Source: an uncultured Burkholderiales bacterium
GTDB taxonomy: Bacteria; Actinomycetota; Acidimicrobiia; IMCC26256; JAGPDB01
Assembly (NCBI GenBank): GCA_964391505.1
Contig: CAYMMG010000005.1
Span: 19,676-83,675 of the forward strand
Length of the DNA stretch: 64,000 bases
Reading direction: 5' to 3'
Positions within the stretch are counted from its first letter, which is position 1. Every line of letters starts with the position of its first letter. Made by a program: the position numbers and the translations under genes. The notes under the pieces were generated by a model, which made no database searches, was not told where the DNA came from, and saw only the letters and a list, made by a program, of their open reading frames with translations. Shown piece by piece: positions 1 through 64,000 of the stretch.

Positions 1-876
1 GCACCAGCGCGCGACAAAAAATCAGGTTTAGACACACAAATGAAGTCAGGGTGTTTGCCGCTAAATGGTGACTCGGCATTGTCGTATGTGCGTTCTCGCT
101 ATTACGAACGCTATATCGACGGTAAATGGCAGGTTGACCCAACATCAGACTTTGGTCGTATAGAACGTCAGCAGGCTTTTATGCAGCGTGTTGCGAGTCT
201 GGCTGTGAGTAAGTCGCTTGCCGACCCAATCAAAGGGCGCAAAGTTGCTGACGCAGTGTTAAAGAAGTTGGTTGTGGATCAAGATCTAAAAAAAGATGAT
301 ATTTTCAAACTGATGAATGCTTTCAATGGCGTCGATCCGAATGATCCCGCTCATGTGCAATTTCAAACACTTCCGACCAAACCAATTTCTAATGGGCTAG
401 GTGTGAAAACAGCTGAGGCCGAACCCCTTCTTGCCGAGTTACGAAACTTTTCTACGCCGAGTTCTAGTGAATCCACCACCACGCTTCCTCGACCAGAAAC
501 CGTTAAGGTGCGTGTTCTCAACTCGTCTGGCGTGAAGGGTGCGGCAGCAACATCAATGGCAGCTCTTCAAGAAATTGGTTTTGCTCCTGCTGGCACAGGG
601 AACGGGTCTTCTCGAACATCAACAGAAGTTCACTATTCTGGTAACGATAAAGCCAAAGCGATGCTTGTCGCAAAATACGTCGGCGGAAAGTTGGTTCAAG
701 ACAGCGCTATCGCGGATGCCGATGTCGTTGTGATGTTGGGTACGGATTTCACGTCCGTGAACACAAAGGGTAAGGCGTCGATTGTGCCCGTAACCACAAC
801 GAAAGCAACTCAAACCACAAAACCCACATCAAAAACGGCAGTTAATGCTACAACCGAAACGGAATGTCCTGCTTAG
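1..876 (+). CDS. LytR-CpsA-Psr (LCP) family protein, C-terminal part with LytR_C-like domain; 5' end lies outside the window
   Basis: The frame is open from base 1 (APARDKKSGLDTQ precedes the Met at 40). LNGDSALSYVRSRY matches the LCP core motif. A Ser/Thr-rich linker is followed by VKVRVLNSSGVKGAA...VVMLGTDF (LytR_C pattern). Confidence 0.75.
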   Translation, partial: APARDKKSGLDTQMKSGCLPLNGDSALSYVRSRYYERYIDGKWQVDPTSDFGRIERQQAFMQRVASLAVSKSLADPIKGRKVADAVLKKLVVDQDLKKDDIFKLMNAFNGVDPNDPAHVQFQTLPTKPISNGLGVKTAEAEPLLAELRNFSTPSSSESTTTLPRPETVKVRVLNSSGVKGAAATSMAALQEIGFAPAGTGNGSSRTSTEVHYSGNDKAKAMLVAKYVGGKLVQDSAIADADVVVMLGTDFTSVNTKGKASIVPVTTTKATQTTKPTSKTAVNATTETECPA

Positions 877-959
877 TTTATGTCATCCCTCGTTTCACTC
901 AGGATGACGTACTCTTCTATACTGGTTCATTCCCTATAAATGAATGCTAAGGAGCATAA

Positions 960-1958
960 ATGAATCTTCTTGTGACTGGTGCTGCCGGATTTATCGGGAG
1001 TAATTTCACGCGCTATTGGGTAAATGAACATCCAGATGACTCGGTAGTGGCACTTGACCTGTTGACCTATGCCGGCAACGAGCCTTCGTTGGACGATATT
1101 CGAAGCAAGATCACTTTTGTGCAGGGCGACATCGGTGATGGTCCTAAAATGGAAGCGCTTCTTGAAGAGCACTCCATCGATATTGTGGTGAACTTTGCAG
1201 CTGAATCTCATAACTCACTTGCTATCGTGAATCCAACGTTATTTTTTCAAACAAATGTTATGGGTACGCAAGCTTTGCTCGAAGCTTGTCGACGTGTTGG
1301 TGTTCAACGCTTTCATCATGTCTCTACGTGCGAAGTGTATGGTGATCTCGATTTGAATGATCCGGGTTCGTTTAACGAGTCTTCTCCTTATCGTCCACAA
1401 ACTCCATATAATGCTTCGAAGGCTGGTGGCGATCATGCAGTACGTGCTTACCACGAAACCTATGGACTGCCCATCACGATTACGAACTGTTCAAATAATT
1501 TTGGGGCATACCAATTCCCTGAAAAAGTTATTCCACTTTTTACAACTCGGGCGATCAATGATATTGAGCTTCCGCTTTATAAAACGACAGCGAATAAACG
1601 CGAATGGCTGCATGTCGATGACCACTGTCGCGCCATCGATCTTGTGCTAGCTAATGGTCAAGTCGGTGATACCTATAATGTGGGTAGTGGAGTAGAGAAA
1701 AGCATTCTTGAAATTGCCGATGTCATTCTTGATGAATTAGATAAGCCAGAATCACTCAAAACAATCGTTCCTGATCGTCCTAGTCACGATCGTCGATATC
1801 TCCTTGACTCATCTAAATTGCGCAATAAGCTTGGATGGGAACCCCAGGTCGACTTTGATGCCGGTGTGCGAGATACGATCCAGTGGTATGTCAATAATCG
1901 CCAATGGTGGGAACCTCTCGTCGATCGTGCTCCTATTGTTGAAGAATCCTGGGCTTAA
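960..1958 (+). CDS. rmlB: dTDP-glucose 4,6-dehydratase
   Basis: 332 aa with a TGAAGFIGSNF Rossmann motif and YNASK Tyr-x3-Lys. AAGGAG RBS lies just upstream of the ATG. It is followed by rmlD. Confidence 0.9.
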   Translation: MNLLVTGAAGFIGSNFTRYWVNEHPDDSVVALDLLTYAGNEPSLDDIRSKITFVQGDIGDGPKMEALLEEHSIDIVVNFAAESHNSLAIVNPTLFFQTNVMGTQALLEACRRVGVQRFHHVSTCEVYGDLDLNDPGSFNESSPYRPQTPYNASKAGGDHAVRAYHETYGLPITITNCSNNFGAYQFPEKVIPLFTTRAINDIELPLYKTTANKREWLHVDDHCRAIDLVLANGQVGDTYNVGSGVEKSILEIADVILDELDKPESLKTIVPDRPSHDRRYLLDSSKLRNKLGWEPQVDFDAGVRDTIQWYVNNRQWWEPLVDRAPIVEESWA

Positions 1959-1994
1959 TCGAGTGAACTTTTCCTGGAGCAAGGCCGTATCCTC

Positions 1995-2843
1995 GTGAAG
2001 GTTTTGATTACAGGCGCAAGTGGCCAAGTTGGATCAGCAGCGGTAGAGCAGTTCACTTCCGATAAACGCAACGATGTTGTCGCCCTGTCTCATAGCGAGC
2101 TTAATATCGCTTCGCGAAGCGACGTCATGGGTGCGCTTTCTCAGCTAGCGCCTGATCTTGTAATTAATACAGCAGCAATGACAAATGTCGATGCTTGCGA
2201 AGATCTCACTTCAGATGCATTCGCTATTAATGCATTGGCAGTTCGTAATCTTGTTCAAGGTTGCCGCAATATAGATGCTCACCTCATCCATCTCTCAACA
2301 GATTTTGTCTTCGATGGAAATGCAACACGGCCCTATAGCGAATTTGATGTAACAAACCCCCTATCTGTTTATGGGACAAGCAAGCTTGGGGGAGACAATG
2401 AAGCTTTGAGTTATTCGCGGTCCACCGTTCTTCGCGTTGCGTGGGTATATGGAAATGTTGAAGGAGATTTTTTCTCTTGGGTTCTCAACGGCGTCAAGGA
2501 TGGATCGATTACTTCACTGATAGATGACCAGATTTCCACGCCTACCTATAGTTTTGATATTGCTCGCGTGATGCAATATTGTGCAACTCATCGGCTAACA
2601 GGCCTCATTCATGTTGCAAATGAGGGGGAAACCACTCGACTTGAAATGGGCCGAGAAATCTGCGATCGACTCTCAGTTCCTCACGATCTTTCGGGTATTC
2701 CTGCAGAATCTCTCAAACGTCCTGCTCGCCGTCCTGCTTATTCGGCTTTATCGACGGACGTGTTGACAAGAACGACGGGAATCATCATGCGTCCATGGAG
2801 AGATTCGCTCGATGAACACATTAAACGTATGCAGAATCACTAG
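1995..2843 (+). CDS. rmlD: dTDP-4-dehydrorhamnose reductase
   Basis: 282 aa, GTG start, with a TGASGQVG Rossmann motif and YGTSK catalytic motif. It lies directly downstream of rmlB. Confidence 0.85.
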   Translation: MKVLITGASGQVGSAAVEQFTSDKRNDVVALSHSELNIASRSDVMGALSQLAPDLVINTAAMTNVDACEDLTSDAFAINALAVRNLVQGCRNIDAHLIHLSTDFVFDGNATRPYSEFDVTNPLSVYGTSKLGGDNEALSYSRSTVLRVAWVYGNVEGDFFSWVLNGVKDGSITSLIDDQISTPTYSFDIARVMQYCATHRLTGLIHVANEGETTRLEMGREICDRLSVPHDLSGIPAESLKRPARRPAYSALSTDVLTRTTGIIMRPWRDSLDEHIKRMQNH

Positions 2844-2868
2844 AACGAAAACATCGTAGAAGATAGTT

Positions 2869-3747
2869 ATGGAAAAATCGCCCTTGCATGAAAGTCTCGC
2901 ACGATATTCAGTTGTCCTTGTAGAATATTTTTCTGGAGAACATCTTGTTCGTTGTATTCATTCACTGCGTATCCAAACGCATGCTCCAGAAAAGATCGTT
3001 GTTGTTCTCAATGGTATAGGGGACAAAGAACGAACAACGCTTTATGCCGATTTTCCTGAAGTCCAGGTTATTGATCCCCATTCGAACCTCGGTTATGCGC
3101 GCGCCGCGAATTTAGGAATCGCGAATACTTCTTCACCAATAGTGCTTACACTTAATCCGGATACCGAGCTGGATGCTTATGCGGCGCAAGTTGCATGCGA
3201 GTACATGAGTGATCATGAAGGTGTGGGAACAGTGGGTCCAAAAATTCAAGAACCAAATGGCGCCATTTATCCATCTGCTCGCGAGGAACCTTCCCTTGTT
3301 GATGCGATTGGTCACGCATTTCTGGGCACCTTTTTCCCTTCCAATCGTTTTACAAAGAAATATAAAAATATCGGTATAAGTACTGACGATGCTCGTGATG
3401 TCGGCTGGTTAAGTGGAGCAGCGCTTTTTATCCGACGTGATGCACTTGATGACGTTGGAGGTTGGGATGAAGACTATTTCATGTATTGCGAAGATATTGA
3501 TCTCGGCCGGAAGATGAGACTTAATAGATGGAGAAATGTATATGTGCCGAACTCACGCGTCGTACATGTGGGAGGGGTATCGACATCTCGAACACCAATC
3601 GTGCTTTTACTTCATCACCATCGGAGCTTGTACACATATGCGTCCAAAAAATTCGACAATAATCCCTTAATGAAGGCCCTGACTCTTATATTTATTGCGA
3701 TAAGGCTACCAATAGCCCTTGTGGCCCATTTTCTTAGAATAAACTAG
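2869..3747 (+). CDS. family 2 glycosyltransferase (WbbL-like rhamnosyltransferase candidate)
   Basis: 292 aa with GT-A signatures (VVVLNG, NLGYARAANLG, YCEDIDL DxD-like). It sits in the rhamnose gene context. Confidence 0.8.
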   Translation: MEKSPLHESLARYSVVLVEYFSGEHLVRCIHSLRIQTHAPEKIVVVLNGIGDKERTTLYADFPEVQVIDPHSNLGYARAANLGIANTSSPIVLTLNPDTELDAYAAQVACEYMSDHEGVGTVGPKIQEPNGAIYPSAREEPSLVDAIGHAFLGTFFPSNRFTKKYKNIGISTDDARDVGWLSGAALFIRRDALDDVGGWDEDYFMYCEDIDLGRKMRLNRWRNVYVPNSRVVHVGGVSTSRTPIVLLLHHHRSLYTYASKKFDNNPLMKALTLIFIAIRLPIALVAHFLRIN

Positions 3748-3755
3748 AACCGAAT

Positions 3756-4838
3756 ATGAAGGCAATCATTCTCGTCGGTGGCGAGGGCACACGGATGCGT
3801 CCACTGACGCTTCACACCCCTAAACCTTTGCTTCCCATCGCTAACATTCCGTTTATCGAACGGCAGATCAAGTGGCTTGCACGTCATGGAATTGATGATG
3901 TTATTCTCTCTTTAGGGTACTTACCCGATGCATTTGAAGAATATTTTCACGAGAACCCGATCGAGGGTGTTCGTATTGACTATGCCGTTGAATCAAAACC
4001 TCTCGGAACTGCAGGCGCTGTTAAGTATGCTGCCAAGGAGTGCACGGAGGATTTTGTCGTGTGTAACGGCGATGTGTTAACTGATCTCAACATATCCGAA
4101 CTCGTAACGTTTCATGATTCGCGTTCTTCAATGGCAACACTTGCGTTAACGTATGTAGATGACCCCTCAGCTTTTGGCGTCGTGCCCACTCGAGAAGATG
4201 GTGAAGTTATCGCCTTTGTCGAAAAACCGCCACGTGAAAGCGCGCCTAGTCATTGGATTAACGCAGGTATATATGTATTATCCGCAGATTTCTTAGAGCT
4301 CATTCCTGACGATATGAATGTGTCAATTGAGCGTGAAACATTTCCTTTGGTGCTTCGACAAGGATCAATGTATGCATTGGAATCGGATGCCTACTGGCTC
4401 GATATTGGTACACCGCAACAATATCTTCTGGCGCATAGCGATTATCTGAAAGATCCCATGCGTTTTGGTCGCGACGATAAGTTCCACGAAGTTATTCCCG
4501 GCCTTTTGTCGGATGGAGAAGTTTCATTAGGGGCCAACGTTCGGATTGAATCTCTCTCGATTGCAGGGGACGGTTCAGTTATTGGCGACGACTGTGTCCT
4601 TTCTGCGGCAACGCTGGGTCAGCGTTGTGTCCTTGAAAATAATGTGATTTTGAGTGATTCCGTCTTGATGGCAGGCGTTAAGGTCGGACGTCAATCTCAG
4701 CTTACGTCGAGCATTGTTGGTGAAGCGAGCGATATCGGAAGCGACGTCGAATTTTATGACCATACATTGATAGGCGCGCATGAAAAAATAGCTCCTTCAA
4801 CGCAGCTGCGAGGCGAACGTATAGGTTCTGTTGTATAG
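3756..4838 (+). CDS. sugar-1-phosphate nucleotidylyltransferase (GDP-mannose pyrophosphorylase-like)
   Basis: 360 aa with the N-terminal GGEGTRMRPLT nucleotidyltransferase motif and C-terminal hexapeptide-repeat-like region. Size and position match the actinobacterial mannose-1-P guanylyltransferase. Confidence 0.8.
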   Translation: MKAIILVGGEGTRMRPLTLHTPKPLLPIANIPFIERQIKWLARHGIDDVILSLGYLPDAFEEYFHENPIEGVRIDYAVESKPLGTAGAVKYAAKECTEDFVVCNGDVLTDLNISELVTFHDSRSSMATLALTYVDDPSAFGVVPTREDGEVIAFVEKPPRESAPSHWINAGIYVLSADFLELIPDDMNVSIERETFPLVLRQGSMYALESDAYWLDIGTPQQYLLAHSDYLKDPMRFGRDDKFHEVIPGLLSDGEVSLGANVRIESLSIAGDGSVIGDDCVLSAATLGQRCVLENNVILSDSVLMAGVKVGRQSQLTSSIVGEASDIGSDVEFYDHTLIGAHEKIAPSTQLRGERIGSVV

Positions 4839-4850
4839 AATATCGGCCTT

Positions 4851-5792
4851 ATGCGCATATTAGTAACAGGCGGAGCTGGATTTATTGGCTCGCACCTCGT
4901 AGATCGTCTTCTTGCTGAAGGTCATGATGTCGATGTGATCGATGATCTTTCTACAGGATCCTTGGTGAACCTAACTGACGCGCGAAGAAATAACCAGCGT
5001 AAGTTTTCGTTTCATCGACTCGATATCCGCTCATCTGCTGTTTCAGATACGATTGCTAAATCTCGTCCCGATGTTGTGATGCATCTCGGTGCACAAACTG
5101 ATGTTGCCGCAAGCATTGCAAAACCTGCAATTGATGCAGATATCAATATTGGTGGATCAATCAACGTCCTCGAAGGGTGTGCTCGAGCAAAGGTGGGGAA
5201 AGTCATTTTTGCGTGCACTGCAGGAATTTACGGCGAACCCCAGTCGTTACCTCTTCGCGAAGGCCATCCACTAGTGCCGCTTTCTCCTTACACGGTTTCA
5301 AAAAAAGCAGTCCTTGATTATCTCTACGCGTATCGAGCCACACATGGAGTGGAATATGTTGCTCTTGTTTTAGGCAATGTATACGGTCCGCGTCAAAATG
5401 CCCAGCAAGAAGGTGGAGCAGTCGCTCGTTTTGCGACGCAGATGATAAGTCGAGAACGTCCAACTATTTTTGGTGATGGGACACAGACGAGAGATTTTAT
5501 TTTTGTGGATGATGTTGTTGATGCATTTGTGAGAAGTATCGATCGAGGATCAGGTCTTGCTATGAACATTGGCACAGGCATTTCCACATCTGTACAAAAA
5601 CTCTTTGACCTTATTGCAACGAAAACTTCCTATAAAGATCCCGCTCGCTATGCACCTCGACGCGAAGGAGAAATAACTGATTCTGTGCTCGATTACAAAC
5701 GCGCAGAACTCCATTTGGCTTTTTCTCCGTTTACATCCATCGAAGATGGTATTGGTCGGACTATCGAATGGTACCGAGCACAAGCGCGCTAG
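4851..5792 (+). CDS. NAD-dependent epimerase/dehydratase (UDP-glucose 4-epimerase-like)
   Basis: 313 aa with a TGGAGFIGSH motif and YTVSK Tyr-x3-Lys. Confidence 0.8.
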   Translation: MRILVTGGAGFIGSHLVDRLLAEGHDVDVIDDLSTGSLVNLTDARRNNQRKFSFHRLDIRSSAVSDTIAKSRPDVVMHLGAQTDVAASIAKPAIDADINIGGSINVLEGCARAKVGKVIFACTAGIYGEPQSLPLREGHPLVPLSPYTVSKKAVLDYLYAYRATHGVEYVALVLGNVYGPRQNAQQEGGAVARFATQMISRERPTIFGDGTQTRDFIFVDDVVDAFVRSIDRGSGLAMNIGTGISTSVQKLFDLIATKTSYKDPARYAPRREGEITDSVLDYKRAELHLAFSPFTSIEDGIGRTIEWYRAQAR

Positions 5793-5896
5793 TTGCAGGG
5801 CCCGGCCTTGCAAACAACACTTGGGAAAAATCGATTAATACTTTCTTGTTTCGTTTTGCTACCCATTGGTTGCAAGGCCGGGCCCTGCAACTAGCG
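5787..5896. repeat. 27-bp perfect inverted repeat with 56-bp spacer between convergent genes
   Basis: CGCTAGTTGCAGGGCCCGGCCTTGCAA (5787-5813) pairs with TTGCAAGGCCGGGCCCTGCAACTAGCG (5870-5896). Each arm contains the CGC-TAG end of one of the convergent genes. Confidence 0.9.
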
Positions 5897-6586
5897 AAAA
5901 AGATCGTCTTGAGGATTGCGCACAAGATCAGATCCTTGACCATCGCCACGATATGAAGCAGGCAATCCGCGTATCAGCGCTGCACATGTGCCGGAATCTT
6001 TATGCATGACTAGTTCAGCAGCACCCGCAATTTCATCTGCGACGGCAATCATTGTGGCTGTCAGCTCGTGCCCATAGAAATCTTTCTTGCCTCGAAGATC
6101 GGCGAAAGAGTTTAATCCTGAGTACCCTAACGCGACGTTGGTTTCTCCCATACGGAAAGGTCGACCAAATGTATCGCTCACGATGACAGCAATATCAAAG
6201 CCGGATTTGGCTTGTATCGAGTAGCGCAAACCCTGTGCTGCGCTGTCGACGTCTTTTGGAAGAATCACAACAGTGTTTTCTTCAGTATTGGATTCGTCAA
6301 CTCCTGCATTCGCGCAGATAAATCCGTGATGAGTTTCTGAAATGACAAGAGGTCCTCGTCGTCGAATAATTTTCCTCGATTCTCGTTCAACAATATCTTG
6401 TTTTGTATTTTCGGGTGTGAGAGTTTCAATCCGTCCTCGCGCCTTAGCCACTACTTTGGATGCAACCACCAGGCAATCTGAAGGAAGAAGAGGAAAGTGG
6501 TCGACGAGCTGTCCTGTAATCATTTCCGAGAGATCGTCACCTGGGTGAACATTCCCAACACCAGTAAGCGGAATGATGGAAATCAC
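5891..6586 (-). CDS. cofE: coenzyme F420-0:L-glutamate ligase (CofE domain only)
   Basis: 231 aa with CofE-type motifs: VVASKVVAKARGRI, ANAGVDESN, SDTFGRPFRMGETNVALG. The start overlaps the cofD stop (ATGA-type coupling). Confidence 0.75.
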   Translation of the reverse strand: MISIIPLTGVGNVHPGDDLSEMITGQLVDHFPLLPSDCLVVASKVVAKARGRIETLTPENTKQDIVERESRKIIRRRGPLVISETHHGFICANAGVDESNTEENTVVILPKDVDSAAQGLRYSIQAKSGFDIAVIVSDTFGRPFRMGETNVALGYSGLNSFADLRGKKDFYGHELTATMIAVADEIAGAAELVMHKDSGTCAALIRGLPASYRGDGQGSDLVRNPQDDLFR

Positions 6587-7527
6587 GCACTACGACCTGA
6601 CTGTATTGCACATTGTGCAAGGTTCGTTTGTGCTTGTATCGAGTTCATGATTGTATTTGCTGTGGTGGTAATGATCTCAAGTTTAGAGATAGCTGCGCAA
6701 TGCTGCTCGTCTTGTACGTCGATAATTAATTGAGAAATATACTCTGAATATAACTCGGCGATACCAAGAGATGAAACTTCTCTGTTTTGGTCATCCATAA
6801 TTTTTGCTAGCGGACCTTTGACGGCGTATCCACCAATAATGGGTGAAATTGCTACCACGTTTTGTTTGTTTTTCCTTACAAATGAATCGACTTCATCGAT
6901 CGCAAAGAGAGGAAAAATGGAGAGGTACGGATTAGACGGAGCAATAATAATTCTGTCAGCATTTTCTAGTGCTACTCGAGCATCGGCATGACAGTGTGTA
7001 GGAGCACCTTCGTATGAAATGTCCTTGATGGAAGGCTGACATTTTTCGCGTACAAAATACTCCTGCATTCGTAGAGTCTCGTTTTCCTTTGTGGTAATTG
7101 TAGTGGTCACTTTTTCATCACACATGGGAACGATATCTATATTGGTAATTCCCAAACGAATAGCCAAATCGCGTGTCACGTCGCGCAGAGAAGAGCCATT
7201 TTGTAAGGCGGTGGTGCGCAAGGAATTGAGTGCGAGGTCTTGATCTCCAAGGTTGAACCAGGCGTTTACTCCAAGGGTCCGTAGTGTTTCAACGAAAGTG
7301 AAGGTTTCGTTAGCACGTCCCCAGCCACGCGTTTCATCATTGATGCCGGCTAGATGGTAAAGAATCGAATCGATATCAGGACAGACAAACTGCCCATAGA
7401 AATCGTCATCATCGCCCGTATTGACTATTGCAGTGACATTGAGACCGTCTCCGCGTTCAATAAGTGCATTGATTCCTAAGAGAAATCGAGCTGCACCGAC
7501 ACCACCGCAGAGAACGACGACGTTCAT
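6583..7527 (-). CDS. cofD: 2-phospho-L-lactate (or EPPG) transferase
   Basis: 314 aa with an N-terminal VVVLCGGVGAARFL motif typical of CofD/FbiA. It lies immediately upstream of cofE. Confidence 0.8.
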   Translation of the reverse strand: MNVVVLCGGVGAARFLLGINALIERGDGLNVTAIVNTGDDDDFYGQFVCPDIDSILYHLAGINDETRGWGRANETFTFVETLRTLGVNAWFNLGDQDLALNSLRTTALQNGSSLRDVTRDLAIRLGITNIDIVPMCDEKVTTTITTKENETLRMQEYFVREKCQPSIKDISYEGAPTHCHADARVALENADRIIIAPSNPYLSIFPLFAIDEVDSFVRKNKQNVVAISPIIGGYAVKGPLAKIMDDQNREVSSLGIAELYSEYISQLIIDVQDEQHCAAISKLEIITTTANTIMNSIQAQTNLAQCAIQSGRSA

Positions 7528-7543
7528 ATTGGATAATGATTAT

Positions 7544-7966
7544 TTATGAAACGCGACGTTTTGCTTCGTCAGCGATTTTTTTAGTAGAGGTAATCGCTTG
7601 TTCTGAACAAACCTTCACTTGACGCGCCACACTTGATGCAACTGGTCCGAGATTTGTTGAGACTCGCTCGGCAACATTGTTTGCAGCAGGGATAAAGTGT
7701 GAAGAAACAGTACCGTAAACATTTTCTGCAACAGGTGAGATTCGCCCGGACAGATTGGCGAGAGGAGCGAGCGATTGACCTACTCGATCGCCTGCGTCTT
7801 TAATGCGCGGACTTACGTCGCGGATGACAGGTTCAAAGCGAGCGGATACCTGATCAATGTGAGCGCGTACGGAATCTCGTTTCTTTGAAAGATGTTGAAC
7901 TCCCAGTGCCGCTGCGCCCAAAGCAACATAGGCACCGTCACGAAGATTTGTTTTGATATCAGTCAT
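7544..7966 (-). CDS. hypothetical protein with short P-x-A-x-N type repeats
   Basis: 140-aa ORF that fills the gap upstream of cofD on the same strand. No recognisable domain. Confidence 0.5.
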   Translation of the reverse strand: MTDIKTNLRDGAYVALGAAALGVQHLSKKRDSVRAHIDQVSARFEPVIRDVSPRIKDAGDRVGQSLAPLANLSGRISPVAENVYGTVSSHFIPAANNVAERVSTNLGPVASSVARQVKVCSEQAITSTKKIADEAKRRVS

Positions 7967-8031
7967 ATCTCCAGTCTACACAACGCTGCTTGCAGATGCA
8001 AGCAGATCGTTTGGAGTAGAATGTTCACCTT

Positions 8032-11000
8032 ATGACGATCGAAAAAACCGCCACAGCCGATGGGGATGATGATTCGGAGATGAAACCCCAGAAGTACGGA
8101 CACGATGAAGAGAGTCCCTCATTTGCTTGGCCGACAGTTGTCGCAGTGGTTGTTACCCATAATCCTGGAGATTGGCTTGAACAGTGTTTGAGCTCAATCG
8201 CAAACCAGGAATATCCCGATTTGACCACTTTGGTTGTGGATGTCTGTTCCGATACAGACGTGACGCAACGTGTTGCGCAGGCAATGCCCACAGCATTTGT
8301 TCGCCGTAGCGAAGAAGATATCAATTTTGCCCAAGCTATTAACACGGCTGTTGATTCTATTGAAGGTGCAACATATGTATTGATTTGCCATGACGATGTA
8401 ATCCTCGAATCTGGAGCAATTGCAGAAATGGTCGAAGAGGCATTCCGCTCCAATGCTTCTATTGTTGGCCCCAAGATGATTGATGCCGCTGTTCCCGATC
8501 AGCTTCTTGAAGTTGGAGGTATGATCGACCGCTTTGGAGTTCCTTTCAGCGGCATCGAGTTTGGTGAAGTCGATCAAGGTCAACACGATGGCGTGCGCGA
8601 TGTTTTCTTTGTTTCGAGTGCGGCCATGCTTGTACGTGCAGATCTTTTTCGGGCGCTAGGTGGATTCGACGTTCATTGTTTTCCTGGCGCAGAAGACATC
8701 GACCTCGCATGGCGTGCCCATCTTGTGAGTGCTCGTGTCCTCGTACAGCCTGAGGCCGTAGTGCGTCACCACAAAACAAGCGACCGTCAAAGAAAAGCAC
8801 GTACATCGGCGACAGCAATTGTTGCGCGCCATCGAATGCGCGCAGTGTTGAAAAATGCCTCTGCAGTTTCGTTAGCGTGGATTTTGCCACTTGCTTTTAT
8901 CCTTCACTCTGTCGAAGGAATTGTTTGGTTGTTGCGGGCGGATCCTCGACGTGCATGGCTTTTATTTTCTGGGTGGATATGGAACATTCGTCATCTCGGA
9001 GATACACGCAGTGAGCGCGCAAAAATTCAAAAGACCCGCGAAGTTTCGGACAGAGTAATTTCAACTCACCAAATTGGTGGTTCTGCTCGGATTCGTCGAT
9101 TCTTTACCTCGCTGATAGAAAATCGACAACTGAAAAAATTTACGAATGCTTCCCGAGTATTTGCGACTGAACGGTATTCTCGTCGAACACGTGAGACACC
9201 TATTTATCTAGCTGCTATGGCAGTGTATTTCATTGCCGTGCGTTCATTAATAATTAATGGGATCAGTGGCGTGGGTGAGTTCTCTCGTTGGCCATCGTTT
9301 TCCAGACAAGTCGAGGCTTTGCTTCATGGTGGTCTTCCGGTATCGCATGAACCAATGTTGTCTTCAACATTTGGTCGCCTCATCGCCTTGTGTCTTACTT
9401 TTTTGTGTGGAAATAATCAAGGTTTAGCGCAAACCGTCTTTGTGCTTTCTCTCATTCCTCTCGGAGGTTACGGAGTCCGGCTATTGCTGAAAGAGCGAGC
9501 TATGGGACCGCGATCTATTGCTTTTGCGGCGATTACGTACGGAACTTTTGCGCTAGGCATGCATGCATTTTCACAAGGTGACCTAGGTTCCCTTGTTTTG
9601 CTTGCAGGGCTACCTTATTTTCTGCGTGCACTCAGCAATCGCAATGTGCGCCAGGTTGGGGTCGTAGCAGCAGTAATGATTGCGTTTTATCCTGCAGCGA
9701 TCGTTGTGTGTTTGGTCATTGGTGCAGCATTTGTTTTCATGGGAGATAAATCTGAAACAGATGCTCTTACGGAATCAAAGACACATGATTTTCTACAGAG
9801 AAGTCGAATCGTATTCTTTGCAGGCGTAATTGGCCTTGTTGTCAATTGCGGATTAATCGTCGATTCGATCCGTGCAATCGATCGCAATACAGTCGGCTTG
9901 TCGGAAACGCCACGGGTATTTCGTGACTACTTGTTCTCGCAGAATAGTGTCATGATTGCATTCTATGTTGCGATTGCAATTTGTACGTGTGCGCTTATTG
10001 TTGGTCGTAATGAGCGTACAGGTGAGCTTCGAATCCTTGCAGTGGCAGCTGTCGTTCTTGGAGTTATGGCTTATTCGGCGATTTATTTTGCACAACCAAT
10101 TTTTCAGGCGAGTGCATTGTATAGTGTCATCCAATTAATGGCGGCAGTTTCCGTTGGTGTATGCGCCCACTCCTATACAGATGAAATGAAGTTACGTTCA
10201 TTTGGTATCTTTCATTTTGCTACAACGTTCTCAATTGTCGCTGTGGTGGTGAGTCTCGTGATGAGTATTCCTGTATTAAGAGTAGGAACTTTCTCTTTAC
10301 CGGAACGAAGTTGGTCCAATCAGATAGAAATTAGCCAGAATGCTCGAGTGCTTTACCTAGGAGATGCCGCGGTTCTCCCAGGTCGCAGCGTTCTCGTTCC
10401 CGGGAATAGAAGTTTTTCGTTAACAAGTGAATCTGGGGCTACTCTTTTGTCTTCCTTCACGGGACCTGCATCTTCGCTCGACGGAGATATTCGAGATGTT
10501 TATTCAGCGATATTGTCTGAGCAAACAACCCATGGAGGATTTCTCCTCGCTCGACTGAGTGTCGGGAGTGTAGCGGTGCCTAGTTCGCGTTCTCCTGAGA
10601 GTACGCAACTTGTTACAGATACAAGATTACTTAATGCGCTCGATCGACAGAGCGATCTCATTCGATTGAGAGATCGTAATGGGCTCGTTGTTTATAGGAA
10701 TGCTTCCTTTGCTGAAGGATACCCTCTTGCAGCTTCTGTCGGCAGTCTCTCTCCAACCCGAGTCTTCGAACTGCGTAACCAACAATCCGCGCTTATCTCA
10801 GAACGCCGCGACCAACCCATAAATCCGCTTACATTGGCATCCATTGCTCTATCACTTTTGGTTCTTGTTCTGAGTGTTCTTTGGCCCAGACGTCACAAAC
10901 TGATCTCTAATCGTTCACTTTTACTCACGAGGGCAGTGTCGCGAAGTCATACGGATAGCGAGCAGAACCAGGATGAAACCTTGGCCCCTCTACCGGTTGT

Positions 11001-11100
11001 TGACTTAGAACAGGAACATTTAGATCATCGTGAAACGCATCCGACGAGCGAGCTTTCTCCACAGGCACATACAGATCCATTATCGAAGGCTGTCAAATGA
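8032..11100 (+). CDS. family 2 glycosyltransferase fused to a large polytopic membrane domain
   Basis: 1022 aa. The N-terminal ~250 aa form a GT-A fold (VVVTHNPG..., CHDDV, GAEDIDLAWR). More than 10 hydrophobic segments follow. Confidence 0.7.
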   Translation: MTIEKTATADGDDDSEMKPQKYGHDEESPSFAWPTVVAVVVTHNPGDWLEQCLSSIANQEYPDLTTLVVDVCSDTDVTQRVAQAMPTAFVRRSEEDINFAQAINTAVDSIEGATYVLICHDDVILESGAIAEMVEEAFRSNASIVGPKMIDAAVPDQLLEVGGMIDRFGVPFSGIEFGEVDQGQHDGVRDVFFVSSAAMLVRADLFRALGGFDVHCFPGAEDIDLAWRAHLVSARVLVQPEAVVRHHKTSDRQRKARTSATAIVARHRMRAVLKNASAVSLAWILPLAFILHSVEGIVWLLRADPRRAWLLFSGWIWNIRHLGDTRSERAKIQKTREVSDRVISTHQIGGSARIRRFFTSLIENRQLKKFTNASRVFATERYSRRTRETPIYLAAMAVYFIAVRSLIINGISGVGEFSRWPSFSRQVEALLHGGLPVSHEPMLSSTFGRLIALCLTFLCGNNQGLAQTVFVLSLIPLGGYGVRLLLKERAMGPRSIAFAAITYGTFALGMHAFSQGDLGSLVLLAGLPYFLRALSNRNVRQVGVVAAVMIAFYPAAIVVCLVIGAAFVFMGDKSETDALTESKTHDFLQRSRIVFFAGVIGLVVNCGLIVDSIRAIDRNTVGLSETPRVFRDYLFSQNSVMIAFYVAIAICTCALIVGRNERTGELRILAVAAVVLGVMAYSAIYFAQPIFQASALYSVIQLMAAVSVGVCAHSYTDEMKLRSFGIFHFATTFSIVAVVVSLVMSIPVLRVGTFSLPERSWSNQIEISQNARVLYLGDAAVLPGRSVLVPGNRSFSLTSESGATLLSSFTGPASSLDGDIRDVYSAILSEQTTHGGFLLARLSVGSVAVPSSRSPESTQLVTDTRLLNALDRQSDLIRLRDRNGLVVYRNASFAEGYPLAASVGSLSPTRVFELRNQQSALISERRDQPINPLTLASIALSLLVLVLSVLWPRRHKLISNRSLLLTRAVSRSHTDSEQNQDETLAPLPVVDLEQEHLDHRETHPTSELSPQAHTDPLSKAVK

Positions 11101-12542
11101 GCAAGATCGACGAACAACATCACAAGCGACGCCAATCTCGGAGTGAACGAAAAAAAATACTTGACGATGTTGCACAACAGTCTTCTAAGTTGGGTTATGT
11201 CATCGTTCTCGTTTGCGTATTTATTGTTATCGCTGGCGCTTTCGCTACACAACAATTCACCAAGCGGGTGGCCGCTGTACCAACAACGAAACCAATTAAC
11301 GCAATTACTGCAAGCGCCCTTTCGACATTCTGGACCTGTCCTCTTTCAGCGGGTCAAAATTCTGACACTCTTTTGCTTGCAAATCCCGATCGTACCCGCA
11401 ATGCTCAGGTTGAAATTACTTCGTATGACGCTGCAGGCACGCTTGTGGGTAAAACGACTCGCAATGTACCCCAGTCATCAAGTGTCGAAATGCCTCTGAG
11501 CGCAGTGAAGGGAACATCGGCTACGTCAATCACTGTAGAAAGTATTGCTAGTTCGATCGTTGTATTTCGAAACATGACACTCGCAGATGGAACGGAGCAT
11601 GTTCCTTGTATCTCCCGTTTTTATTCGCGAGCAGTTTTTCCTAATTTGCAAACAACTCGTAACTCGAATTCCGTTTTAGTTCTCGCTAATCCCTTTGACG
11701 AATCAATTGTGGTCGACATTACAGGGAATCTTCACGATACGACTATAGATCCGCCGCGAGTTGTTCTCGATGAGATAAGGGGTGTCATCATTCCTGCACA
11801 TGGACATGTCAATGTAGATTTGCAAGCAGAGTTCGGTCGGTACAATGTTGTGAGTACGCAGATATCATCACGCAGTGGAGCTTTTGTCGCCGAGGCGCTG
11901 GTAACTTTTTCTGGCGCTGATTCCATTCAAGGACAAACTGTGATGGCAGCGACCGATGAAACAACGAGCACTTCTGGGGTGTATTGGACGGGAGTTTCTC
12001 CTACACGTATCGTTGCGTATAACACTTCCAATCACACGCATTCTCTTCAGCTCGATTCCTTGGGTTTTGACAAGCGCTCTCTTTCGGGGGAATTACAAAG
12101 TATCGCTCCAGGTGCGGGTGCGGTTCTCGACGATGCAGGTACAGAATTATCTACACGTATGCAGACCGTAACACTTCAGAAGGGTAGACATCCGGCAGCG
12201 AATATATACATTTCCTGGCTTCATGGAACGAAGTCAGCAGTTTCTTCAGGACCAAGTAGTACGCGTATGACAGAACGTTCTTTTATTCCGGTCACTTCTG
12301 CAGATGAACTCTCGTTATACAATCCACAGCGAGTTTCGGTAACTGTTACGCTTTCGCTTTACGGCACATCTGAAAAACAGAAGGTAACCTTGGCTTCCGG
12401 TACCTATATTGCCGTTAATCTTGAACGTTTCGATATTGACAAGAATTCTGTAATTGATGTTGTTTCGTCTCACCCAATTGGGCTGGGAGCAGCCGACGGA
12501 ACGTTTACCCGGTATGCATCGGGGATCGAAATTCAGCCATGA
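11097..12542 (+). CDS. membrane-anchored protein of unknown function (DUF5719-like, tentative)
   Basis: 481 aa. ATGA overlap with the upstream GT gene, one N-terminal TM segment, and a beta-rich Ser/Thr-rich body. The family name is from memory of this actinobacterial context. Confidence 0.55.
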   Translation: MSKIDEQHHKRRQSRSERKKILDDVAQQSSKLGYVIVLVCVFIVIAGAFATQQFTKRVAAVPTTKPINAITASALSTFWTCPLSAGQNSDTLLLANPDRTRNAQVEITSYDAAGTLVGKTTRNVPQSSSVEMPLSAVKGTSATSITVESIASSIVVFRNMTLADGTEHVPCISRFYSRAVFPNLQTTRNSNSVLVLANPFDESIVVDITGNLHDTTIDPPRVVLDEIRGVIIPAHGHVNVDLQAEFGRYNVVSTQISSRSGAFVAEALVTFSGADSIQGQTVMAATDETTSTSGVYWTGVSPTRIVAYNTSNHTHSLQLDSLGFDKRSLSGELQSIAPGAGAVLDDAGTELSTRMQTVTLQKGRHPAANIYISWLHGTKSAVSSGPSSTRMTERSFIPVTSADELSLYNPQRVSVTVTLSLYGTSEKQKVTLASGTYIAVNLERFDIDKNSVIDVVSSHPIGLGAADGTFTRYASGIEIQP

Positions 12543-12985
12543 TCTGGATTGCCTACGGTGCAATTATTGTTGCAACCTTTGCCGCGCTTTACTTCGCCCG
12601 ACTGCGTCGCGTGAGCGAGACTTCACCCACTCTATATGATCCACCTTCCAAAGTGGAACGAAATGATTTTGCGGATTGCCAAGCTGATACTCTTGTCGTT
12701 CTTTTTACCTCTCGCGTATGTGATTCTTGCCTTAATGTATCAAAAAAAGCCAGCGTTCTGAGATCGTCATCAGTAGATGTCGTTAATGTTGAATATGAAG
12801 ATCCACAAGGAAAAAAATTGCATTCGAAATATCAAATTGAAGCAGTCCCTACTCTTATCGTTTGTGATGCCAACGGGGTCACCCAAAAGGCCTTTGTGGG
12901 CCCAGTAACCGCTACCGACCTCTGGGCAGCAGTCGCCTCTGCTCGCGGCACCGAAGTGGAAAGTTGCGCAAATCACACTAGCTAA
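12539..12985 (+). CDS. membrane-anchored thioredoxin-fold protein
   Basis: 148 aa. ATGA overlap with the upstream gene, an N-terminal TM segment, a CDSC (CxxC) motif and a downstream AVPT cis-Pro-like motif. Confidence 0.6.
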   Translation: MIWIAYGAIIVATFAALYFARLRRVSETSPTLYDPPSKVERNDFADCQADTLVVLFTSRVCDSCLNVSKKASVLRSSSVDVVNVEYEDPQGKKLHSKYQIEAVPTLIVCDANGVTQKAFVGPVTATDLWAAVASARGTEVESCANHTS

Positions 12986-13040
12986 CAGATCTCTGGGCAG
13001 AATCCGTTTCTGCTCGCGGTGTTGAAGTGTTGCTTGCAGT
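12920..13040 (+). repeat. decayed ~71-bp tandem duplication of the 3' end of the thioredoxin-fold gene
   Basis: CTCTGGGCAGCAGTCGCCTCTGCTCGCGGCACCGAAGTGGA (12920-) versus CTCTGGGCAGAATCCGTTTCTGCTCGCGGTGTTGAAGTGTT (12991-). Confidence 0.7.
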
Positions 13041-13078
13041 AATCATGCGAAATAAAAATGTAATCTTGTAACCCGTCG

Positions 13079-13168
13079 TTTTTTTGGGGTCCATTTGCAA
13101 AAGCGGCGCATTGGTTTATCTTTTGAAAAAAGATAAACCACGTACGCTTGCAAAGGACCGCCAAAAAA
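13079..13168. terminator. bidirectional intrinsic terminator candidate between convergent genes
   Basis: T7-GGGGTCC...GGTTTATCTTTT-GAAA-AAAGATAAACC...GGACCGCC-A6. This is a long compound hairpin with a 12-bp inner stem, flanked by a T-run on the left and an A-run on the right. Confidence 0.65.
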
Positions 13169-13213
13169 CAGATCGATACTTTTTGCGTGATTAATTAATC
13201 GGGATGATATTAG

Positions 13214-15154
13214 CTATTTCACATCCGCGGCAGAAACAGTATTCGCACAGGGTCTGCCCATGGCGGCGTCGACAAGCTCAGAAACTTGTTCACCCGAGAT
13301 CTCTTCATGTTCGACCAATGCATCGCCTACAGCCTCGAGTCCCTTACGATACTCGGTGAGAATATTAGTGACGCGCTCTTCTGTTTTCATGAGTATGGCC
13401 TGAGCTTCTACGTCAATTGTTCGTGCCGTATCGTCAGAGTATGACTTTGATTGCATCATGTCTTCACCAAGAAATACCATGTTGGAATCTCCCCAGGCCA
13501 TAGGCCCTACTTTGTCGGACATTCCCCATTCGCGCACCATGGAATGTGCAATTTCCGTTGCGCGTACAAGGTCGTTGTGTGCTCCCGTGGAAACATTTCC
13601 AAACACGGTACGTTCGGCTCCACGTCCACCCAGCAATACCATCAGCTGGTCATCAAGGTAACTGCGATTGTAGGAGTGACGCTCTTCCAAAGGAAGTTGT
13701 TGGGTCATTCCTAATGCCATACCTGTAGGCAGAATGGTGACCTTGTGAACAGGGTCTGCATTCTTACAGAGATAGGCAAGGATAGCGTGGCCTCCTTCGT
13801 GGTATGCAGTGAGTTTCTTTTCGTGTTCATTCATCATGATGCTTGGACGACGAAGACCCATGAGCACGCGATCGATTGCTGAATTGAAATCAGCAGCATG
13901 AATATTGGTTTCTCCACGACGCACAGCGTGAAGAGCAGCTTCGTTGACAAGGTTGGAAAGTTCTGCACCACTCATTCCAGGTGTAGCGCGGGACAGAGTG
14001 TCAACTAGGACATCTTCTCCTATTTTCTTCCCTTTAAAATGGACCTCCAAGATACGAGCTCGTTCTTCCTGAGTTGGAAGAGGAACAACGATTTGTCGGT
14101 CGAAACGACCGGGGCGAAGCAAAGCGGTATCGAGAATGTCAGGTCGGTTTGTAGCTGCCATCATGACGATGCCTTCAGTTGGTTCGAAACCGTCCATTTC
14201 AGAAAGCATTTGATTCAGTGTTTGTTCACGCTCGTCATGTCCGCCGCCCATCCCTGCGCCACGTTTACGCCCAATGGAATCGATTTCATCTACGAAGATG
14301 ATTGCGGGTGCACTCTTTTTTGCTGTTGCAAAGAGGTCGCGTACACGCGATGCACCCACACCGACAAACATTTCCATGAAATCAGAACCTGTGACCGAAA
14401 TGAAAGGAACACCGGCTTCTCCTGCCACTGCACGTGCAATCAAGGTCTTGCCGGTTCCTGGGGGACCAACGAGAAGAACGCCACGAGGAATGCGAGCTCC
14501 GATGTCACGAAACTTCGCAGGATTTTTTAAGAAGTCAACAACTTCAGATATTTCCTGCTTGACGGCAGAATAACCCGCAACATCTTCAAATGTCGTTTTA
14601 GGGTTTTCAGTTGAATAAATTTTCGCTTTGCTGCGACCAATATTCATAACCGAACCCATTTGGCCTTGTGCCCGTCGTGAAAGAAACAAGAAAAGACCAA
14701 CGAGTATGAGAACCGGAAGAACGTAAGGAATGAGATTGATCAGAAAATTTGATTCTGCTTTCTTGTAGCTAAAGTTGACATTCTTATCTTCAAGAAGTTT
14801 CAGAACTCGATCGGGAAGGTCGTCAAGCGGACCGTCTGTTTTGTAGTCAATATTTCCCTTAAATTCTTTCTTAAAGGTACCGCGAATGTTTCCTGTCAGA
14901 GGCTCATACGATGCAGTTTTAACGTTACCCTTTTCTACGAGCGTGAGAAAACTAGTTTCTGTTCCTGAATATTTTATTGCGGTCTCTTTTTTACTGTCGA
15001 GAAACTGATTCGAGCTCATGAGCAACACCAATACAATGGCTCCCATGGCGATCCATGCCCAGGTGGTGGGTCGGCGCGACGTTGGTGGCTTGGGTACTTT
15101 CTGACCTGAAGATTTTGGACTTGGTGTTTTGGGTGTTGGCTGAGGTTCAGTCAT
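13214..15154 (-). CDS. ftsH: ATP-dependent zinc metalloprotease FtsH
   Basis: 646 aa with Walker A GPPGTGKT, Walker [12 protein letters not shown] region, HEGGHA zinc motif and two N-terminal TM segments. Confidence 0.95.
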
Positions 15155-15373
15155 GTTTTACCTTAATAAGTAGTCTCTGGATTGTTCCGAGATAGTCTCT
15201 GGAACTGGGCGCTTTACTGCCTTTATACGTTTAACCATGTTAGGCGCAATGGGTGTCTGGCTCGGAGTTAGGGGCAAATGTGTAGTGGAAAGGATGTACA
15301 TAAGTCGCTGATCTGCAAACAAACGTATGCGCACAAATCTGAATAACGCCAGCGACTCGACAAAACTTCCCAT

Positions 15374-16141
15374 GTGGAAAATATTGTTGCGCCGCCCGAG
15401 CGCGTTCCGAAGTTTTCTGTCCTGGCGGGGATAGGTGGAATTGTTGTTTATCTCACAAGTTCTATACCTTTCATTATTATTGCCGGCTTCATTAAGATCG
15501 CATCTCTTCAAGCAGAGAAAGGAACATTGAGCAACGAGGAAAGCACTCAGGCATTAAAGGATATAGTTAAAAACCCCTTCGTTCTCGTCGGTGCACTTGT
15601 AGTACAAAGCACTTGTCTCTTTCTTTACGTCGCAGCAGTAAGCTGGATCCGAGGGACAAGAAATCCTTTTCGTGATATTGGTTTCCGATTTACTCGCAGT
15701 AGTTTATTTTTTATTGCTGGCGGGGCAGCACTCCAATTTGTTGGTTTGATTATCGGAATTCCTCTAGCTCTTTTGAAAGATAACCCCGCCGAGCAAGAAA
15801 TTGTTACAGGCGTTAAATCAGCACAGGGATGGGGATTCTTTCTCCTCATGGTGATGGTGGCTTTTGTTGTTCCCGTTGCAGAAGAAGTATGTTTCCGCGG
15901 TTTGTTTATGCGCGGGTTAGCTAAGAAAGTTGCGCCCACCATAGCGATTTTGATTACGGGTGCACTTTTTGCTGTCATTCATTTGGGCGATCCCAACGCC
16001 TTTCTTGGTTTGACAACGCTATTTATTTTCGGGCTCGCAGCTTCAGCGCTTGCAATGTATCGGGGGCGGATCGATGCTTCGATATGTTTACATATCGGTT
16101 TTAATTTGACCACGGTGCTTTTTATATTGGTTACGCGCTAA
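15374..16141 (+). CDS. CPBP family intramembrane glutamic endopeptidase (CAAX/Abi type)
   Basis: 255 aa, polytopic, with EEVCFRGL and FAVIHL motifs. Confidence 0.75.
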   Translation: MENIVAPPERVPKFSVLAGIGGIVVYLTSSIPFIIIAGFIKIASLQAEKGTLSNEESTQALKDIVKNPFVLVGALVVQSTCLFLYVAAVSWIRGTRNPFRDIGFRFTRSSLFFIAGGAALQFVGLIIGIPLALLKDNPAEQEIVTGVKSAQGWGFFLLMVMVAFVVPVAEEVCFRGLFMRGLAKKVAPTIAILITGALFAVIHLGDPNAFLGLTTLFIFGLAASALAMYRGRIDASICLHIGFNLTTVLFILVTR

Positions 16142-16218
16142 GTCTTTAAGGTCCTTGTTGAACGCGATGAGCAGGGAATATACCTGCGAACGTTGCTCAT
16201 TCAAGTATTTGGTCAATA

Positions 16219-16440
16219 ATGCCGATTATTCGTGTATCAAGTTTTGATGATCCTAAGGAGACTCTCATGCGCTGCCCTAACTGTAAAAGCGATACATACG
16301 TAGAAATTACCATGGCATTAGGTGACAATGATGTTGCATTCCGTCGCTGTGGACGTTGCGAAACTCAAAAATGGGAAAGCGAAGAGCAAGATATAGATCT
16401 CACAAGTGTTCTCGCCTACGCAAAGAATCTGCAAGTCTAA
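16219..16440 (+). CDS. small zinc-ribbon protein (DUF3499-like)
   Basis: 73 aa with CPNC...CGRC Cys4. Its position beside phosphomannomutase resembles actinobacterial synteny. Confidence 0.6.
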   Translation: MPIIRVSSFDDPKETLMRCPNCKSDTYVEITMALGDNDVAFRRCGRCETQKWESEEQDIDLTSVLAYAKNLQV

Positions 16441-17153
16441 ATACGCGCGAGATTGGCGGCCGCAATTCCCGCGGCGCGTCCAGCTCCCTCGAGAGAGCCT
16501 GCAATACGAGCGATGTCAGGTCGGCTATCATCCATAAGAATGCTTAGTGCGGCGTCACAAATCATGCGACCGCTCCGAGCGAAGTGTTCGCGAACAACTG
16601 GTCTCTCATCTTGGGCGATAAGAATTTGAACTCCTTCTGGCAATTTGCGTTCACTGTCGATAAGTGCAAATGCTTCGCTCTTCGTCGAATCTCGCATAAA
16701 CCTCAGTACCGTGTCTTCGTCGAGCTTTACGACATCGCCGTACTTTATAACGCTACAAAGAATATCGTTTTCGCTTTCTTGGACTGCCGCATGTAAACAA
16801 TTGCGTATATTTTTCCATCCTTCGCTTGCGCGCTGAGAGTTTTCTCGGAATCGATTGATGGCACTGAGCACCGCTTCTCGTTTAACCGAATCGCTGCATG
16901 TAGCGAGGCCAGCTAATAAATCGCTATTCAAGCGTGGCCCACTTGTGTTCCTAATTGCCTTGCGAATAACCGTGCTGATCACTGTCCGAATCGTATCGGC
17001 GGTCGTAATACTTACCATTGCCTCTACCGCACGTTTATCTAAGGGATGCGTTCGTGAGAGCATAATTTTGAATGCTTCATCGATTTCGCTCCCTTTAAGG
17101 TTTAATAATCTTTTGACTTCTGCTGGCAGCGATGTATTAGGTGATTTCGTCAT
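16437..17153 (-). CDS. hypothetical alpha-helical protein
   Basis: 238-aa ORF convergent with the zinc-ribbon gene. No recognisable motif. Confidence 0.5.
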   Translation of the reverse strand: MTKSPNTSLPAEVKRLLNLKGSEIDEAFKIMLSRTHPLDKRAVEAMVSITTADTIRTVISTVIRKAIRNTSGPRLNSDLLAGLATCSDSVKREAVLSAINRFRENSQRASEGWKNIRNCLHAAVQESENDILCSVIKYGDVVKLDEDTVLRFMRDSTKSEAFALIDSERKLPEGVQILIAQDERPVVREHFARSGRMICDAALSILMDDSRPDIARIAGSLEGAGRAAGIAAANLARI

Positions 17154-17237
17154 GCGTCTTAGTGTATCAAGAACCAGAAAAATGCGTCAAAACCGTAAAG
17201 GCTGCTCAAGTCGATCATGTTCTGCAACAATGTATGA

Positions 17238-19991
17238 GTGGCAATTCGTGGTGTAAAAGACAAGCTGGTTCCGTTACCTTCATTTGTCAAGAAACTTACT
17301 GAAACGATAACCAACACAGCGCACCGAGCATCAGAAAAAATACGTCATGATCCTTTTGGCGCTACAAGGAATTTAGCCACATTTGTGGGAGTCGCTGGAT
17401 GCATCCTTCTGGTGTGGCTCGCATTGCAACCCAGCCTTATCTTTACGAACACAACCCCTACGGGCGGTGATATGGGTGCTCATGTTTGGTGGTCTGCTTT
17501 CATGCGTGACTTCTTGTTGCCGAACGGCCGCCTTTTTGGTTGGTCGATGGATAACTATTCTGGGTTTCCTGCCGGACAATACTATTTTCCTGTTCCCGCG
17601 GTTATGGTCGTTATCCTAGATATTTTTCTTCCCTATAACATTGCATTTAAGCTTGTTACAGTCATAGGTTCCGTTGCCCTACCTCTTGCGGCATACATTC
17701 TGGGTCGAAGCATTAAAGTCCCCAAACCCATTCCTATGTTGATGGCATTTGCGGCCACACTCTTCTTATTTTTTACAGGTGATCCACGAGGGACATCAAC
17801 CGCATCAACAGTTGCTGATTACAACAATGCAAACTTTAATCATCACATTATGGGCGGCCCTCTGCTTTCTTCAATGGCGGGAGAGTTTTCTTTTTCGATT
17901 GCATTAGTTTTTGCACTTCTCTTCCTTTCTGCATTCTTCGTGATGTTGCGAGATGGTAAATATCGCTGCTGGGTGGCAATTCTCTTTGCGTTAACTGTCA
18001 TGAGTCACCTAGTTGTCGCAATTTTTTTGGGCATTGCTACACTCGTTTTTTGGGGTGCAAGCTACATCGCGCGCAAAGGCATTGTCCGTTGGTTGGGGTA
18101 CGCACTCCTTCTCTGGGTGTGCGTATTTGCATTGTGTATTGGTTCGATCGGCAGATACTTCTTTGATCACACTACCGAAACTTCACTGATTTTTGTAGCG
18201 ATTGCCACACTGCTTATTGTGGCGCTCGTCGTCTACGGTTTTATTAAAGACCGAATACATACGATAGGAGTGGCCAGAGATACCATCCCTCTTCTCATTG
18301 GATTTCTTCTATCAAGCATATGGCTTCTTCCTCTTCTCGCACGTTTTGGTTACACCTCGAACATGCGATACGAAAAACTCGTTGATCTTCCTTCCACGCA
18401 AGGTGTTAATGAAGTGTACGAACTTTACATTGCGCCCAATTATTTTCTCTGGCCTGTTTTTATTCCAGCAGCAATCGGTTTCGTTCTATCTGCCACCTTT
18501 TTTCGAAAAAGTATTATTCCTCTCATTGTCACAGCAGTGGCAATGGCAGTGGTCTTTGTGAATTGGCCAGAAGGTCACGCATGGAACCTTCGTTTTTTGC
18601 CGTTCTGGTATCTCTTCATTTTTCTTGTTGCAGCGGTTGGCTATGGGGAAATGATACGACTTCCAGGGATGTTAATTTCACGTAGTGCTTACGTTTTTAA
18701 AAATCGCAACGTCCTACTTGCGACAAAAATATTGCGTACGGGTATCTCCATTGCAACAGTAGTTATTTTCTTTGTACTTCTCGTTGGTGTAGGCAGCACT
18801 CCGAAAGATGCACTCAGTTGTCTGAGTGTGGACACGCGCGATTATCCTGATCGACGAGGCTACGCACATTCCTGGGCAAGGTATAACTTTGAAGGATACG
18901 AGCGAAAACCTCAAGCCGCAGATTGCGGTATACGGCCAAAAAAAGCTCCGGTATATAATTCCTCGATCGAGTTCAAAAGCCTGATGGATGAAATGAAAAA
19001 ATTGCCTGCTGGCCGCGCATTATGGGAAACAAGTAAGGGAGCGTATGGAACTACTTTGGCGCTCACCCTCTTGCCTTATTACACAGATCATCGCATAGCG
19101 TCTCAAGAAGGGTTGTACTACGAGGCAGCTGGGTCAACTGCTTACCACTTCTTAACTGTTGCTGAAGTTTCGCAATCGCCATCAAACCCCATGCGCTGGC
19201 CAAGGTGTGAAACGAAGCGCGACGGAACAAAAAAAGTGCCAACATGTTTTGATTCGTACTACGGAACGATCTCGGATTTCTCTCGAGGTGTTGAGCATAT
19301 GAAAATGATGGGTGTCACTTATTATTTGGCTAACACCGAAGAAGCAAAAACCGCGGCAAATGCGCAAAGTGATCTGACGTTAATCGCGCAGGTGGAGGAT
19401 CGTGACGATCTGGATCCTTTTGGTTGGAATATCTATCGCATTGAGGGTTCTTCTGTTGTGGAGCCTTTAGCTCATGATCCGGTTGTCATTACAGATAAGT
19501 CTGAACCAAAAGATTGGGCTCAAAGCGGAAACAAGTGGCTGTACGACTGGTTCGTTGCAGTCGGAGAATACCCTGTATTCACCAACGATGGACCCAAATC
19601 ATGGAAACACGAAACATCTTCTCGTGCTCTCGCCCGTCCACTTTCGACGGCTCAGCAGCAAGAAAAAGCGAATGTAAAAGTGTCGAAAGTAAAAATTAAA
19701 CAAGACTCAGTGAGTTTTCATGTGGACAAAGTAGGGGAACCTGTCCTCGTCAAAGTTTCGTACTATCCAACATTTTCCGCCACGGGAGCTGAGACAATCT
19801 ATCGAGCCAGTCCGAACTCTATGGTGGTTATTCCCACAAAGAATGATGTGACTATTTCTATCAAGCGCGATGGCGTGGAATGGATTGCCAACCTTGCATT
19901 TCTTGTTGGAATTATTGGATGTATCCTCATGAAAATGTCACAAAAGCAGCGATTTAAGCAGCTATCGGCTTTACTAGGTCCAAAACATTAG
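17238..19991 (+). CDS. large polytopic membrane protein, possible GT-C type glycosyl/mannosyltransferase
   Basis: 917 aa, GTG start. About 14 hydrophobic segments are followed by a ~350-aa soluble domain and a C-terminal TM. It sits in the mannose-activation context. The function is inferred only. Confidence 0.5.
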   Translation: MAIRGVKDKLVPLPSFVKKLTETITNTAHRASEKIRHDPFGATRNLATFVGVAGCILLVWLALQPSLIFTNTTPTGGDMGAHVWWSAFMRDFLLPNGRLFGWSMDNYSGFPAGQYYFPVPAVMVVILDIFLPYNIAFKLVTVIGSVALPLAAYILGRSIKVPKPIPMLMAFAATLFLFFTGDPRGTSTASTVADYNNANFNHHIMGGPLLSSMAGEFSFSIALVFALLFLSAFFVMLRDGKYRCWVAILFALTVMSHLVVAIFLGIATLVFWGASYIARKGIVRWLGYALLLWVCVFALCIGSIGRYFFDHTTETSLIFVAIATLLIVALVVYGFIKDRIHTIGVARDTIPLLIGFLLSSIWLLPLLARFGYTSNMRYEKLVDLPSTQGVNEVYELYIAPNYFLWPVFIPAAIGFVLSATFFRKSIIPLIVTAVAMAVVFVNWPEGHAWNLRFLPFWYLFIFLVAAVGYGEMIRLPGMLISRSAYVFKNRNVLLATKILRTGISIATVVIFFVLLVGVGSTPKDALSCLSVDTRDYPDRRGYAHSWARYNFEGYERKPQAADCGIRPKKAPVYNSSIEFKSLMDEMKKLPAGRALWETSKGAYGTTLALTLLPYYTDHRIASQEGLYYEAAGSTAYHFLTVAEVSQSPSNPMRWPRCETKRDGTKKVPTCFDSYYGTISDFSRGVEHMKMMGVTYYLANTEEAKTAANAQSDLTLIAQVEDRDDLDPFGWNIYRIEGSSVVEPLAHDPVVITDKSEPKDWAQSGNKWLYDWFVAVGEYPVFTNDGPKSWKHETSSRALARPLSTAQQQEKANVKVSKVKIKQDSVSFHVDKVGEPVLVKVSYYPTFSATGAETIYRASPNSMVVIPTKNDVTISIKRDGVEWIANLAFLVGIIGCILMKMSQKQRFKQLSALLGPKH

Positions 19992-20002
19992 ACTTAATCT
20001 CT

Positions 20003-21364
20003 GTGACAGAAACAACTTCAGCAAACCTCGATACCGTCTTCAAAGCTTATGATGTTCGTGGCCTCTACCCCGGAGATTGGGATGCCTCCCTTGCACGATT
20101 GATCGGCAATGCCTTTGTCCGCTACCTCAATGCCGATTCCATTGTTGTTGGCCATGATATGCGAACATCCTCACCTGCGTTGGCTCATGCCTTTATTGAA
20201 GGTGCGACTCTCGCGGGAGCGGACGTTGTCTCTATTGGCTTGGCGTCGACGGACATGCTTTATTTCGCGAGTGGTCAAATGCAAATGGCTGGGGCCATGA
20301 TCACCGCATCACATAATCCCGCTGAATACAACGGATTGAAGATGTGCCGGGCATCTGCTGCACCTATTGGTGAAGATACGGGACTTAATCAAATTAAAGC
20401 GGCTGTTGCTACTGGGTTGATTGAGCGAGCAGAAGAAATGGGAGAAGTAACGGAGAAAAATTTATTAGATGATTTCCGAAACCATTGCCTTTCGTTTATT
20501 GATCCGGATTCCATTTCGCGTTTGAGCGTGGTTGCTGATACTGCAAATGGGATGGGGGGGCTCGTTGTCCCTTACATTTTTGATTCACTCGATTGTTCTC
20601 TCGATGTACTCTTCGGTGAACTCGACGGAACTTTTCCCAATCATCCAGCTGATCCAATTCAGCCGGAAAACCTTAAGGATCTTCAACGCAGAGTTGTTGA
20701 AACGGGGGCCGATGTTGGGCTGGCCTTCGATGGAGACGCTGATCGCGTATTTCTGGTAGATGACCTCGGACAAACGCTTGGCGGTTTTATCACGGTTGCT
20801 CTCGTAGCTCAAGCCCTCTTGGTTAAATATCCGGGTGAATCAATTGTCTACAATCTCATCTGTTCTCATTCAGTCCCTGAAACCATCAATGCGTGCGGTG
20901 GTAAAGCAATCCGAACGCGCGTTGGGCATAGTTTTATCAAACAAGTAATGGCTGATTCAGGAGCAATCTTTGGAGGGGAACATTCCGGTCACTACTACTT
21001 CCGAGATAATTTCAAAGCCGACTCAGGATTGATTGCTGCGTTAATGGTTCTTGAAGTGATCGCGAATTCAGGTATGAAACTTTCTGTATTGCGAAAACAA
21101 TTTGAAACATACTCTCAGAGCGGTGAAGTGAATTCACGAGTCGGTGATGTTGCGCAAGCAGTTGATCGTGTAAAAAAGACATATAGCGATTACAAGATGG
21201 ATGAACTTGATGGCTTGACCATCGAAGACGCTACCTGGTGGTGCAATGTGCGTCCTAGTAACACGGAACCTCTTGTACGACTCAACGTAGAAGCCGACAC
21301 GCAGGAGTTGTGCGACGAAAAAACGCGTGAACTTCTCAGCGTTATTCGTGGAGAGAGTGCATGA
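20003..21364 (+). CDS. manB: phosphomannomutase/phosphoglucomutase
   Basis: 453 aa with the TASHNPAEYNG active-site Ser loop, FDGDADR Mg site and GGEHSGH sugar-binding loop. Confidence 0.9.
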   Translation: MTETTSANLDTVFKAYDVRGLYPGDWDASLARLIGNAFVRYLNADSIVVGHDMRTSSPALAHAFIEGATLAGADVVSIGLASTDMLYFASGQMQMAGAMITASHNPAEYNGLKMCRASAAPIGEDTGLNQIKAAVATGLIERAEEMGEVTEKNLLDDFRNHCLSFIDPDSISRLSVVADTANGMGGLVVPYIFDSLDCSLDVLFGELDGTFPNHPADPIQPENLKDLQRRVVETGADVGLAFDGDADRVFLVDDLGQTLGGFITVALVAQALLVKYPGESIVYNLICSHSVPETINACGGKAIRTRVGHSFIKQVMADSGAIFGGEHSGHYYFRDNFKADSGLIAALMVLEVIANSGMKLSVLRKQFETYSQSGEVNSRVGDVAQAVDRVKKTYSDYKMDELDGLTIEDATWWCNVRPSNTEPLVRLNVEADTQELCDEKTRELLSVIRGESA

Positions 21365-21636
21365 GTCACGGTAACATCGATGGTGAAAGCTCGACTCAAG
21401 AGCTAAGCGTGACGCTGCTAGATCTGCTTGTATGTCCTCTCGACCATCAAACACTTGCGTATATTTCCTCGGAAAATGTTCTGTACAATCCTCGGTTAAA
21501 AAAAAGTTTTGAAATTCGTCAAGGTATCCCAGTGATGCTCGTTGAAGAGTCGACCGACGTTGATGATGCAACACATGAAAAATATATGAATTCTGTCGTG
21601 CGCTACACCGGACCGCGCGATGTACACGCCATGTAA
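21361..21636 (+). CDS. Trm112 family protein
   Basis: 91 aa with LLVCPLDHQ...IRQGIPVMLVEES, as in Trm112/DUF343. ATGA overlap with manB. Confidence 0.7.
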   Translation: MSHGNIDGESSTQELSVTLLDLLVCPLDHQTLAYISSENVLYNPRLKKSFEIRQGIPVMLVEESTDVDDATHEKYMNSVVRYTGPRDVHAM

Positions 21637-21648
21637 TCATTGTAGTAG

Positions 21649-21774
21649 TTAGGGTTGTTCCTGGTGCTAGGAGTAGCGACTAAGCAGCAGGTGCGGCCCT
21701 CCTACCTAATTTAGGGTTGTACCTTGGAAACGAGATGATTACGGCGAGGTACAATACAAGGTGCGACCCTCCCC
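21649..21774 (-). repeat. family A intergenic element: two adjacent hairpin-only units in inverted orientation (21649-21702, 21710-21774)
   Basis: TTAGGGTTGTTCCTGG..CAGGTGCGGCCCTCC and TTTAGGGTTGTACCTTGG..CAAGGTGCGACCCTCCCC. These are reverse complements of the GGGAGGGCCGCACC...GGAACGACCCTAAA core seen elsewhere. Confidence 0.85.
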
Positions 21775-21811
21775 AAAGCACGAAAAGATCTAAATAGTAA
21801 AGAGAGATAAG

Positions 21812-22840
21812 ATGGATTCAATTAATTTCCTAGGAATGACGCATTCATTTCCCGAGCAATTTCGAGAAGCCCTAGACAAGGCGCAAAATGTTGACGTTTC
21901 CGCTATAGACGGATCGGTTATCACGAACATCATCGTCTTAGGTATGGGTGGATCTGGTGTTAGTGGCGACATTGTATCGGCGACTTTGAGCCCGACGTGT
22001 TCGATCCCCGTATTCGTGTCCAAGAATTATGAACTCCCTGCTTTTGTCAACGAAGAAACGCTTGTCATTGCAGCAAGTTATTCAGGCACGACAGAAGAAA
22101 CTTTGAGTGCAGTTGCTACTGCTCAAGAAAAGCGAGCGCCCATGATTGCGATATGTTCAGGGGGTACCCTGGCAGAAATCGTAGAAAAATCCTCTTCACC
22201 CTGCGTGCGATACGAAGCTCCTCAGGGCCTGCAACCTCGGGCTACTATGGCGGCACTTATTGCTCCTATTTTTGTTGCACTCGATAAGCTCGGCATTTTT
22301 CCTGAAGGTATTAAGCAGTGCGAATCTGCAATTCGACAAGCAACGAAGCGTCGAGATGAATGTATCGACCCGCAGGGTGATCACATTGCATCAGAACTTG
22401 TTACGCGAATATCGACCACGATTCCTGTTATCTATGGCGGTGGTGCAATAGGTGCTGCTGCTGCTTATCGTTTTAAATGTGATGTAAACGAAAATGCGAA
22501 GTCGCCTGCATACTGGCATGTGTATCCTGAACTGAATCACAACGAGATTGTGGGTTATGGACAGCATGGAGATGTCACTCGGCAATTGTTTACTTTGGTT
22601 GAACTTCGTCACGACTATGAGCACAAGCAGGTTCAGCGTCGCTTTGACATCACGCGCGAACTCATTCGCGAAACGCTTCATGATGTTATTGAAGTGCGAG
22701 CCCAAGGCGACACCGCTCTTGCCCAGTTGTGTGACCTTACTTATATCGGATCACTTGCGAGTGTATATATGGCACTCAATGCTGATGTCGATCCTGGTCC
22801 TGTCGATGTGATTTGGGAACTGAAGAACGCACTTGCTTGA
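21812..22840 (+). CDS. SIS-domain bifunctional phosphoglucose/phosphomannose isomerase
   Basis: 342 aa with a GMGGSG SIS motif and SYSGTTEET motif. It follows manB as in other actinobacteria. Confidence 0.75.
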   Translation: MDSINFLGMTHSFPEQFREALDKAQNVDVSAIDGSVITNIIVLGMGGSGVSGDIVSATLSPTCSIPVFVSKNYELPAFVNEETLVIAASYSGTTEETLSAVATAQEKRAPMIAICSGGTLAEIVEKSSSPCVRYEAPQGLQPRATMAALIAPIFVALDKLGIFPEGIKQCESAIRQATKRRDECIDPQGDHIASELVTRISTTIPVIYGGGAIGAAAAYRFKCDVNENAKSPAYWHVYPELNHNEIVGYGQHGDVTRQLFTLVELRHDYEHKQVQRRFDITRELIRETLHDVIEVRAQGDTALAQLCDLTYIGSLASVYMALNADVDPGPVDVIWELKNALA

Positions 22841-22870
22841 TTTTCCAGAATCATTAAGCGAGGTTTAGTA

Positions 22871-23449
22871 ATGATTGATCAGCCTGATACTCGATATGAC
22901 CCCGTGCTCATGCGCGATGGGGATTCACGTAATGTTGTGGACAAATACAAAACATGGACCGAACAAGCCATAGTTGAGGATTTGGATCGTACCCGCGCAC
23001 CTCTTCATGTGGCCGTAGAGAATTGGGAGAAAGATCTCAATCTTGGAACCATAACGCGAAGCGCAAATGCATTTAACGTTTCAGGGTTTCATATTGTGGG
23101 CGAGAAAAAATGGAACCGTAGGGGTGCAATGGCAACGTATAGGTATGTTCATGTGTACCATCACGAAAGTGTCTCCGAACTTCATGCTTATTGTCAGGTT
23201 CATGACCTCAGTCTTATGGGGATCGATAACTGCGAAACATCTGTACCAATCGAGGGCACTGTTTTTCCTGCAAACACAATGCTGCTGTTTGGAAATGAAG
23301 GAATTGGGCTTACCGCGCAAGCAAAGCAACTTTGTGAAAATATATATGAGATCAGTATGTCAGGTTCGACGCGTTCTCTTAATTCTTCGGTTGCTGCAGG
23401 AATCGCTATGTACCACTGGCAAGCTCACCACGCTGAGATCGATAAATAG
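22871..23449 (+). CDS. TrmH/SpoU family RNA 2'-O-methyltransferase
   Basis: 192 aa with LLFGNEGIGLT and SLNSSVAAGIAMY motifs. Confidence 0.75.
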   Translation: MIDQPDTRYDPVLMRDGDSRNVVDKYKTWTEQAIVEDLDRTRAPLHVAVENWEKDLNLGTITRSANAFNVSGFHIVGEKKWNRRGAMATYRYVHVYHHESVSELHAYCQVHDLSLMGIDNCETSVPIEGTVFPANTMLLFGNEGIGLTAQAKQLCENIYEISMSGSTRSLNSSVAAGIAMYHWQAHHAEIDK

Positions 23450-23461
23450 TTAGGAATTACA

Positions 23462-24907
23462 GTGACATCAGTACTTACTGAAAAAGATTTCAAAGTAGCC
23501 GATCTTTCTCTTGCTGAGTTTGGACGCAAGGAGATCGAGTTAGCTCAAGTCGAGATGCCGGGCCTCATGGCGTTACGCGAAAAATTTCGGGAACAGCAGC
23601 CACTCAAGGGTGCTCGTATTACAGGTTCGCTTCATATGACAATTCAAACTGCTGTGCTCATCGAAACATTAGTTGAACTTGGTGCAAATGTACGGTGGGC
23701 AAGCTGCAATATTTTTTCTACGCAAGATCATGCGGCAGCTGCAATCGCGGTAGGACCTGCTGGTTCTGTCGAGGATCCTCAAGGCGTTCCCATTTTCGCT
23801 TGGAAAGACGAATCTCTTGAAGAATATTGGTGGTGTACACAACAGGCGTTGACGTGGGAAGGCACCGACGGTCCGACCATGATTCTGGACGACGGGGGAG
23901 ATGCCACGCTTCTCGTTCATAAAGGAGCACAAGCAGAAGCTCAAGGTCAGATAGACGAATACGATAATAGTGATCCTGTAGAGATGAAATATATCCTCGC
24001 CACTATTGAAGGTTCGCTATCACTCGATGAATCCTTTTACTCCCGTTGTCTTAAATCGATCGTAGGGGTGAGTGAAGAAACAACTACGGGGGTGCACCGG
24101 CTTTATCGGATGGCTGAAGATGGTATATTGGCATTTCCTGCAATCAATGTGAACGATTCGGTGACTAAATCTAAGTTCGACAATCTCTATGGATGTAGAC
24201 ATTCGTTGGTGGACGGGATCTGTCGTGCAACCGATGTGATGCTTGCAGGTAAAACAGTTGTCGTATGTGGGTATGGTGATGTTGGTAAGGGATGCGCGCA
24301 ATCTCTCCGTGGACAGGGTGCACGCGTACTCATTACAGAAATTGATCCAATCTGCGCACTACAGGCTGCAATGGAAAGCTATGAAGTTGTTCGTCTCGAC
24401 GACGTTGTGCAAAAAGGCGACCTTTTTGTGACGGCGACGGGAAATAAGGACATTATTACTTTTGAGCACATGAAGAAGATGAAAAATAACGCCATTGTGG
24501 GCAATATTGGTCACTTTGATAATGAAATTGATGTGGCAGGTCTTTACTCTGATAAATCAGTTGTTCGAACCAACATCAAACCTCAAGTTGATCAATTTAC
24601 GTTTGCGGATGGCAAAAACATTATTCTGCTTGCCGAAGGTCGACTCTTAAATCTTGGGTGCGCCACGGGGCACCCAAGCTTTGTGATGTCGACAAGCTTC
24701 TCAAACCAAGTTTTAGCCCAAATAGAACTTTTTACTGAGTCGTATGAAATTGGTGTTCATACGCTTTCGAAAAAGTTAGATGAAGACGTCGCTCGTTTGC
24801 ATCTTGAAAAGCTGGGCGTGCACTTGACTGAATTAACAGACGAGCAGTCAAGTTATCTCGGTATTGACGTGGATGGACCCTACAAGCCAGACCACTATCG
24901 TTATTAA
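23462..24907 (+). CDS. ahcY: adenosylhomocysteinase
   Basis: 481 aa with [14 protein letters not shown], the [11 protein letters not shown] site and a C-terminal YRY. Confidence 0.95.
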
Positions 24908-24957
24908 CGGAGGTCTGACCTCCCGGAAGTGTCGTAGGTGGGTTCTATTCTTGAGAT

Positions 24958-25515
24958 GTGACGTGTACGTTATGTGACCCCCTTCGATCGATACAGCAGT
25001 TCCATGTGCGTTCCTTTTCGGATTCTGCGCTCCAGGCACATATATGGATGTACGATTATGAAGATTCACGCGATTTTTTACGCCGTGCGAAATACGGTGG
25101 TGAATCTATCCACTATGCGCATCACAAAGATTTACTGGCTCAAGCAATTTCTGCTTGGTGTGACATTGATTCGACATTTCTTGCGACTTATGTGCCCACG
25201 ATTTCCTCGCATGTTCGTGCACGCGGTCGTGACCATGCCCAAGTTCTCAGCAAACAGGTGGCTCGAATTCTAGGTATTCCACACGAGGGCGCCTTGCTGG
25301 CTACGCACAGTCATGCACAAGCGCGAGCAGGAATACAGCACAGGCGGCGCAATCCTCATTATGTGTGTAGCGGCAGCATGCTTGATAAAACAATAATTTT
25401 GCTGGATGATATTGCCACCACGCGAACGTCACTTACGAATGCTGCACATGCACTCAAAAAGGTTGGCGCACGAAAAATAATCGGTGTTACATATGCTTAT
25501 CGGTATAAAAAATAA
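24958..25515 (+). CDS. comF: ComF family phosphoribosyltransferase-domain protein
   Basis: 185 aa, GTG start, with the IILLDDIATTRTS PRTase motif. It lies in the conserved comF-hpf-secA order. Confidence 0.65.
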   Translation: MTCTLCDPLRSIQQFHVRSFSDSALQAHIWMYDYEDSRDFLRRAKYGGESIHYAHHKDLLAQAISAWCDIDSTFLATYVPTISSHVRARGRDHAQVLSKQVARILGIPHEGALLATHSHAQARAGIQHRRRNPHYVCSGSMLDKTIILLDDIATTRTSLTNAAHALKKVGARKIIGVTYAYRYKK

Positions 25516-25643
25516 AACTTTTTTCTTCCATTTGGCGCACTATCCGCAAAGAAGCCGATGGAGCGCGACTACGAAAAAAAAGAGGTAAAGAGTGAGCTCC
25601 GATGTTCCGTATCTAGAAATGAATCTAACAAAAAGAGCTTGGT

Positions 25644-25871
25644 ATGGAATTCAAAACCTCACATACAGAACAATGTCAGTGGCCTCAGGTCGAGATTGCT
25701 ATGAGCGCTGCTGAGGCTTTTGTCGCGGAGCTCTTCGACCAAGCGGATAACGATGTCATGTATCATCATCCCATCTCCTCTGTTCGTTATGCACTGGCCC
25801 GCGATCACCGTTCGATGTATAAACCAGAGGAAATCGCCGAAAGCATTTTGGCCTGGTCAGGTGCGCTCTAG
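25644..25871 (+). CDS. hypothetical small protein
   Basis: 75-aa ORF and the only candidate in a 400-bp gap. No motif found. Confidence 0.3.
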   Translation: MEFKTSHTEQCQWPQVEIAMSAAEAFVAELFDQADNDVMYHHPISSVRYALARDHRSMYKPEEIAESILAWSGAL

Positions 25872-25912
25872 CGGGACTATGATGGCATCACTATCGAAGT
25901 TAAGGGGGACGA

Positions 25913-26485
25913 GTGGACATCACCGTTCATGAAAAACATACTCACGTACCGCAAAATATTAAAGACCTTGCTGTTGAAAAGTTGGACAAAATTACTCGCT
26001 TTGTTCACGACGCTCATCATGTCGAAGTGGACTTTATTGAACAGGCTTCCAAGAATCCCGAGCAGCGTTTCGTCTGTGAAGTTACGGTGCAGTGTAAGAG
26101 AAACTTTCTCAAAGCTCATGCAGAGGGAGTCGATGCTGCCATTGCTTTAGATGGCGCGATTGACAAAGTGGAGCACCAAGCTCAAAAACTCAAGTCTCGT
26201 CGAGTTTCTCGATTTCATCCCCGCAAGCGCGATTCTCGAACCCATGCAATGATTCCTGATGAAGATTTGGCGGCACTCTTATCGGAACAAGAACCTGATC
26301 AAGAGGCAATGATCGTTCGGGTGAAAGAGCTTGACGTTAAACCCATGGCTGTTGAAGAAGCAGCTCTCCAGATGGATCTACTGGGACATGATTTTTTCGT
26401 TTTTCAGAATGCCGATGATGCTCGATTTTCCGTTATGTATCGACGGAAAGATGGACATCTCGGGATGATTTCGCCTTCATCGTAA
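25913..26485 (+). CDS. hpf: ribosome hibernation promoting factor (long HPF)
   Basis: 190 aa. N-terminal sigma54-modulation/RaiA-like domain plus a C-terminal dimerisation domain (MDLLGHDFFVFQN...YRRKDG). Confidence 0.85.
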   Translation: MDITVHEKHTHVPQNIKDLAVEKLDKITRFVHDAHHVEVDFIEQASKNPEQRFVCEVTVQCKRNFLKAHAEGVDAAIALDGAIDKVEHQAQKLKSRRVSRFHPRKRDSRTHAMIPDEDLAALLSEQEPDQEAMIVRVKELDVKPMAVEEAALQMDLLGHDFFVFQNADDARFSVMYRRKDGHLGMISPSS

Positions 26486-26500
26486 ACTGTTGCTTACGGA

Positions 26501-26578
26501 ACAACTGAATGAACTGCTGTTGGTTGGTTGTTTGGGGAGGGCCGCACCTGCTGCTTCGCACCAGGAACGACCCTAAAT
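26501..26578 (+). repeat. family A intergenic element, full unit
   Basis: ACAACTGAATGAACTGCTG...TTTGGGGAGGGCCGCACCTGCTGCTTCGCACCAGGAACGACCCTAAAT. It starts 15 nt after the hpf stop. Confidence 0.9.
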
Positions 26579-26598
26579 ATCTAGTAACGTTATAGGCC

Positions 26599-29301
26599 GT
26601 GGCAATTCTTAAAAAGGTCCTCAGTGTTGGGGAAGGCAAAAAACTTAAGCGACTTCAAGCCCTTGTTCCTCTCGTCGCGTCCTTCGAAGACTCGATGAAG
26701 CAGAAATCGGATGAGCAACTTCGAGGTAAAACCGTACAATTTCGCCAAAGGCTTGAAGCCGGTGAGACTCTGGATGATCTTCTCCCAGAAGCATTTGCGA
26801 CAGTGCGTGAAGCCGCCACACGAGTCTTAGGTCAACGTCATTATGACGTCCAGATTATGGGTGGGGCAGCGCTTCACTATGGCTGGGTCGCAGAAATGAA
26901 GACAGGTGAAGGTAAAACGCTTGTTTCGACACTTGCCGCATATCTCAATGCGCTTGCAGGTAAAGGCGTACACATCGTTACTGTTAACGATTACTTGGCT
27001 CGACGTGACGCACTTTGGATGGGTCGCGTTCATGAATTTTTGGGGCTCACAATCGGAATCGTTCTCCCTGACATCGAAGATCCTGAACTCAAAGCGCAGG
27101 CATACGCATGCGACATTACATACGGAACAAATAATGAATTCGGTTTTGATTACCTGCGAGACAATATGGCGGTTCGTAAAAACGAACAAGCTCAAAGAGG
27201 ACATTTTTTTACCATTGTTGACGAAGTTGACTCCATCCTTATTGACGAAGCGCGTACTCCTCTGATCATTTCAGGTCCCGCAACCGAATCAAACGATCTT
27301 TACCAACAATTTGCTCGCATCGTCAAAGGTCTTGTTCCAGAACGCGATTATGAAGTTGATGAAGCGAAATTTACGGTTTCACCCACTGAAGAAGGAATCG
27401 AGCGCGTACAGCAGGCGCTCGGTATCGAAAATCTTTATGAGCATGTTCATCAAAACTTTGTTCACCAGCTGAATACCGCAATTAAAGCAAAAGAGCTGTA
27501 CAAAAAAGGTGTGGACTACATCATTCAAGATGGTGAAATAAAGATTGTTGATGAATTTACTGGTCGTATCCTCGAAGGTCGACGTTGGAGTGATGGAATT
27601 CACCAAGCAGTTGAAGCACGAGAGAACGTAGCGATCCAAGAAGAAAATCAAACACTCGCAACGGTTACGCTTCAAAACTATTTCAAACAGTACGAGAAGA
27701 TTTCAGGAATGACGGGTACAGGTTTAACCGAAGCCGGTGAGTTCATGCACACTTACGGACTCGAAGTAGTTTCGATTCCCACCCATCGCCCTGCAGCGCG
27801 AATAGATAATGCAGACTTTATATATAAGACCGAAGCAGGTAAATTCAACGCTGTAGTTAATGATCTTATTGAACGTCACCGAAAAGGTCAACCTGTACTT
27901 GTGGGTACTGTCTCGGTCGAGAAATCGGAACGTCTATCTCGTATGTTGACCAAAGTTGGAGTGAAACATCATGTCCTGAACGCAAAGGAGCACACGAAGG
28001 AAGGTCCTGTAATTGCTCAGGCTGGCCGCGTTGGCTCTGTAACTGTTGCGACTAACATGGCAGGTCGTGGTGTGGACATCCTGTTGGGTGGAAACCCCGA
28101 GGGTCTTGCTGCACAAGAATTAGCTGCAGAGGGTAAAACCCCGGAGTCGGCACCTGAAGAGTTCGCTGCACTTCAAGCGAAAATTGCTGATGCTTGCGCA
28201 CGAGAAGGCCAAGAGGTCGTGTCACTGGGCGGGCTTTACGTGTTGGGCACAGAACGCCACGAATCTCGACGAATCGATAATCAGTTGCGCGGACGTGCTG
28301 GTCGTCAAGGGGATCCAGGCGAAAGCCGCTTCTACTTATCTCTAGAAGATGATCTGATGCGATTATTTGCAAATAATGCAATGAACTGGGTGATGGGTCG
28401 AGCTTTCCCCGAAGATGTTCCTCTCGAAGCCAAAATGGTCAGCAAAGCTATTGAGCGTGCTCAGCAAACTGTTGAGGGTCGTAACTTCGAAATCCGAAAA
28501 GATGTTCTCAAATACGACGAGGTTATGAGTGAACAACGCAAAATTATCTATCGTCGTCGTCAGCAAATTCTTGATGGAGAAAATCTCGACGAAGAAGCAC
28601 TGCGCATTATTCAGGACGTTGTACTTCGCTTGACTTCGCTCTACTGCGATGGCGACTATCCAGAAACATGGAATATTGAATCGCTAATGAAAGATGCTTC
28701 AAATTATTATCCAATTTCGTTATCGACCGAAAAAATTTCTTCTTGTGACTCAGTTGGAGCGCTTCAAGAGATGATGTCAGCTGATGCACTTGATAGCTAC
28801 GCGAAGAAAGAACTCGATCTTGGGTCTGAGCGTCTTCGTGATATCGAACGCCGTGTCATGCTTGATGTGATTGATCAACATTGGCGAGAACATCTTTACG
28901 AAATGGACTATTTGCGTGAAGGTATTAATTTGCGAGCCATGGGTCAAAGGGATCCTGTGACGGAATGGCAACGTGAAGGTTTTGATATGTTCCAGGCCAT
29001 GATGGAGTCGATTGAAAATGACTTCGTTCAGTTTGTGATGAAACTTGAAGTAGTTCGTGAAGATCCTTCACAACGACGACCAGAGAAGCTCAGTTATTTT
29101 GCACCAGATAATCCAGTTCAGGGTTCTGCAAGTTTTCAAGGAATGAGCGATCCCGCTATTGCTGCTGCGGGTCAAGGACTTGTGCACAACTCGGGCGAGC
29201 CGGCTACTCAAACCCCGGTTCAGGTCGAACAAATGCCAGGACGAAACGAACTATGTTTTTGTGGCAGTGGGAAAAAATATAAACATTGTCACGGTCAATA
29301 A
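26599..29301 (+). CDS. secA: preprotein translocase ATPase SecA
   Basis: 900 aa, GTG start, with MKTGEGKT Walker A, DEVDSILIDEARTPLIISG and the C-terminal zinc motif CFCGSGKKYKHCHG. Confidence 0.97.
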   Translation: MAILKKVLSVGEGKKLKRLQALVPLVASFEDSMKQKSDEQLRGKTVQFRQRLEAGETLDDLLPEAFATVREAATRVLGQRHYDVQIMGGAALHYGWVAEMKTGEGKTLVSTLAAYLNALAGKGVHIVTVNDYLARRDALWMGRVHEFLGLTIGIVLPDIEDPELKAQAYACDITYGTNNEFGFDYLRDNMAVRKNEQAQRGHFFTIVDEVDSILIDEARTPLIISGPATESNDLYQQFARIVKGLVPERDYEVDEAKFTVSPTEEGIERVQQALGIENLYEHVHQNFVHQLNTAIKAKELYKKGVDYIIQDGEIKIVDEFTGRILEGRRWSDGIHQAVEARENVAIQEENQTLATVTLQNYFKQYEKISGMTGTGLTEAGEFMHTYGLEVVSIPTHRPAARIDNADFIYKTEAGKFNAVVNDLIERHRKGQPVLVGTVSVEKSERLSRMLTKVGVKHHVLNAKEHTKEGPVIAQAGRVGSVTVATNMAGRGVDILLGGNPEGLAAQELAAEGKTPESAPEEFAALQAKIADACAREGQEVVSLGGLYVLGTERHESRRIDNQLRGRAGRQGDPGESRFYLSLEDDLMRLFANNAMNWVMGRAFPEDVPLEAKMVSKAIERAQQTVEGRNFEIRKDVLKYDEVMSEQRKIIYRRRQQILDGENLDEEALRIIQDVVLRLTSLYCDGDYPETWNIESLMKDASNYYPISLSTEKISSCDSVGALQEMMSADALDSYAKKELDLGSERLRDIERRVMLDVIDQHWREHLYEMDYLREGINLRAMGQRDPVTEWQREGFDMFQAMMESIENDFVQFVMKLEVVREDPSQRRPEKLSYFAPDNPVQGSASFQGMSDPAIAAAGQGLVHNSGEPATQTPVQVEQMPGRNELCFCGSGKKYKHCHGQ

Positions 29302-29343
29302 GTTCATGGGCGTGTTTTCTCACGCGCGCAAAGGATAGTTATC

Positions 29344-30471
29344 ATGCGTGACTTCTCGGTACAGATGAAAGATCTCGCGCGTCGGGTTCAAGAAGCAAGC
29401 ATTTATTTACAAGTTGATGATGCGCGATTAGAAGTAGCCGAGCTTGAAACTCAGGCGGCGGATCCGACCTTGTGGGACGATCAGGATCGTGCTCGAAGTG
29501 TAACAAGTCGGCTTTCTTCTCTCAAGAGTGATATTGACGTGGTAGAGCAGCTGCAAGTAAGTCTTAGTGATATGCAGACCTTATATGAATTGATGCGTGA
29601 AGCAGGTGACGAATCAATTGAGAGTGAGATCGATCAGCTTTCGGGAGCGCTTACGAAACAGCTCGATCAGCTTGAACTCCGTTCTCTTTTTACCGGCGAA
29701 TATGATGAACGTGACGCGATCTGTTCCATTAACTCAGGGGCGGGCGGCACCGAGGCATGTGATTGGGCCGAGATGCTTTTTCGAATGTATTCGCGTTGGT
29801 GTGAACGCAACGAATTCACGCTTGTCGTCACGGATCTATCTCCGGGCGAAGAAGTAGGAATATCATCGGTATCGTTTACTGTTAAGGGTCGTCATGCATA
29901 TGGATTGTTGACAGGCGAGAAAGGAGTGCATCGGCTTGTGCGGATTTCACCCTTCGATTCACAATCGCGTCGTCATACGTCGTTTGCTTCTTTTGAAGTT
30001 GTTCCTGCACTTGAGGTCGAAGAACTTCCTGAAATAGATGAATCCGAACTTCGTGTCGATACCTATCGTGCTTCAGGTGCAGGGGGTCAGCATGTCAACA
30101 AAACAGACTCAGCGATACGATTGACACACCTTCCCACAGGAATTGTTGTTCAGTGTCAGAATGAGCGAAGTCAACTCCAGAACCGAGCACAAGCAATGGC
30201 GATCCTCAGCGCACGTTTGGCGGAGAAACAAAGGCTTGATCGGGCAGCTGAACTTGCCAAGATCTCAGGCAACAAAATGGAAGTGGGATGGGGGAGCCAA
30301 ATAAGAAGCTATGTCCTCGCTCCCTATCAGCTTGTTCGTGATGAACGAACAAAAATGATTGACGGACACGAAAAACCGATTTATGAAACAGGGAATGTCG
30401 TTAATGTTCTCGACGGTGATATCGAAAATTTTCTTTCAGCTTTCTTACAATGGCGCAGATCACAATCGTAG
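29344..30471 (+). CDS. prfB: peptide chain release factor 2 (single uninterrupted frame)
   Basis: 375 aa with the SPF tripeptide (RISPFDS) and GGQ (SGAGGQHVN). There is no in-frame TGA at the usual frameshift position (IYLQVDD). Confidence 0.95.
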   Translation: MRDFSVQMKDLARRVQEASIYLQVDDARLEVAELETQAADPTLWDDQDRARSVTSRLSSLKSDIDVVEQLQVSLSDMQTLYELMREAGDESIESEIDQLSGALTKQLDQLELRSLFTGEYDERDAICSINSGAGGTEACDWAEMLFRMYSRWCERNEFTLVVTDLSPGEEVGISSVSFTVKGRHAYGLLTGEKGVHRLVRISPFDSQSRRHTSFASFEVVPALEVEELPEIDESELRVDTYRASGAGGQHVNKTDSAIRLTHLPTGIVVQCQNERSQLQNRAQAMAILSARLAEKQRLDRAAELAKISGNKMEVGWGSQIRSYVLAPYQLVRDERTKMIDGHEKPIYETGNVVNVLDGDIENFLSAFLQWRRSQS

Positions 30472-30480
30472 GTTCCAGAT

Positions 30481-30521
30481 TAAGTGCGAGGTCCGTCCTC
30501 ACTAAGTGCGAGGTCCGTCCT
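30481..30521 (+). repeat. 22-bp tandem repeat x2 (TAAGTGCGAGGTCCGTCCT)
   Basis: Exact 19-nt copies lie at 30481-30499 and 30503-30521. The core GAGGTCCGTCCT(C) is complementary to the core of the downstream 58-bp repeats. Confidence 0.9.
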
Positions 30522-30547
30522 TAAAAAATGCGATCGTCTAGTTGAAC

Positions 30548-30720
30548 ACTATTTTCAAGAGGACGGACCTCATCGCCAATGCATCGAGACCGCGGCGTAG
30601 CGATCACTACTTTCAAGAGGACGGACCTCATCGCCAAAGCATCGAGACCGCGGGAAAGCGCTCTCTTAGTTCAAAAGGACGTGTCTCACCCTTCTCAGGG
30701 CGGAATCCTAAAGAAACTAG
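30548..30720 (+). repeat. ~58-bp tandem repeat x3 (third copy degenerate)
   Basis: ACTAYTTTCAAGAGGACGGACCTCATCGCCAAWGCATCGAGACCGCGG occurs at 30548 and 30606. A degenerate TTCAAAAGGACGTGTCTCACCC lies at about 30670. Confidence 0.85.
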
Positions 30721-30728
30721 GTGTGAGT

Positions 30729-30820
30729 CAACTGAACGAACTGCTGCTACTTCGTTGTTTTGGGGGAGGGTCGCACCTGCGCTTAGTCGCTACGCTCCTG
30801 GCGCAGGAACAACCCTAAAT
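30729..30820 (+). repeat. family A intergenic element, full unit
   Basis: CAACTGAACGAACTGCTGCTACTTCGTTGTTTTGGGGGAGGGTCGCACCTG...CAGGAACAACCCTAAAT. Confidence 0.9.
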
Positions 30821-30868
30821 GCGAAGAAATCTCTTCTCACCCTCGCACTTTGGTAACCTGTTATTTCC

Positions 30869-31576
30869 ATGATTCGCTTCGAAAACGTTACAAAACACTA
30901 CGGGCAAAATGTCGTTGCTCTTAGAGAAATCAATATCGAGATACAAAAAGGCGAGTTTTGTTTTCTTGTGGGACCTTCAGGTTCGGGTAAATCGTCCTTC
31001 TTGCGGCTCTTGTTGCGTGAAGAAGTTGCGAGCACAGGTCGAGTTCTTGTTGCGGGTCGAGATATTGGCCGACTTTCTCAGTGGAAAGTACCTCAGCTTC
31101 GACGAAATATTGGCTGTATTTTCCAGGACTTTAAACTGCTACCCAACCGTACGGTTTACGAAAATGTAGCTTTTGCTCAAGAAGTAATCGGTCGTCCCCG
31201 GGACGTCATCCGTGCTCAAGTTCCTCAAATTCTCGAACTTGTTGGACTCGCAGAAAAGCAGAACCGTTTTCCTAACGAACTCTCCGGTGGAGAGCAACAA
31301 CGTGTTTCTATTGCTCGTGCTTTTGTGAATCGTCCACTTATTCTTCTTGCTGATGAGCCAACAGGAAACCTCGACCCTGCAACAACAGTGGGTATTATGC
31401 GATTGCTCGATCGAATTAATAAGACAGGAACAACAGTTGTCATGGCTACGCATGACGTCCGTATCGTCAACGAAATGCGTCGACGAGTTATAGAACTCGA
31501 ACATGGAAACTTGGTACGTGACCAACAACGCGGTGTATATGGTTCTGCACAACAGGTAGAAGGGGAACAAGCATAA
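30869..31576 (+). CDS. ftsE: cell division ATP-binding protein FtsE
   Basis: 235 aa with GPSGSGKS Walker A, LSGGEQQR signature and [11 protein letters not shown] Walker B. Confidence 0.95.
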
Positions 31577-32463
31577 TGCTTTCTCGCTTTTTCTACTTTC
31601 TCCGTGAAACTTTTATTTCGCTCCGTCGAAATATCTCAATGACTATTGCTGCTATTTTGACAATTTTCGTTACCCTCTCTTTGGTGGGTGTTGCAATGCT
31701 TGTGTTCTTCTGGAACGCTCAAGGCACAGCAACTGTTGAAAAAGCCGTTCGTTTTGAAGTCTTCATGCTCCCCAATGCACAGCAAGAACAGATTGATGAT
31801 GTTAGAAAAGAATTAGAGCAAGATAAAAAAGACGAAAAAGTTTCCAAGATCACGTTTTATTCAAAAGAAGAAGCATTTGATTTCTTTAAAAAATCATTTA
31901 AAGATGAAAAAGATCTTATTAAGTCGATTACCAAAGATGATCTTCCCGTTAGTTTCTTGGTAGCCCCACAAAAGCCTGATAAAAAGTTTGTACAGGATCT
32001 GATTGATACCTATAGCTCAACCCCTGGCGTGGACAAAGTGACGTTTGCAAACTTTGAAGATGACATTCAACGTGCCCGAGTTATTAATCGGACTCTTGCG
32101 GTGTTTGCGGCTGTGCTTTTGATCGCCAGCTGTGTGCTTGTTTTTAACACGGTGCGGTTAGCGGTTTACGCTCGTCGACGAGAAATAGAAATCATGAAGC
32201 TGGTTGGCGCAAGCAACTGGTTTGTTCAAGTTCCTTTTATGGCAGAAGGCGCAGTGCAGGGACTCGTAGGTGGTGTTTTTGCATCTGTAAGCGTGTTCGT
32301 ATTTCAGAATGCTGTTCTCGATAAACAATTCTCGACTGGATTTAAGGGGTTTGCTGTTTCGGCGACTCAATTATGGGGCACTGCCATCATGGTTGTTCTT
32401 CTTGGGATTGCAATCGGATTCATATCTTCCTATGTGGGTCTCAAGAGATATCTCGATGTTTAA
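31576..32463 (+). CDS. ftsX: cell division permease FtsX
   Basis: 295 aa. It overlaps the ftsE stop and has 4 TM segments with a large periplasmic loop. [11 protein letters not shown] motif. Confidence 0.85.
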
Positions 32464-32488
32464 TAAGGCCTGACCTTATTTCTCATAT

Positions 32489-32551
32489 GTCATCGCGAGA
32501 GAGCCGACCGAAGGGAGTCCTGAGCTTGCGAAGGATCTCGAGGGATCTCCG
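32489..32551 (+). repeat. family B intergenic element (long form)
   Basis: GTCATCGCGAGAGAGCCGACCGAAGGGAGTCCTGAGCTTGCGAAGGATCTCGAGGGATCTCCG. It is the near-exact reverse complement of 42848-42918. Confidence 0.8.
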
Positions 32552-32585
32552 TTGTGGATGTACGAGGCTAATCACAAGCCCCGCA

Positions 32586-32750
32586 ACAACTGAGCGGACT
32601 GCTGCAACTACTTTTCTTTTTGGGGGAGGGTCCGACCTGTTCGCTGTAGATCCCGATACAACTGTACGAACTGCTGCGGATTCGTTGGTCTTGGGGGAGG
32701 GCCGCACCTTGTAAAACCGCTTTGCGGTTGTCCAAGGAACGACCCTAAAT
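32586..32750 (+). repeat. family A intergenic element, dimer (truncated unit 32586-32657 + full unit 32658-32750)
   Basis: Both units carry ACAACTG.ACG.ACTGCTGC and TTGGGGGAGGG. The second ends GGCCGCACCTTGTAAAACCGCTTTGCGGTTGTCCAAGGAACGACCCTAAAT. Confidence 0.9.
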
Positions 32751-32824
32751 TGAGATGGTTTTTCGCATTGTGCGCCTGTGTGCGTAATAGTCCTTTCTTC
32801 CGGCTCTTTACTTTTCGTCGTTTC

Positions 32825-34072
32825 ATGACGAAGAATAGTCTTCGGGGAAAGGGAACGATCGCGTTGGCAAGAACACCTGCAAAGATATTGGGACTCGCAT
32901 TGTGTCTTTCTTTAATGCTGCCCATATCACATGCATTTGCAGTAACGAATTATTTTTCGCGTCCAACGGCTGACCCACGCATCGACAAACTTAAAGGTGA
33001 TTTGGAATACGTTTCTAAACAGGAAGCAGCGGAAGTCCAGAAGTATATAGCGCTCAAGGCTGAGAGCCAGAAAGCGGAAGCAGATCTCGCTTCGATCAAT
33101 AAAAAAATTCGTGATGCTGAAGCGCGACAGAAGTCCGCTCAAGATCAAGCAGCAAGCGCGCGAGCGGAGTTTGCAGCTGCGCAAGAACGATATGATCTAG
33201 CGGTTAAGGACTCCGAGACTGCCCATGATCGACGCTCAAAAGCAATTGTTCGTCTCTATCAAGAATCTTCAGATCCTGATGCAATTCCATCTATGTTGAG
33301 TGCAGGTCCCGAAGAACGTCAAGACATCATTCGTAAAACGTCACTGATGGAAAATTTCAATGACAAACAAACTGCTGTCATCTCTGATGCGGATATAAAA
33401 GCAAGTGAAGCAATACAAGAGCGAATGGCACATGAAGATGCGCGCATACGTGCTGAGGCAGCAGAAAAAATTGCGGCTGACGAAGAAATTTCTCTAGGAC
33501 CTTTGCATGAACAATACGCTGCTGCACAAAAGAAGGCGAAGGCAAATGAAACAGCCGAAAAGGCAATCGTTGATTCGTTGAAATCGAAGAAGGCTGGTTA
33601 TAACAGGCAGATTGCTCAGATAACTGCTGAATCGAATGCGCTTGCGGCACAGATCCGCAAAAAACAAAATAGCAATGTAGTTGTGGCTCCAGGAAAAATG
33701 CGACGGCCAGTGGGTGCGGCAATCAATTCGCCTTATGGTTATCGAGTACACCCGATTTATGGTGATTCACGTCTCCACGCGGGTGTTGACTTTAATGCGA
33801 GTTATGGCACCGCCATCGCAGCTGCGAAAGCCGGCAAAGTTATTTATGCCAGCCAGATGAGCGGATACGGAAACGTCATTATCATTGATCACGGTGGAGG
33901 AATCTCTACTCTTTACGCACACCAAAGTTCATTTGCAGTAAGTCTTGGCGCAGTGGTGAGTCAAGGTAAAACGATAGGTTATGTGGGTGCCACCGGAAAT
34001 GTTACAGGGCCACATCTTCACTTTGAAGTACGCGTTAACGGAGCGCCTGTTAACCCAATGCCGTATTTCTAG
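32825..34072 (+). CDS. coiled-coil M23 family metallopeptidase (EnvC/PcsB-like, FtsEX-associated candidate)
   Basis: The C-terminus carries HAGVDF...GNVIIIDHGGGISTLYAH...GPHLHFEV M23 motifs. A long coiled-coil precedes it, with a signal-like N-terminus. ATG 32825 is preferred over TTG 32750, which lies inside a repeat. Confidence 0.8.
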   Translation: MTKNSLRGKGTIALARTPAKILGLALCLSLMLPISHAFAVTNYFSRPTADPRIDKLKGDLEYVSKQEAAEVQKYIALKAESQKAEADLASINKKIRDAEARQKSAQDQAASARAEFAAAQERYDLAVKDSETAHDRRSKAIVRLYQESSDPDAIPSMLSAGPEERQDIIRKTSLMENFNDKQTAVISDADIKASEAIQERMAHEDARIRAEAAEKIAADEEISLGPLHEQYAAAQKKAKANETAEKAIVDSLKSKKAGYNRQIAQITAESNALAAQIRKKQNSNVVVAPGKMRRPVGAAINSPYGYRVHPIYGDSRLHAGVDFNASYGTAIAAAKAGKVIYASQMSGYGNVIIIDHGGGISTLYAHQSSFAVSLGAVVSQGKTIGYVGATGNVTGPHLHFEVRVNGAPVNPMPYF

Positions 34073-34704
34073 TTCGCTGGGTTCTTCACATATCGAAGGT
34101 AGGGCTTCTTCGCATCCCATCCATCAGGAAAGAGATCGTTAGCGTCTTCGTCACTTACAGCACTCGAAATGATGACATCTTCACCTTGTTTCCAATTGGC
34201 GGGTGTAGCAACTTTATACTTTCCTCCCAGTTGAAGGGCGTCAAGAACACGGAGTATTTCGTCAAAATTACGACCTACGGGAGCTGGGTAGGTAAGTGTC
34301 AATGCGACCTTCTTGTCCGGATTGATAACAAAGACACTCCGCACCGTCATGGAGTCACTTGCGTTGGGGTGAATCATGTCGTACAAGGTCGCCACTGTCC
34401 GGTCTTCATCTGCGACGATAGGGTAATCAACGGTTACGTTGCCCACTTCCTCGATATCGGAGACCCAGCTCTTGTGGGACCCCAGAGAGTCAACAGATAC
34501 GGCTAATACCTTGGTATTTCTCTTCGCAAATTCATCACTGAGACTTGCTACTGCACCCAATTCCGTGGTGCACACTGGTGTGAAGTCCTTTGGGTGAGAG
34601 AACAAAACTCCCCATGAATCTCCGAGATAATCGTGAAATGAAATATCTCCTTGCGTTGTACTGGCCGTAAAATTCGGCGCGGTGTCGGCTATCTGTAATG
34701 ACAT
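34069..34704 (-). CDS. 1-Cys peroxiredoxin (Prx6 type)
   Basis: FSHPKDFTPVCTTELG peroxidatic Cys motif. ATG 34704 has an AAAGGA RBS, whereas the upstream Met at 34821 adds a non-homologous 39 aa. Confidence 0.85.
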   Translation of the reverse strand: MSLQIADTAPNFTASTTQGDISFHDYLGDSWGVLFSHPKDFTPVCTTELGAVASLSDEFAKRNTKVLAVSVDSLGSHKSWVSDIEEVGNVTVDYPIVADEDRTVATLYDMIHPNASDSMTVRSVFVINPDKKVALTLTYPAPVGRNFDEILRVLDALQLGGKYKVATPANWKQGEDVIISSAVSDEDANDLFPDGWDAKKPYLRYVKNPAN

Positions 34705-34859
34705 TGTATATTTTCCTTTAAAGCTTTTTGCTGAGTCGAATAAGATCGAAGCAGAACTAAGCGTAGTTCTCGAAACGGGACTTGTAAAGAGGTACTCACC
34801 GTGGTCGGATATTTCGCGCATTTGACTTTAGGTATCCACATCGATCAGATTGTTCGACC

Positions 34860-35279
34860 GTGGGGGAAACATTTGCTGACGGACTTGAGCGCAAGCTGGG
34901 ATTTCGGGACGGTCAACGTATCGCTTTGATCGGTGCCACACCCGATGTTCTTGATTTTTTTTCTCACCAATTTCCTCATCTTGAGTTTTCAACATCTTTG
35001 CGCGGAGGATTTGACTTGGTCGTGTACTTCGCAACACGTAACTCAGATCTCTCTCGACGCATCAATACATTGACTCGTTCGTTGCGTGACAAAGGTGCAC
35101 TTTGGATTGCATGGCCGAAAAAAACATCTCGCATTGTGACGGATTTAAGTTTTGATGTCGTGCAAGAAACTGGGCTTGCGCAATCTCTTGTTGACACCAA
35201 GATCTGTTCAATTTCTGAGACATGGTCTGCACTTCGTTTTGCTCAGCGTGTTTCGCAGCAGGTTCCAGTCCCGGCTTAA
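34860..35279 (+). CDS. DUF3052-like conserved actinobacterial protein
   Basis: 139 aa. It is divergent from the peroxiredoxin, as in the mycobacterial ahpE neighbourhood (recalled). Confidence 0.55.
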   Translation: MGETFADGLERKLGFRDGQRIALIGATPDVLDFFSHQFPHLEFSTSLRGGFDLVVYFATRNSDLSRRINTLTRSLRDKGALWIAWPKKTSRIVTDLSFDVVQETGLAQSLVDTKICSISETWSALRFAQRVSQQVPVPA

Positions 35280-35292
35280 AGCAAACTCCGTA

Positions 35293-35393
35293 ACAACTGA
35301 ACGAACTTCTGTTACTGCGTTATCTTTGGGGGAGGGCCGCACCTTGGGCTACACGCCGCGAAGGTAGCTCCGTTCCCAAGGAACGACCCTAAA
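35293..35393 (+). repeat. family A intergenic element, full unit
   Basis: ACAACTGAACGAACTTCTG...TTTGGGGGAGGGCCGCACCTTGGG...CCCAAGGAACGACCCTAAA. Its end overlaps the TetR stop codon. Confidence 0.9.
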
Positions 35394-36000
35394 GTTCTAC
35401 TGCCATTGCTTCTTTCAGTACAGCAATGACGTGCTCACGTCGGGTCTCCAAAGCTTCCTTACTTAAAGGGTCGCCGTCGATCACGGCGCTTACTAATGAT
35501 GCATCTGACAAATACGAAAGTGATGCTCCATATCCCGTGATGAGAAGCTGACGTGGTTCATAATATTTGAGGCGACCAAGATCCATTTCGGATTGCAAGT
35601 ATTGTGCGCCTTGATCAACAAGTGGTTTCAGGGCTGTTCCGAGTTCGGTAGAAAAAAGCGATTCCGGGTCGAGCGCTTCTCGTCGAGCAATACGAACAAA
35701 GTACGGATGTTTTTCAAAAAAAGTAAATGCTGCACGTAAAAGTTTTTCAACTTGATCCCAGCCGGTGAGATTATTTCCGATTGCATCGGTCATGAGAAAA
35801 ACCCAGTCAGAAAATTCGTCGAGAATAACTGCTCGATACAGAGCTTCCTTGGACGAAAAGTGATGCAAGATTGAAGGTTTTTTTATTCCTACTTCTTCAG
35901 CAATGTCGTTAAGGCTCACCGCTGCGTATCCGTGATCTGCAAAATGTTTGAGTGCGGCACGAAGAATGAGTGCCTTGGTATCCGAAACCGTTGTTGTCAC
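35389..36000 (-). CDS. TetR family transcriptional regulator
   Basis: 203 aa with the N-terminal HTH ILRAALKHFADHGYAAVSLNDIAEEVGIKKPSILHHF. Confidence 0.8.
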   Translation of the reverse strand: MTTTVSDTKALILRAALKHFADHGYAAVSLNDIAEEVGIKKPSILHHFSSKEALYRAVILDEFSDWVFLMTDAIGNNLTGWDQVEKLLRAAFTFFEKHPYFVRIARREALDPESLFSTELGTALKPLVDQGAQYLQSEMDLGRLKYYEPRQLLITGYGASLSYLSDASLVSAVIDGDPLSKEALETRREHVIAVLKEAMAVEL

Positions 36001-36066
36001 GAACCCATTGTATTGCAGATACAGAGTAGTCTGTCATTATCAACTGTCATTCTGAGTTTTTACTTA

Positions 36067-36103
36067 GTCATTCCGAGTGAAACGAGGAATCTCCGCGAAG
36101 CGG
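36067..36103 (+). repeat. family B intergenic element (short form lacking the central ~40 nt)
   Basis: GTCATTCCGAGTGAAACGAGGAATCTCCGCGAAGCGG shares both ends with the long form. A further GTCATTCTGAG fragment lies at 36046-36056. Confidence 0.65.
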
Positions 36104-36125
36104 ATTGATTAGAAGGAGATAGCAT

Positions 36126-36776
36126 ATGCGAATTGCAGTATTGGGAACGGGTGTTGTGGGCCAGACGATTGGCCGAAAATTAGTAGAACTGGGTCATGAA
36201 GTAGGTATGGGCTCGCGCAGTGCCAGCAATGAGAAGGCTCTCGGCTGGGCGGCTGAGACGGGTGGGCAATCGGGTACATTTGACGATGTCAGTGATGGTG
36301 CCGAAGTCATTTTCAACTGTACGAACGGTGAAAAATCTATCGAGGCGCTTGCGAGCGTTTCTTCAACTCATCTCGCAGGGAAAGTTCTTATAGATCTCGC
36401 GAATGAACTTGAGGTCGTCGACGGCAGGCCGCGAAGCTTGGCAAGCGCGGACAATTCGTTGGGCACTAAAATTCAGAATGCATTTCCCAATGTTCGAGTG
36501 GTCAAAACTCTTAATACCGTCAATACGAATGTCATGGTCAATCCTTTGCTCGTTCCTGGGTATCACAATGTTTTCATCAATGGCGATGATCAGGCCGCCA
36601 AGAGGGTTGTAAGAGAACTTTTAGAGAGCTTTGGATGGAAAAGCGATGCAATTATCGATCTGGGTGGAATCGAAAACGCAGTGGGCCCCGAAATGCTCAT
36701 GGCCTTCTGGCTTACCGTCTTCTTGTCAGGAAATGGTGCTCCGAATGCGAATTTTAATATAGCGATTGTTCGTTGA
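36126..36776 (+). CDS. NADP oxidoreductase, coenzyme F420-dependent family (NpdG/Fno-like)
   Basis: 216 aa with an IAVLGTGVVGQTIG dinucleotide fold. GGAGAT RBS. It is divergent from TetR. Confidence 0.6.
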   Translation: MRIAVLGTGVVGQTIGRKLVELGHEVGMGSRSASNEKALGWAAETGGQSGTFDDVSDGAEVIFNCTNGEKSIEALASVSSTHLAGKVLIDLANELEVVDGRPRSLASADNSLGTKIQNAFPNVRVVKTLNTVNTNVMVNPLLVPGYHNVFINGDDQAAKRVVRELLESFGWKSDAIIDLGGIENAVGPEMLMAFWLTVFLSGNGAPNANFNIAIVR

Positions 36777-36795
36777 ATAGAGTGTAGGACTCGAT

Positions 36796-36957
36796 ACAAG
36801 TGAACGGACTGCTGCAACTTCGCTGTTTCTGGGGAGGGCCGCAAGCTGCAAGGCTGCAGATCCCGATACAACTGAACGACTTGCTGCAGATTCGTTTATC
36901 TGGGGGAGGGCCGCACCTTGTATAACCGCTTTGCGGTTGTCCAAGGAACAACCCTAG
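36796..36957 (+). repeat. family A intergenic element, dimer (truncated unit 36796-36867 + full unit 36868-36957)
   Basis: It has the same dimer architecture as 32586-32750. The right-hand 56 nt differ at only 2 positions by eye. Confidence 0.9.
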
Positions 36958-37052
36958 TCTTGTCACCGCTTTTGTGAATTATTTTTTTAAGCGCTAAAAT
37001 TCACGGGCTGTATTCGTAAGTTTAAGAAATCGTATTCCAAGGATGTGAAGCG

Positions 37053-38267
37053 TTGTCAAGGAACGGAAAAGTTAGCGATAGAGACGTCGCTGAAGAAATA
37101 CTGAGACGCCAAGCCTTAGGCCATAATGCAAGAGATATCGTTCGCGATACTGCACAACTTGCCAGACGTACACTTGCACAAATCGAAGTCAGCAAGGCAA
37201 CCCAGCCGCTATTGGAATTCTGGTTACGCAATACGCCGTGGATCGATGTTTCGGGTCGTTGGGATTTACAGTTTGTCGATGGCAAACTTCCTAAAGGTCA
37301 AGTCCTGGATTTGGGGGCCGGTACTACTTTCATGACGCATCTTTATGCAGCAACAAATCCGCGTGCAGTAATAACTGCTTGCGATTCGGATAGAAGAAAT
37401 GGAGGTAAGGAACGTGTCGAGCTTTTTCAAAAAGATCCTGAGCTTCGTGAACGAATGGTCTCTGAAGCTCAGAGGCGTATTTGTGCCATAGACATTGCCT
37501 TCGATATTGGAACCAAAGTATCTGGCGGGAAAAGATCTCCCAATGTCTCAGCGAATTTTGTTCGACCAGCTCGTCCCTTAGAAAACTATCTCGATGCGCA
37601 ATGTCCTAATATTCCCGTTCTCGATGCTTCCTTTGAGGGTTTAATAGCTATGAGAGTATTTGACTATCTCGATGACCCAATCGGTTTCTTCCAAGAAGCC
37701 CAAAGAATTTTGGATACTCGTCGGGGAAAGATTCTCATGAATGTATATAACCCTTTTAACTTGGGCCCATGGGGGATGATGACGGCAATGATGTCATCAT
37801 CTATGAAGTCAATGGAAGTAGGTGCGGCAACTTTACAATCGGGAAAAGTACAAAAAAATCTTTTTGCCGAATGTCTCCAGAGATTCCTTGTTATAGCTGC
37901 TTCTCACGGATTTGAAATGACCAGATTGGCACATGACGGCTATGCCCCTTCTGAGTTCGATGTACATAGCGAGCCTTCAAAAATGCGAGCTTGGGAAAAG
38001 TGTGAAGCACTATTTCCTGGACGGATCAATGAGGGCGGAATCAAACAACAGCTTCCCGAAATAGCTCCAGAGACACTTTATTTTGAATTCACACGTAAGG
38101 AACCAGATAAAATTTTTGTTCCCACTCCCGAAGCTTGGCAACCTTTCGTCGATGGAACGAATGCCCCAGAGCGGATTGTGCAACGGGGGCTTGGCGACGC
38201 GCTCCGTATCCAATATTTACCTTCGCTTTCACGTAAACCTATTGCTCTAGATGGGGCAATGCGGTAG
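37053..38267 (+). CDS. class I SAM-dependent methyltransferase-fold protein with unknown N- and C-terminal extensions (paralog A)
   Basis: 404 aa. A TTG start is forced by the stop at 37047-37049. Motif I is VLDLGAGTT. The post-motif region FDYLDDPIGFFQEAQRILDTRRGKILMNVYNP is typical of small-molecule/RNA methyltransferases. Confidence 0.6.
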   Translation: MSRNGKVSDRDVAEEILRRQALGHNARDIVRDTAQLARRTLAQIEVSKATQPLLEFWLRNTPWIDVSGRWDLQFVDGKLPKGQVLDLGAGTTFMTHLYAATNPRAVITACDSDRRNGGKERVELFQKDPELRERMVSEAQRRICAIDIAFDIGTKVSGGKRSPNVSANFVRPARPLENYLDAQCPNIPVLDASFEGLIAMRVFDYLDDPIGFFQEAQRILDTRRGKILMNVYNPFNLGPWGMMTAMMSSSMKSMEVGAATLQSGKVQKNLFAECLQRFLVIAASHGFEMTRLAHDGYAPSEFDVHSEPSKMRAWEKCEALFPGRINEGGIKQQLPEIAPETLYFEFTRKEPDKIFVPTPEAWQPFVDGTNAPERIVQRGLGDALRIQYLPSLSRKPIALDGAMR

Positions 38268-39388
38268 TGGCTCAAAACGGTCGACTCGACTCCATTTTTC
38301 ATTCGGGTGATGAAAACTTCATTAATGAAGTAACTGATGGACTCGCTGAAATAATTGAAAGAGAACGATTCGTCAAGCAGTGGCTAGAAACAGGTGCTTG
38401 GGTGGAAGTCACGTCACCATTGAACTTACTTTTTACCAGGGGACGCATTCCTTCGGGTCGCATTCTCGATGTGGGAGCAGGAACGGGCATGATGACACAC
38501 ATTTTGGCCGATGCTAATCCGCGATCGGTTTTTTATGGGTGCGATAAGAGCGCTATCAGTAATGCCATCGAAGAAATGTTTAGAAAGTATCCAGAATGCT
38601 TGACGCGCATTATGTCTACTGTCCGACATCAAATCGGCACTATTCATGAACTGAATGTTCCTGTAAATGGAACATCCTCTCGCACGGCGACGCAGAAGCC
38701 TTATCAGATCTCTTCTCGGCTACTCGGTGGATGGATCGATGCATATTCTCCCAACATTCCTTCTGAGAATGGTTTTTTTCGTGCAGTCACATCTTTTCAG
38801 GCATTCCACGACATGGACGCGCCGGATGCATTCTTCTCAGAGGTGAGTCGACTTACAACACCAAACGGAATGCTCTTCATGAGTATTATGAATCCTTATG
38901 CAACAGAAATGTTGGATTCGCTTTCACATCTTTTAGGGCATGCATTTCAACCGGACGATATTGGTGTATCAACATTGGATTCGCAGCGGTGTCAGGACGA
39001 TATCCTTGCTCAATACCTTCAAAGGATTCTTGTTCTCGCAGCAGTAAATGGCTTTGAAGTAAAGCGTATTGCACGGTTTCCCTTTGGTAGACAGACCTTT
39101 CCTTTTACGCCAGAAGAAAATGCTTCTTCCCGAAATAAATTTAATGAGCGTTTTGCTGATCGTCTTGGTCAGAATGGATATCAACATCCAGATATTGATG
39201 AATGTCCACTGGCGTTCTTTTTGGAATTTAAGAAAAAAGACCCATCAAAAATATTTGTTCCCGAAATTGATACATGGATTGGTTACATGGATGCATCTGT
39301 TCCTGAACGACCAGTGGAAAAAGGTCAAAGCCGAATTCGCATTGAAGTTCTTCCCCAGCCGTCACGGAGCGCAGGGCGATCGAGATAA
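38267..39388 (+). CDS. class I SAM-dependent methyltransferase-fold protein (paralog B of the preceding gene)
   Basis: 373 aa. The GTG start overlaps the upstream TAG by 1 nt (TAGTG). Motif I is ILDVGAGTG. It is collinear with paralog A at roughly 30% identity by eye and shares the C-terminal KIFVP...W...D...PER motif. Confidence 0.6.
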   Translation: MAQNGRLDSIFHSGDENFINEVTDGLAEIIERERFVKQWLETGAWVEVTSPLNLLFTRGRIPSGRILDVGAGTGMMTHILADANPRSVFYGCDKSAISNAIEEMFRKYPECLTRIMSTVRHQIGTIHELNVPVNGTSSRTATQKPYQISSRLLGGWIDAYSPNIPSENGFFRAVTSFQAFHDMDAPDAFFSEVSRLTTPNGMLFMSIMNPYATEMLDSLSHLLGHAFQPDDIGVSTLDSQRCQDDILAQYLQRILVLAAVNGFEVKRIARFPFGRQTFPFTPEENASSRNKFNERFADRLGQNGYQHPDIDECPLAFFLEFKKKDPSKIFVPEIDTWIGYMDASVPERPVEKGQSRIRIEVLPQPSRSAGRSR

Positions 39389-39471
39389 TTTCTTCGCGTT
39401 GGTAGGTTTTGTTAAGGCCGATCTCTGAGTTAGACAGTTTTTCTGTCGTAGCTCCCTGGTACCTTAATGAC

Positions 39472-39969
39472 ATGGAACGAGTTTGTACTGCGTGCAAAAA
39501 ACGGTTCAGACCTTCATCAGGGCAATTACACTGCCCATCTTGTCGAGAAGAGCTTGCCAAAATGCCTTGCGAAAAGTGCGGCCTGTTGCGCCAGAAGGAT
39601 AGTAAACAATGTGCTGTATGTTGGGGGAAAGAACAATCTGGGAAAAAGAACGGTAACTGGAAAGGCGGTAGAAGAAACCATGGTGGCGGATATATCCAGA
39701 TCAAAGCGCTTTGGCATCCCCGGAGTGTAAAGAATGATGGATATGTATTCGAGCACATTATTGTCATGGAAAAAATGATTGGTAGATATTTATTACCTAA
39801 CGAAAATGTGCACCATAAAAATAGCATCAGAGATGACAATCGTCCCGAAAACCTAGAACTCTGGGCAAGAGGCCAGCCAAATGGAGCGAGAGTCGCAGAC
39901 CTTTATGAATGGGCGATACATATAGTTGATAGATATGGGGATCTGTTCACACCTCCAACTGCTGACTGA
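39472..39969 (+). CDS. HNH endonuclease with N-terminal Cys-rich zinc-ribbon region
   Basis: CTACKK..CPSC and CEKCG..CAVC precede YVFEHIIVMEKMIGRYLLPNENVHHKNSIRDDNRPENLELW (HNH core). ATG 39472 is preferred over TTG 39409. Confidence 0.75.
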   Translation: MERVCTACKKRFRPSSGQLHCPSCREELAKMPCEKCGLLRQKDSKQCAVCWGKEQSGKKNGNWKGGRRNHGGGYIQIKALWHPRSVKNDGYVFEHIIVMEKMIGRYLLPNENVHHKNSIRDDNRPENLELWARGQPNGARVADLYEWAIHIVDRYGDLFTPPTAD

Positions 39970-39985
39970 CGAATCAATCAACACT

Positions 39986-40347
39986 TGGAGGTGGGGGGTT
40001 TCGAAACCCCCGTCCTTTAGACCCATTCGTAGGCCTTCTCCGAGCGCAGTTACCGGTAAGGTTTCGAAACATTTGCCGCCAGTAACTCTGACAAAGTTTC
40101 TAGTCAACTAAATATGTCCTCGTAAGTAGCTAACGCCTTACGGAGCAAGTACCGTGATTGAACCTGATGCGGCGACGGTACCTACCGCTTCAGGCACTAC
40201 TTAAAATTAATTAAGCAGCTAGTGCGTAGACTGAGCTTTCGCTCTCATCGTTTGCATTTATTGTTTTGCACAGACTCTTTAACGACAGTCTGCAACGTCG
40301 GCTCGCTTCTCCTACGGCCAAGTACAAAGTCGAAACCATGCACCCCC
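39986..40347 (-). ncRNA. ssrA: transfer-messenger RNA (tmRNA)
   Basis: The 5' end is GGGGGUGCAUGGUUUCGAC. The 3' end is GGACGGGGGUUUCGAAACCCCCCACCUCC-A. A 7-bp acceptor stem carries G3:U (Ala identity). An internal tag ORF is present. CCA is not encoded. A TACAAT -10-like box lies at 40357-40362 (minus strand). Confidence 0.9.
40210..40254 (-). other. tmRNA tag-peptide reading frame ANDESESSVYALAA + TAA
   Basis: Resume codon GCA at 40254-40252. 14 codons end in the canonical ALAA, followed by UAA. Confidence 0.8.
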
Positions 40348-40423
40348 GAGACTTATATTGTACAACGGCCGTCAAGGGGTTTTCATCCCTAATCTGACAT
40401 AAAGCAATAGCTACTATTGATTC

Positions 40424-41188
40424 ATGCCTACAGAGAGCGAAGAGACCGAGAAACAAAAACGCGATCTGTTGCATTACACCAAGCAAATGCAACATGAACT
40501 TGAAAAGAACTCCAAATGGGTTATTAAAAACCTTGATATGGTCAATCGGCAAGGTCGAATCGCCGCCGGGTCACTTCTCTTTCTCGCAGCCTTTGTTCAA
40601 CTTATACTTCCTAGTCATTTAGTTACAGGATCACGATTCTTTTTACCGCCTATTGAGATCGCCCTCGGTTTGATCTTTATTATCTGGCAAAAGCTTTTCG
40701 ATCAGCATCATCTATGGTTGCGTCATATAACCATCAGCTTTACTCTTGTGATCTCGTTCGGTAATGCAGTGTCCACTGGATTTCTTATCGACAAAATTAT
40801 TCAAGATTCGGAACTGACAGCTATCCATTTACTCATGGCCGGAGGAGTGGTGTGGTTTACAAACGTGGTGACCTTTGCGCTGCTCTACTGGGAATTCGAC
40901 CGCGGAGGTCCACTTGCTCGGATTGTAAATGGTTGGCAGCACGCAGATTTCTATTTTCCTCAAATGGATATTGATTATTCGGGTGAAGCAACCAAAGCAA
41001 TTGTGCGCCCCGGTTGGGAACCTCACTACTTCGACTATTTATATTTGGCGACCACCAACGCGACAGCATTTTCTCCCACCGACGTGATGCCGCTTACGTG
41101 GAAGGCGAAAGCTTTGATGGGTACTCAATCGGTTGTCTCGCTGGTGACGGTTACACTTGTCGCAGCACGTGCCGTGAACATTCTTTAA
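40424..41188 (+). CDS. DUF1345-like integral membrane protein
   Basis: 254 aa with about 5 TM segments and the LLYWEFDRGGP and ATTNATAFSPTDV motifs recalled for DUF1345. The exact start is uncertain. Confidence 0.55.
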   Translation: MPTESEETEKQKRDLLHYTKQMQHELEKNSKWVIKNLDMVNRQGRIAAGSLLFLAAFVQLILPSHLVTGSRFFLPPIEIALGLIFIIWQKLFDQHHLWLRHITISFTLVISFGNAVSTGFLIDKIIQDSELTAIHLLMAGGVVWFTNVVTFALLYWEFDRGGPLARIVNGWQHADFYFPQMDIDYSGEATKAIVRPGWEPHYFDYLYLATTNATAFSPTDVMPLTWKAKALMGTQSVVSLVTVTLVAARAVNIL

Positions 41189-41348
41189 TGGCAGGGCGGG
41201 TCGCTGTAAAGACTTTGCAGCGTAAGATCTCGTTCACGAAAAATGAGGTTAACTGCGCAATACTGTAGAATCTTCTAAAATCGACATTAGTGTTGCATGG
41301 GCGAAAGGTGCCAGGTCGCGGTGTCAATGGCAAGACGAGGATGATGAG

Positions 41349-41882
41349 TTGACGCAGAATACACCCAAGGTGCGGTCAACCCTCGTTCAACTTCCCGACT
41401 CCGTCCTTATCTGTCTCGACAAAATACACTTAGCTCAAGGCGGCCTTCGAAGCGATATAGTCCTCAGAGCTATTTTGACAACTGTTATTGAGTTGTCAAC
41501 CGTCGAAGAAGACGCTCGCGAATATTACGAGAGGCGATCACGTTACGGCGAGATTGTTGATCATGAATGGGATAACCCACACTCTGAACAACCGTGCAGA
41601 GCAAGACAGAAGGATATCCTTATTGAGGCAGGATTAGATACGGAATTACAACGGTTAACGCAAATTGAAATCAGTGTTCCCGTATCACTGCTCGATCGTG
41701 TGGATGCGCTTTGTTCTACCTTAGGGCTTTATCGCAATGAATTCTTTAGGTATTCGATAATTGACATGGTGGTAGATGAAGTACTGGAAATAATTAAAGG
41801 CGAAATCGAAATCGTTGTACCCGATGACGTATCAGTGCTACCCCAACCGCCAACTCAACCTCCACCGACACCCGAACTATAA
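41349..41882 (+). CDS. hypothetical protein with two ribbon-helix-helix-like modules and a Pro-rich tail
   Basis: 177 aa. Two similar segments (LVQLPDSVLICLDKIHLAQGGLRSDIVLRAIL and ISVPVSLLDRVDALCSTLGLYRNEFFRYSII) resemble CopG/RHH. The C-terminus is PQPPTQPPPTPEL. Confidence 0.45.
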   Translation: MTQNTPKVRSTLVQLPDSVLICLDKIHLAQGGLRSDIVLRAILTTVIELSTVEEDAREYYERRSRYGEIVDHEWDNPHSEQPCRARQKDILIEAGLDTELQRLTQIEISVPVSLLDRVDALCSTLGLYRNEFFRYSIIDMVVDEVLEIIKGEIEIVVPDDVSVLPQPPTQPPPTPEL

Positions 41883-42365
41883 CTATTTGTGTCGTTCTTT
41901 GAAGGCGCGTTGGATATCGCGATCCGCGTCGCGTTTCTTTAAGTCTTGACGCTTGTCGTAATTGCGTTTCCCTTTGCCGACGCCCAAAGTCAGTTTGGCC
42001 ATACCGCGCACAAAGTCGAGGCGCAAAGGAATCAAGGTAACACCACGTTCTTCCGTAGCCTTCGCCATTTCAGCGATTTCTTTTTTATGCGCTAACAATA
42101 TGCGGGGTCGATCAGGATCGATTTCCCCGCGTGAAAACTTGTACGGATTAATGTGCATGCCATAAATAGTTAATTCGCCGCCATCCGTACGAGCGAAAGC
42201 TTCATCAATGGAGACATGCTTTTCTCTCAGGGATTTCACCTCTGGACCCATCAGGCTGATTCCACATTGATAGGTTTCAAGAATCTCAAAGTCGCGACGA
42301 GCTTTGCGATTGGTCGCAATAGGACCATCGCCTCGGCGTTCAGCGGAATCGGGTTGAGATGACAT
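41883..42365 (-). CDS. smpB: SsrA-binding protein SmpB
   Basis: 160 aa with ATNRKARRDFEILETYQCGISL and LLAHKKEI motifs and a basic C-terminal tail. Confidence 0.95.
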   Translation of the reverse strand: MSSQPDSAERRGDGPIATNRKARRDFEILETYQCGISLMGPEVKSLREKHVSIDEAFARTDGGELTIYGMHINPYKFSRGEIDPDRPRILLAHKKEIAEMAKATEERGVTLIPLRLDFVRGMAKLTLGVGKGKRNYDKRQDLKKRDADRDIQRAFKERHK

Positions 42366-42399
42366 AGTTTCAAGAGTTTATCGTTTGCAGGGTGGTGTA

Positions 42400-42843
42400 A
42401 TGCGCGCTGATATAGTGACTTTTGTGATGTGGACTATACCGAGTGAACTTGAAAACCAAATGAGAGAGCATTGCGTAGACGGATTTCCTCTTGAAGCCTG
42501 TGGGCTCTTCTTAGGTCCACTTGACGGAGAGGGCAAGCCCACAGGCGAGATAACTCATCTTTGGCCGGCTCACAATAGTGAAAAGTCAGCACGCATTTAC
42601 AGTGTTGACTCCAAAGATATGTTTGAAGCGAGTCGTTTTGCGCAAGTTAACGACATTGATATTGTGGGCGTTTACCACTCACATACGCATTCGCCGGCGT
42701 ATCCTTCCCCTACAGATATTGAACAAGTGGTGGATTCGAATTGGTGTTATGCAATTGCATCACTCGCGACAGAAGATATTGAGGTTCACTTTTTTTCTAT
42801 TGAAAATGATGAAGTGACAGAGCTCGAATGTGAGCGGATCTGA
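42400..42843 (+). CDS. mec: JAMM/MPN+ metalloprotease (Mec-type CysO-cysteine hydrolase)
   Basis: EACG...HSHTHSPAYPSPTD JAMM motif. It lies next to cysO/cysM. An alternative TTG start exists at 42385. Confidence 0.8.
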   Translation: MRADIVTFVMWTIPSELENQMREHCVDGFPLEACGLFLGPLDGEGKPTGEITHLWPAHNSEKSARIYSVDSKDMFEASRFAQVNDIDIVGVYHSHTHSPAYPSPTDIEQVVDSNWCYAIASLATEDIEVHFFSIENDEVTELECERI

Positions 42844-42847
42844 TTTT

Positions 42848-42918
42848 CCGCTGCGCGGAGATTCCTCGCAATCCTTCGCAGGCTCAGGACTCCCTACGGT
42901 CGGCTCTCTCGGAATGAC
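42848..42918 (-). repeat. family B intergenic element (long form, inverted)
   Basis: The reverse complement reads GTCATTCCGAGAGAGCCGACCGTAGGGAGTCCTGAGCCTGCGAAGGATTGCGAGGAATCTCCGCGCAGCGG. Confidence 0.8.
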
Positions 42919-42950
42919 AATGGGTAGAATTCTCGAAACGACTGAACTGA

Positions 42951-43673
42951 TTATTGCGCAGGGTCGTCACGTGAAACCGAGATGGCCTCACCAATCACTA
43001 CTTCGCCAGGACCAAGATCTGTAATGGGATTGCTCGCAGCGACGATTTCATTCTCGGGTGTTGCTTCAACGGGCGGATACTGAATATCAGTAGATGAAGG
43101 AGGGCCCGAATCGGCGACCTCTTCGGTGACAATGGCGCGTTCCACTTGCGCGGCTTCGCCAATGTCAACCGAGACTTGTGCTGCAACAGGTGGGGCTGGG
43201 CTATCAGCCTCATCTACTGTTGCATGCGATTGAGTAGGAGTTGATGTTAAATCAGGTTGTGGAGGCTTTGTGAAAACAAGGGATCCTGCTAAAACAGCCC
43301 CTGCGGCAACCATCGAAATTGGAACGAGAACTCTGCCCTTTTTCAACATCTGAATCAAGCGGTGTGTTTGCAAATCATCGCAATGCATCAAACGAGCAAG
43401 TCGTGTCGCCACATCGGTTTCATCCATCTCGAATGCATCAGCAAGGACAAGAAGGTCCTCTTCGCGGAGAGGAATGACCCCTGTTGACATATTCCGCAGT
43501 TCGTAAACCATTGAAAGATAGCTTGATAACGCGATGGTAATGTCACCCTGTACGTCAATAGGGCGTACAGCATCACCTGATGTCATAATCCCAACCGAAG
43601 AGTCAATGCTGATGGGTACTCGTGGTCCCCAAACTGATTCCCCATCCTGGGTAGCTTTCGTCTCATTTTCCAT
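42951..43673 (-). CDS. hypothetical single-pass membrane protein
   Basis: 240 aa with one central TM (VLVPISMVAAGAVLAGSLVF) and an acidic Pro/Thr-rich C-terminal half. It lies on the opposite strand inside the mec-cysO-cysM cluster. Confidence 0.45.
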   Translation of the reverse strand: MENETKATQDGESVWGPRVPISIDSSVGIMTSGDAVRPIDVQGDITIALSSYLSMVYELRNMSTGVIPLREEDLLVLADAFEMDETDVATRLARLMHCDDLQTHRLIQMLKKGRVLVPISMVAAGAVLAGSLVFTKPPQPDLTSTPTQSHATVDEADSPAPPVAAQVSVDIGEAAQVERAIVTEEVADSGPPSSTDIQYPPVEATPENEIVAASNPITDLGPGEVVIGEAISVSRDDPAQ

Positions 43674-43788
43674 TAGAGATATTTTCGACCTATCTGTCCT
43701 AAAACTAAAGATGTATTTCGCGAATTTTACGAATAAGGCTTCTCTGTGCGGAGCGAAAATGCCGAACTATCTGATCTAAGCTGGGATT

Positions 43789-44070
43789 ATGTCTATTGAA
43801 GTTCGAATTCCTTCTGTTATGCGATCCAATACCGCTGGTCAGGCGACTGCTCAATGCGCAGGTGATACCGTAGGAACAGTGTTGGAAGACCTTATTGCTC
43901 AGTTTCCTGGGATTGGAGACGTGCTTTTTGGGGATACGAAAACTCTTCATAAATATGTCAATATCTACTTAGATGCTGATGATATTCGTTATGTTGGCGG
44001 ACTTGACGCAAAAATCGGTGAAGCAAAAGAGCTGACAATTCTCCCCGCAGTTGCTGGTGGCTCCGCGTAA
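43789..44070 (+). CDS. cysO: ThiS/MoaD-family sulfur carrier protein CysO (with 2-residue extension after Gly-Gly)
   Basis: 93 aa ending ILPAVAGGSA. It is collinear with the mycobacterial CysO sequence pattern (VNIY..D.D.R...GL......D..TILPAVAGG). Confidence 0.8.
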   Translation: MSIEVRIPSVMRSNTAGQATAQCAGDTVGTVLEDLIAQFPGIGDVLFGDTKTLHKYVNIYLDADDIRYVGGLDAKIGEAKELTILPAVAGGSA

Positions 44071-45005
44071 TGCGCGTTGAATCTGTTCTTGATCTCATTG
44101 GATCAACTCCCATGGTGGGAATCCATGAACTGAGCCCTAACCCGAATGTAAAAATTTATCTCAAACTTGAAGGACAAAACCCTGCGGGTTCGATGAAGGA
44201 TCGAATTGCGCTCGCATTAATTGTCGATGCAGAGAAGCGCGGTGTTCTCAAACCGGGCGGCACGGTTCTTGAATCCTCGAGCGGAAACACTGGAATCGGT
44301 TTGGCAATGGTATGTCGGTTGCGCGGATACCGTTTAGTTGTGGTTGTTGCGGATAACGTAACGAAAGAACGCATTGATTTGTTGAAATCATTTGGAGCGG
44401 AAATCATTTTTTCACCCGGCACACTGGGGAGCAACGGAGCAATAGTTCGCGCAAAAGAATTAAGCGCAAACAATCCCGATTGGGTATTGCTCTATCAATA
44501 TGGAAATGAAGCAAATTCACTCGCACATGAAGAAACAACGGGTCCGGAAATATTAGAGGATTGCCCGGAGATTGATTTTTTCGTTGCGGGTCTTGGAACA
44601 TCGGGGACGCTTATGGGTGTGTCTCGCTATTTTCGTAAAGCAAAGCCTGACGTAAAAATTATTGCAGTCGAACCTCCAACAGGAGAATCTGTGACGGGGT
44701 TGCGTTCGCTCGAAGACGGATTTATTCCAGAAATATTTGACGCAGATTTGATTGATCGCAAAATCATGATTCGCTCACAAGAATCTCTTGAAATGACCCG
44801 AGAGCTTTTAAATACGTGCGGGATCTTTGTCGGCGTGTCAACAGGAGCTGTTGTCGCAGGTGCGGTCAAACAAGCCCAGCAAATTGAATCGGGAACGATT
44901 GTTGTTGTTTCACCTGATTCGGGATGGAAGTATTTATCTGCGGGTGTGTGGACCGATAACCTCGATGATGTAGTAAGCACATCCGAAACTATTAACTTTT
45001 GGTAA
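44070..45005 (+). CDS. cysM: PLP-dependent cysteine synthase (CysM-type, CysO-thiocarboxylate dependent)
   Basis: 311 aa with NPAGSMKDR (PLP Lys) and SSGNTGIGLA motifs. Its start overlaps the cysO stop. Confidence 0.85.
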   Translation: MRVESVLDLIGSTPMVGIHELSPNPNVKIYLKLEGQNPAGSMKDRIALALIVDAEKRGVLKPGGTVLESSSGNTGIGLAMVCRLRGYRLVVVVADNVTKERIDLLKSFGAEIIFSPGTLGSNGAIVRAKELSANNPDWVLLYQYGNEANSLAHEETTGPEILEDCPEIDFFVAGLGTSGTLMGVSRYFRKAKPDVKIIAVEPPTGESVTGLRSLEDGFIPEIFDADLIDRKIMIRSQESLEMTRELLNTCGIFVGVSTGAVVAGAVKQAQQIESGTIVVVSPDSGWKYLSAGVWTDNLDDVVSTSETINFW

Positions 45006-45008
45006 AGC

Positions 45009-45986
45009 ATGATTACTCAAGATATCCAACTCTGCGTTGATGCGTTAACCCGTGGAGAAGTTGTCGCGTTTCCTACGGAAACCGTGTTCGGCTTGGGAGC
45101 ACGTTCGGATTCACCTGAAGCAATACGAAAGATATATGACATCAAAGGTCGCCCCGCTGACCATCCGCTTATCGCTCATTGTTCGGATGTCGATGTGGCT
45201 CTAGCTCTTTCTCCTGATGTTCCGGATTATGCACGTGCTCTCGCAGCAGAATTTTGGCCAGGACCGATGACGTTAATTTTTCGTCGTGCAGGGAGTGACG
45301 CAATCTGCGATGAAGCGGTAGGAGGACATGATACCGTCGCTATTCGTGTCCCTTCTCATGAAATTGCACGTGAGCTGCTGGCCCCTTGTGGTTTCTTTGT
45401 GTCTGCGCCTTCCGCAAATAAATTCGGTCGCGTATCTCCTACGACAACAGAGCACGTGCGATCTGAATTTGGAGATGACATTCTTATTCTCGATGGCGAG
45501 CCCTCACAATGCGGTGTCGAATCGACGATCATCTCGTGTACTGGTTCACACCCACACGTTATCCGCGCTGGTGCAATCACTACACAAGACATATTACGTG
45601 TAACAGGCCACGACGTCTCATCTGATCTAGCTAACTCAAGCGATGACAATGTAGCTGCACCCGGGACATTAGAAAACCATTATGCTCCTCGCATTCCTGT
45701 TTACGTTGTAGCTGACGAGCAAGCGATTGAGTTCACGGAAGGACTGAGCCCAGAAAATTCTGCATTTTTGTCTTTTGGTCAGCCCTCTCAAACTTTCTTG
45801 TTGTCCTTGGTTGTGCATTCCTACGATGATTATGCTCGCCAGCTCTACGACTTCTTTCGTCAAGCTGAAGTGAATGGGTGCGAAGCTATTTTCGCTGTGG
45901 CCCCTGAGAACGAAGGAATCGGTGTGGCGATCAATGATCGCTTAAGCAAAGCGTCGCATTCTTTAACGGAATCAAGCAATGGCTGA
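45009..45986 (+). CDS. tsaC: L-threonylcarbamoyladenylate synthase (YrdC + Sua5 domains)
   Basis: 325 aa with VVAFPTETVFGLG, KGRPADHPL and SAPSANKFGRVSPT motifs plus a C-terminal Sua5 domain. Confidence 0.85.
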   Translation: MITQDIQLCVDALTRGEVVAFPTETVFGLGARSDSPEAIRKIYDIKGRPADHPLIAHCSDVDVALALSPDVPDYARALAAEFWPGPMTLIFRRAGSDAICDEAVGGHDTVAIRVPSHEIARELLAPCGFFVSAPSANKFGRVSPTTTEHVRSEFGDDILILDGEPSQCGVESTIISCTGSHPHVIRAGAITTQDILRVTGHDVSSDLANSSDDNVAAPGTLENHYAPRIPVYVVADEQAIEFTEGLSPENSAFLSFGQPSQTFLLSLVVHSYDDYARQLYDFFRQAEVNGCEAIFAVAPENEGIGVAINDRLSKASHSLTESSNG

Positions 45987-48669
45987 TGCATCGCAGCGCG
46001 AAGGAATCTTCGTTATCCATCAGCCGACATATGAAAAAAATGAACATTCGCTCACGCTGACGTGTACCTATGAATCCCAACAAACTGACGGCGACACGCA
46101 TGTCTTTACCGAAACATTTAAGTTCACATTTCCTGAGTCAATTCACTTAGATGAGATAGATTCAGATCAAATCAACGCCACCGCGCGTCATGTTGCTATA
46201 GCTGCAGCGCCGAGTTATTACAAAGCGACTGTTTTACCAGTAGTTGCCCTTGATTTTCCTATGAGCACAGAAACAAAAGAGTGGTTGCGAGCGCTTTTCG
46301 ATCAAGGCTTACGCGAATTCTGGTTCCGTAATGGATTTGATCTCACAAAGGAAATTGACTTTTCTGCTCCAAGTATTAATGACACAAGTGGAAAGAAGCC
46401 GAAATCATCGAGGAATGCGAAAGACAAAATAAAGTATCTGGTTCCTATTGGTGGAGGAAAAGATTCTGCAACGACTTTGCACATCTTGTCTCGCAGTGGT
46501 GCGGATGTTGTTGGGTTTTCGATTGGCGATTTTAATTCAATTAATGAAACTGCACGTGTGGCTGGTATTGAGGTGGTCCGTGTTGCTCGAATAATTGACC
46601 CGTTACTTTTTGATCTCAATGCGCAAGGTGCCCCCAACGGCCATGTACCTGTGACGGCGATAACGTCAACCCTTGCGTGTATTGCAGCTCTTGGAATTGG
46701 TGCCGACGCAGTTGTGATGAGCAACGAGCGTTCCGCTGATGAACCGACGCGTGTTGTGGGGGATATTGAAGTCAATCATCAGTGGTCAAAGTCTTGTGAA
46801 GCAGAAAACCTTCTTCGTTTGGCCTTGGATAGTTCAGGTTGCGATATTGAATATTTTTCTTTGTTGCGTTCATCATCTGAATATGAAATTTTCTCAATTT
46901 TTTCTCAGTGCGATGAATTCCATACAGTGTTCACGAGCTGCAATCGTACGTTTCGCATTGATGAGGCCCAGCGCGCATCGACATGGTGTGCCGATTGCGA
47001 TAAGTGTCGTTTCGTGTTCCTCGGTTTGAGTGCATTCCGAGGCGCTCTTTACGCATCCCAAATCTTTAGCGTGAATATGTTTGATGATGAATCCCAAAAA
47101 CAAGGCTTTCTTGATCTCCTCGGTATTGGTGATAACAAACCGTTCGAGTGCGTCGGTACTGTTCGAGAGTCACGAATGCTGGCACGCAACGCATTGAAGT
47201 GGGACGCGGCTGCAGGTTCGATTGTAGGCAAGACGCTTGCAGAGGCGTTGGGTGGCATGAATGTTCTAGATGAAAAAACTCCAGTTTCTTCTCATGAAGA
47301 TTTCATTCCAGAAGATCTGCGAAAAAATATCGAATCAATTCAAGTGGAGCAGTATAAGAAGCATTTGAAAGGTCATCTATCCGGTCAGAAAATTGGTGTA
47401 ATGGGACTCGGTCGTGATACTTCCGCCATCATTCGATTTCTTGACTCTTGTGGTTGCACTCAACCGATTCAGGTATTTCAACCTTCGAGCGAAGGATTAA
47501 CAGAAGAGGATTTTCGAGCGCAACGAGAAAAAGTGGGACTTGAAAATATTTCGATCGAGCTGATCCTAACTCGCGACATTGCAAACCTGAATGCAGATAT
47601 CGTTTTCGTGAGTCCGGGAATCTCTCGATATTCTTCGGAAGTACAGACATTAGGAGGGCGAGCAACGACTCCGCTTGCATGGTGGCTCTCGTATAACAAA
47701 GAGCATTTTCCTTCCAAGTGTTATATCGGAGTGACGGGAACCAAGGGCAAGAGTACAACTGCATCAATGTTGGGTCACGTGCTCGATCGCTCTGTTGTCG
47801 CGGGCAATCTTGGTCACGCCGTCGGAGAGGTCCGCGTTGAAGAATTATTAACAGCCGATTACATCGTGCTCGAAGTGTCAAGTTATCAAGCAAGCTATGT
47901 TACGACTTCACCGGATGTAGTTGCCGTTACATCTTTGTTTGACTGTCATATCGATTGGCATCGCACTCCAGAAAATTACCGTAAAGATAAGTTGAATCTT
48001 GCGCTGCAAGGACCTAACGAAATTGTTGTATCAGACACTATTGACGATTTTGCCCCCATGCTGATCGATATAAGAAAAGAACAAGCGCTTGTTGATCACG
48101 TCGATGTCATTACTTTTATTCCGAGTAGTGAAAGGTCTCTACTCGAACGTAACCATGATATGGTTCGCGCTATTGCTGAACTTGTTGCACCGCATATGTC
48201 CGAGTGGGAAATCACTGAGAAACTGGCAACATTTGCACCCCTGAAGCATCGACAAGAAGTTATCGCAACCAAGAATGGTGTGGTTTATATTTCTGATGTT
48301 CTCAGTACTGCTCCCTTAGCGGTGTTGATGGCAGTTGATGATTTTTCTCTGCGCTATCCCAATGCCACGGTCTATCTTTTGTGCGGGGGAGCAGATCGTG
48401 ATGTGCATCTGGATCCACTCATTGAAGGGTTAAATGTACGAAAAGATCGAGTCGTAACGATAACGCTTCCTGAAACGGGACACATGATGGAAGGCAAAAT
48501 TGAGAATGCCCACCACTGTGATGAACTGAGCAATGCTGTTCCCTATGTAGCCAGCGTGGCTAAGCCTGGCGATGTTGTCCTTCTCGCTCCTGGAGCACCG
48601 AGTTTCCATCGCTACGAGAATTACGCCAAACTCGCAGAGCACTTTGAACAGCTTGTTGGTGATCTCTAG
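45979..48669 (+). CDS. two-domain fusion: N-terminal PP-loop-like ATP-utilising domain (MurL-type epimerase candidate) + C-terminal MurD-family ligase
   Basis: 896 aa. The N-terminal half carries LVPIGGGKDSATT (SGGKDS-like PP-loop) and a CADCDKC Cys cluster. The C-terminal half has the MurD Rossmann KIGVMGLGRDTS, the GVTGTKGKSTTASM P-loop, and the remaining Mur-ligase middle and C-terminal domain pattern. Confidence 0.7.
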   Translation: MADASQREGIFVIHQPTYEKNEHSLTLTCTYESQQTDGDTHVFTETFKFTFPESIHLDEIDSDQINATARHVAIAAAPSYYKATVLPVVALDFPMSTETKEWLRALFDQGLREFWFRNGFDLTKEIDFSAPSINDTSGKKPKSSRNAKDKIKYLVPIGGGKDSATTLHILSRSGADVVGFSIGDFNSINETARVAGIEVVRVARIIDPLLFDLNAQGAPNGHVPVTAITSTLACIAALGIGADAVVMSNERSADEPTRVVGDIEVNHQWSKSCEAENLLRLALDSSGCDIEYFSLLRSSSEYEIFSIFSQCDEFHTVFTSCNRTFRIDEAQRASTWCADCDKCRFVFLGLSAFRGALYASQIFSVNMFDDESQKQGFLDLLGIGDNKPFECVGTVRESRMLARNALKWDAAAGSIVGKTLAEALGGMNVLDEKTPVSSHEDFIPEDLRKNIESIQVEQYKKHLKGHLSGQKIGVMGLGRDTSAIIRFLDSCGCTQPIQVFQPSSEGLTEEDFRAQREKVGLENISIELILTRDIANLNADIVFVSPGISRYSSEVQTLGGRATTPLAWWLSYNKEHFPSKCYIGVTGTKGKSTTASMLGHVLDRSVVAGNLGHAVGEVRVEELLTADYIVLEVSSYQASYVTTSPDVVAVTSLFDCHIDWHRTPENYRKDKLNLALQGPNEIVVSDTIDDFAPMLIDIRKEQALVDHVDVITFIPSSERSLLERNHDMVRAIAELVAPHMSEWEITEKLATFAPLKHRQEVIATKNGVVYISDVLSTAPLAVLMAVDDFSLRYPNATVYLLCGGADRDVHLDPLIEGLNVRKDRVVTITLPETGHMMEGKIENAHHCDELSNAVPYVASVAKPGDVVLLAPGAPSFHRYENYAKLAEHFEQLVGDL

Positions 48670-48675
48670 CTTCGA

Positions 48676-48754
48676 TACAACTGAACGAACTGTTGTAGTT
48701 TGGTTTGGTATGGGGAGGGCCGCACCTGCTGCTTCGCACCAGGAACAACCCTAA
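48676..48754 (+). repeat. family A intergenic element, full unit
   Basis: ACAACTGAACGAACTGTTG...TATGGGGAGGGCCGCACCTGCTGCTTCGCACCAGGAACAACCCTAA. It starts 6 nt after the stop of the PP-loop::MurD gene. Confidence 0.9.
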
Positions 48755-48804
48755 CTGCAAGTCTCTTTTCCAAGGTCAGACCTCCTTGCACCTAATATTG
48801 CATC

Positions 48805-49566
48805 ATGACTTTTACGCGCCACGATAACCGAACACCCGAACAACTTCGTACGATAAGTTTCGAACGTGACTATACAAAGTATGCACTGGGTTCAGTGCTG
48901 GTGAGCTTTGGTAATACCCGTGTCTTATGTACGGCATCGATGGAGCAAGACGTACCTCGTTGGATGAAAAATTCTGGCAGAGGCTGGGTGACCGCAGAAT
49001 ATTCGATGCTCCCTGGTTCTTCACCTCAACGAGTGACTCGTGAAGCCGCAAAAGGAAAGCAGTCGGGGCGCACCCAGGAAATTCAACGATTGATCGGACG
49101 CGCATTGCGAGGGGTGACAGACCTTACGTTGATGCCCGACATTTCAATCGTGCTGGACTGCGATGTTCTTCAAGCCGATGGCGGAACACGCACCGCATCC
49201 ATTTGCGGAAGTTATGTCGCACTTCACGATGCATTTACTCGTCTCGTTCAAGCGCAAGTGATTGGAACGAATCCGCTAACCGCTCAGTGTGCTGCGCTTT
49301 CGGTGGGAATTGTCGAGGCTGTTCCTGTAACTGATCTTGACTATCCAGAAGATTCCAATGCTGAAGTTGATATGAATGTTGTGATGGCGGGGGACCGGCT
49401 TATTGAAGTCCAAGGCACTGCAGAAGGTATGGCATTTACAAAAAATGAACTAGATCAACTTATTGAACTTGCGAGTAACGGTATTGCAGAGATTATGGCA
49501 TTACAAACAGAAGTTCTTTCCGTCCCTCCCTCACCACGAGAAATAAATCTTCGCTCCCAGGACTAA
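48805..49566 (+). CDS. rph: ribonuclease PH
   Basis: 253 aa with [33 protein letters not shown] and [16 protein letters not shown] motifs. Confidence 0.95.
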
Positions 49567-49570
49567 TTAC

Positions 49571-50173
49571 ATGTCTCGCTTTCTTCTTGCAACACATAAC
49601 CCGGACAAAGTTAAAGAAATCGAATCGATCTTTCGAGATGCATTGGGTGACGACATTGAATTTGTTGTCGGTATTGATCCTGGTGACGTAGAAGAAGATG
49701 GCGATACCATCGAAGAAAATTCCATGATTAAAGCGACTGCGTGGTTAGAAGTGAATCCTGATTGCGTGGTTCTCAGCGATGATACGGGTTTTTTTGTTGA
49801 AGCGCTCGATGGTGCACCTGGTATATATGCGGCACGTTATGCAGGGGAAAACGCCACGTATGCTGATAACTGCAACAAGGTGCTGCGAGAACTAGGCGAA
49901 TCGACCAATCGTCGTGCGCGTTTTTCTACGTGTGCAACCGCAGTGAGGTCAGATTCTCCTTCTATCGTTTCTACAGGAAGTGTTGAAGGGTTGATTGTTA
50001 AGGAAGATCGTGGCCTTGATGGTTTTGGGTATGATCCTATTTTTATTCCTTCGGATGATGAAGACGGGGAAACCTTTGCCGAAATGGGCATTAACGTCAA
50101 GAACATGATTTCTCATCGTGCTCGAGCATTCCGTGCTTTGGCCATGGGAATCAAGAATGCAGGATGGCAATAG
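49571..50173 (+). CDS. rdgB: dITP/XTP pyrophosphatase (RdgB/HAM1)
   Basis: 200 aa with ATHNPDKVKE, DDTGFFVEALDGAPGIYAARYAG and GYDPIF...SHRA motifs. Confidence 0.9.
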   Translation: MSRFLLATHNPDKVKEIESIFRDALGDDIEFVVGIDPGDVEEDGDTIEENSMIKATAWLEVNPDCVVLSDDTGFFVEALDGAPGIYAARYAGENATYADNCNKVLRELGESTNRRARFSTCATAVRSDSPSIVSTGSVEGLIVKEDRGLDGFGYDPIFIPSDDEDGETFAEMGINVKNMISHRARAFRALAMGIKNAGWQ

Positions 50174-50258
50174 AGAAAATTAACGATGAGCTTGAAGCAT
50201 TGAGCAAGAAGGCATCGGCGATACTGGCTCACCCGCAAAATAATCCTAAAGTAGTCCT

Positions 50259-50612
50259 ATGGCAATGCGTTATGACTGCAAGAACTTTGAGTCTCGCACA
50301 TATGCAACGGGTGAAGTGGTGCGCAGATGTCGAATGGATTTAGCTCCGAATGCCCCATGGGAATGCCCACAAGATTGTTTGGCATTTGAGAAACGATTGG
50401 TCGACGTTGGATGGGACTACGGGAGTCTTGCGCAACCCATAGTGACACCTGTGGAAAAAGTAGCAGGGGCGAATCCCGACCATGCGGCCAATATTCTCGA
50501 TGAAGCAGAAGATATTGTTAATGCCATTACTCCTGAACTGTTGGCTGAGTTCCGTGCTTTAGATGAATCGAATAAAAAAGGCCGCCGTAAGAAAAAAAGG
50601 AAAAAGAAATGA
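50259..50612 (+). CDS. hypothetical Cys-rich protein with polybasic tail
   Basis: 117 aa with C-x(18)-C-x(11)-C-x3-C spacing and a C-terminus of KKGRRKKKRKKK. Its stop overlaps the rpiA start. Confidence 0.5.
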   Translation: MAMRYDCKNFESRTYATGEVVRRCRMDLAPNAPWECPQDCLAFEKRLVDVGWDYGSLAQPIVTPVEKVAGANPDHAANILDEAEDIVNAITPELLAEFRALDESNKKGRRKKKRKKK

Positions 50613-51304
50613 CCTCTCAAAATTTTTCTATAGATACCGATGCTCTTTGGGCCAACGTCTCTAATCGTGAAGCCAAAGAATCCATTGCACAAGAAATTGT
50701 TGGACGTGCAAGCGATGGTCAGACAATAGGGTTTGGGAGTGGCACAACTTCAATGGTGTGCGCGATTGAGTTTGGTAAGGCTGCCGCTTCAGGTTTACAG
50801 ATTTCTGCTGTTGTGACTTCACTTGAACTTGAGTGGCTCTGTGTGAAACTCGGCATTGATGTTTTAGAAATTGGTGAAACATCAATTGATTGGTGTTTTG
50901 ATGGAGCTGACGAAGTTGATACACAGGGAAATCTCCTCAAAGGGCGAGGGGGTGCAATGCACCGCGAACGACTCGTTTTTGCCGCTGCTGCCCAGCGTGT
51001 TGTTGTCGCTGATCCTTCTAAAGATGTAGCGGTTCTTGGAGAAAAGTTTCCCGCCCCTGTGGAGATCGAACCTATATATGCTATCGATGCAATGGCTGCC
51101 GTGGGCTCAATGGGTTTTGATTCCGTTTCTTTGCGTACAGGCGAGGGCAAAGATGGCCCGGTAATTACAGAATCAGGAAACATCATTGCTGATGTTATCT
51201 TTCGTGACGGTTTTACAAACGAAGTCGCGGAAAGCATTTCAGAAATAGAAGGTGTAGTCGATACGGGGTTGTTTATGGGCTTTGATTTTGAAAGATTGAG
51301 CTAA
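50609..51304 (+). CDS. rpiA: ribose-5-phosphate isomerase A
   Basis: 231 aa with GFGSGTTS, DGADEVD and LKGRGGAMHRE motifs. Confidence 0.85.
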   Translation: MTSQNFSIDTDALWANVSNREAKESIAQEIVGRASDGQTIGFGSGTTSMVCAIEFGKAAASGLQISAVVTSLELEWLCVKLGIDVLEIGETSIDWCFDGADEVDTQGNLLKGRGGAMHRERLVFAAAAQRVVVADPSKDVAVLGEKFPAPVEIEPIYAIDAMAAVGSMGFDSVSLRTGEGKDGPVITESGNIIADVIFRDGFTNEVAESISEIEGVVDTGLFMGFDFERLS

Positions 51305-51334
51305 CTGCGAAGCCCTTTGCGTAGATGTGGTCAG

Positions 51335-52330
51335 CTATCTAAGAAGGGATGTAATTTCTTTCCACAATACCTCGGGTACCTCAATTGAGCCCGCACTCAT
51401 TGCAGCTTCTGATCGATTTTTTGCGCCTTCACCAGGAATTCGAATTACTTCTCCAGGGAGGGGATGAGTTGATTTAATTTCTTCTATTCCCTTGGAAGTT
51501 TCTTTCACGAATGCTTCATAACCGCCAAATAATTCTGGATCGTACACAGTAATTGTTCCTGAGTTGGGAGGCCAGGGTTTCGAAAAATCTGTTGCATCTG
51601 CTTCATTTAGCATCGCGTTTCCCAACATGGGTCCGTTGAGCATTGCAATCAGCATCGAAATAGCAAATCCTTTGTGGCCGCCAAATGCTTCTACCGAATG
51701 TGCTTCGCTCGGTTTTGTGGCTGAAGCACCAGTGTCAGTTAAAAACGTGTCAACGGGCAAGTCGGTTCCATATTTATTTGCAATGCGGATGTTTCCCCAT
51801 GCTCGTTTAGAAGTTGCCATTTCTATTTCAAGTGGTGTGTCTAGTGTCGGGAAGGCAAAGGCTATAGGGTTGGTGCCTAGTGTCGGGTCATATCCGCCTG
51901 GAGGAGCAAGTGCTAATCCGCTGCCAATATTTGTAACAACGCCGATGCATTTCTTTTTAGCTACGTAATGGGCAATGGCGCCAGGGCGTGACCAGTCCTT
52001 CATGTTTTTTATGATCGCAGTGCCAATGCCTTCGGTCTGTGCGATTTCTATGGCCTCATCTGCAGCTCTTCGCGCAATAGCGATGCCTGAATTTCCTTTA
52101 GCGTCGATATAGAAAACAGAATGAGAGTGAAGGATAACCTCAGGTTCAGCGCAGCGAGAAAAGTCGTGTTTTGCATATTCTGGAAACGGAGCTAAACCGT
52201 GTGTTGGCTGGCCACGAAGTTCTCCACCGAGATACACATCAATGATCAATTCAGAATCGACTAAGGAATATCCTTGTTGCGAGAGTATCTTGCGCATAGT
52301 TTCTTGAATTTCAGATATTTGAATAAGCAT
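51335..52330 (-). CDS. Ldh2 family (malate/L-lactate/sulfolactate dehydrogenase-like) oxidoreductase
   Basis: 331 aa with GQPTHGL and GGHKGFAISMLI patterns typical of the Ldh_2 family. Confidence 0.7.
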   Translation of the reverse strand: MLIQISEIQETMRKILSQQGYSLVDSELIIDVYLGGELRGQPTHGLAPFPEYAKHDFSRCAEPEVILHSHSVFYIDAKGNSGIAIARRAADEAIEIAQTEGIGTAIIKNMKDWSRPGAIAHYVAKKKCIGVVTNIGSGLALAPPGGYDPTLGTNPIAFAFPTLDTPLEIEMATSKRAWGNIRIANKYGTDLPVDTFLTDTGASATKPSEAHSVEAFGGHKGFAISMLIAMLNGPMLGNAMLNEADATDFSKPWPPNSGTITVYDPELFGGYEAFVKETSKGIEEIKSTHPLPGEVIRIPGEGAKNRSEAAMSAGSIEVPEVLWKEITSLLR

Positions 52331-52385
52331 AAGGAAACACTAGTTTGGCCATAGAAACTGTGCATAATTTCCATTACAAAGAAGT

Positions 52386-52471
52386 TGGTACGAGCGGAGG
52401 GACTTGAACCCTCACGTCCAATGGACACTAGGACCTAAACCTAGCGCGTCTGCCAATTCCGCCACGCTCGC
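52386..52471 (-). tRNA. tRNA-Leu (anticodon UAG), CCA encoded
   Basis: The reverse complement folds as a cloverleaf. The acceptor is GCGAGCG/CGCUCGU, the anticodon loop UUUAGGU has UAG at positions 34-36, the variable arm is long, the T arm is GAGGGUUCAAGUCCCUC, and the 3' end is ACCA. Confidence 0.9.
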
Positions 52472-52576
52472 ATGAGTACCACAGTTTAGAGGTGTACCGA
52501 CAATACTGAAGAATTGCACCCATCATTCCGATAACACGAAGAAGTGCCTACAATCGTAGGGATGAGTGGAGGAGAT

Positions 52577-53929
52577 ATGTCTGGTGATCTGAAAGCGAAA
52601 GCGCTCGAAATAACAGAGTCTGAGTCGGCGCTTTATGCGCAGCGCACACAAAAGTCGAGCGAACACACTGCTCGTGCTGCCAAGGTGCTCCCCATGGGCG
52701 TTCCGAGCTCTTTTCAGTTTTACGATCCACATCCCGTAGTAGCGACGCAAGCGCAAGGTTCATGGCTCGAAGATGTCGATGGAAATCACTATGTCGATTT
52801 CAATATGGGTTATGGTGCTCTGCTTGCAGGACACTGTCATCCTCTTTTGAAAAAGGCAATCATCGAGCAGCTTGAACTGGGAACACTGTTCGTAACCCCC
52901 TGCGACACAAACGCTGAAGTAGCTGAAATGTTGTGCGAGCGCTTCGGTATGGACATGTTTCGTTTCACGAACTCCGGTACCGAATCGACGCATGATGCGA
53001 TTCGTGTAGCGCGCGGGTTCACGGGACGCCATAAGATCGTCAAAGTCGAAGGTGGGTATCACGGCCATCATGATGATGTTCTGGTTTCAATGAAACCTTC
53101 TCTTGATGTTGCTGGTCCGGCTGATCATCCCATTTCTGTTCCAGCAAGTATGGGGTTGGATCCACATATCGCTGATATCACTACGGTTGTTCCCTACAAC
53201 GATGCAGATGCACTCGACGAAGTTCTTTCTACGGGAGAATATGCAGCTTTTATTGTCGAACCTGCGATGGAAAATATTGGCATTTGTTTACCTCAAGATG
53301 GATATCTTGAACGTGTGCGAGAAATTACTCGAAAAACAGGTACGGTGCTGATCTTCGATGAAGTCAAGACGGGCATCACTTCGGGATGGGGAGGAGCGAC
53401 AGGTCATTTTGGTGTTCAACCTGATTTGATTTGTCTTGCGAAGTCCATTGGCGGAGGATTGCCTCTGGGTGCATTCGGGGGTACGCGTGAACTGATGGAA
53501 ACGATTACCAATGGTGATGTCCTTCACCTAGGAACGTATAACGGTAACCCTCTCGTTATGGCAGCGTCACGCGCGGTGTTGCGTGATATCTGTACGAAAG
53601 ACGCTCTCGATGTCGCGATTGCACGAAACCGATCGATGCTCGACAAAATGGATGACATTATTGCCAATTACAAACTTCCTGCCCATACAGTTCAACTAGG
53701 AGCTAAGGGATGCATCACATGGTCGAAGACTCCCGTGCGAAATTATCGAGACTATAAATCCACTGATTTAGACATTGCCTATGCACAATGGCTGTGGGGA
53801 ATTAACCGCGGGATCTTATTGCCTCCTGGGCTCGACGAACAGTGGCTTGTGAGCGTCCAACACACAGATGAAGATTGTGACGTCAACGTTGATGTTTTTG
53901 AATCTTTTGCAGTTGAACTCACTTCGTAA
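52577..53929 (+). CDS. class III aminotransferase (glutamate-1-semialdehyde aminomutase family)
   Basis: FDEVKTGITSG and LAKSIGGGLPLGAFGG (PLP Lys) motifs. ATG 52577 has a GGAGGA RBS and is preferred over GTG 52544. Confidence 0.8.
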   Translation: MSGDLKAKALEITESESALYAQRTQKSSEHTARAAKVLPMGVPSSFQFYDPHPVVATQAQGSWLEDVDGNHYVDFNMGYGALLAGHCHPLLKKAIIEQLELGTLFVTPCDTNAEVAEMLCERFGMDMFRFTNSGTESTHDAIRVARGFTGRHKIVKVEGGYHGHHDDVLVSMKPSLDVAGPADHPISVPASMGLDPHIADITTVVPYNDADALDEVLSTGEYAAFIVEPAMENIGICLPQDGYLERVREITRKTGTVLIFDEVKTGITSGWGGATGHFGVQPDLICLAKSIGGGLPLGAFGGTRELMETITNGDVLHLGTYNGNPLVMAASRAVLRDICTKDALDVAIARNRSMLDKMDDIIANYKLPAHTVQLGAKGCITWSKTPVRNYRDYKSTDLDIAYAQWLWGINRGILLPPGLDEQWLVSVQHTDEDCDVNVDVFESFAVELTS

Positions 53930-53986
53930 ATGCACTATCGGTAGACCAAACTTGCTCAATGTCCTATTATTCATTAGGATGTATAA

Positions 53987-54514
53987 ATGCCTCTCCAAGT
54001 AGATAAGACTGAAGTGCTGTCTTTCATGCCCCTTACCCAGCACTGGGTTCCTCTGCTCTGGCCGCTTATTGAAGGACATATCGCAGAGATTCCTCGATCG
54101 TGGCCCACAACACATGCTGAACTTGAAGAATGGGCCCTTGGAACCCGCAAGCAGCAGACTATCGCCGACAGGTCAGTTATCCTTATGCAAAGCAACGAGG
54201 GCAGGGAACACCTTCCTGTAGGCCTTATAACTGGAGATCTTGTACGAGGAGCAAATTCATCAAACTTTCCTGGGGCGGAACTCGGTGATGTGAATATCGC
54301 TTACATGGTGTTCTCTCTTTATCGGGGAGCAGGGATTGCATCGCGTGCACTAGATCAAGTGCGTCAAGCTTGGATTGAGGATAGTAAAAACCCGGTTTTG
54401 CGTATCGATATAAGCAATAAAGCATCACAGTCAGTGGCAGAGAAGGCAGGCTTTAGCTATGTGGAAACTGTGGAAGTAGAAGGTAGAAAATTACAGCTGT
54501 ACCGCTCTGCATAA
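53987..54514 (+). CDS. GNAT family N-acetyltransferase
   Basis: 175 aa with YRGAGIASRALDQV (R/Q-x-x-G-x-G/A-like) and NKASQSVAEKAGF motifs. Confidence 0.7.
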   Translation: MPLQVDKTEVLSFMPLTQHWVPLLWPLIEGHIAEIPRSWPTTHAELEEWALGTRKQQTIADRSVILMQSNEGREHLPVGLITGDLVRGANSSNFPGAELGDVNIAYMVFSLYRGAGIASRALDQVRQAWIEDSKNPVLRIDISNKASQSVAEKAGFSYVETVEVEGRKLQLYRSA

Positions 54515-54634
54515 TGTTTAATCTGTAGCGGTTTATCAGGCTTGTAGTCGCATCAGTCGCACAAAGAGAGCAGAATGCGTCTATACTATGTGCCGAGAAT
54601 AAAAAGTATTCTCACTAAGTGAATTGAGTATGTT

Positions 54635-54841
54635 TTGGCTACAGGTACAGTTAAATTTTTTAACGCAGAGAAGGGCTTCGGCTTTATAACTCTTGATGAT
54701 GGTGGGAAAGATGTATTCGTACACTTCTCGAACATTGCAGGAGAAGGACACAAGTCTTTGGACGATGGTGCGAAGGTCGAATTCGACGTAGCTCCCGGCC
54801 AAAAAGGTGACGAAGCACAAAACGTGCGCCTTGTCGGCTAA
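54635..54841 (+). CDS. cspA: cold-shock protein (CspA family)
   Basis: 68 aa with (M)[20 protein letters not shown]1 and VFVHF RNP2. The conserved N-terminus requires a TTG start. Confidence 0.9.
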
Positions 54842-54892
54842 ATAATTTTATTTGGGTAGCTTTCTATCCATTTATTTATATTAAATAAGTAT

Positions 54893-54922
54893 GCCGAGTG
54901 GTTACGCTCGGCTTTACTTTTT
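54893..54922 (+). terminator. intrinsic terminator candidate downstream of cspA
   Basis: GCCGAG-tggttacg-CTCGGC followed by TTTACTTTTT. Confidence 0.55.
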
Positions 54923-55044
54923 GGTAGTGAATTCTCTATTACGCGCGAGCATTCGGTTTGTTGCAAATCCAAATCTTCATTCGTTTGGAGTAGGGCGGAT
55001 GCAGATTCACTGAGGTCGATATTTCTTCTGGCTAAGCTTCCTCT

Positions 55045-55347
55045 ATGCAACTAAGTTTTTACGTCAACGGTGAGGTAGTTGAGTTCTATGAAAATGGGTG
55101 GCATACTCATGTTGAACTTCGTAACCAAAGTGGAACTGTAGTATTGCAAAAGGGTTTCAATTTGGGTCATATGCTTACCGGCTCGTTTGGGTTGTTGGTA
55201 TATGAAGGCGAATGGCGTGATCATAAGATTCTTGTGAAAGTGACAATCAATAAATTTACGATTCCCTATCGACGTAGATACAGAATTTGGGTCGATGACC
55301 AACTTGTGACAGATCAAGTTCTAAAGTCATTTTGGCACTCAAGCTAA
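55045..55347 (+). CDS. hypothetical protein
   Basis: 100-aa ORF, beta-rich, with no recognisable motif. Confidence 0.4.
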   Translation: MQLSFYVNGEVVEFYENGWHTHVELRNQSGTVVLQKGFNLGHMLTGSFGLLVYEGEWRDHKILVKVTINKFTIPYRRRYRIWVDDQLVTDQVLKSFWHSS

Positions 55348-55492
55348 GAGCTGGGAGTTAATCCTAAATGCTCGTCTTTCGCAGACTTTTTTTACCGTAA
55401 CGCTAAACAGGCAACCAAAAGGTTGCATTAATTGAAAAACTACTGTATATTAAAACGTGTAGGTACACGTAATAATTGAAAAGGAAAGAGTT

Positions 55493-55927
55493 ATGCAAGA
55501 TGCGATTATAAGAGAAATCATCGTTACGGCAGATAAAGAAAGAGTGTATAAAGCCATTTCTGATCCTGAACAGATTGTCACGTGGTTTCCTGATGTCGTT
55601 GAGGGAAGCCTGGAAGTTGGCGAACGCCCTATTTTCATGTTTACGGAACAGGAACATAAGACTTCTGCATATATTGAAGCAGCCAATCCTTTTGAATACT
55701 TCGCATATCGATGGGTTCCAGGAGGCGCTGGTATCGTTGGCGATGTTTTGACTGTACCTAATACGCTCGTTGAATTCTTTATTGAAGAAACTGAACAAGG
55801 AACAAAGGTCACATTGAAAGAGTCTGGATTTTCGTCCTTGCCTGCTGAAGTAGCACAAGAGAGTTTGGAGCAAAATTCTGGAGGTTGGGAATATATGATG
55901 GGCCGTCTCGAGAAGGTAATGAATTAA
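55493..55927 (+). CDS. SRPBCC/AHSA1-domain protein
   Basis: 144 aa with an Activator-of-Hsp90-ATPase-like pattern (ERVYKAISDPEQIVTWFP...). AAGGAAAGAG RBS. It is paired with ArsR. Confidence 0.7.
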   Translation: MQDAIIREIIVTADKERVYKAISDPEQIVTWFPDVVEGSLEVGERPIFMFTEQEHKTSAYIEAANPFEYFAYRWVPGGAGIVGDVLTVPNTLVEFFIEETEQGTKVTLKESGFSSLPAEVAQESLEQNSGGWEYMMGRLEKVMN

Positions 55928-55932
55928 CACTG

Positions 55933-56244
55933 ATGGCCGTTGCTGAGTTATTTCGAGCTCTCGGAGATCCAACTCGACTCGAAATGGTACGGAGGCTTTC
56001 GAAAGGCACTCCGCACACGATTTCGTCTATTTCAAGTGGGTTGGAAATTAGTCGTCAAGGCGCGCGAAAACATCTTCAGATATTGGTTGATGCAAAGATA
56101 ATCAAGCTCGTTCCCAAAGGACGAGATACCGATGTTCTACTCCTGCGCAATACTCTCGACCAAGGCAGAGCTTTTATCGAGAAACTCGAACTTCAGTGGG
56201 ACCAGCGACTCGATGCCCTGCGACGCTTTGTTGATGAGGAATAA
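55933..56244 (+). CDS. ArsR/SmtB family transcriptional regulator
   Basis: ELFRALGDPTRLEMVRRL HTH signature. ATG 55933 lies just after the SRPBCC stop. Confidence 0.75.
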   Translation: MAVAELFRALGDPTRLEMVRRLSKGTPHTISSISSGLEISRQGARKHLQILVDAKIIKLVPKGRDTDVLLLRNTLDQGRAFIEKLELQWDQRLDALRRFVDEE

Positions 56245-56292
56245 GTAGAGAACTGAGTCATTTACAAATCGTGCTTAATGTAGAGTGTTTGG

Positions 56293-57417
56293 ATGCCTGA
56301 TGCCTACCTCACTGCTTTTGGTGAATTTCTGCCCGGCGAACCAGTCTCCAATGAGAACATTGAAGATTACATCGGCATTATCGGTGAGAAAATTTCGAAG
56401 TACAAGAAGATGGTCCTCCGGCAGAACAAAATTCACACTCGCTATTATGCTTCTAACCAAGACGGTAGTTTCGAATATACCGTGGCCGAAATAGCTGCCA
56501 AAGCTATCCTGAATACGATAAAAAACTCAGAAGCCCAAATCGACGATATAGATTTTCTAGCAACAAGTTGTTCAATCCACGATGCAATGCTTCCGGGCTT
56601 GGCCTCCCTGGTTCACTCGAAGTTAGATATCGATGCGATTGATATCGCAAGCTATCAGAGCGTATGTGGAAGTTCAATCATGGCGCTGAGAGGTGCGGTG
56701 AATTCCGTTCGTGTTGGTGAAGTGCAGTTGGCAGCCGTTTCTGGTTCGGAAATTGCAAGCCGCCATTTTCGCCCGACCTTCTATGAAGGAACCGAATATT
56801 TCAAAGAAAATAAAGCGCTTCCGCTCGAACAAGAATTTCTCCGCTATACACTTTCAGATGGTGCTGGAGCAGTGCTTTGCGAATCGCGTCCAAATTCACA
56901 ATCGGTCTCGCTTAAAGTTGAATGGATTAGGGCGCAATCGTTTGCAAACCGTTTTCCTGCCTGCATGATTGGTGGTGCAGTAAAAGAAAACGGTCGCGTC
57001 ATCTCCTGGGGAAACCAAGATTCGCTAGAGTCGGCAATAGAAAAGGGGTGTTTCGTTCTCTCCCAAGACCTGAAGCTTGTCTACGAGATGATACCGGTAT
57101 GGGTCGGACATTACTTGTCGCTTGTTGAAGAAGGCGCGATCGTTCCAGATGAAATTGATCATGTAGTCAGTCATTATTCTTCCGAGAGCCTTAAAACAGA
57201 AGTCGTTAAGCTCCTGGAAAAATCTGGCTCTATGATCGATGAAGATAAATGGTTTAGCAATCTTTCGTATAAAGGAAATACAGGTTCGGCGTCCATTTTT
57301 ATATTGTTGCATGAGCTTTTTTACTCCGGAAAGCTGGTGGAAGGTCAAAAAGTTTTATGCCATGTTCCTGAAAGTGGACAAGCTTTTAATTCGTTCATGC
57401 TTCTGGAGGTCGTATGA
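56293..57417 (+). CDS. beta-ketoacyl-ACP synthase III-like condensing enzyme (FabH/KAS III family)
   Basis: 374 aa. Candidate Cys-His-Asn triad in the expected order (QSVCGSS, VVSHYSS, KGNTGSASI), with a thiolase-fold length. Confidence 0.7.
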   Translation: MPDAYLTAFGEFLPGEPVSNENIEDYIGIIGEKISKYKKMVLRQNKIHTRYYASNQDGSFEYTVAEIAAKAILNTIKNSEAQIDDIDFLATSCSIHDAMLPGLASLVHSKLDIDAIDIASYQSVCGSSIMALRGAVNSVRVGEVQLAAVSGSEIASRHFRPTFYEGTEYFKENKALPLEQEFLRYTLSDGAGAVLCESRPNSQSVSLKVEWIRAQSFANRFPACMIGGAVKENGRVISWGNQDSLESAIEKGCFVLSQDLKLVYEMIPVWVGHYLSLVEEGAIVPDEIDHVVSHYSSESLKTEVVKLLEKSGSMIDEDKWFSNLSYKGNTGSASIFILLHELFYSGKLVEGQKVLCHVPESGQAFNSFMLLEVV

Positions 57418-58085
57418 GTCAACCCAGCGAAATGGTTATGCGCAATCTCCTCATCGTTTGGACGGATTTTGAAAGCCGTTTGAACACAGTTCCTCTATTG
57501 AAAAAACTGTCGAATGGCCGCTTTACTCTAGAGGACTACAAACTTCTCTTGATCAACCACCGTCAACAAGTTGTTGAAGGATCCCGGTGGATATCTCGTG
57601 CAGCATCGAGCATCACCTCAGATTACTTAGAGCTGCGCTCGACTTTTCTCTCACACAGCATTACTGAACATCGTGACTATGAAATGCTGGAGTGGCAATA
57701 TGTTGAGATCGGTGGTTCGCTCGACGAAATACGGCAAGCTCCCAAAAATATTGGCACGGAAATCTTTCATTCGTACATGTTTCAGCAATCCAGTATGGAA
57801 AATCCGTTTCAACTACTTGGTTCGATGTTCATTATTGAAGGCTTGGGTCAGAGAAAAGCTAAATCGTGGGGCATTGAAATAAAGGAACAGCTCAAACTGA
57901 GTGATGCCGCTGTAGAGTTCTATGTGTACCACGGAGAGAATGACCCACAGCATATGGAAGAGTTCGATACGGCTTTGAATTCCGGGATTTTGGAAATTGA
58001 AGGTATGGGAGAGAAAATAGTTAAAACTGCAAAAATTACTGCATTGCTATACGAGTTGCAGTTGCGTGAAATAGGAAATTACTGA
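57414..58085 (+). CDS. heme-oxygenase-like fold, iron-containing redox enzyme family candidate
   Basis: 223 aa, all-helical, with Glu/His-containing segments VVEG, ITEHRDYE, IIEG and HGENDPQH. ATGA overlap with the KAS III-like gene. The assignment is by pattern only. Confidence 0.5.
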   Translation: MSQPSEMVMRNLLIVWTDFESRLNTVPLLKKLSNGRFTLEDYKLLLINHRQQVVEGSRWISRAASSITSDYLELRSTFLSHSITEHRDYEMLEWQYVEIGGSLDEIRQAPKNIGTEIFHSYMFQQSSMENPFQLLGSMFIIEGLGQRKAKSWGIEIKEQLKLSDAAVEFYVYHGENDPQHMEEFDTALNSGILEIEGMGEKIVKTAKITALLYELQLREIGNY

Positions 58086-58669
58086 TGGATAACGATACCG
58101 AAGTTCTCATTCTCAATTTTATTCTGTTCGTTATCCTTCCCTTGTGGGGGCTATCAGGTTTATTTGACTGGTGGTGCCACAAAAAATCCGACATTGAAAA
58201 GACTTCAGGATTGAAGGAATCATTAATTCATGCTTTGATGGGTGCCCAAATCGGGATCGCTTTTATTTTGGGAATCTTTTTCGAACTTACTGTTTTAACT
58301 TATTTAATTATGTTTATATGTTTAGTTATGCATGAAGTTGTAGCGCATTGGGACGTGAGATATTCTCAACCGAAACGCAATATTACAATTTGGGAAATGC
58401 ATGCGCACAACTACTTAGGCACGATCCCTTTGTATCTTTTCGCGCTCATCAGCGTTTTGGGATGGGAGGTTGTTACAAAAACTTTGTCCTTAGCGTGGAG
58501 TGATTCTTTTGCTTTCCGATTCCGTGACACGCCCATTGGTGGTGCTCGTTACTATGTCATTTATGGAATATTCATCTCTTTAGTGTGTGTTTTTCCATAT
58601 GTTTCCGAGGTGCTACGTTGTTGGCGTTACGAGAAGGAGGTTAAGGCAAATGGGAATATCGTTTCGTAA
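58085..58669 (+). CDS. His-rich integral membrane protein of unknown function
   Basis: 194 aa with about 5 TM segments and conserved-looking His clusters WWCHKK, LIHALMG, MHEVVAHWD and EMHAHNY. TGATG overlap with the upstream gene. Confidence 0.5.
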   Translation: MDNDTEVLILNFILFVILPLWGLSGLFDWWCHKKSDIEKTSGLKESLIHALMGAQIGIAFILGIFFELTVLTYLIMFICLVMHEVVAHWDVRYSQPKRNITIWEMHAHNYLGTIPLYLFALISVLGWEVVTKTLSLAWSDSFAFRFRDTPIGGARYYVIYGIFISLVCVFPYVSEVLRCWRYEKEVKANGNIVS

Positions 58670-59489
58670 ATTTGATACCCCGTTCATTACCGCAATTCGA
58701 AGAGACCGATCACTTCCTATTGCTGACGTCGCGGTTGATATGTGGATCAATGATCTAAAAGGCGGATTGCGTTGGGCTGTCATGCCGGTACTGCGTCTTA
58801 TTTTTGGGGCTACTCTTTATCTCACATGGTTTGTTAAGCGGTTGTCACCGATCCAATTTAATTCTCACAAAAACTTGCAGCGTCTCATATGTTGGTTCTG
58901 CACCTATTTCGTAACTCCTGAAGCGAACTATTTGATACTGAGACATTTCTGGACCGAATCAAATATCTTGAACTTTCTTATTGATAACGATGAGAAAGAT
59001 GCCAACATTAAACCTGTCCAACTTTATCCGGCAAAAATTCGTGAAATGATGGCCGCTACCTTTGTAGATCACGATCAAGAGTTGTTTCGATACTTTAATG
59101 ATTCGCCACCGCAACCTCAGGCGCTCATTAAAGAAGGTGACATTAACTGGGAGCATTGGAAAGAGATTCAACTTGATGGTGAAGTATTGAAACGAAAGTT
59201 CACTCAACGCATCGACTTTGAAACTGCTCATGTTCTATTTATGTGTATCTTTTGTTTTTTCTTAACTGCAGATGAATATCGCGGAGCAATCAATGGCTTC
59301 AATCTTGATCAGTCGATAGCCATACGTATCGGTGCGCTCATCGGAGATGACTCACTCGTTGAATACGCGTATAACAAGAATCCTCTATATTTGGTAGGAC
59401 CAACTGACCTTACTCGCAGGTTCATCCTTCACGGATTCTTTACTGAATATATGCATGAACGCTTATTGCAATATAAGAATGGTTCGTAG
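58650..59489 (+). CDS. hypothetical membrane-associated protein
   Basis: 279 aa starting from ATG 58650, preceded by a GAAGGAGG RBS. It overlaps the end of the upstream gene by 20 nt and has two hydrophobic segments. Confidence 0.5.
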   Translation: MGISFRKFDTPFITAIRRDRSLPIADVAVDMWINDLKGGLRWAVMPVLRLIFGATLYLTWFVKRLSPIQFNSHKNLQRLICWFCTYFVTPEANYLILRHFWTESNILNFLIDNDEKDANIKPVQLYPAKIREMMAATFVDHDQELFRYFNDSPPQPQALIKEGDINWEHWKEIQLDGEVLKRKFTQRIDFETAHVLFMCIFCFFLTADEYRGAINGFNLDQSIAIRIGALIGDDSLVEYAYNKNPLYLVGPTDLTRRFILHGFFTEYMHERLLQYKNGS

Positions 59490-59533
59490 TTCCTGGTCTA
59501 TCCAGTAGATCGTCAACTCTCGCAGTCGTACGA

Positions 59534-59911
59534 TCATTTAGCTGCTTTCTTGGCCTCGTTGGTTTTTACTATTTCTCTGAGAATCTTTTTTATTTCAGCG
59601 GTCGGTACTTTTTGGTCGTACTTAATTTGTATGGTCCGTTTTAAAACGGTGTAGCCTTTTTTCTCAAGAGTTTTACGAATTTCGGGATCGATCTCATCGC
59701 ACCAAGGGCCAAAACTTGCATGATTCTTGAATGCATCAAATCCGCCGACCTGACCTTCGTACTTATAGAAAGGCACGTTCCAACTTATTCCTTCTTGTAC
59801 GTTAGGAATAGTGGACTTCATTATTTCCCGCAGTTCTTCCAGGTGGGAGCGTGCTTCTTCAGGTGCATTGGAGATGTAATCATCAACATCTTTTGGCTTT
59901 GACTTCGGCAT
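59534..59911 (-). CDS. DUF1801 (YdhG-like) domain protein
   Basis: 125 aa with DVDDYISNAPEEARSHLEELREIM...ISWNVPFY, the usual DUF1801 pattern. Confidence 0.65.
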   Translation of the reverse strand: MPKSKPKDVDDYISNAPEEARSHLEELREIMKSTIPNVQEGISWNVPFYKYEGQVGGFDAFKNHASFGPWCDEIDPEIRKTLEKKGYTVLKRTIQIKYDQKVPTAEIKKILREIVKTNEAKKAAK

Positions 59912-60066
59912 TTTCTTTCCCTTCAGGATGTGTTAATCCACGTAGGCGCTAGGTGTCAGGAGATACAGTATCACTGTCTTGATGTTGGTTAAAATGAGAA
60001 GACATTTTGCAAACAAAGAAGAATTTCGCTGCTCTTCCCGAAGATTGACAACTTTATGGACATCAC

Positions 60067-60456
60067 ATGAACGAAGAAATCAGAAATTACAACAGAAATC
60101 TATCTAAACAGGATCGTGAAATTTGTGTATTGCTCGCAACCGAAATCGATCGCAAACTTCCTGATGCCGAAAACAAAATATGGCATGCTCACCCGGTCTG
60201 GTTTTTAGACGGCAACCCTATTGTGGGCTACAGCAAACTTAAAGATTCTGTTCGTTTGTTATTTTGGAGTGGCCAATCTTTCGACGAAAATTCTCTAGAA
60301 GTCGAAGGAAGCTTTAAGGCAGCAGAGAAGCGTTATACCACTGTCGATGAAGTCAAAAAACGTGAGCTGGGGCGATGGCTTACAAAATCACGAGATATTC
60401 AGTGGGATTACAAAAACATTGTCAAACGAAAAGGCGTGTTGAAGCGGATTAAGTAG
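60067..60456 (+). CDS. DUF1801-like domain protein
   Basis: 129 aa with a KIWHAHPVWFLDGNPIVGYSKLKDSVRLLFW pattern. Confidence 0.55.
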   Translation: MNEEIRNYNRNLSKQDREICVLLATEIDRKLPDAENKIWHAHPVWFLDGNPIVGYSKLKDSVRLLFWSGQSFDENSLEVEGSFKAAEKRYTTVDEVKKRELGRWLTKSRDIQWDYKNIVKRKGVLKRIK

Positions 60457-60500
60457 ACGTTGCGAAACCACTGTCAGGTTTCTTCCACTATCTTCCGTAA

Positions 60501-60815
60501 CTAAGGAATGGGGATGTCGTCTTCCAGTCCGGTTGTATGCGAACTACCATTTCCTTTTCGTTGAGTTAACCAAATCATGGCTACAAACCATGCTGTTAAC
60601 GGGGTGAGAAGAAAATACGAAACCCCTGCGAGCCATTGTTGGGCGAAGATTGCCCAAAGCGCCCAAGCAGTAATTTCAAGAAGCCCTAAAACCCATGAGT
60701 GAAGCGAGAGTCCATCGAATCCTTCGCGTATTGATTTATAGGCTTGCGGAAGATATCTCACAAGATTTAATACAGTAGCTGTTATAGCTAATAATGCAAC
60801 AATGTTCGTTCTCAC
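60501..60815 (-). CDS. PQ-loop / SemiSWEET-like small transporter
   Basis: 104 aa with 3 TM segments and an LPQ motif in TM1 (LVRYLPQAYK). Confidence 0.5.
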   Translation of the reverse strand: MRTNIVALLAITATVLNLVRYLPQAYKSIREGFDGLSLHSWVLGLLEITAWALWAIFAQQWLAGVSYFLLTPLTAWFVAMIWLTQRKGNGSSHTTGLEDDIPIP

Positions 60816-60899
60816 GGGGAAATGTTACTACTACATAAGATTAATTTAACGGATCGCGAAGGAGCCGGATAACTCTCTCCGAACGTGGTTCATGAATTC

Positions 60900-61088
60900 T
60901 TAATAATGAATATATTGGAGAACATCGTAAACAACGAATGCTGGCCATATGAATGCTTTGAACACAGCGCCAAGAAACTGAACGAAGGTATCAGCCTGCT
61001 TGATGTAGTAAATGAACGCACCGATGAATCCAAAAAAATATACGGCGTTGCCGCCTTGTTTGGTTTTGTGTATTTCAATATTTGCCAT
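60900..61088 (-). CDS. small two-TM membrane protein
   Basis: 62 aa (YFFGFIGAFIYYI...FIWPAFVVY). It is preferred over the overlapping + strand ORF 60885-61100, which looks like an antisense shadow. Confidence 0.45.
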   Translation of the reverse strand: MANIEIHKTKQGGNAVYFFGFIGAFIYYIKQADTFVQFLGAVFKAFIWPAFVVYDVLQYIHY

Positions 61089-61110
61089 GGAAGCTCCTAG
61101 TTACTTTTAT

Positions 61111-61722
61111 CTATGAAAGAGAAAACGGGGGGTATTCATCCGTTACAAGTAGTGCCATGTAGGCAGATACGCGAATATGCCAACGGATTACTCCTACGTT
61201 GTATCGGAACAAGCTTTCTGGATACGTGCCGGTGAACAAGATTGCAAACCAGGAGATGATGACGGAAAAAATAGCACCGATAGATAGGATAAAGAGAGCT
61301 AAATAATGGGGAATTGCAAGGAACCATTTCACGAGAGGTAACCAACGACTCAGTTGCGAAGCATCGGGTTGCTCAATCTCTAGATGTACATTTTGATCAT
61401 TATCCGTCGATGGGTATTGATCAGTCATCAGCATGATGTACGTTCCAACGCGTGTTGAGAATCGTGTTAATTCAAGATTCCAGTCAAACCACCATTGCGG
61501 ATATTTTCTCCGGAAGAGAATCATTAGTAAAGGTCCCAGAATTAAAGTTCCTCCTGCCATAGTGATTGCTGTTTGTGCTTCATCGCTGCCGACCATATAG
61601 CTAGACCCTGAAACTGTTATTAAGAGGAAACAAATGGGGATAGCGGTAAAGATTCTAAAGAATGTCGACAAGCGATTCAACGGCTGAGTTGGATAATCGA
61701 CAGAAAGCTGAACAGTACTCAT
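61111..61722 (-). CDS. DUF4389-like membrane protein
   Basis: Repeated ...YP.W.FDWN.../...TGTYPESLF... modules with TM pairs. ATG 61722 has an AAGGAG RBS. Confidence 0.6.
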   Translation of the reverse strand: MSTVQLSVDYPTQPLNRLSTFFRIFTAIPICFLLITVSGSSYMVGSDEAQTAITMAGGTLILGPLLMILFRRKYPQWWFDWNLELTRFSTRVGTYIMLMTDQYPSTDNDQNVHLEIEQPDASQLSRWLPLVKWFLAIPHYLALFILSIGAIFSVIISWFAILFTGTYPESLFRYNVGVIRWHIRVSAYMALLVTDEYPPFSLS

Positions 61723-61865
61723 AAAGTCTCCTTGTTTACACGGTACGCATAATCTTGAGTATATCAATCGCCGTGTGTAGACGGAACGCACACTCAGCGA
61801 TCTGTCGCGCGCATCACGTTGACGAGTGGAGAATTGGACTTCAAAGTCTTATAGAATCGATAACA

Positions 61866-62483
61866 ATGACAAAATATCCATCTAATCCCAAGGTTGACGA
61901 GTTCATAGACGGCACTGATAGGTGGCAGAAAGAGTTCAAGAAACTGAGACAGGTCGTTCTTAGTTGTGAACTGAGCGAAGACTTTAAGTGGAAACATCCG
62001 TGTTATGTGCTCGATAAAAATAATGTAGTCCTGATACATGGGTTTAAGGATTATTGTGCGCTTTTGTTTTTTAATGGTGCTCTGATGAAAGACCCTAGGA
62101 ATATCTTGATCCAACAAACGGAAAATGTTCAAGTAAGGCGACAGATTAGGTTTACCAGCGTGAAGGAAATAGACGAGATGGAAGCCATCATAAAGTCTTA
62201 CATTAAAGAAGCCATTAAAGTTGAAAAAGCTGGCTTAAAAGCCGAGATGAAAACAACTTCAGATTTCGTGATTCCTGATGAGCTTCAGTATAAGTTTGAT
62301 GAGATGCCTCGATTGAGATCTGCTTTCGAATCGCTTACTCCAGGAAGGCAAAGGGGATACCTCCTGTATTTCTCTGCTCCCAAACAATCAAAAACTCGAG
62401 AGTCACGAATAGAAAACTATGTTGATCGTATTCTCGATGGAATCGGACTCAATGACGAATTCACATCTAAAAAGAAAAAATAG
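61866..62483 (+). CDS. YdeI/OmpD-associated family protein (DUF1801 + YdeI domains)
   Basis: The N-terminal part is DUF1801-like. The C-terminal part has LTPGRQRGYLLYFSAPKQSKTRESRI, typical of YdeI. ATG 61866 is preferred over the upstream ATG at 61755. Confidence 0.65.
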   Translation: MTKYPSNPKVDEFIDGTDRWQKEFKKLRQVVLSCELSEDFKWKHPCYVLDKNNVVLIHGFKDYCALLFFNGALMKDPRNILIQQTENVQVRRQIRFTSVKEIDEMEAIIKSYIKEAIKVEKAGLKAEMKTTSDFVIPDELQYKFDEMPRLRSAFESLTPGRQRGYLLYFSAPKQSKTRESRIENYVDRILDGIGLNDEFTSKKKK

Positions 62484-62577
62484 CACTGCTGGGAACTTAG
62501 CGATATAAGCGATCCATTGGAATTTCGAAATTAATAGAGACCCCAAATCCCATTAAAACATCAACTAACCTTTCAAC

Positions 62578-63624
62578 ATGCTTTTCCCGAAACTGTACGA
62601 ATCTTCCCACGAATTTAGGCCTTCTATTCAGAGGAAGGTAGGGCTTCTCATTTTTGGAGGAGCATTCATGGGTATGCTTCTTATCAATTTTGCGCCCGAC
62701 CAGTTCGGAAATTTTCTCGAAGCAAAGTCAGGCATGGGAAGTTGGTCATGGGCGAAGTTTATCGATAAAGGAATAATGTCGATTTTCTTTTTTGCAGCTG
62801 GTATGGAAATTCGTCACGAGTTCTTCCATGGCCATTTAACCGACAAAGATACAAGAAAATTACCTCTCTATTGCGCGATTGGTGGCGTTGTCGCGCCGCT
62901 GATCTTGATGGCGATATTTGGCGGCATTTCATCAATCCTCTCGATTGATAACAGTGGTGATGTATTCTCTGGATTACCAATACCCGTTGCTACGGACATC
63001 GTTTTTGCGCTTGCATTTTTAAGTTTTTTCGCAACACGAATCCCAAAATCGTTGAGAGCCTTTGTTCTTGCTTTTGCGGTCATTGATGATTTAATTGGCC
63101 TTTGCATGCTCTTCGTTTTGCAAGGATCGATTTCTCCAACTGCTGTCGCTGTTGTTGTCGGATTTTGCATACCTACAAGAATTAATACCTATCAGCTAAG
63201 AAGTCATTTATTAGCGAAACTGCTAATAATCAATAGCTTTTTTGTATTACCGATATTTGCATTGGCTAATGGCGGAGTTTCCTTCAAAGGGGTTTCCATT
63301 AGTGAAATTGCTTCACAACCACTTTTTTGGGCAATAATTGTTTCTCAATTCGTCGGTAAAATCATTGGAATATACATGGTTTCTCTTTTTGCAGTTCGCT
63401 CACCGAAACTTTCAATTCCGCGAGGTTGCACTAAACAACACATGATGGTTGCAGCCTCCGTTGCAGCAATTGGTTTTACGCTTTCGCTCTATCTAGCAAA
63501 GGCGGCTTTCGAAGGCGACTACTCTGCTCTCCTCGTGGCGAAGTTAGGCGTGGTTGCCGCAACACTTATTGCAATAGGATATGCGGTTGCCATTACGCGA
63601 AGGCTTCCTGTGATAAAACCATAA
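62578..63624 (+). CDS. nhaA: Na+/H+ antiporter NhaA
   Basis: 348 aa, polytopic, with FFFAAGMEIRHEF and AVIDDLIG motifs. Confidence 0.85.
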   Translation: MLFPKLYESSHEFRPSIQRKVGLLIFGGAFMGMLLINFAPDQFGNFLEAKSGMGSWSWAKFIDKGIMSIFFFAAGMEIRHEFFHGHLTDKDTRKLPLYCAIGGVVAPLILMAIFGGISSILSIDNSGDVFSGLPIPVATDIVFALAFLSFFATRIPKSLRAFVLAFAVIDDLIGLCMLFVLQGSISPTAVAVVVGFCIPTRINTYQLRSHLLAKLLIINSFFVLPIFALANGGVSFKGVSISEIASQPLFWAIIVSQFVGKIIGIYMVSLFAVRSPKLSIPRGCTKQHMMVAASVAAIGFTLSLYLAKAAFEGDYSALLVAKLGVVAATLIAIGYAVAITRRLPVIKP

Positions 63625-63699
63625 ACGAAGCTGGCGTACCTATGAATTTTCTACGGATATCGTTTTGAGTAATGAATATACCTGGTAGGGAGAACGGGT

Positions 63700-63999
63700 C
63701 TACTTCAGCGCGGTTCTCAATGCGGTGACCTTTGCATTTACTATCGAGTACCAGATCCAAGTCCCACGCCGTTCTTTTTTTACAAGGCCTGCATCATAGA
63801 GAACTTTGAGATGATGGCTGATCGTTGGTTGGGATTTTCCAAGAGGTTCTACTAGTTCGCATGCACAAACTTCTCCTCTCTCACTTGCAGCAATTAGGTT
63901 GAAGAGTCGAAGTCGAACAGGATCGGAAAGGGCAGCAAAGCCTTCAGCTAGGTCGGACGCAACGGACTCGGAGATAGTTTCAGAGATAACTGAGCAGCA
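63700..63999 (-). CDS. ArsR/SmtB family metalloregulator, C-terminal 99 codons + stop (5' end outside window)
   Basis: My own translation of the minus strand gives ...FAALSDPVRLRLFNLIAASERGEVCACELVEPLGKSQPTISHHLKVLYDAGLVKKERRGTWIWYS...*. This ORF is not in the supplied track because it runs off the end of the window. Confidence 0.75.
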   Translation of the reverse strand, partial: CCSVISETISESVASDLAEGFAALSDPVRLRLFNLIAASERGEVCACELVEPLGKSQPTISHHLKVLYDAGLVKKERRGTWIWYSIVNAKVTALRTALK

Positions 64000-64000
64000 C

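Follow-up and report, generated by a model that had tools for sequence, protein, structure and literature searches.

The locus lies in a 64-kb window (the whole stretch of DNA analysed) and carries a single gene in which a MurL-like half is joined to a MurD-family ligase half, with its ATG overlapping the 3' end of sua5 by 8 nt (Table 1). The reading frame (45979-48669, 896 aa), motifs, and neighbours described in an earlier note on this DNA are all found in the sequence, with the motif LVPIGGGKDSATT covering the PP-loop region at aa 154-166, the CADCDKC cluster lying at aa 337-343, and the ligase-half motifs KIGVMGLGRDTS and GVTGTKGKSTTASM at aa 471-482 and aa 584-597 respectively. In the structure model, a low-confidence loop (aa 136-147) follows the MurL N-terminal domain.

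Table 1. Coordinates of the fused gene, its parts and its conserved neighbours, counted from the first letter of the window.
Feature	Position	Strand	Remarks
JAB/mec	42385-42843	+	upstream conserved block 42385..45986
membrane-protein ORF	42951-43673	-	inside upstream block
ThiS/CysO-like (cysO-like)	43789-44070	+	upstream conserved block
cysM	44070-45005	+	upstream conserved block
Sua5/TsaC (sua5)	45009-45986	+	upstream conserved block
fused murL-murD2 gene	45979..48669	+	896 aa plus stop, ATG start; full-length homologs conserved
MurL N-terminal domain, aa 1-~135	45979..46383	+	beta-sheet plus helices; Pfam MurL_N in relatives
MurL catalytic core, aa ~150-440	46426..47298	+	QueC-like PP-loop ATP-pyrophosphatase fold (predicted)
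PP-loop GGGKDS, aa 158-163	46450..46467	+	putative ATP alpha-phosphate/pyrophosphate-binding loop
cysteines C321, C337, C340, C343 (SCN ... CxxCxKC)	46939..47007	+	putative QueC-like zinc site
FECVG motif with Cys391	47143..47157	+	near-invariant Cys
connecting helix, aa 445-467	47311..47379	+	full-length model
MurD-family ligase half, aa ~470-896	47386..48666	+	N-terminal Rossmann-like domain, Mur_ligase_M, Mur_ligase_C
ligase P-loop GTKGKST, aa 587-593	47737..47757	+	K591 = E. coli MurD K115
Cys656-His657	47944..47949	+	His657 = catalytic H183; Cys656 = D182 (E. coli MurD) / E197 (X. oryzae MurD2) position
Leu775	48301..48303	+	K319 position of E. coli MurD
Arg807	48397..48399	+	K348 position; = Arg358 of MurD2
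Pro874-Ser875-Phe876	48598..48606	+	= Pro433 / Phe435 of MurD2; E. coli MurD A414-S415-L416
rph	48805-49566	+	downstream conserved block 48805..50173
rdgB	49571-50173	+	downstream conserved block

The order of the upstream block is common to the related genomes L083, L085, and L088-L090. The fusion clade (the window, L083, and L085) has the arrangement SmpB-JAB-x-ThiS-CysM-Sua5-fusion-Rph-Ham1, whereas the outgroup genomes L088, L089, and L090 have Asp_Glu_race and Lactamase_B at the slot of the fusion. The gap between the fusion and rph is just 135 nt; in this part of the locus the outgroups carry murI and an MBL-fold gene, with three of the nearest non-fusion Acidimicrobiales lineages arranged as cysO-cysM-(sua5)-murI-MBL-rph-rdgB. 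Judged by gene order, the fusion replaces murI and the MBL-fold gene at a conserved locus, and the earlier placement of the gene at the murI position is upheld by these three lineages, which have murI in exactly that slot. The statement that no murI is present is likewise borne out for the 64-kb window, where tblastn with E. coli proteins and Pfam searches of the other ORFs detected neither a MurI homolog nor a dcw gene; neither a glutamate racemase nor a D-amino-acid aminotransferase was found there.

On sequence evidence the N-terminal half (aa ~1-440) is a MurL homolog, a relationship put forward in the earlier note as a hypothesis. The NCBIfam MurL model NF041275 matches aa 50-401 (E 7.8e-88, 295-297 bits; positions 41-389 of the 447 in the model), S. 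maltophilia MurL is 39% identical over 350 aa, and precomputed Pfam annotations give MurL_N and MurL_epimerase_C both in P0001, an identical protein, and in its relatives. The fusion (297 bits) misses the equivalog cut-off of NF041275 (700 bits), but because the model is Xanthomonadales-specific, this low score reflects phylogenetic distance rather than another family. In calibration, S. maltophilia MurL scored 825 bits, Micromonosporaceae MurLs 388-417 bits, and an unfused Acidimicrobiales MurL 307 bits, with the Micromonospora and Salinispora enzymes having been verified in vitro. Five motifs of the MurL half, GGGKDS (158-163), NGHVP (220-226), NHQWSK (266-271), SCN (320-322), and CxxCxKC (337-343), correspond to columns that do not vary in two alignments, one of 47 and one of 32 sequences, with G160, D162, and S163 invariant in the 47-sequence MurL-domain alignment, all four cysteines of the putative zinc site invariant in the MurL-family alignments, and the exact GGGKDS present in most of 85 homologs.

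The AlphaFold model of the MurL half (pLDDT 92.4, pTM 0.93) gave QatC (E 1.5e-5), Cap9, and QueC (TMt 0.69) as its best PDB matches in Foldseek, followed by MnmA, TtuA, and ArgG, all of which are PP-loop adenylating enzymes. The modelled half is of the QueC-type PP-loop ATP pyrophosphatase fold with a four-Cys site, which gives a structural basis to its earlier description as PP-loop-like. An adenylating-enzyme fold of this kind agrees with the published stoichiometry of MurL, in which ATP is converted to AMP, MurL activity having been reported for XOO_1319 (PMC8788868). Cys391 of the FECVG motif is a candidate acid/base residue in epimerisation.

Mur_ligase_M and Mur_ligase_C were detected in the C-terminal half, and the Mur-ligase catalytic set is complete, with K115, N138, E157, H183, and K198 represented by K591, N610, E632, H657, and K671, all conserved as expected of the complete MurD-like ligase proposed earlier. 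Four of the five specificity sites carry MurD2-type residues (L775, R807, P874, and F876), the fifth being Cys656, such that positions 319, 348, 414, and 416 read Leu, Arg, Pro, and Phe, as in MurL-linked ligases, a pattern that all 117 nearest standalone homologs follow as well. These positions were compared across 68 MurL-adjacent ligases, including those of S. maltophilia, Dyella, Frateuria, Rhodanobacter, and Actinoplanes, and the 117 nearest standalone ligase homologs. Position 319 is Ile or Leu in 65 of the 68 and in all 117, with Lys found in none of the 68 and in 0/185 overall, and position 414 is Pro in 61/68 of the MurL-adjacent ligases; canonical MurDs whose structures are known (E. 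coli, T. maritima, and S. agalactiae) have K319 and A414. Some canonical MurDs likewise have Arg348 and Phe416, and Arg at 348 is not fully diagnostic of MurD2, since the canonical S. agalactiae MurD shares it. A K319T change allows E. coli MurD to accept L-Glu (PMC8788868); the use of Lys319 loss as a MurD2 signature was derived in the present analysis.

The Glu of X. oryzae MurD2 (E197), one of two residues whose mutagenesis influences stereospecificity (PMC8788868), is absent from the fusion, which has Cys656 at this D182 position. Cys is found here in 17/17 close relatives and in 1/68 MurL-adjacent ligases. Across the MurL-adjacent and nearest ligases, position 182 is Glu in 58/68 and 29/117, Asp in 9/68 and 88/117, and Cys once, and Glu is thus not universal in the family. 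The two nearest standalone ligase relatives checked are each encoded directly downstream of murL. The earlier assignment of a MurD2-type ligase holds for positions 319, 348, 414, and 416 and for the murL-linked nearest relatives, but not for the E197 equivalent, where Cys stands in place of Glu. The ligase half is predicted to be specific for L-Glu.

Whole-sequence methods (HMM and tree) do not separate MurD2 from MurD. The best ligase-model match of the fusion is TIGR01087 'murD' (201.8-205.6 bits against a cut-off of 211.95), a model that does not discriminate between the two, since four MurL-linked ligases, from Stenotrophomonas, two Micromonosporaceae, and an Acidimicrobiales MAG, pass it with 259-298 bits. 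Conversely, an HMM built from the MurL-adjacent ligases scores E. coli MurD (325 bits) above the fusion ligase (292 bits). In the ligase tree, the window clade was recovered in 300/300 replicates, nested among actinobacterial MurL-linked ligases, and was grouped with canonical MurD in 0/300; a single split of the three canonical MurDs, controls of which none is actinobacterial, appeared in only 14/300.

The same two-module architecture is found in ~37 fusions, complete or nearly so in length, which come from separate assemblies and share 25-85% identity. In the full-length model, which is compact (pLDDT 89.7, pTM 0.87), the helix of aa 445-467 passes directly into the first ligase strand with no disordered linker. 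Where murL is unfused, a same-strand murD2-like gene is next downstream in 67/80 genomes among the matches listed; the two genes usually overlap (median gap -7 nt) and follow the domain order of the fusion, which probably derives from such an overlapping murL-murD2 operon pair. The fusions are polyphyletic, forming at least four clades (each 200/200) and never a single clade, and thus arose at least four times. In both trees the Acidimicrobiia fusion clade sits on a long branch. In L093, a member of the Staskawiczbacteria (CPR), the order is MraY-hyp-fusion-FtsW-MurG, with the fusion in the dcw murD slot. The earlier note had counted a normal murI together with this gene as the only murD against its reading; the murD part of this refutation is mis-specified, because MurD2 is annotated as MurD in the MurD2/MurL pathway (review PMC8788868) and can hold its place, as in L093.

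Given the homology of both halves, their fold and conserved catalytic residues, the linkage of murL to the ligase gene, the polyphyly of the fusions, and the exchange at the murI slot, we consider it very probable that this gene specifies one enzyme with two activities, belonging to the alternative MurD2/MurL route to peptidoglycan D-glutamate. The ligase half, as an ADP-forming Mur ligase, would add L-Glu to the wall precursor, and the MurL half would then adenylate the alpha-carboxylate of the terminal L-Glu, acidifying the C-alpha proton such that L-Glu could be flipped to D-Glu. This adenylation and epimerisation chemistry is proposed by analogy with the published X. oryzae enzymes, and the intermediate may be channelled between the two halves. 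In the Acidimicrobiia clade the fusion has taken over the chromosomal slot of murI, which would imply that D-Glu is made on the nucleotide precursor, not as a free amino acid, and the fusion may be the cell's only source of D-Glu. A fuller version, in which the fusion is both the only MurD and the only D-Glu source, murI was displaced in situ, there is no free D-Glu pool, and Cys656 represents a third way of stereo-selection, is tentative and in our view has somewhat less than an even chance of being correct.

The proposed biochemistry could be right and yet redundant, if other parts of the genome carry a canonical dcw murD as well as murI (or a D-amino-acid aminotransferase); the fusion would then serve as a back-up or condition-specific enzyme. 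The 64 kb inspected include no dcw gene, leaving room for such genes, but the fusion holds the ancestral murI slot in 3/3 fusion-clade genomes whilst the outgroups keep murI, a pattern that looks like displacement rather than addition. Furthermore, the published MurD2/MurL organisms are without D-Glu-forming genes (PMC8788868) and the L093 fusion fills the dcw murD slot itself, and we therefore regard redundancy as unlikely. That the fusion is instead an artefact, a frameshift or mis-assembly merging two neighbouring genes, draws on the usual overlap of unfused murL and murD2, which a one-base error could join in silico. This can be practically discounted, as the ~37 proteins with the uninterrupted architecture come from NCBI, JGI, ENA, and Logan assemblies made separately, the junction is conserved among them and takes the form of an unbroken, confidently modelled helix, and the identical protein is present in a second source.

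Two further explanations turn on the ligase half. It may be a canonical D-Glu-adding MurD, with the MurL-like half proof-reading or repairing precursors mis-ligated with L-Glu or adenylating in some other role; the best ligase-model match, the absence of a MurD2-type Glu at position 182, and the poor separation of MurD2 and MurD by HMM and tree are all compatible with this. Against it, Lys319 and Ala414 are replaced by Leu and Pro, as is typical of MurL-linked ligases, the nearest ligase relatives are MurL-linked, and the MurL substrate needs an L-Glu-adding ligase, whilst loss of the murI slot would leave free D-Glu without an evident source, making a canonical MurD very unlikely. Alternatively, Cys656 may mark a changed amino-acid specificity, giving a non-standard stem peptide (e.g. 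one with a modified glutamate or a different residue at position 2) or a product outside peptidoglycan, in keeping with its fixation in close relatives, its rarity elsewhere, and the long branches of the clade. This appears highly improbable, with the remaining substrate and catalytic positions all of MurD2 type, position 182 naturally varying between Asp and Glu among MurL-linked ligases, and the housekeeping synteny and murI replacement favouring an ordinary D-Glu supply.

As a probable MurL-MurD2 enzyme, the fusion shares the PP-loop, NGHVP, NHQWSK, and four-Cys motifs and the MurD-like ligase partner of known MurL, but is covalently joined to that partner and belongs to a long-branch Acidimicrobiia clade. 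With MurD2 it shares the Mur-ligase catalytic set, Arg348, Pro414, Phe416, a hydrophobic residue for Lys319, and a ligase placed downstream of MurL; it differs in being fused, in its 27% identity to SmltD, and in having Cys656 for Glu197. Compared with the canonical route of MurI and a D-Glu-adding MurD, whose murI holds the same chromosomal position in related Acidimicrobiales, there would be no racemase, inversion would follow ligation, on the nucleotide-peptide, and a second ATP (converted to AMP) would be needed. QueC-family enzymes work via adenylated acyl intermediates. The MurL half is predicted to resemble QueC (3bl5), QatC (9y02), and Cap9 (9nto) in its SGGxDS-type PP-loop and Cys-rich zinc site; however, identity to these enzymes is only 14-17%, MurL is extended by a further N-terminal domain and by C-terminal helices, and its adenylation would invert a stereocentre, with no nitrile, amide, or glycosyl linkage formed. 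As in the bifunctional MurE/MurF (NF008896), consecutive cytoplasmic stem-peptide steps would reside in one polypeptide, although MurE/MurF joins two Mur ligases, in contrast to the ligase and unrelated PP-loop epimerase joined here.

The MurD2/MurL route has been validated but little studied, and it offers a way around a step that antibiotics target; whilst the pathway is already known, what is new in detail is the fusion and its in-place swap for murI. Our survey places the pathway beyond the published genera, in Solirubrobacterales/Thermoleophilia, Acidimicrobiia, and some Mycobacterium and Nocardioides, as well as in Bifidobacteriaceae, Holdemanella, Bacteroidales, and the CPR groups Saccharibacteria, Peribacteria, and Staskawiczbacteria. 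As TIGR01087 labels MurD2-type ligases as D-Glu ligases, metabolic reconstructions would wrongly conclude that a D-Glu source is missing, or would assign the wrong substrate. A natural single-chain MurL-MurD2 would be a handy reagent for studies of structure and mechanism, with the predicted QueC-like PP-loop fold and four-Cys site giving a concrete footing to the proposed adenylation mechanism, and the exchange of murI for the fusion in place offers a clean case of non-orthologous displacement at a conserved locus.

The 896-aa ORF on the forward strand is present as an earlier sequence-only note had described it, with 4/4 of the motifs quoted there found in the encoded protein, and an 8-nt overlap joins its start codon to the stop codon of Sua5/TsaC, the preceding gene. 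The reading of this protein as a bifunctional MurL-MurD2, of predicted activity, that displaced murI in an Acidimicrobiia clade is well supported. The guess that its N-terminal half is MurL proved correct, with the NCBIfam model of Xanthomonadales MurL (NF041275) matching residues 50–401 (E 7.8e-88), MurL_N (PF26299) and MurL_epimerase_C (PF26298) being precomputed Pfam domains on an identical protein in the database and on its relatives, and BLASTP giving 39% identity to S. maltophilia MurL over 350 aa. The NF041275 score of 297 bits lies under the equivalog cut-off of 700, however the model is clade-specific, since MurLs outside Xanthomonadales fall far under this value: S. maltophilia MurL scores 825, Micromonosporaceae MurLs 388–417, and an unfused Acidimicrobiales MurL 307. 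The Micromonospora and Salinispora MurL enzymes, from the Micromonosporaceae, have been verified in vitro (PMC8788868). Invariant MurL columns include the GGGKDS PP-loop residues (aa 158–163), H222, N266-H267-Q268, K271, S320-C321-N322, C337, C340, K342, and C343, with C391 invariant in 32 fusions and nearly so in the 47-sequence MurL-domain alignment.

A search of solved structures by sequence with the MurL half gave no match. The "PP-loop-like" description of this domain was confirmed by Foldseek comparison of its confident AlphaFold2 model (47-sequence input, pLDDT 92.4, pTM 0.93) with the PDB, the ranked matches being QatC (9y02/9y01, E 1.5e-5), Cap9 (9nto), and B. subtilis QueC (3bl5, target-normalised TM 0.69), then MnmA, TtuA, and argininosuccinate synthetase. 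These are all PP-loop ATP pyrophosphatases acting via adenylated intermediates. MurL uses one ATP and releases AMP, with adenylation of the Glu alpha-carboxylate proposed by the authors of that work, who describe an enzyme that "lacks known conserved domains" (PMC8788868; PMC5808125). The modelled PP-loop fold gives a structural rationale for this ATP to AMP stoichiometry. The four invariant cysteines of the MurL half resemble the zinc site of QueC, and may form a QueC-like zinc site.

The C-terminal part is a complete MurD-like ligase, as had been noted, with both Mur_ligase_M and Mur_ligase_C detected and the residues matching E. coli K115, N138, E157, H183, and carbamylated K198 all kept. 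Among solved structures, T. maritima MurD and S. agalactiae MurD are its best relatives, and its TIGR01087 (murD) score of 202–206 bits is slightly below the cut-off of 211.95. The Glu-proximal positions D182/K348/A414/L416 of E. coli MurD correspond to E197/R358/P433/F435 in X. oryzae MurD2, with E197D/R358K shifting MurD2 to D-Glu, and K319T allowing E. coli MurD to accept L-Glu (review, PMC8788868). Comparison of MurL-adjacent with canonical ligases at these positions identifies 319 and 414 as robust discriminators, and at both the window protein is MurD2-like. Cys656 is kept in 17/17 close relatives. The 117 nearest standalone ligase homologs (≤36% identity) all carry Leu/Ile at 319 and Arg at 348, with mostly Pro at 414 and Asp or Glu at 182, and murL lies immediately upstream of both homologs whose context was checked (2/2; an Acidimicrobiales MAG and a Streptosporangiaceae contig).

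Ligase residues at the specificity positions (E. coli MurD numbering). The 68 ligases, counted among the matches listed, take in Stenotrophomonas, Dyella, Frateuria, Rhodanobacter, and Actinoplanes
Protein	182	319	348	414	416
Window protein	Cys656	Leu775	Arg807	Pro874	Phe876
68 ligases beside unfused murL	Glu 58, Asp 9, Cys 1	Ile 55, Leu 10, Lys 0	Arg 66	Pro 61	Tyr/Phe 62
E. coli MurD	Asp	Lys	Lys	Ala	Leu
T. maritima MurD	Asp	Lys	Lys	Ala	Phe
S. agalactiae MurD	Thr	Lys	Arg	Ala	Trp

Whole-sequence methods do not separate MurD2 from MurD. An HMM of 66 MurL-adjacent ligases scored E. coli MurD (325 bits) above the window protein (292 bits) and was rejected as a membership test. A neighbour-joining tree with MurC/E/F outgroups was set aside, its distances being saturated and MurE being placed within the ingroup. 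When the tree was redone without outgroups, the three canonical MurDs were not monophyletic, and the window's ligase clade (300/300 support) was nested among actinobacterial MurL-linked ligases, joining the canonical MurDs, a set without any actinobacterial MurD, in 0/300. TIGR01087 (cut-off 212) is passed by 4/4 tested MurL-linked ligases, at 259–298 bits, and it is because of such scores that NCBI and JGI mostly name these proteins D-Glu ligases; this looks like a systematic annotation error. The JGI "L-Glu" and "D-Glu" ligase labels were also rejected as controls, being split among close homologs independently of the signature residues.

The gene lies in the order JAB/mec, membrane ORF (minus strand), ThiS/CysO-like, cysM, sua5, 896-aa gene, rph, rdgB, small ORF, rpiA, and the two fusion-clade relatives GCA_964516875.1 and GCA_046331265.1 (57% and 51% identity) share with the window the order SmpB, JAB, membrane protein, ThiS, CysM, Sua5, fusion, RNase PH, Ham1, small ORF, RpiA. 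With RNase PH as the anchor, homologs with ≥77% identity fall in the fusion clade and the next group lies at ≤71%; three loci of the latter were examined. These read SmpB-JAB-ThiS-CysM-Asp_Glu_race-Lactamase_B-RNasePH-Ham1 (L088, Acidimicrobiales GCA_035512495.1), SmpB-JAB-ThiS-CysM-Pyr_redox-Asp_Glu_race-Lactamase_B-x-RNasePH-Ham1 (L089, JGI 3300035691), and ThiS-CysM-Sua5-Asp_Glu_race-Lactamase_B-RNasePH-Ham1 (L090, ENA ERZ25039539). The fusion therefore fills exactly the slot of murI, together with the Lactamase_B-fold gene, of its nearest relatives, so that the synteny first argued from the M. tuberculosis order cysM-murI-rph (Rv1334-Rv1341) now has direct support from Acidimicrobiales. 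The distance from the fusion to rph is only 135 nt where the outgroups hold both murI and the Lactamase_B-fold gene, and the latter was therefore lost along with murI in the fusion clade. In the fusion-clade relative L085, the equivalent gap holds a 68-aa minus-strand ORF. No murI was found within the 64-kb window, bearing out the earlier note, nor was any class-IV aminotransferase or dcw gene. G+C is ~46% and even throughout the region, and a promoter/terminator consensus scan gave site counts no higher than those of shuffled sequence, with no signal.

Unfused murL-murD2 occurs in the same neighbourhood, followed by rph-rdgB, in Galbitalea, and between cysM/JAB and rdgB in a Solirubrobacteraceae MAG. 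An independent fusion in Ca. Staskawiczbacteria lies in the order MraY-hypothetical-fusion-FtsW-MurG, the canonical dcw murD slot, and a Micromonosporaceae MAG contig (L034) carries unfused murL-murD2 between ftsW and mraY on the opposite strand, which looks like an inverted insertion into that slot. From these positions, MurL-linked ligases are shown to act as the MurD of the cell. Counting an "only murD" against the MurL-MurD2 reading was therefore mis-specified, with such ligases occupying dcw murD slots and XOO_1320 itself described as a gene annotated as MurD (review, PMC8788868). In cultured Micromonosporaceae (L013, L025, L050), murD2 and murL are instead divergent and lie away from any dcw gene. 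The Bacteroidales fusion and P0022 loci were uninformative, with neither dcw nor murI-block context.

A MurL-domain scan with one genome per species matched >592 species-level genomes, from which at least 80 loci were taken, the best of those listed being only 39% identical. Among the matches listed, murL is followed in 67/80 loci by a co-directional MurD-like gene at a median distance of -7 nt; the reading frames overlap, and the gene order is that of the halves of the fusion. A small indel or loss of the stop codon would be enough to fuse such a pair. In the MurL-domain tree, fused proteins form a single clade in 0/200 bootstraps, instead being scattered among unfused MurLs as singletons and at least four clades with full support, for instance with Microbacteriaceae fusions beside unfused Galbitalea, and another fusion beside Dyella and Frateuria. 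Modelled at full length, the protein is compact (pLDDT 89.7, pTM 0.87), and an unbroken helix (aa 445–467) connects to the first strand of the ligase.

The murL-murD2 pair occurs far outside the published genera (L003-L082, among the matches listed), with hosts including many Solirubrobacterales/Thermoleophilia, Mycolicibacterium arenosum, Mycobacterium sp. Root265, Nocardioides, Bifidobacteriaceae, Pontimonas, Holdemanella biformis, many Alphaproteobacteria MAGs, Saccharibacteria, and Peribacteria. A PF02578 gene (Cu-oxidase_4, YfiH/PgeF peptidoglycan-editing family) adjoins the pair in an Acidimicrobiales MAG (L086) and a Streptosporangiaceae contig (L087), and PF02578 and MurL are fused in the protein P0084; a precursor-editing enzyme thus appears to be linked repeatedly with the MurL route. 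The unfused pair of L086 shares a small island with genes for alanine racemase, D-Ala-D-Ala ligase, a VanX-like Peptidase_M15, and another Mur ligase, of 503 aa. Elsewhere in the window, tmRNA/smpB with the upstream secA-prfB-ftsE-ftsX-M23 genes is a typical actinobacterial arrangement, one 917-aa ORF is among those without a Pfam match, and a run of co-directional genes, with DUF6999, an ACP_syn_III_C-like domain, and an iron enzyme of Haem_oxygenase_2-like type, may form a small biosynthetic operon.

Coordinates of features in the window and in loci from other genomes
Feature	Locus	Position	Strand
MurL-MurD2 fusion gene	window	45979-48669	+
Fusion-to-rph gap	window	48670-48804	
tmRNA gene (tag peptide ANDESESSVYALAA) and smpB close by	window	39986-40347 and 41883-42365	-
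secA, prfB, ftsE, ftsX, M23 peptidase	window	26599-34072	
ORF without Pfam match (E ≤ 1e-4)	window	17238-19991	+
ORF without Pfam match (E ≤ 1e-4)	window	16437-17153	-
ORF without Pfam match (E ≤ 1e-4)	window	40424-41188	+
ORF without Pfam match (E ≤ 1e-4)	window	41349-41882	+
Co-directional genes, ACP_syn_III_C-like to DUF6999	window	56293-59489	+
Unfused murL-murD2	L034	1-4555	
Ligase passing TIGR01087	L077	11202-12593	
Ligase passing TIGR01087	L013	8558-9907	
Ligase passing TIGR01087	L025	8606-9955	
Ligase passing TIGR01087	L086	4633-5931	
PF02578 gene	L086	5928-6698	
PF02578 gene	L087	7834-8685	
murL-murD2 island	L086	3354-12593	

Pfam MurL domain models make the fusion architecture visible in databases, and the literature searched contained no mention of a MurL-MurD2 fusion or of the MurL fold. 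The fused MurL-MurD2 adds a new architecture and evolutionary form to a pathway described in 2017, rather than being a system of a new kind. It would be useful for work on mechanism and structure, for annotation correction, and as a case of non-orthologous displacement.

Follow-up and report, generated by a model that had tools for sequence, protein, structure and literature searches.

Four adjacent genes at positions 56293–59489 on the + strand of the window (the whole 64,000-nucleotide stretch of DNA analysed here) make one translationally coupled operon, predicted from sequence to encode a condensing enzyme and three metal-binding proteins, two of which are unlike any solved structure. All four genes were adjacent in 80 of the 85 loci that we examined across Actinomycetota, Gammaproteobacteria and Myxococcota, and the cassette travels between genomes as a unit; the four families thus co-occur, a point that the first-pass annotation of this DNA had left to be checked. 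We propose, with about even confidence, that the four genes are a self-contained, O2-dependent biosynthetic cassette for a fatty-acid-derived small molecule, in which a heme-oxygenase-like dimetal oxidase (HDO) acts in place of the aromatase DarA and is followed by steps at the membrane.

Operon layout and genomic setting

Gene 1 (56293–57417, + strand, 374 aa) is the predicted StlD/DarB-like head-to-head beta-ketosynthase, gene 2 (57414–58085, +, 223 aa) the predicted HDO, gene 3 (58085–58669, +, 194 aa) a five-transmembrane (5-TM) protein of an unnamed family, and gene 4 (58650–59489, +, 279 aa counted from its ATG) a DUF6999 protein. Direct reading of the sequence confirmed the coupling described in the first-pass annotation at every junction. 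The gene 1/gene 2 junction (57405–57417, +) has a GGAGG at 57405–57409 and an ATGA stop/start at 57414–57417, while genes 2 and 3 share a TGATG stop/start overlap at 58083–58087 (+). Gene 4 begins inside gene 3, the two overlapping by 20 nt from the ATG at 58650 to the gene 3 TAA at 58667–58669; its ribosome-binding site, GAAGGAGG (58633–58640, +), lies within the 3′ end of gene 3, 9 nt before the ATG, and a TAG at 59487–59489 closes the gene. Homologues share the Met used here as the gene 4 start, and gene calls in two relatives (L002 and L005) show the same 20-nt overlap.

The operon had also been described as lying in an accessory-looking stretch at a tRNA-Leu gene, and this stood only in part. 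The tRNA-Leu(TAG) gene (52386–52471, − strand) is separated from the operon downstream of it by 3.8 kb and seven ORFs. A mild dip in GC content, to 0.427 for the operon against 0.460 ± 0.015 in 3.2-kb tiles (7.5th percentile), weakly supports the description, and the 55–64 kb stretch as a whole has a GC content of 0.425; but a repeat search and an ORF scan found no flanking repeats or mobile-element signs around the operon, and we rejected a genomic island at this tRNA because repeats and mobility genes were absent and the dip was only mild. The neighbouring genes (Ldh_2, class-III aminotransferase, GNAT, CSD and DUF1801) also surround the cassette in related Actinomycetota contigs. PADLOC defence models gave no matches to the four proteins at E ≤ 0.01, and on this null an anti-phage defence system was rejected. 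Exact-sequence look-ups returned no record for the window's proteins.

A predicted head-to-head ketosynthase with a dimetal oxidase

StlD and DarB are head-to-head condensing ketosynthases whose products are cyclohexanediones and resorcinols. The NCBIfam model of this family (NF005293) matched gene 1 over residues 4–374 (E = 1.7e-103, 346.7 bits), and the closest solved structure was StlD (5gk0; E = 1.5e-62, full length). The predicted catalytic residues of gene 1 are Cys125, Glu153, His294 and Asn329. The first three correspond to Cys126, Glu154 and His302 of StlD, which were invariant throughout an alignment of 21 sequences, made up of StlD, gene 1 and 19 other ketosynthases of the cassette; in a comparison of gene 1 with StlD, Asn329 fell in a KGNTGSAS motif common to both. 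Glu154 of StlD is said, from work by Mori et al. in 2016, to be the base for the Michael addition. FabH has an Asp where StlD and gene 1 have this Glu, which makes the Glu weakly diagnostic for StlD/DarB. Gene 1 is therefore predicted to be an StlD/DarB-like ketosynthase with intact catalytic residues, not a FabH, and the likeness indicates a head-to-head condensation.

The first-pass annotation had called gene 1 KAS III-like, with Cys, His and Asn in FabH order. These residues are indeed kept, and PGAP labels homologues of gene 1 ‘beta-ketoacyl-ACP synthase III’, as would suit a housekeeping FabH in an operon for ordinary fatty-acid initiation; the nearest family is nevertheless StlD/DarB, and we give that role next to no credence. 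FabH models scored gene 1 at 62.3 bits (TIGR00747, cut-off 292.1) and 73.9 bits (PRK09352, cut-off 249), which effectively refutes it; FabH structures matched at E = 1.7e-8 or weaker, against the 1e-62 range for StlD, and in the examined loci the HDO and DUF6999 were always beside gene 1 and fab genes never were.

Gene 1 nevertheless scored under the cut-offs of both NF005293 (346.7 versus 450 bits) and a DarB exception model (305.6 versus 550 bits), as did seven other cassette ketosynthases (343–397 and 288–350 bits, respectively); the ketosynthase of a canonical control locus (L176), which also holds an adjacent 318-aa protein and an ACP, reached 599.8 bits with NF005293. Cassette ketosynthases were 34–41% identical to StlD, as distant as actinobacterial versions are from gammaproteobacterial ones. 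These sub-cut-off scores and this distance make a different condensation outcome possible, either a non-cyclising head-to-head Claisen condensation (as for OleA and NocG) or pyrone formation (as for PpyS, CorB and MxnB), with the HDO performing UndA/BesC-type C–C cleavage or decarboxylation to give a ketone, alkene-type hydrocarbon or pyrone and not a resorcinol. NocG, a related ketosynthase, does carry out a non-decarboxylative Claisen condensation, and UndA, the founding HDO, works on fatty acids. We regard this outcome as rather unlikely, as no characterised protein is closer over the full length than StlD and DarB and as the Cys, the His and the weakly diagnostic Glu are invariant. For DarB homologues that lack a DarA partner, a 2019 review argues that another condensation outcome is possible (PMC6836626).

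We took the 318-aa protein of L176 as DarA from its position and conservation. Searched by tblastn at E ≤ 1e-3, neither the window nor any cassette locus matched it or its Streptomyces homologue, and all BLASTP comparisons of the two with genes 2–4 gave E > 2. To our knowledge, ketosynthases of the DarB/StlD type have been described only in partnership with DarA-type aromatases, the joint products being resorcinols, stilbenes, flexirubin building blocks and quorum-sensing signals. The cassette is like the DarAB(C)/StlCD dialkylresorcinol and stilbene pathway (Pseudomonas, Photorhabdus and Chitinophaga; BrtCD for bartolosides) in its condensing enzyme, which has its nearest full-length relatives there and keeps the Cys, Glu, His and Asn. 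It differs in that its loci lack a DarA/StlC-type aromatase, in ketosynthase scores of 343–397 bits against a cut-off of 450 and about 600 for a true member, and in its partners, none of which (HDO, DUF6999 or the His-rich membrane protein) has a place in a described Dar/Stl cluster. Literature searches returned nothing relevant that describes DUF6999, a DarB/StlD enzyme with an HDO, or HDO neighbourhoods with a ketoacyl synthase, in agreement with the earlier view that this gene combination is not a described pathway.

The gene 2 product, about 220 aa long and all-helical, has no hydrophobic segment. Pfam PF14518 matched it above the gathering score (32.1 versus 28.9 bits), over residues 123–213 only, and the gene 2 family profile matched 3dde, of HO-like fold (E = 2.6e-9), and MboA (E = 0.026) in the PDB. 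E55, H81, E85, H86, D88, E142, H173, D177 and H180 are invariant. Among these, E85, E142 and H173-x3-D177-x2-H180 aligned to known ligands, namely E86, E143 and H181 of MboA (crystallographic ligands; PMC13185094) and the ExxH and HxxxDxxH motifs of 3dde. Five of the six canonical HDO ligand positions are present and the sixth, the His of ExxH, is the invariant Asp88, near which the invariant H86 and H81 could stand in for it. On this basis gene 2 is a predicted HDO whose dimetal ligand set is nearly complete, and both the model match and the ligand alignment support the first-pass reading of a di-iron, heme-oxygenase-like protein. It resembles the described HDOs (UndA, BesC, SznF, CADD, AetD and MboA) in its PF14518 match, size, all-helical make-up, HxxxDxxH motif and two core Glu residues. 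Unlike them, it has H81-x3-E85-H86-x-D88 in place of ExxH as its first-helix motif, and its closest solved relative, 3dde, is an uncharacterised structural-genomics protein. Literature searches found no characterised HDO partnered with a ketosynthase.

Two conserved families, probably at the membrane

Gene 4, in which no recognisable domain had been noticed, matched Pfam DUF6999 (PF22523) above the gathering score over model positions 5–275 of 275 (E = 6.6e-85, 284.9 bits). Its 772 homologues retain 55% identity even in Gammaproteobacteria; DUF6999 is the most conserved cassette member, at 55% identity between Actinomycetota and Gammaproteobacteria versus 37% for the ketosynthase. The AF2 model (pLDDT 83.8) is all-helical and two helices, at approximately 44–62 and 188–206, are marginally hydrophobic; gene 4 is probably membrane-associated. 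Three His and four carboxylates (H99, H141, D142, D189, D220, H261 and E266) are invariant in both DUF6999 subtypes (described below). In the PDB, Foldseek returned nothing better than E = 0.88, which is no match, and an HMM search came back empty. The idea that gene 4 is a duplicate of the HDO gene that has since diverged was rejected, with hhalign giving a null result and Foldseek comparisons with TenA, ferritin, PolF and HrmI being insignificant (E ≥ 0.88, TM approximately 0.14).

Gene 3 was modelled by AF2 as five long helices (pLDDT 94.4), and approximately 11 invariant charged or His residues lie within or beside the TM helices (D28, H32, E45, H49, H83, D90, R98, E104, H106, H108 and E175), consistent with the 5-TM, His-rich protein first described. 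The Asp/Glu/His cluster is predicted to lie at the cytoplasmic face of the membrane. Pfam and NCBIfam gave nothing at E ≤ 1, and in the PDB neither Foldseek (best E = 0.43, none of the hits being a desaturase) nor an HMM search returned a relevant match. In the model, gene 3 resembles the membrane His-box di-iron enzymes (desaturases, hydroxylases, AlkB, UndB and CarF/TMEM189), being small and polytopic with conserved His and carboxylates at the cytoplasmic TM ends, and it lies in a lipid-related operon beside a predicted O2-activating enzyme. It has no sequence or fold match to them, however, which leaves the likeness an analogy, and its motifs (DxxxH, ExxxH, HExxxH and ExHxH) are mixed with carboxylates in contrast to the HX3-4H and HX2-3HH boxes. 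A His-box desaturase or hydroxylase was not supported, as there was no match to Pfam FA_desaturase or FA_hydroxylase and no fold match to SCD1, Scs7p or AlkB. The name diguanylate cyclase, which NCBI gives to some homologues, was rejected for this 190-aa all-TM protein, which has no GGDEF domain and showed no fusions among the best 150 family representatives.

The gene 3 family comprises 1065 clusters at 50% identity, and its wider members stand alone: all 80 soil-metagenome loci lacked a nearby ketosynthase, HDO or DUF6999, and none had a neighbour conserved among them. Its role is therefore not intrinsically bound to this pathway.

As the predicted folds of genes 3 and 4 match nothing solved, it is from residue conservation only that an enzymatic nature is argued. 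Only the ketosynthase and HDO might be biosynthetic, with genes 3 and 4 serving as an anchor or scaffold, exporter, self-protection factor or product sensor. Enzyme homology was undetectable for both (by Pfam, NCBIfam, Foldseek or HMM against the PDB), the gene 3 family is mostly found alone, and a three-gene variant of the cassette does without gene 3. Non-catalytic roles are unlikely, however, given that DUF6999 is the most conserved member and keeps its seven His and Asp/Glu residues across very divergent subtypes, and that gene 3 keeps its charged and His residues in or near the TM helices; conservation of this kind typically marks a metal or active site, not a scaffold.

Distribution and proposed pathway

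DUF6999 was found in 387 species-representative genomes, the cassette thus reaching hundreds of species, mostly marine and soil bacteria. Cultivable, genetically tractable marine genera carry it, including Rheinheimera, Colwellia, Shewanella, Halomonas/Billgrantia, Nitrincola and Pseudoalteromonas. The gene order is g3-g1-g2-g4 in 72 loci and g1-g2-g3-g4, as here, in 7. No fifth family is conserved beside the cassette; the most frequent other neighbour occurs in 18 loci only and reflects lineage synteny. An ACP, ligase, transporter or regulator was not a conserved partner in the examined loci, and the cassette comes with neither an ACP nor an acyl ligase; the first-pass annotation had already remarked on the missing ACP in this operon.

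A three-gene form without gene 3 occurs in marine Alphaproteobacteria and on a Nostoc plasmid. Its DUF6999 protein is only 25–27% identical to gene 4 and has lost E103, E191 and H194, while identity to the proteins here is 50% for its ketosynthase and 61% for its HDO. On these comparisons, ketosynthase, HDO and DUF6999 are the conserved core, and gene 3 is an extra that goes with one subtype of DUF6999. Two of the three-gene versions, the Nostoc flagelliforme plasmid copy (P450-KS-HDO-DUF6999) among them, have a P450 beside them, as would suit a variable member that acts in oxidative tailoring. The cyanobacterial ‘DarA-less’ DarB homologues (Martins et al. 2019, PMC6836626) are similar, in the passages concerned, in their small clusters without an aromatase, and the Nostoc plasmid copy may belong to their clade; HDO and DUF6999 partners and a spread outside cyanobacteria do not feature in those passages.

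In the proposed pathway, gene 1 would draw two acyl thioesters, a beta-ketoacyl and a 2-enoyl, from primary fatty-acid metabolism and would couple them head-to-head by Michael addition and Claisen cyclisation, like StlD/DarB, to a carboxy-dialkyl-cyclohexanedione. The substrates are likely to come from host fatty-acid metabolism, leaving a unit of 3–4 genes (approximately 3.2 kb); the brt and putative microcarbonin clusters, as portrayed in parts of PMC6836626, similarly need no dedicated ACP if substrates come from primary metabolism. The same parts of that source give the carboxy-cyclohexanedione as the substrate of DarA/StlC. The HDO would substitute for this missing enzyme, with the carboxylate bound at the dimetal site, in keeping with the carboxylate ligation of Fe1 that is typical of HDO substrates (PMC13185094). 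An O2-dependent oxidative decarboxylation, formally UndA chemistry, would then aromatise the ring, yielding a dialkylresorcinol, or the step may be another ring oxidation. DUF6999 (universally) and gene 3 (where DUF6999 is of the gene 4 type) would carry out metal-dependent tailoring, release or electron transfer at the cytoplasmic membrane face, and the pathway would end in a lipid that stays in the membrane, of resorcinol, hydroquinone or quinone-like type.

What is new is that a DarB/StlD-like condensing enzyme is locked to an HDO and to two highly conserved proteins, both uncharacterised and probably metal-binding, in a cassette that at least 387 species-level genomes carry. More tentatively, and well short of even confidence, this may be an undescribed, widespread O2-dependent pathway to membrane lipids or redox-active dialkyl-aromatics of a new class, in which the HDO replaced DarA and the DUF6999 and gene 3 families are two new membrane-associated dimetal (Fe/Mn) enzyme families with folds absent from the PDB. 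The product, once identified, would show what DUF6999 and an unnamed membrane family of over 1000 clusters do, would probably extend the known reactions of HDOs by a new type and would explain the ‘DarA-less DarB’ clades flagged in the alkylresorcinol literature.

Architecture and distribution of the four-gene cassette

Open reading frame calls place gene 1 (56293–57417), gene 2 (57414–58085), gene 3 (58085–58669) and gene 4 (58650–59489) on the + strand, and reading the sequence at every junction confirmed the translational coupling proposed in the first-pass annotation. Genes 1 and 2 share ATGA (57414–57417), with GGAGG before it, and genes 2 and 3 meet at TGATG (58083–58087). Genes 3 and 4 overlap by 20 nt, as the gene 4 ATG lies at 58650 and the gene 3 TAA ends at 58669; a ribosome-binding site, GAAGGAGG (58633–58640, + strand), stands 9 nt 5′ of that ATG. 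Gene calls gave an identical 20-nt overlap in two related contigs (L002 and L005; n = 2), and gene 4 homologues have the same start Met.

The operon had been described as part of an accessory-looking stretch after tRNA-Leu. A tRNA-Leu(TAG) does lie 3.8 kb upstream, on the opposite strand, but little marks the region as accessory: the operon has a GC fraction of 0.427, compared with 0.460 ± 0.015 for the window (0.425 across the window's whole last 9 kb), no flanking repeats were found around the operon, and its neighbours (Ldh_2, class-III aminotransferase, GNAT, CSD, ArsR/AHSA1 and DUF1801) recur in shuffled order around the cassette in related Actinomycetota contigs. An AHSA1/SRPBCC-family gene (55493–55927) and an ArsR-type HTH regulator (55885–56244) share 43 nt, the second ending 48 nt 5′ of gene 1; these genes are not conserved beside the cassette in relatives, so the two probably form an independent pair. 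Two DUF1801 paralogues lie directly 3′ of the cassette (59534–59911, − strand; 60067–60456, + strand), and DUF1801 genes likewise follow it in the Acidimicrobiia MAG locus L005 (8853–9865); this arrangement is lineage synteny, and nothing points to a functional connection. Elsewhere in the window, a tmRNA gene (39986–40347, − strand) encodes the tag peptide ANDESESSVYALAA.

With each species represented by a single genome, a scan for DUF6999, the gene 4 family, gave 387 genomes that carry it. In a neighbourhood set of 85 loci (the best 80 DUF6999 loci plus five others, searched by tblastn), the four genes were adjacent in 80, the exceptions being mostly contig ends; the four families thus co-occur in other genomes. 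The order g3-g1-g2-g4 was found at 72 loci, in Rheinheimera, Colwellia, Shewanella, Halomonas/Billgrantia, Nitrincola, Woeseiaceae, Steroidobacteraceae, Myxococcota and Polyangiaceae, and g1-g2-g3-g4 at seven, in an Actinomycetota/Acidimicrobiia clade that includes the window. Clustering of all flanking ORFs revealed no fifth conserved family, the next commonest occurring at only 18 loci. RefSeq annotates the cassette on the chromid of the cultured Pseudoalteromonas sp. THAF3 as hypothetical, beta-ketoacyl-ACP synthase III, iron-containing redox enzyme family protein and hypothetical. CP085248 and NZ_CP176580 are examples of complete genomes with the cassette. One MAG labelled ‘uncultured Burkholderiales’ (L008) carries an actinobacterial-type g1-g2-g3-g4 cassette, 70–81% identical to that of the window, so that either the contig was misbinned or the cassette has recently crossed between phyla.

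The nearest gene 1 relatives beyond its own clade come from marine Alphaproteobacteria (50–56% identity), whose contigs (L086–L093) encode ketosynthase, heme-oxygenase-like dimetal oxidase (HDO) and DUF6999, with gene 3 absent by tblastn. Compared with the window, the ketosynthase of these three-gene loci is 50% and the HDO 61% identical, but DUF6999 only 25–27%. Loci without gene 3 therefore have a divergent DUF6999, so that gene 3 and the gene-4-type DUF6999 go together, a sequence pattern which suggests that the two proteins interact. At one such locus (L087), an alpha/beta-hydrolase gene lies upstream and a P450 gene overlaps the DUF6999 stop. Plasmid pNFSY08 of Nostoc flagelliforme CCNUN1 (L175) has P450-KS-HDO-DUF6999 at about 3900–8450; its ketosynthase is 41% identical to gene 1, its HDO was recovered as two tblastn pieces and its DUF6999 as residues 15–160 only, and all three are absent from the PLSDB gene table. 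This is probably a decaying copy, possibly belonging to the ‘DarA-less DarB’ cyanobacterial clades described in a 2019 review (PMC6836626). Ketosynthase, HDO and DUF6999, with or without gene 3, thus constitute a mobile, self-contained unit.

A StlD/DarB-related ketosynthase and its oxidase partner

Gene 1 had been called a KAS III-like condensing enzyme. It is a condensing enzyme, but its nearest relatives are StlD/DarB ketosynthases: the NCBIfam model ‘StlD/DarB family beta-ketosynthase’ (NF005293) matched its whole length (E = 1.7 × 10^−103, 346.7 bits), compared with only 62–74 bits on FabH models, and the closest solved structure was Photorhabdus StlD, aligned end to end (E = 1.5 × 10^−62), with FabH structures starting at E = 10^−8. 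Residues C125, E153 and H294 align with StlD Cys126, Glu154 and His302, a trio invariant in all 21 aligned sequences (19 cassette ketosynthases, gene 1 and StlD); because the Glu position is Asp in FabH, the Glu alone is not discriminating. The KGNTGSAS motif with Asn329 is also kept, bearing out the earlier observation of a Cys/His/Asn arrangement, and the StlD-like catalytic apparatus is, as judged from these alignments, intact. Identity of gene 1 is 34% to StlD, 36–39% to gammaproteobacterial and 49–51% to alphaproteobacterial cassette ketosynthases. Gene 1 falls below the curated NF005293 cut-off of 450 bits, as do seven other cassette ketosynthases (343–397 bits), whereas a canonical-locus ketosynthase reaches 599.8 bits; by their scores, the cassette enzymes therefore stand just outside StlD/DarB as its closest outgroup and, by the NCBI criterion, are not members.

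The assignment of gene 2 as a putative heme-oxygenase-like, di-iron type protein was supported: Pfam PF14518 (Haem_oxygenas_2) matched at 32.1 bits (threshold 28.9), and a 21-sequence family profile matched PDB 3dde, an uncharacterised protein of HO-like fold (E = 2.6 × 10^−9), and the HDO acetylenase MboA (E = 0.026). No hydrophobic segment was detected by hydropathy. Family invariants are E55, H81, E85, H86, D88, E93, E142, H173, D177 and H180, and the crystallographic ligands of MboA are E86, H89, E143, H172, D176 and H181 (PMC13185094). Mapping to MboA and 3dde places E85, E142 and H173-x3-D177-x2-H180 on ligand positions, but the canonical ExxH His of HDOs is replaced by the invariant Asp88, and the predicted metal site is near-canonical.

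Two histidine- and carboxylate-rich partner proteins

Gene 3 had no match in Pfam or NCBIfam and none in the PDB, either by Foldseek (best E = 0.43) or by HMM search of PDB sequences. Its AF2 model, from a 24-sequence alignment (pLDDT 94.4), has five long helices with which hydropathy agrees, in keeping with the ~5-TM, His-clustered protein first described, and its invariant residues are D28, H32, E45, H49, H83, D90, R98, E104, H106, H108 and E175. Helix boundaries and Lys/Arg-rich loops would place all of them at cytoplasmic helix ends. A profile searched against 1.84 billion representatives returned 1065 clusters (50% identity) at E ≤ 10^−3, the best 150 all being roughly 100–310 aa, with no significant Pfam domain in ten members scanned; gene 3 belongs to a sizeable membrane family that carries no name. 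A distant subfamily in soil and other metagenome contigs (L094–L173) keeps the same D/H/E/H/H/D/R/E/H/E core and adds a 45–70-aa N-terminal extension; none of its 80 loci has an adjacent ketosynthase, HDO or DUF6999, nor is any neighbour conserved across them. Some homologues (P0126, P0132, P0145, P0157 and others) are named ‘diguanylate cyclase’ by NCBI/UniRef. The 190-aa, all-transmembrane family has no GGDEF domain, no fusion was seen and no domain supports the name, which looks like a propagated misannotation.

Gene 4, initially thought to lack a recognisable domain, in fact matches Pfam DUF6999 (E = 6.6 × 10^−85). It has 772 homologues, those from Gammaproteobacteria still about 55% identical. 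Its AF2 model (pLDDT 83.8) is all-helical, with two marginally hydrophobic helices. Neither Foldseek (best E = 0.88, TM 0.14) nor an HMM search matched gene 4 to a PDB entry. A relationship to gene 2 was considered, and hhalign detected none. Invariant polar residues of the gene-3-linked type are H73, E91, H99, E103, H141, D142, E191, H194, E209, D220, H261 and E266; across both DUF6999 types, only H99, H141, D142, D189, D220, H261 and E266 are invariant, that is, three His and four carboxylates. In their family alignments, genes 3 and 4 thus each carry invariant His/carboxylate sets.

A proposed DarA-less condensation pathway

In canonical systems, a DarB-type ketosynthase is accompanied by an aromatase of DarA type (PMC13192835 and PMC6836626), whereas the cassette has HDO and DUF6999, with or without gene 3, instead. 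As controls we used two canonical dar-like loci. The first, found with StlD on a Burkholderia pseudomallei plasmid (L176, 3030–5427), encodes a 318-aa protein, a ketosynthase and acpP, in that order. At the second, on a Streptomyces plasmid (L178), the protein encoded beside the ketosynthase shares 35% identity with the 318-aa protein (E = 7 × 10^−49). Neither the window nor any cassette locus encodes a relative of the 318-aa protein, and genes 2–4 are dissimilar to it; by sequence comparison, the cassette therefore appears genuinely DarA-less. The DarA-type protein bears only the annotation ‘hypothetical protein’, and no NCBIfam model recognises it; at L176, which lies on a conjugative plasmid, integrases and a transposase border the locus.

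In our model, gene 1 would condense acyl thioesters from primary metabolism head to head, an alternative being that its condensation has a different outcome. The HDO would then act on the carboxylated ketosynthase product in a formally UndA-like reaction. HDO substrates commonly ligate Fe1 via a carboxylate (PMC13185094), and carboxy-cyclohexanedione is the substrate that DarA/StlC aromatises with decarboxylation (PMC6836626). At the membrane, genes 3 and 4 may provide metal-dependent tailoring, release or redox partners; alternatively, they may be non-catalytic. We consider the model of condensation, HDO oxidation and membrane steps about evenly poised between right and wrong.

Our literature search, of incomplete coverage, found no paper on DUF6999 or this gene combination. 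The 2019 review expressly names DarB homologues that lack DarA among the questions still to be solved (PMC6836626). We regard the cassette, about 3.2 kb of DNA, as a putative pathway in which condensation of DarB type is joined to a new set of partners.
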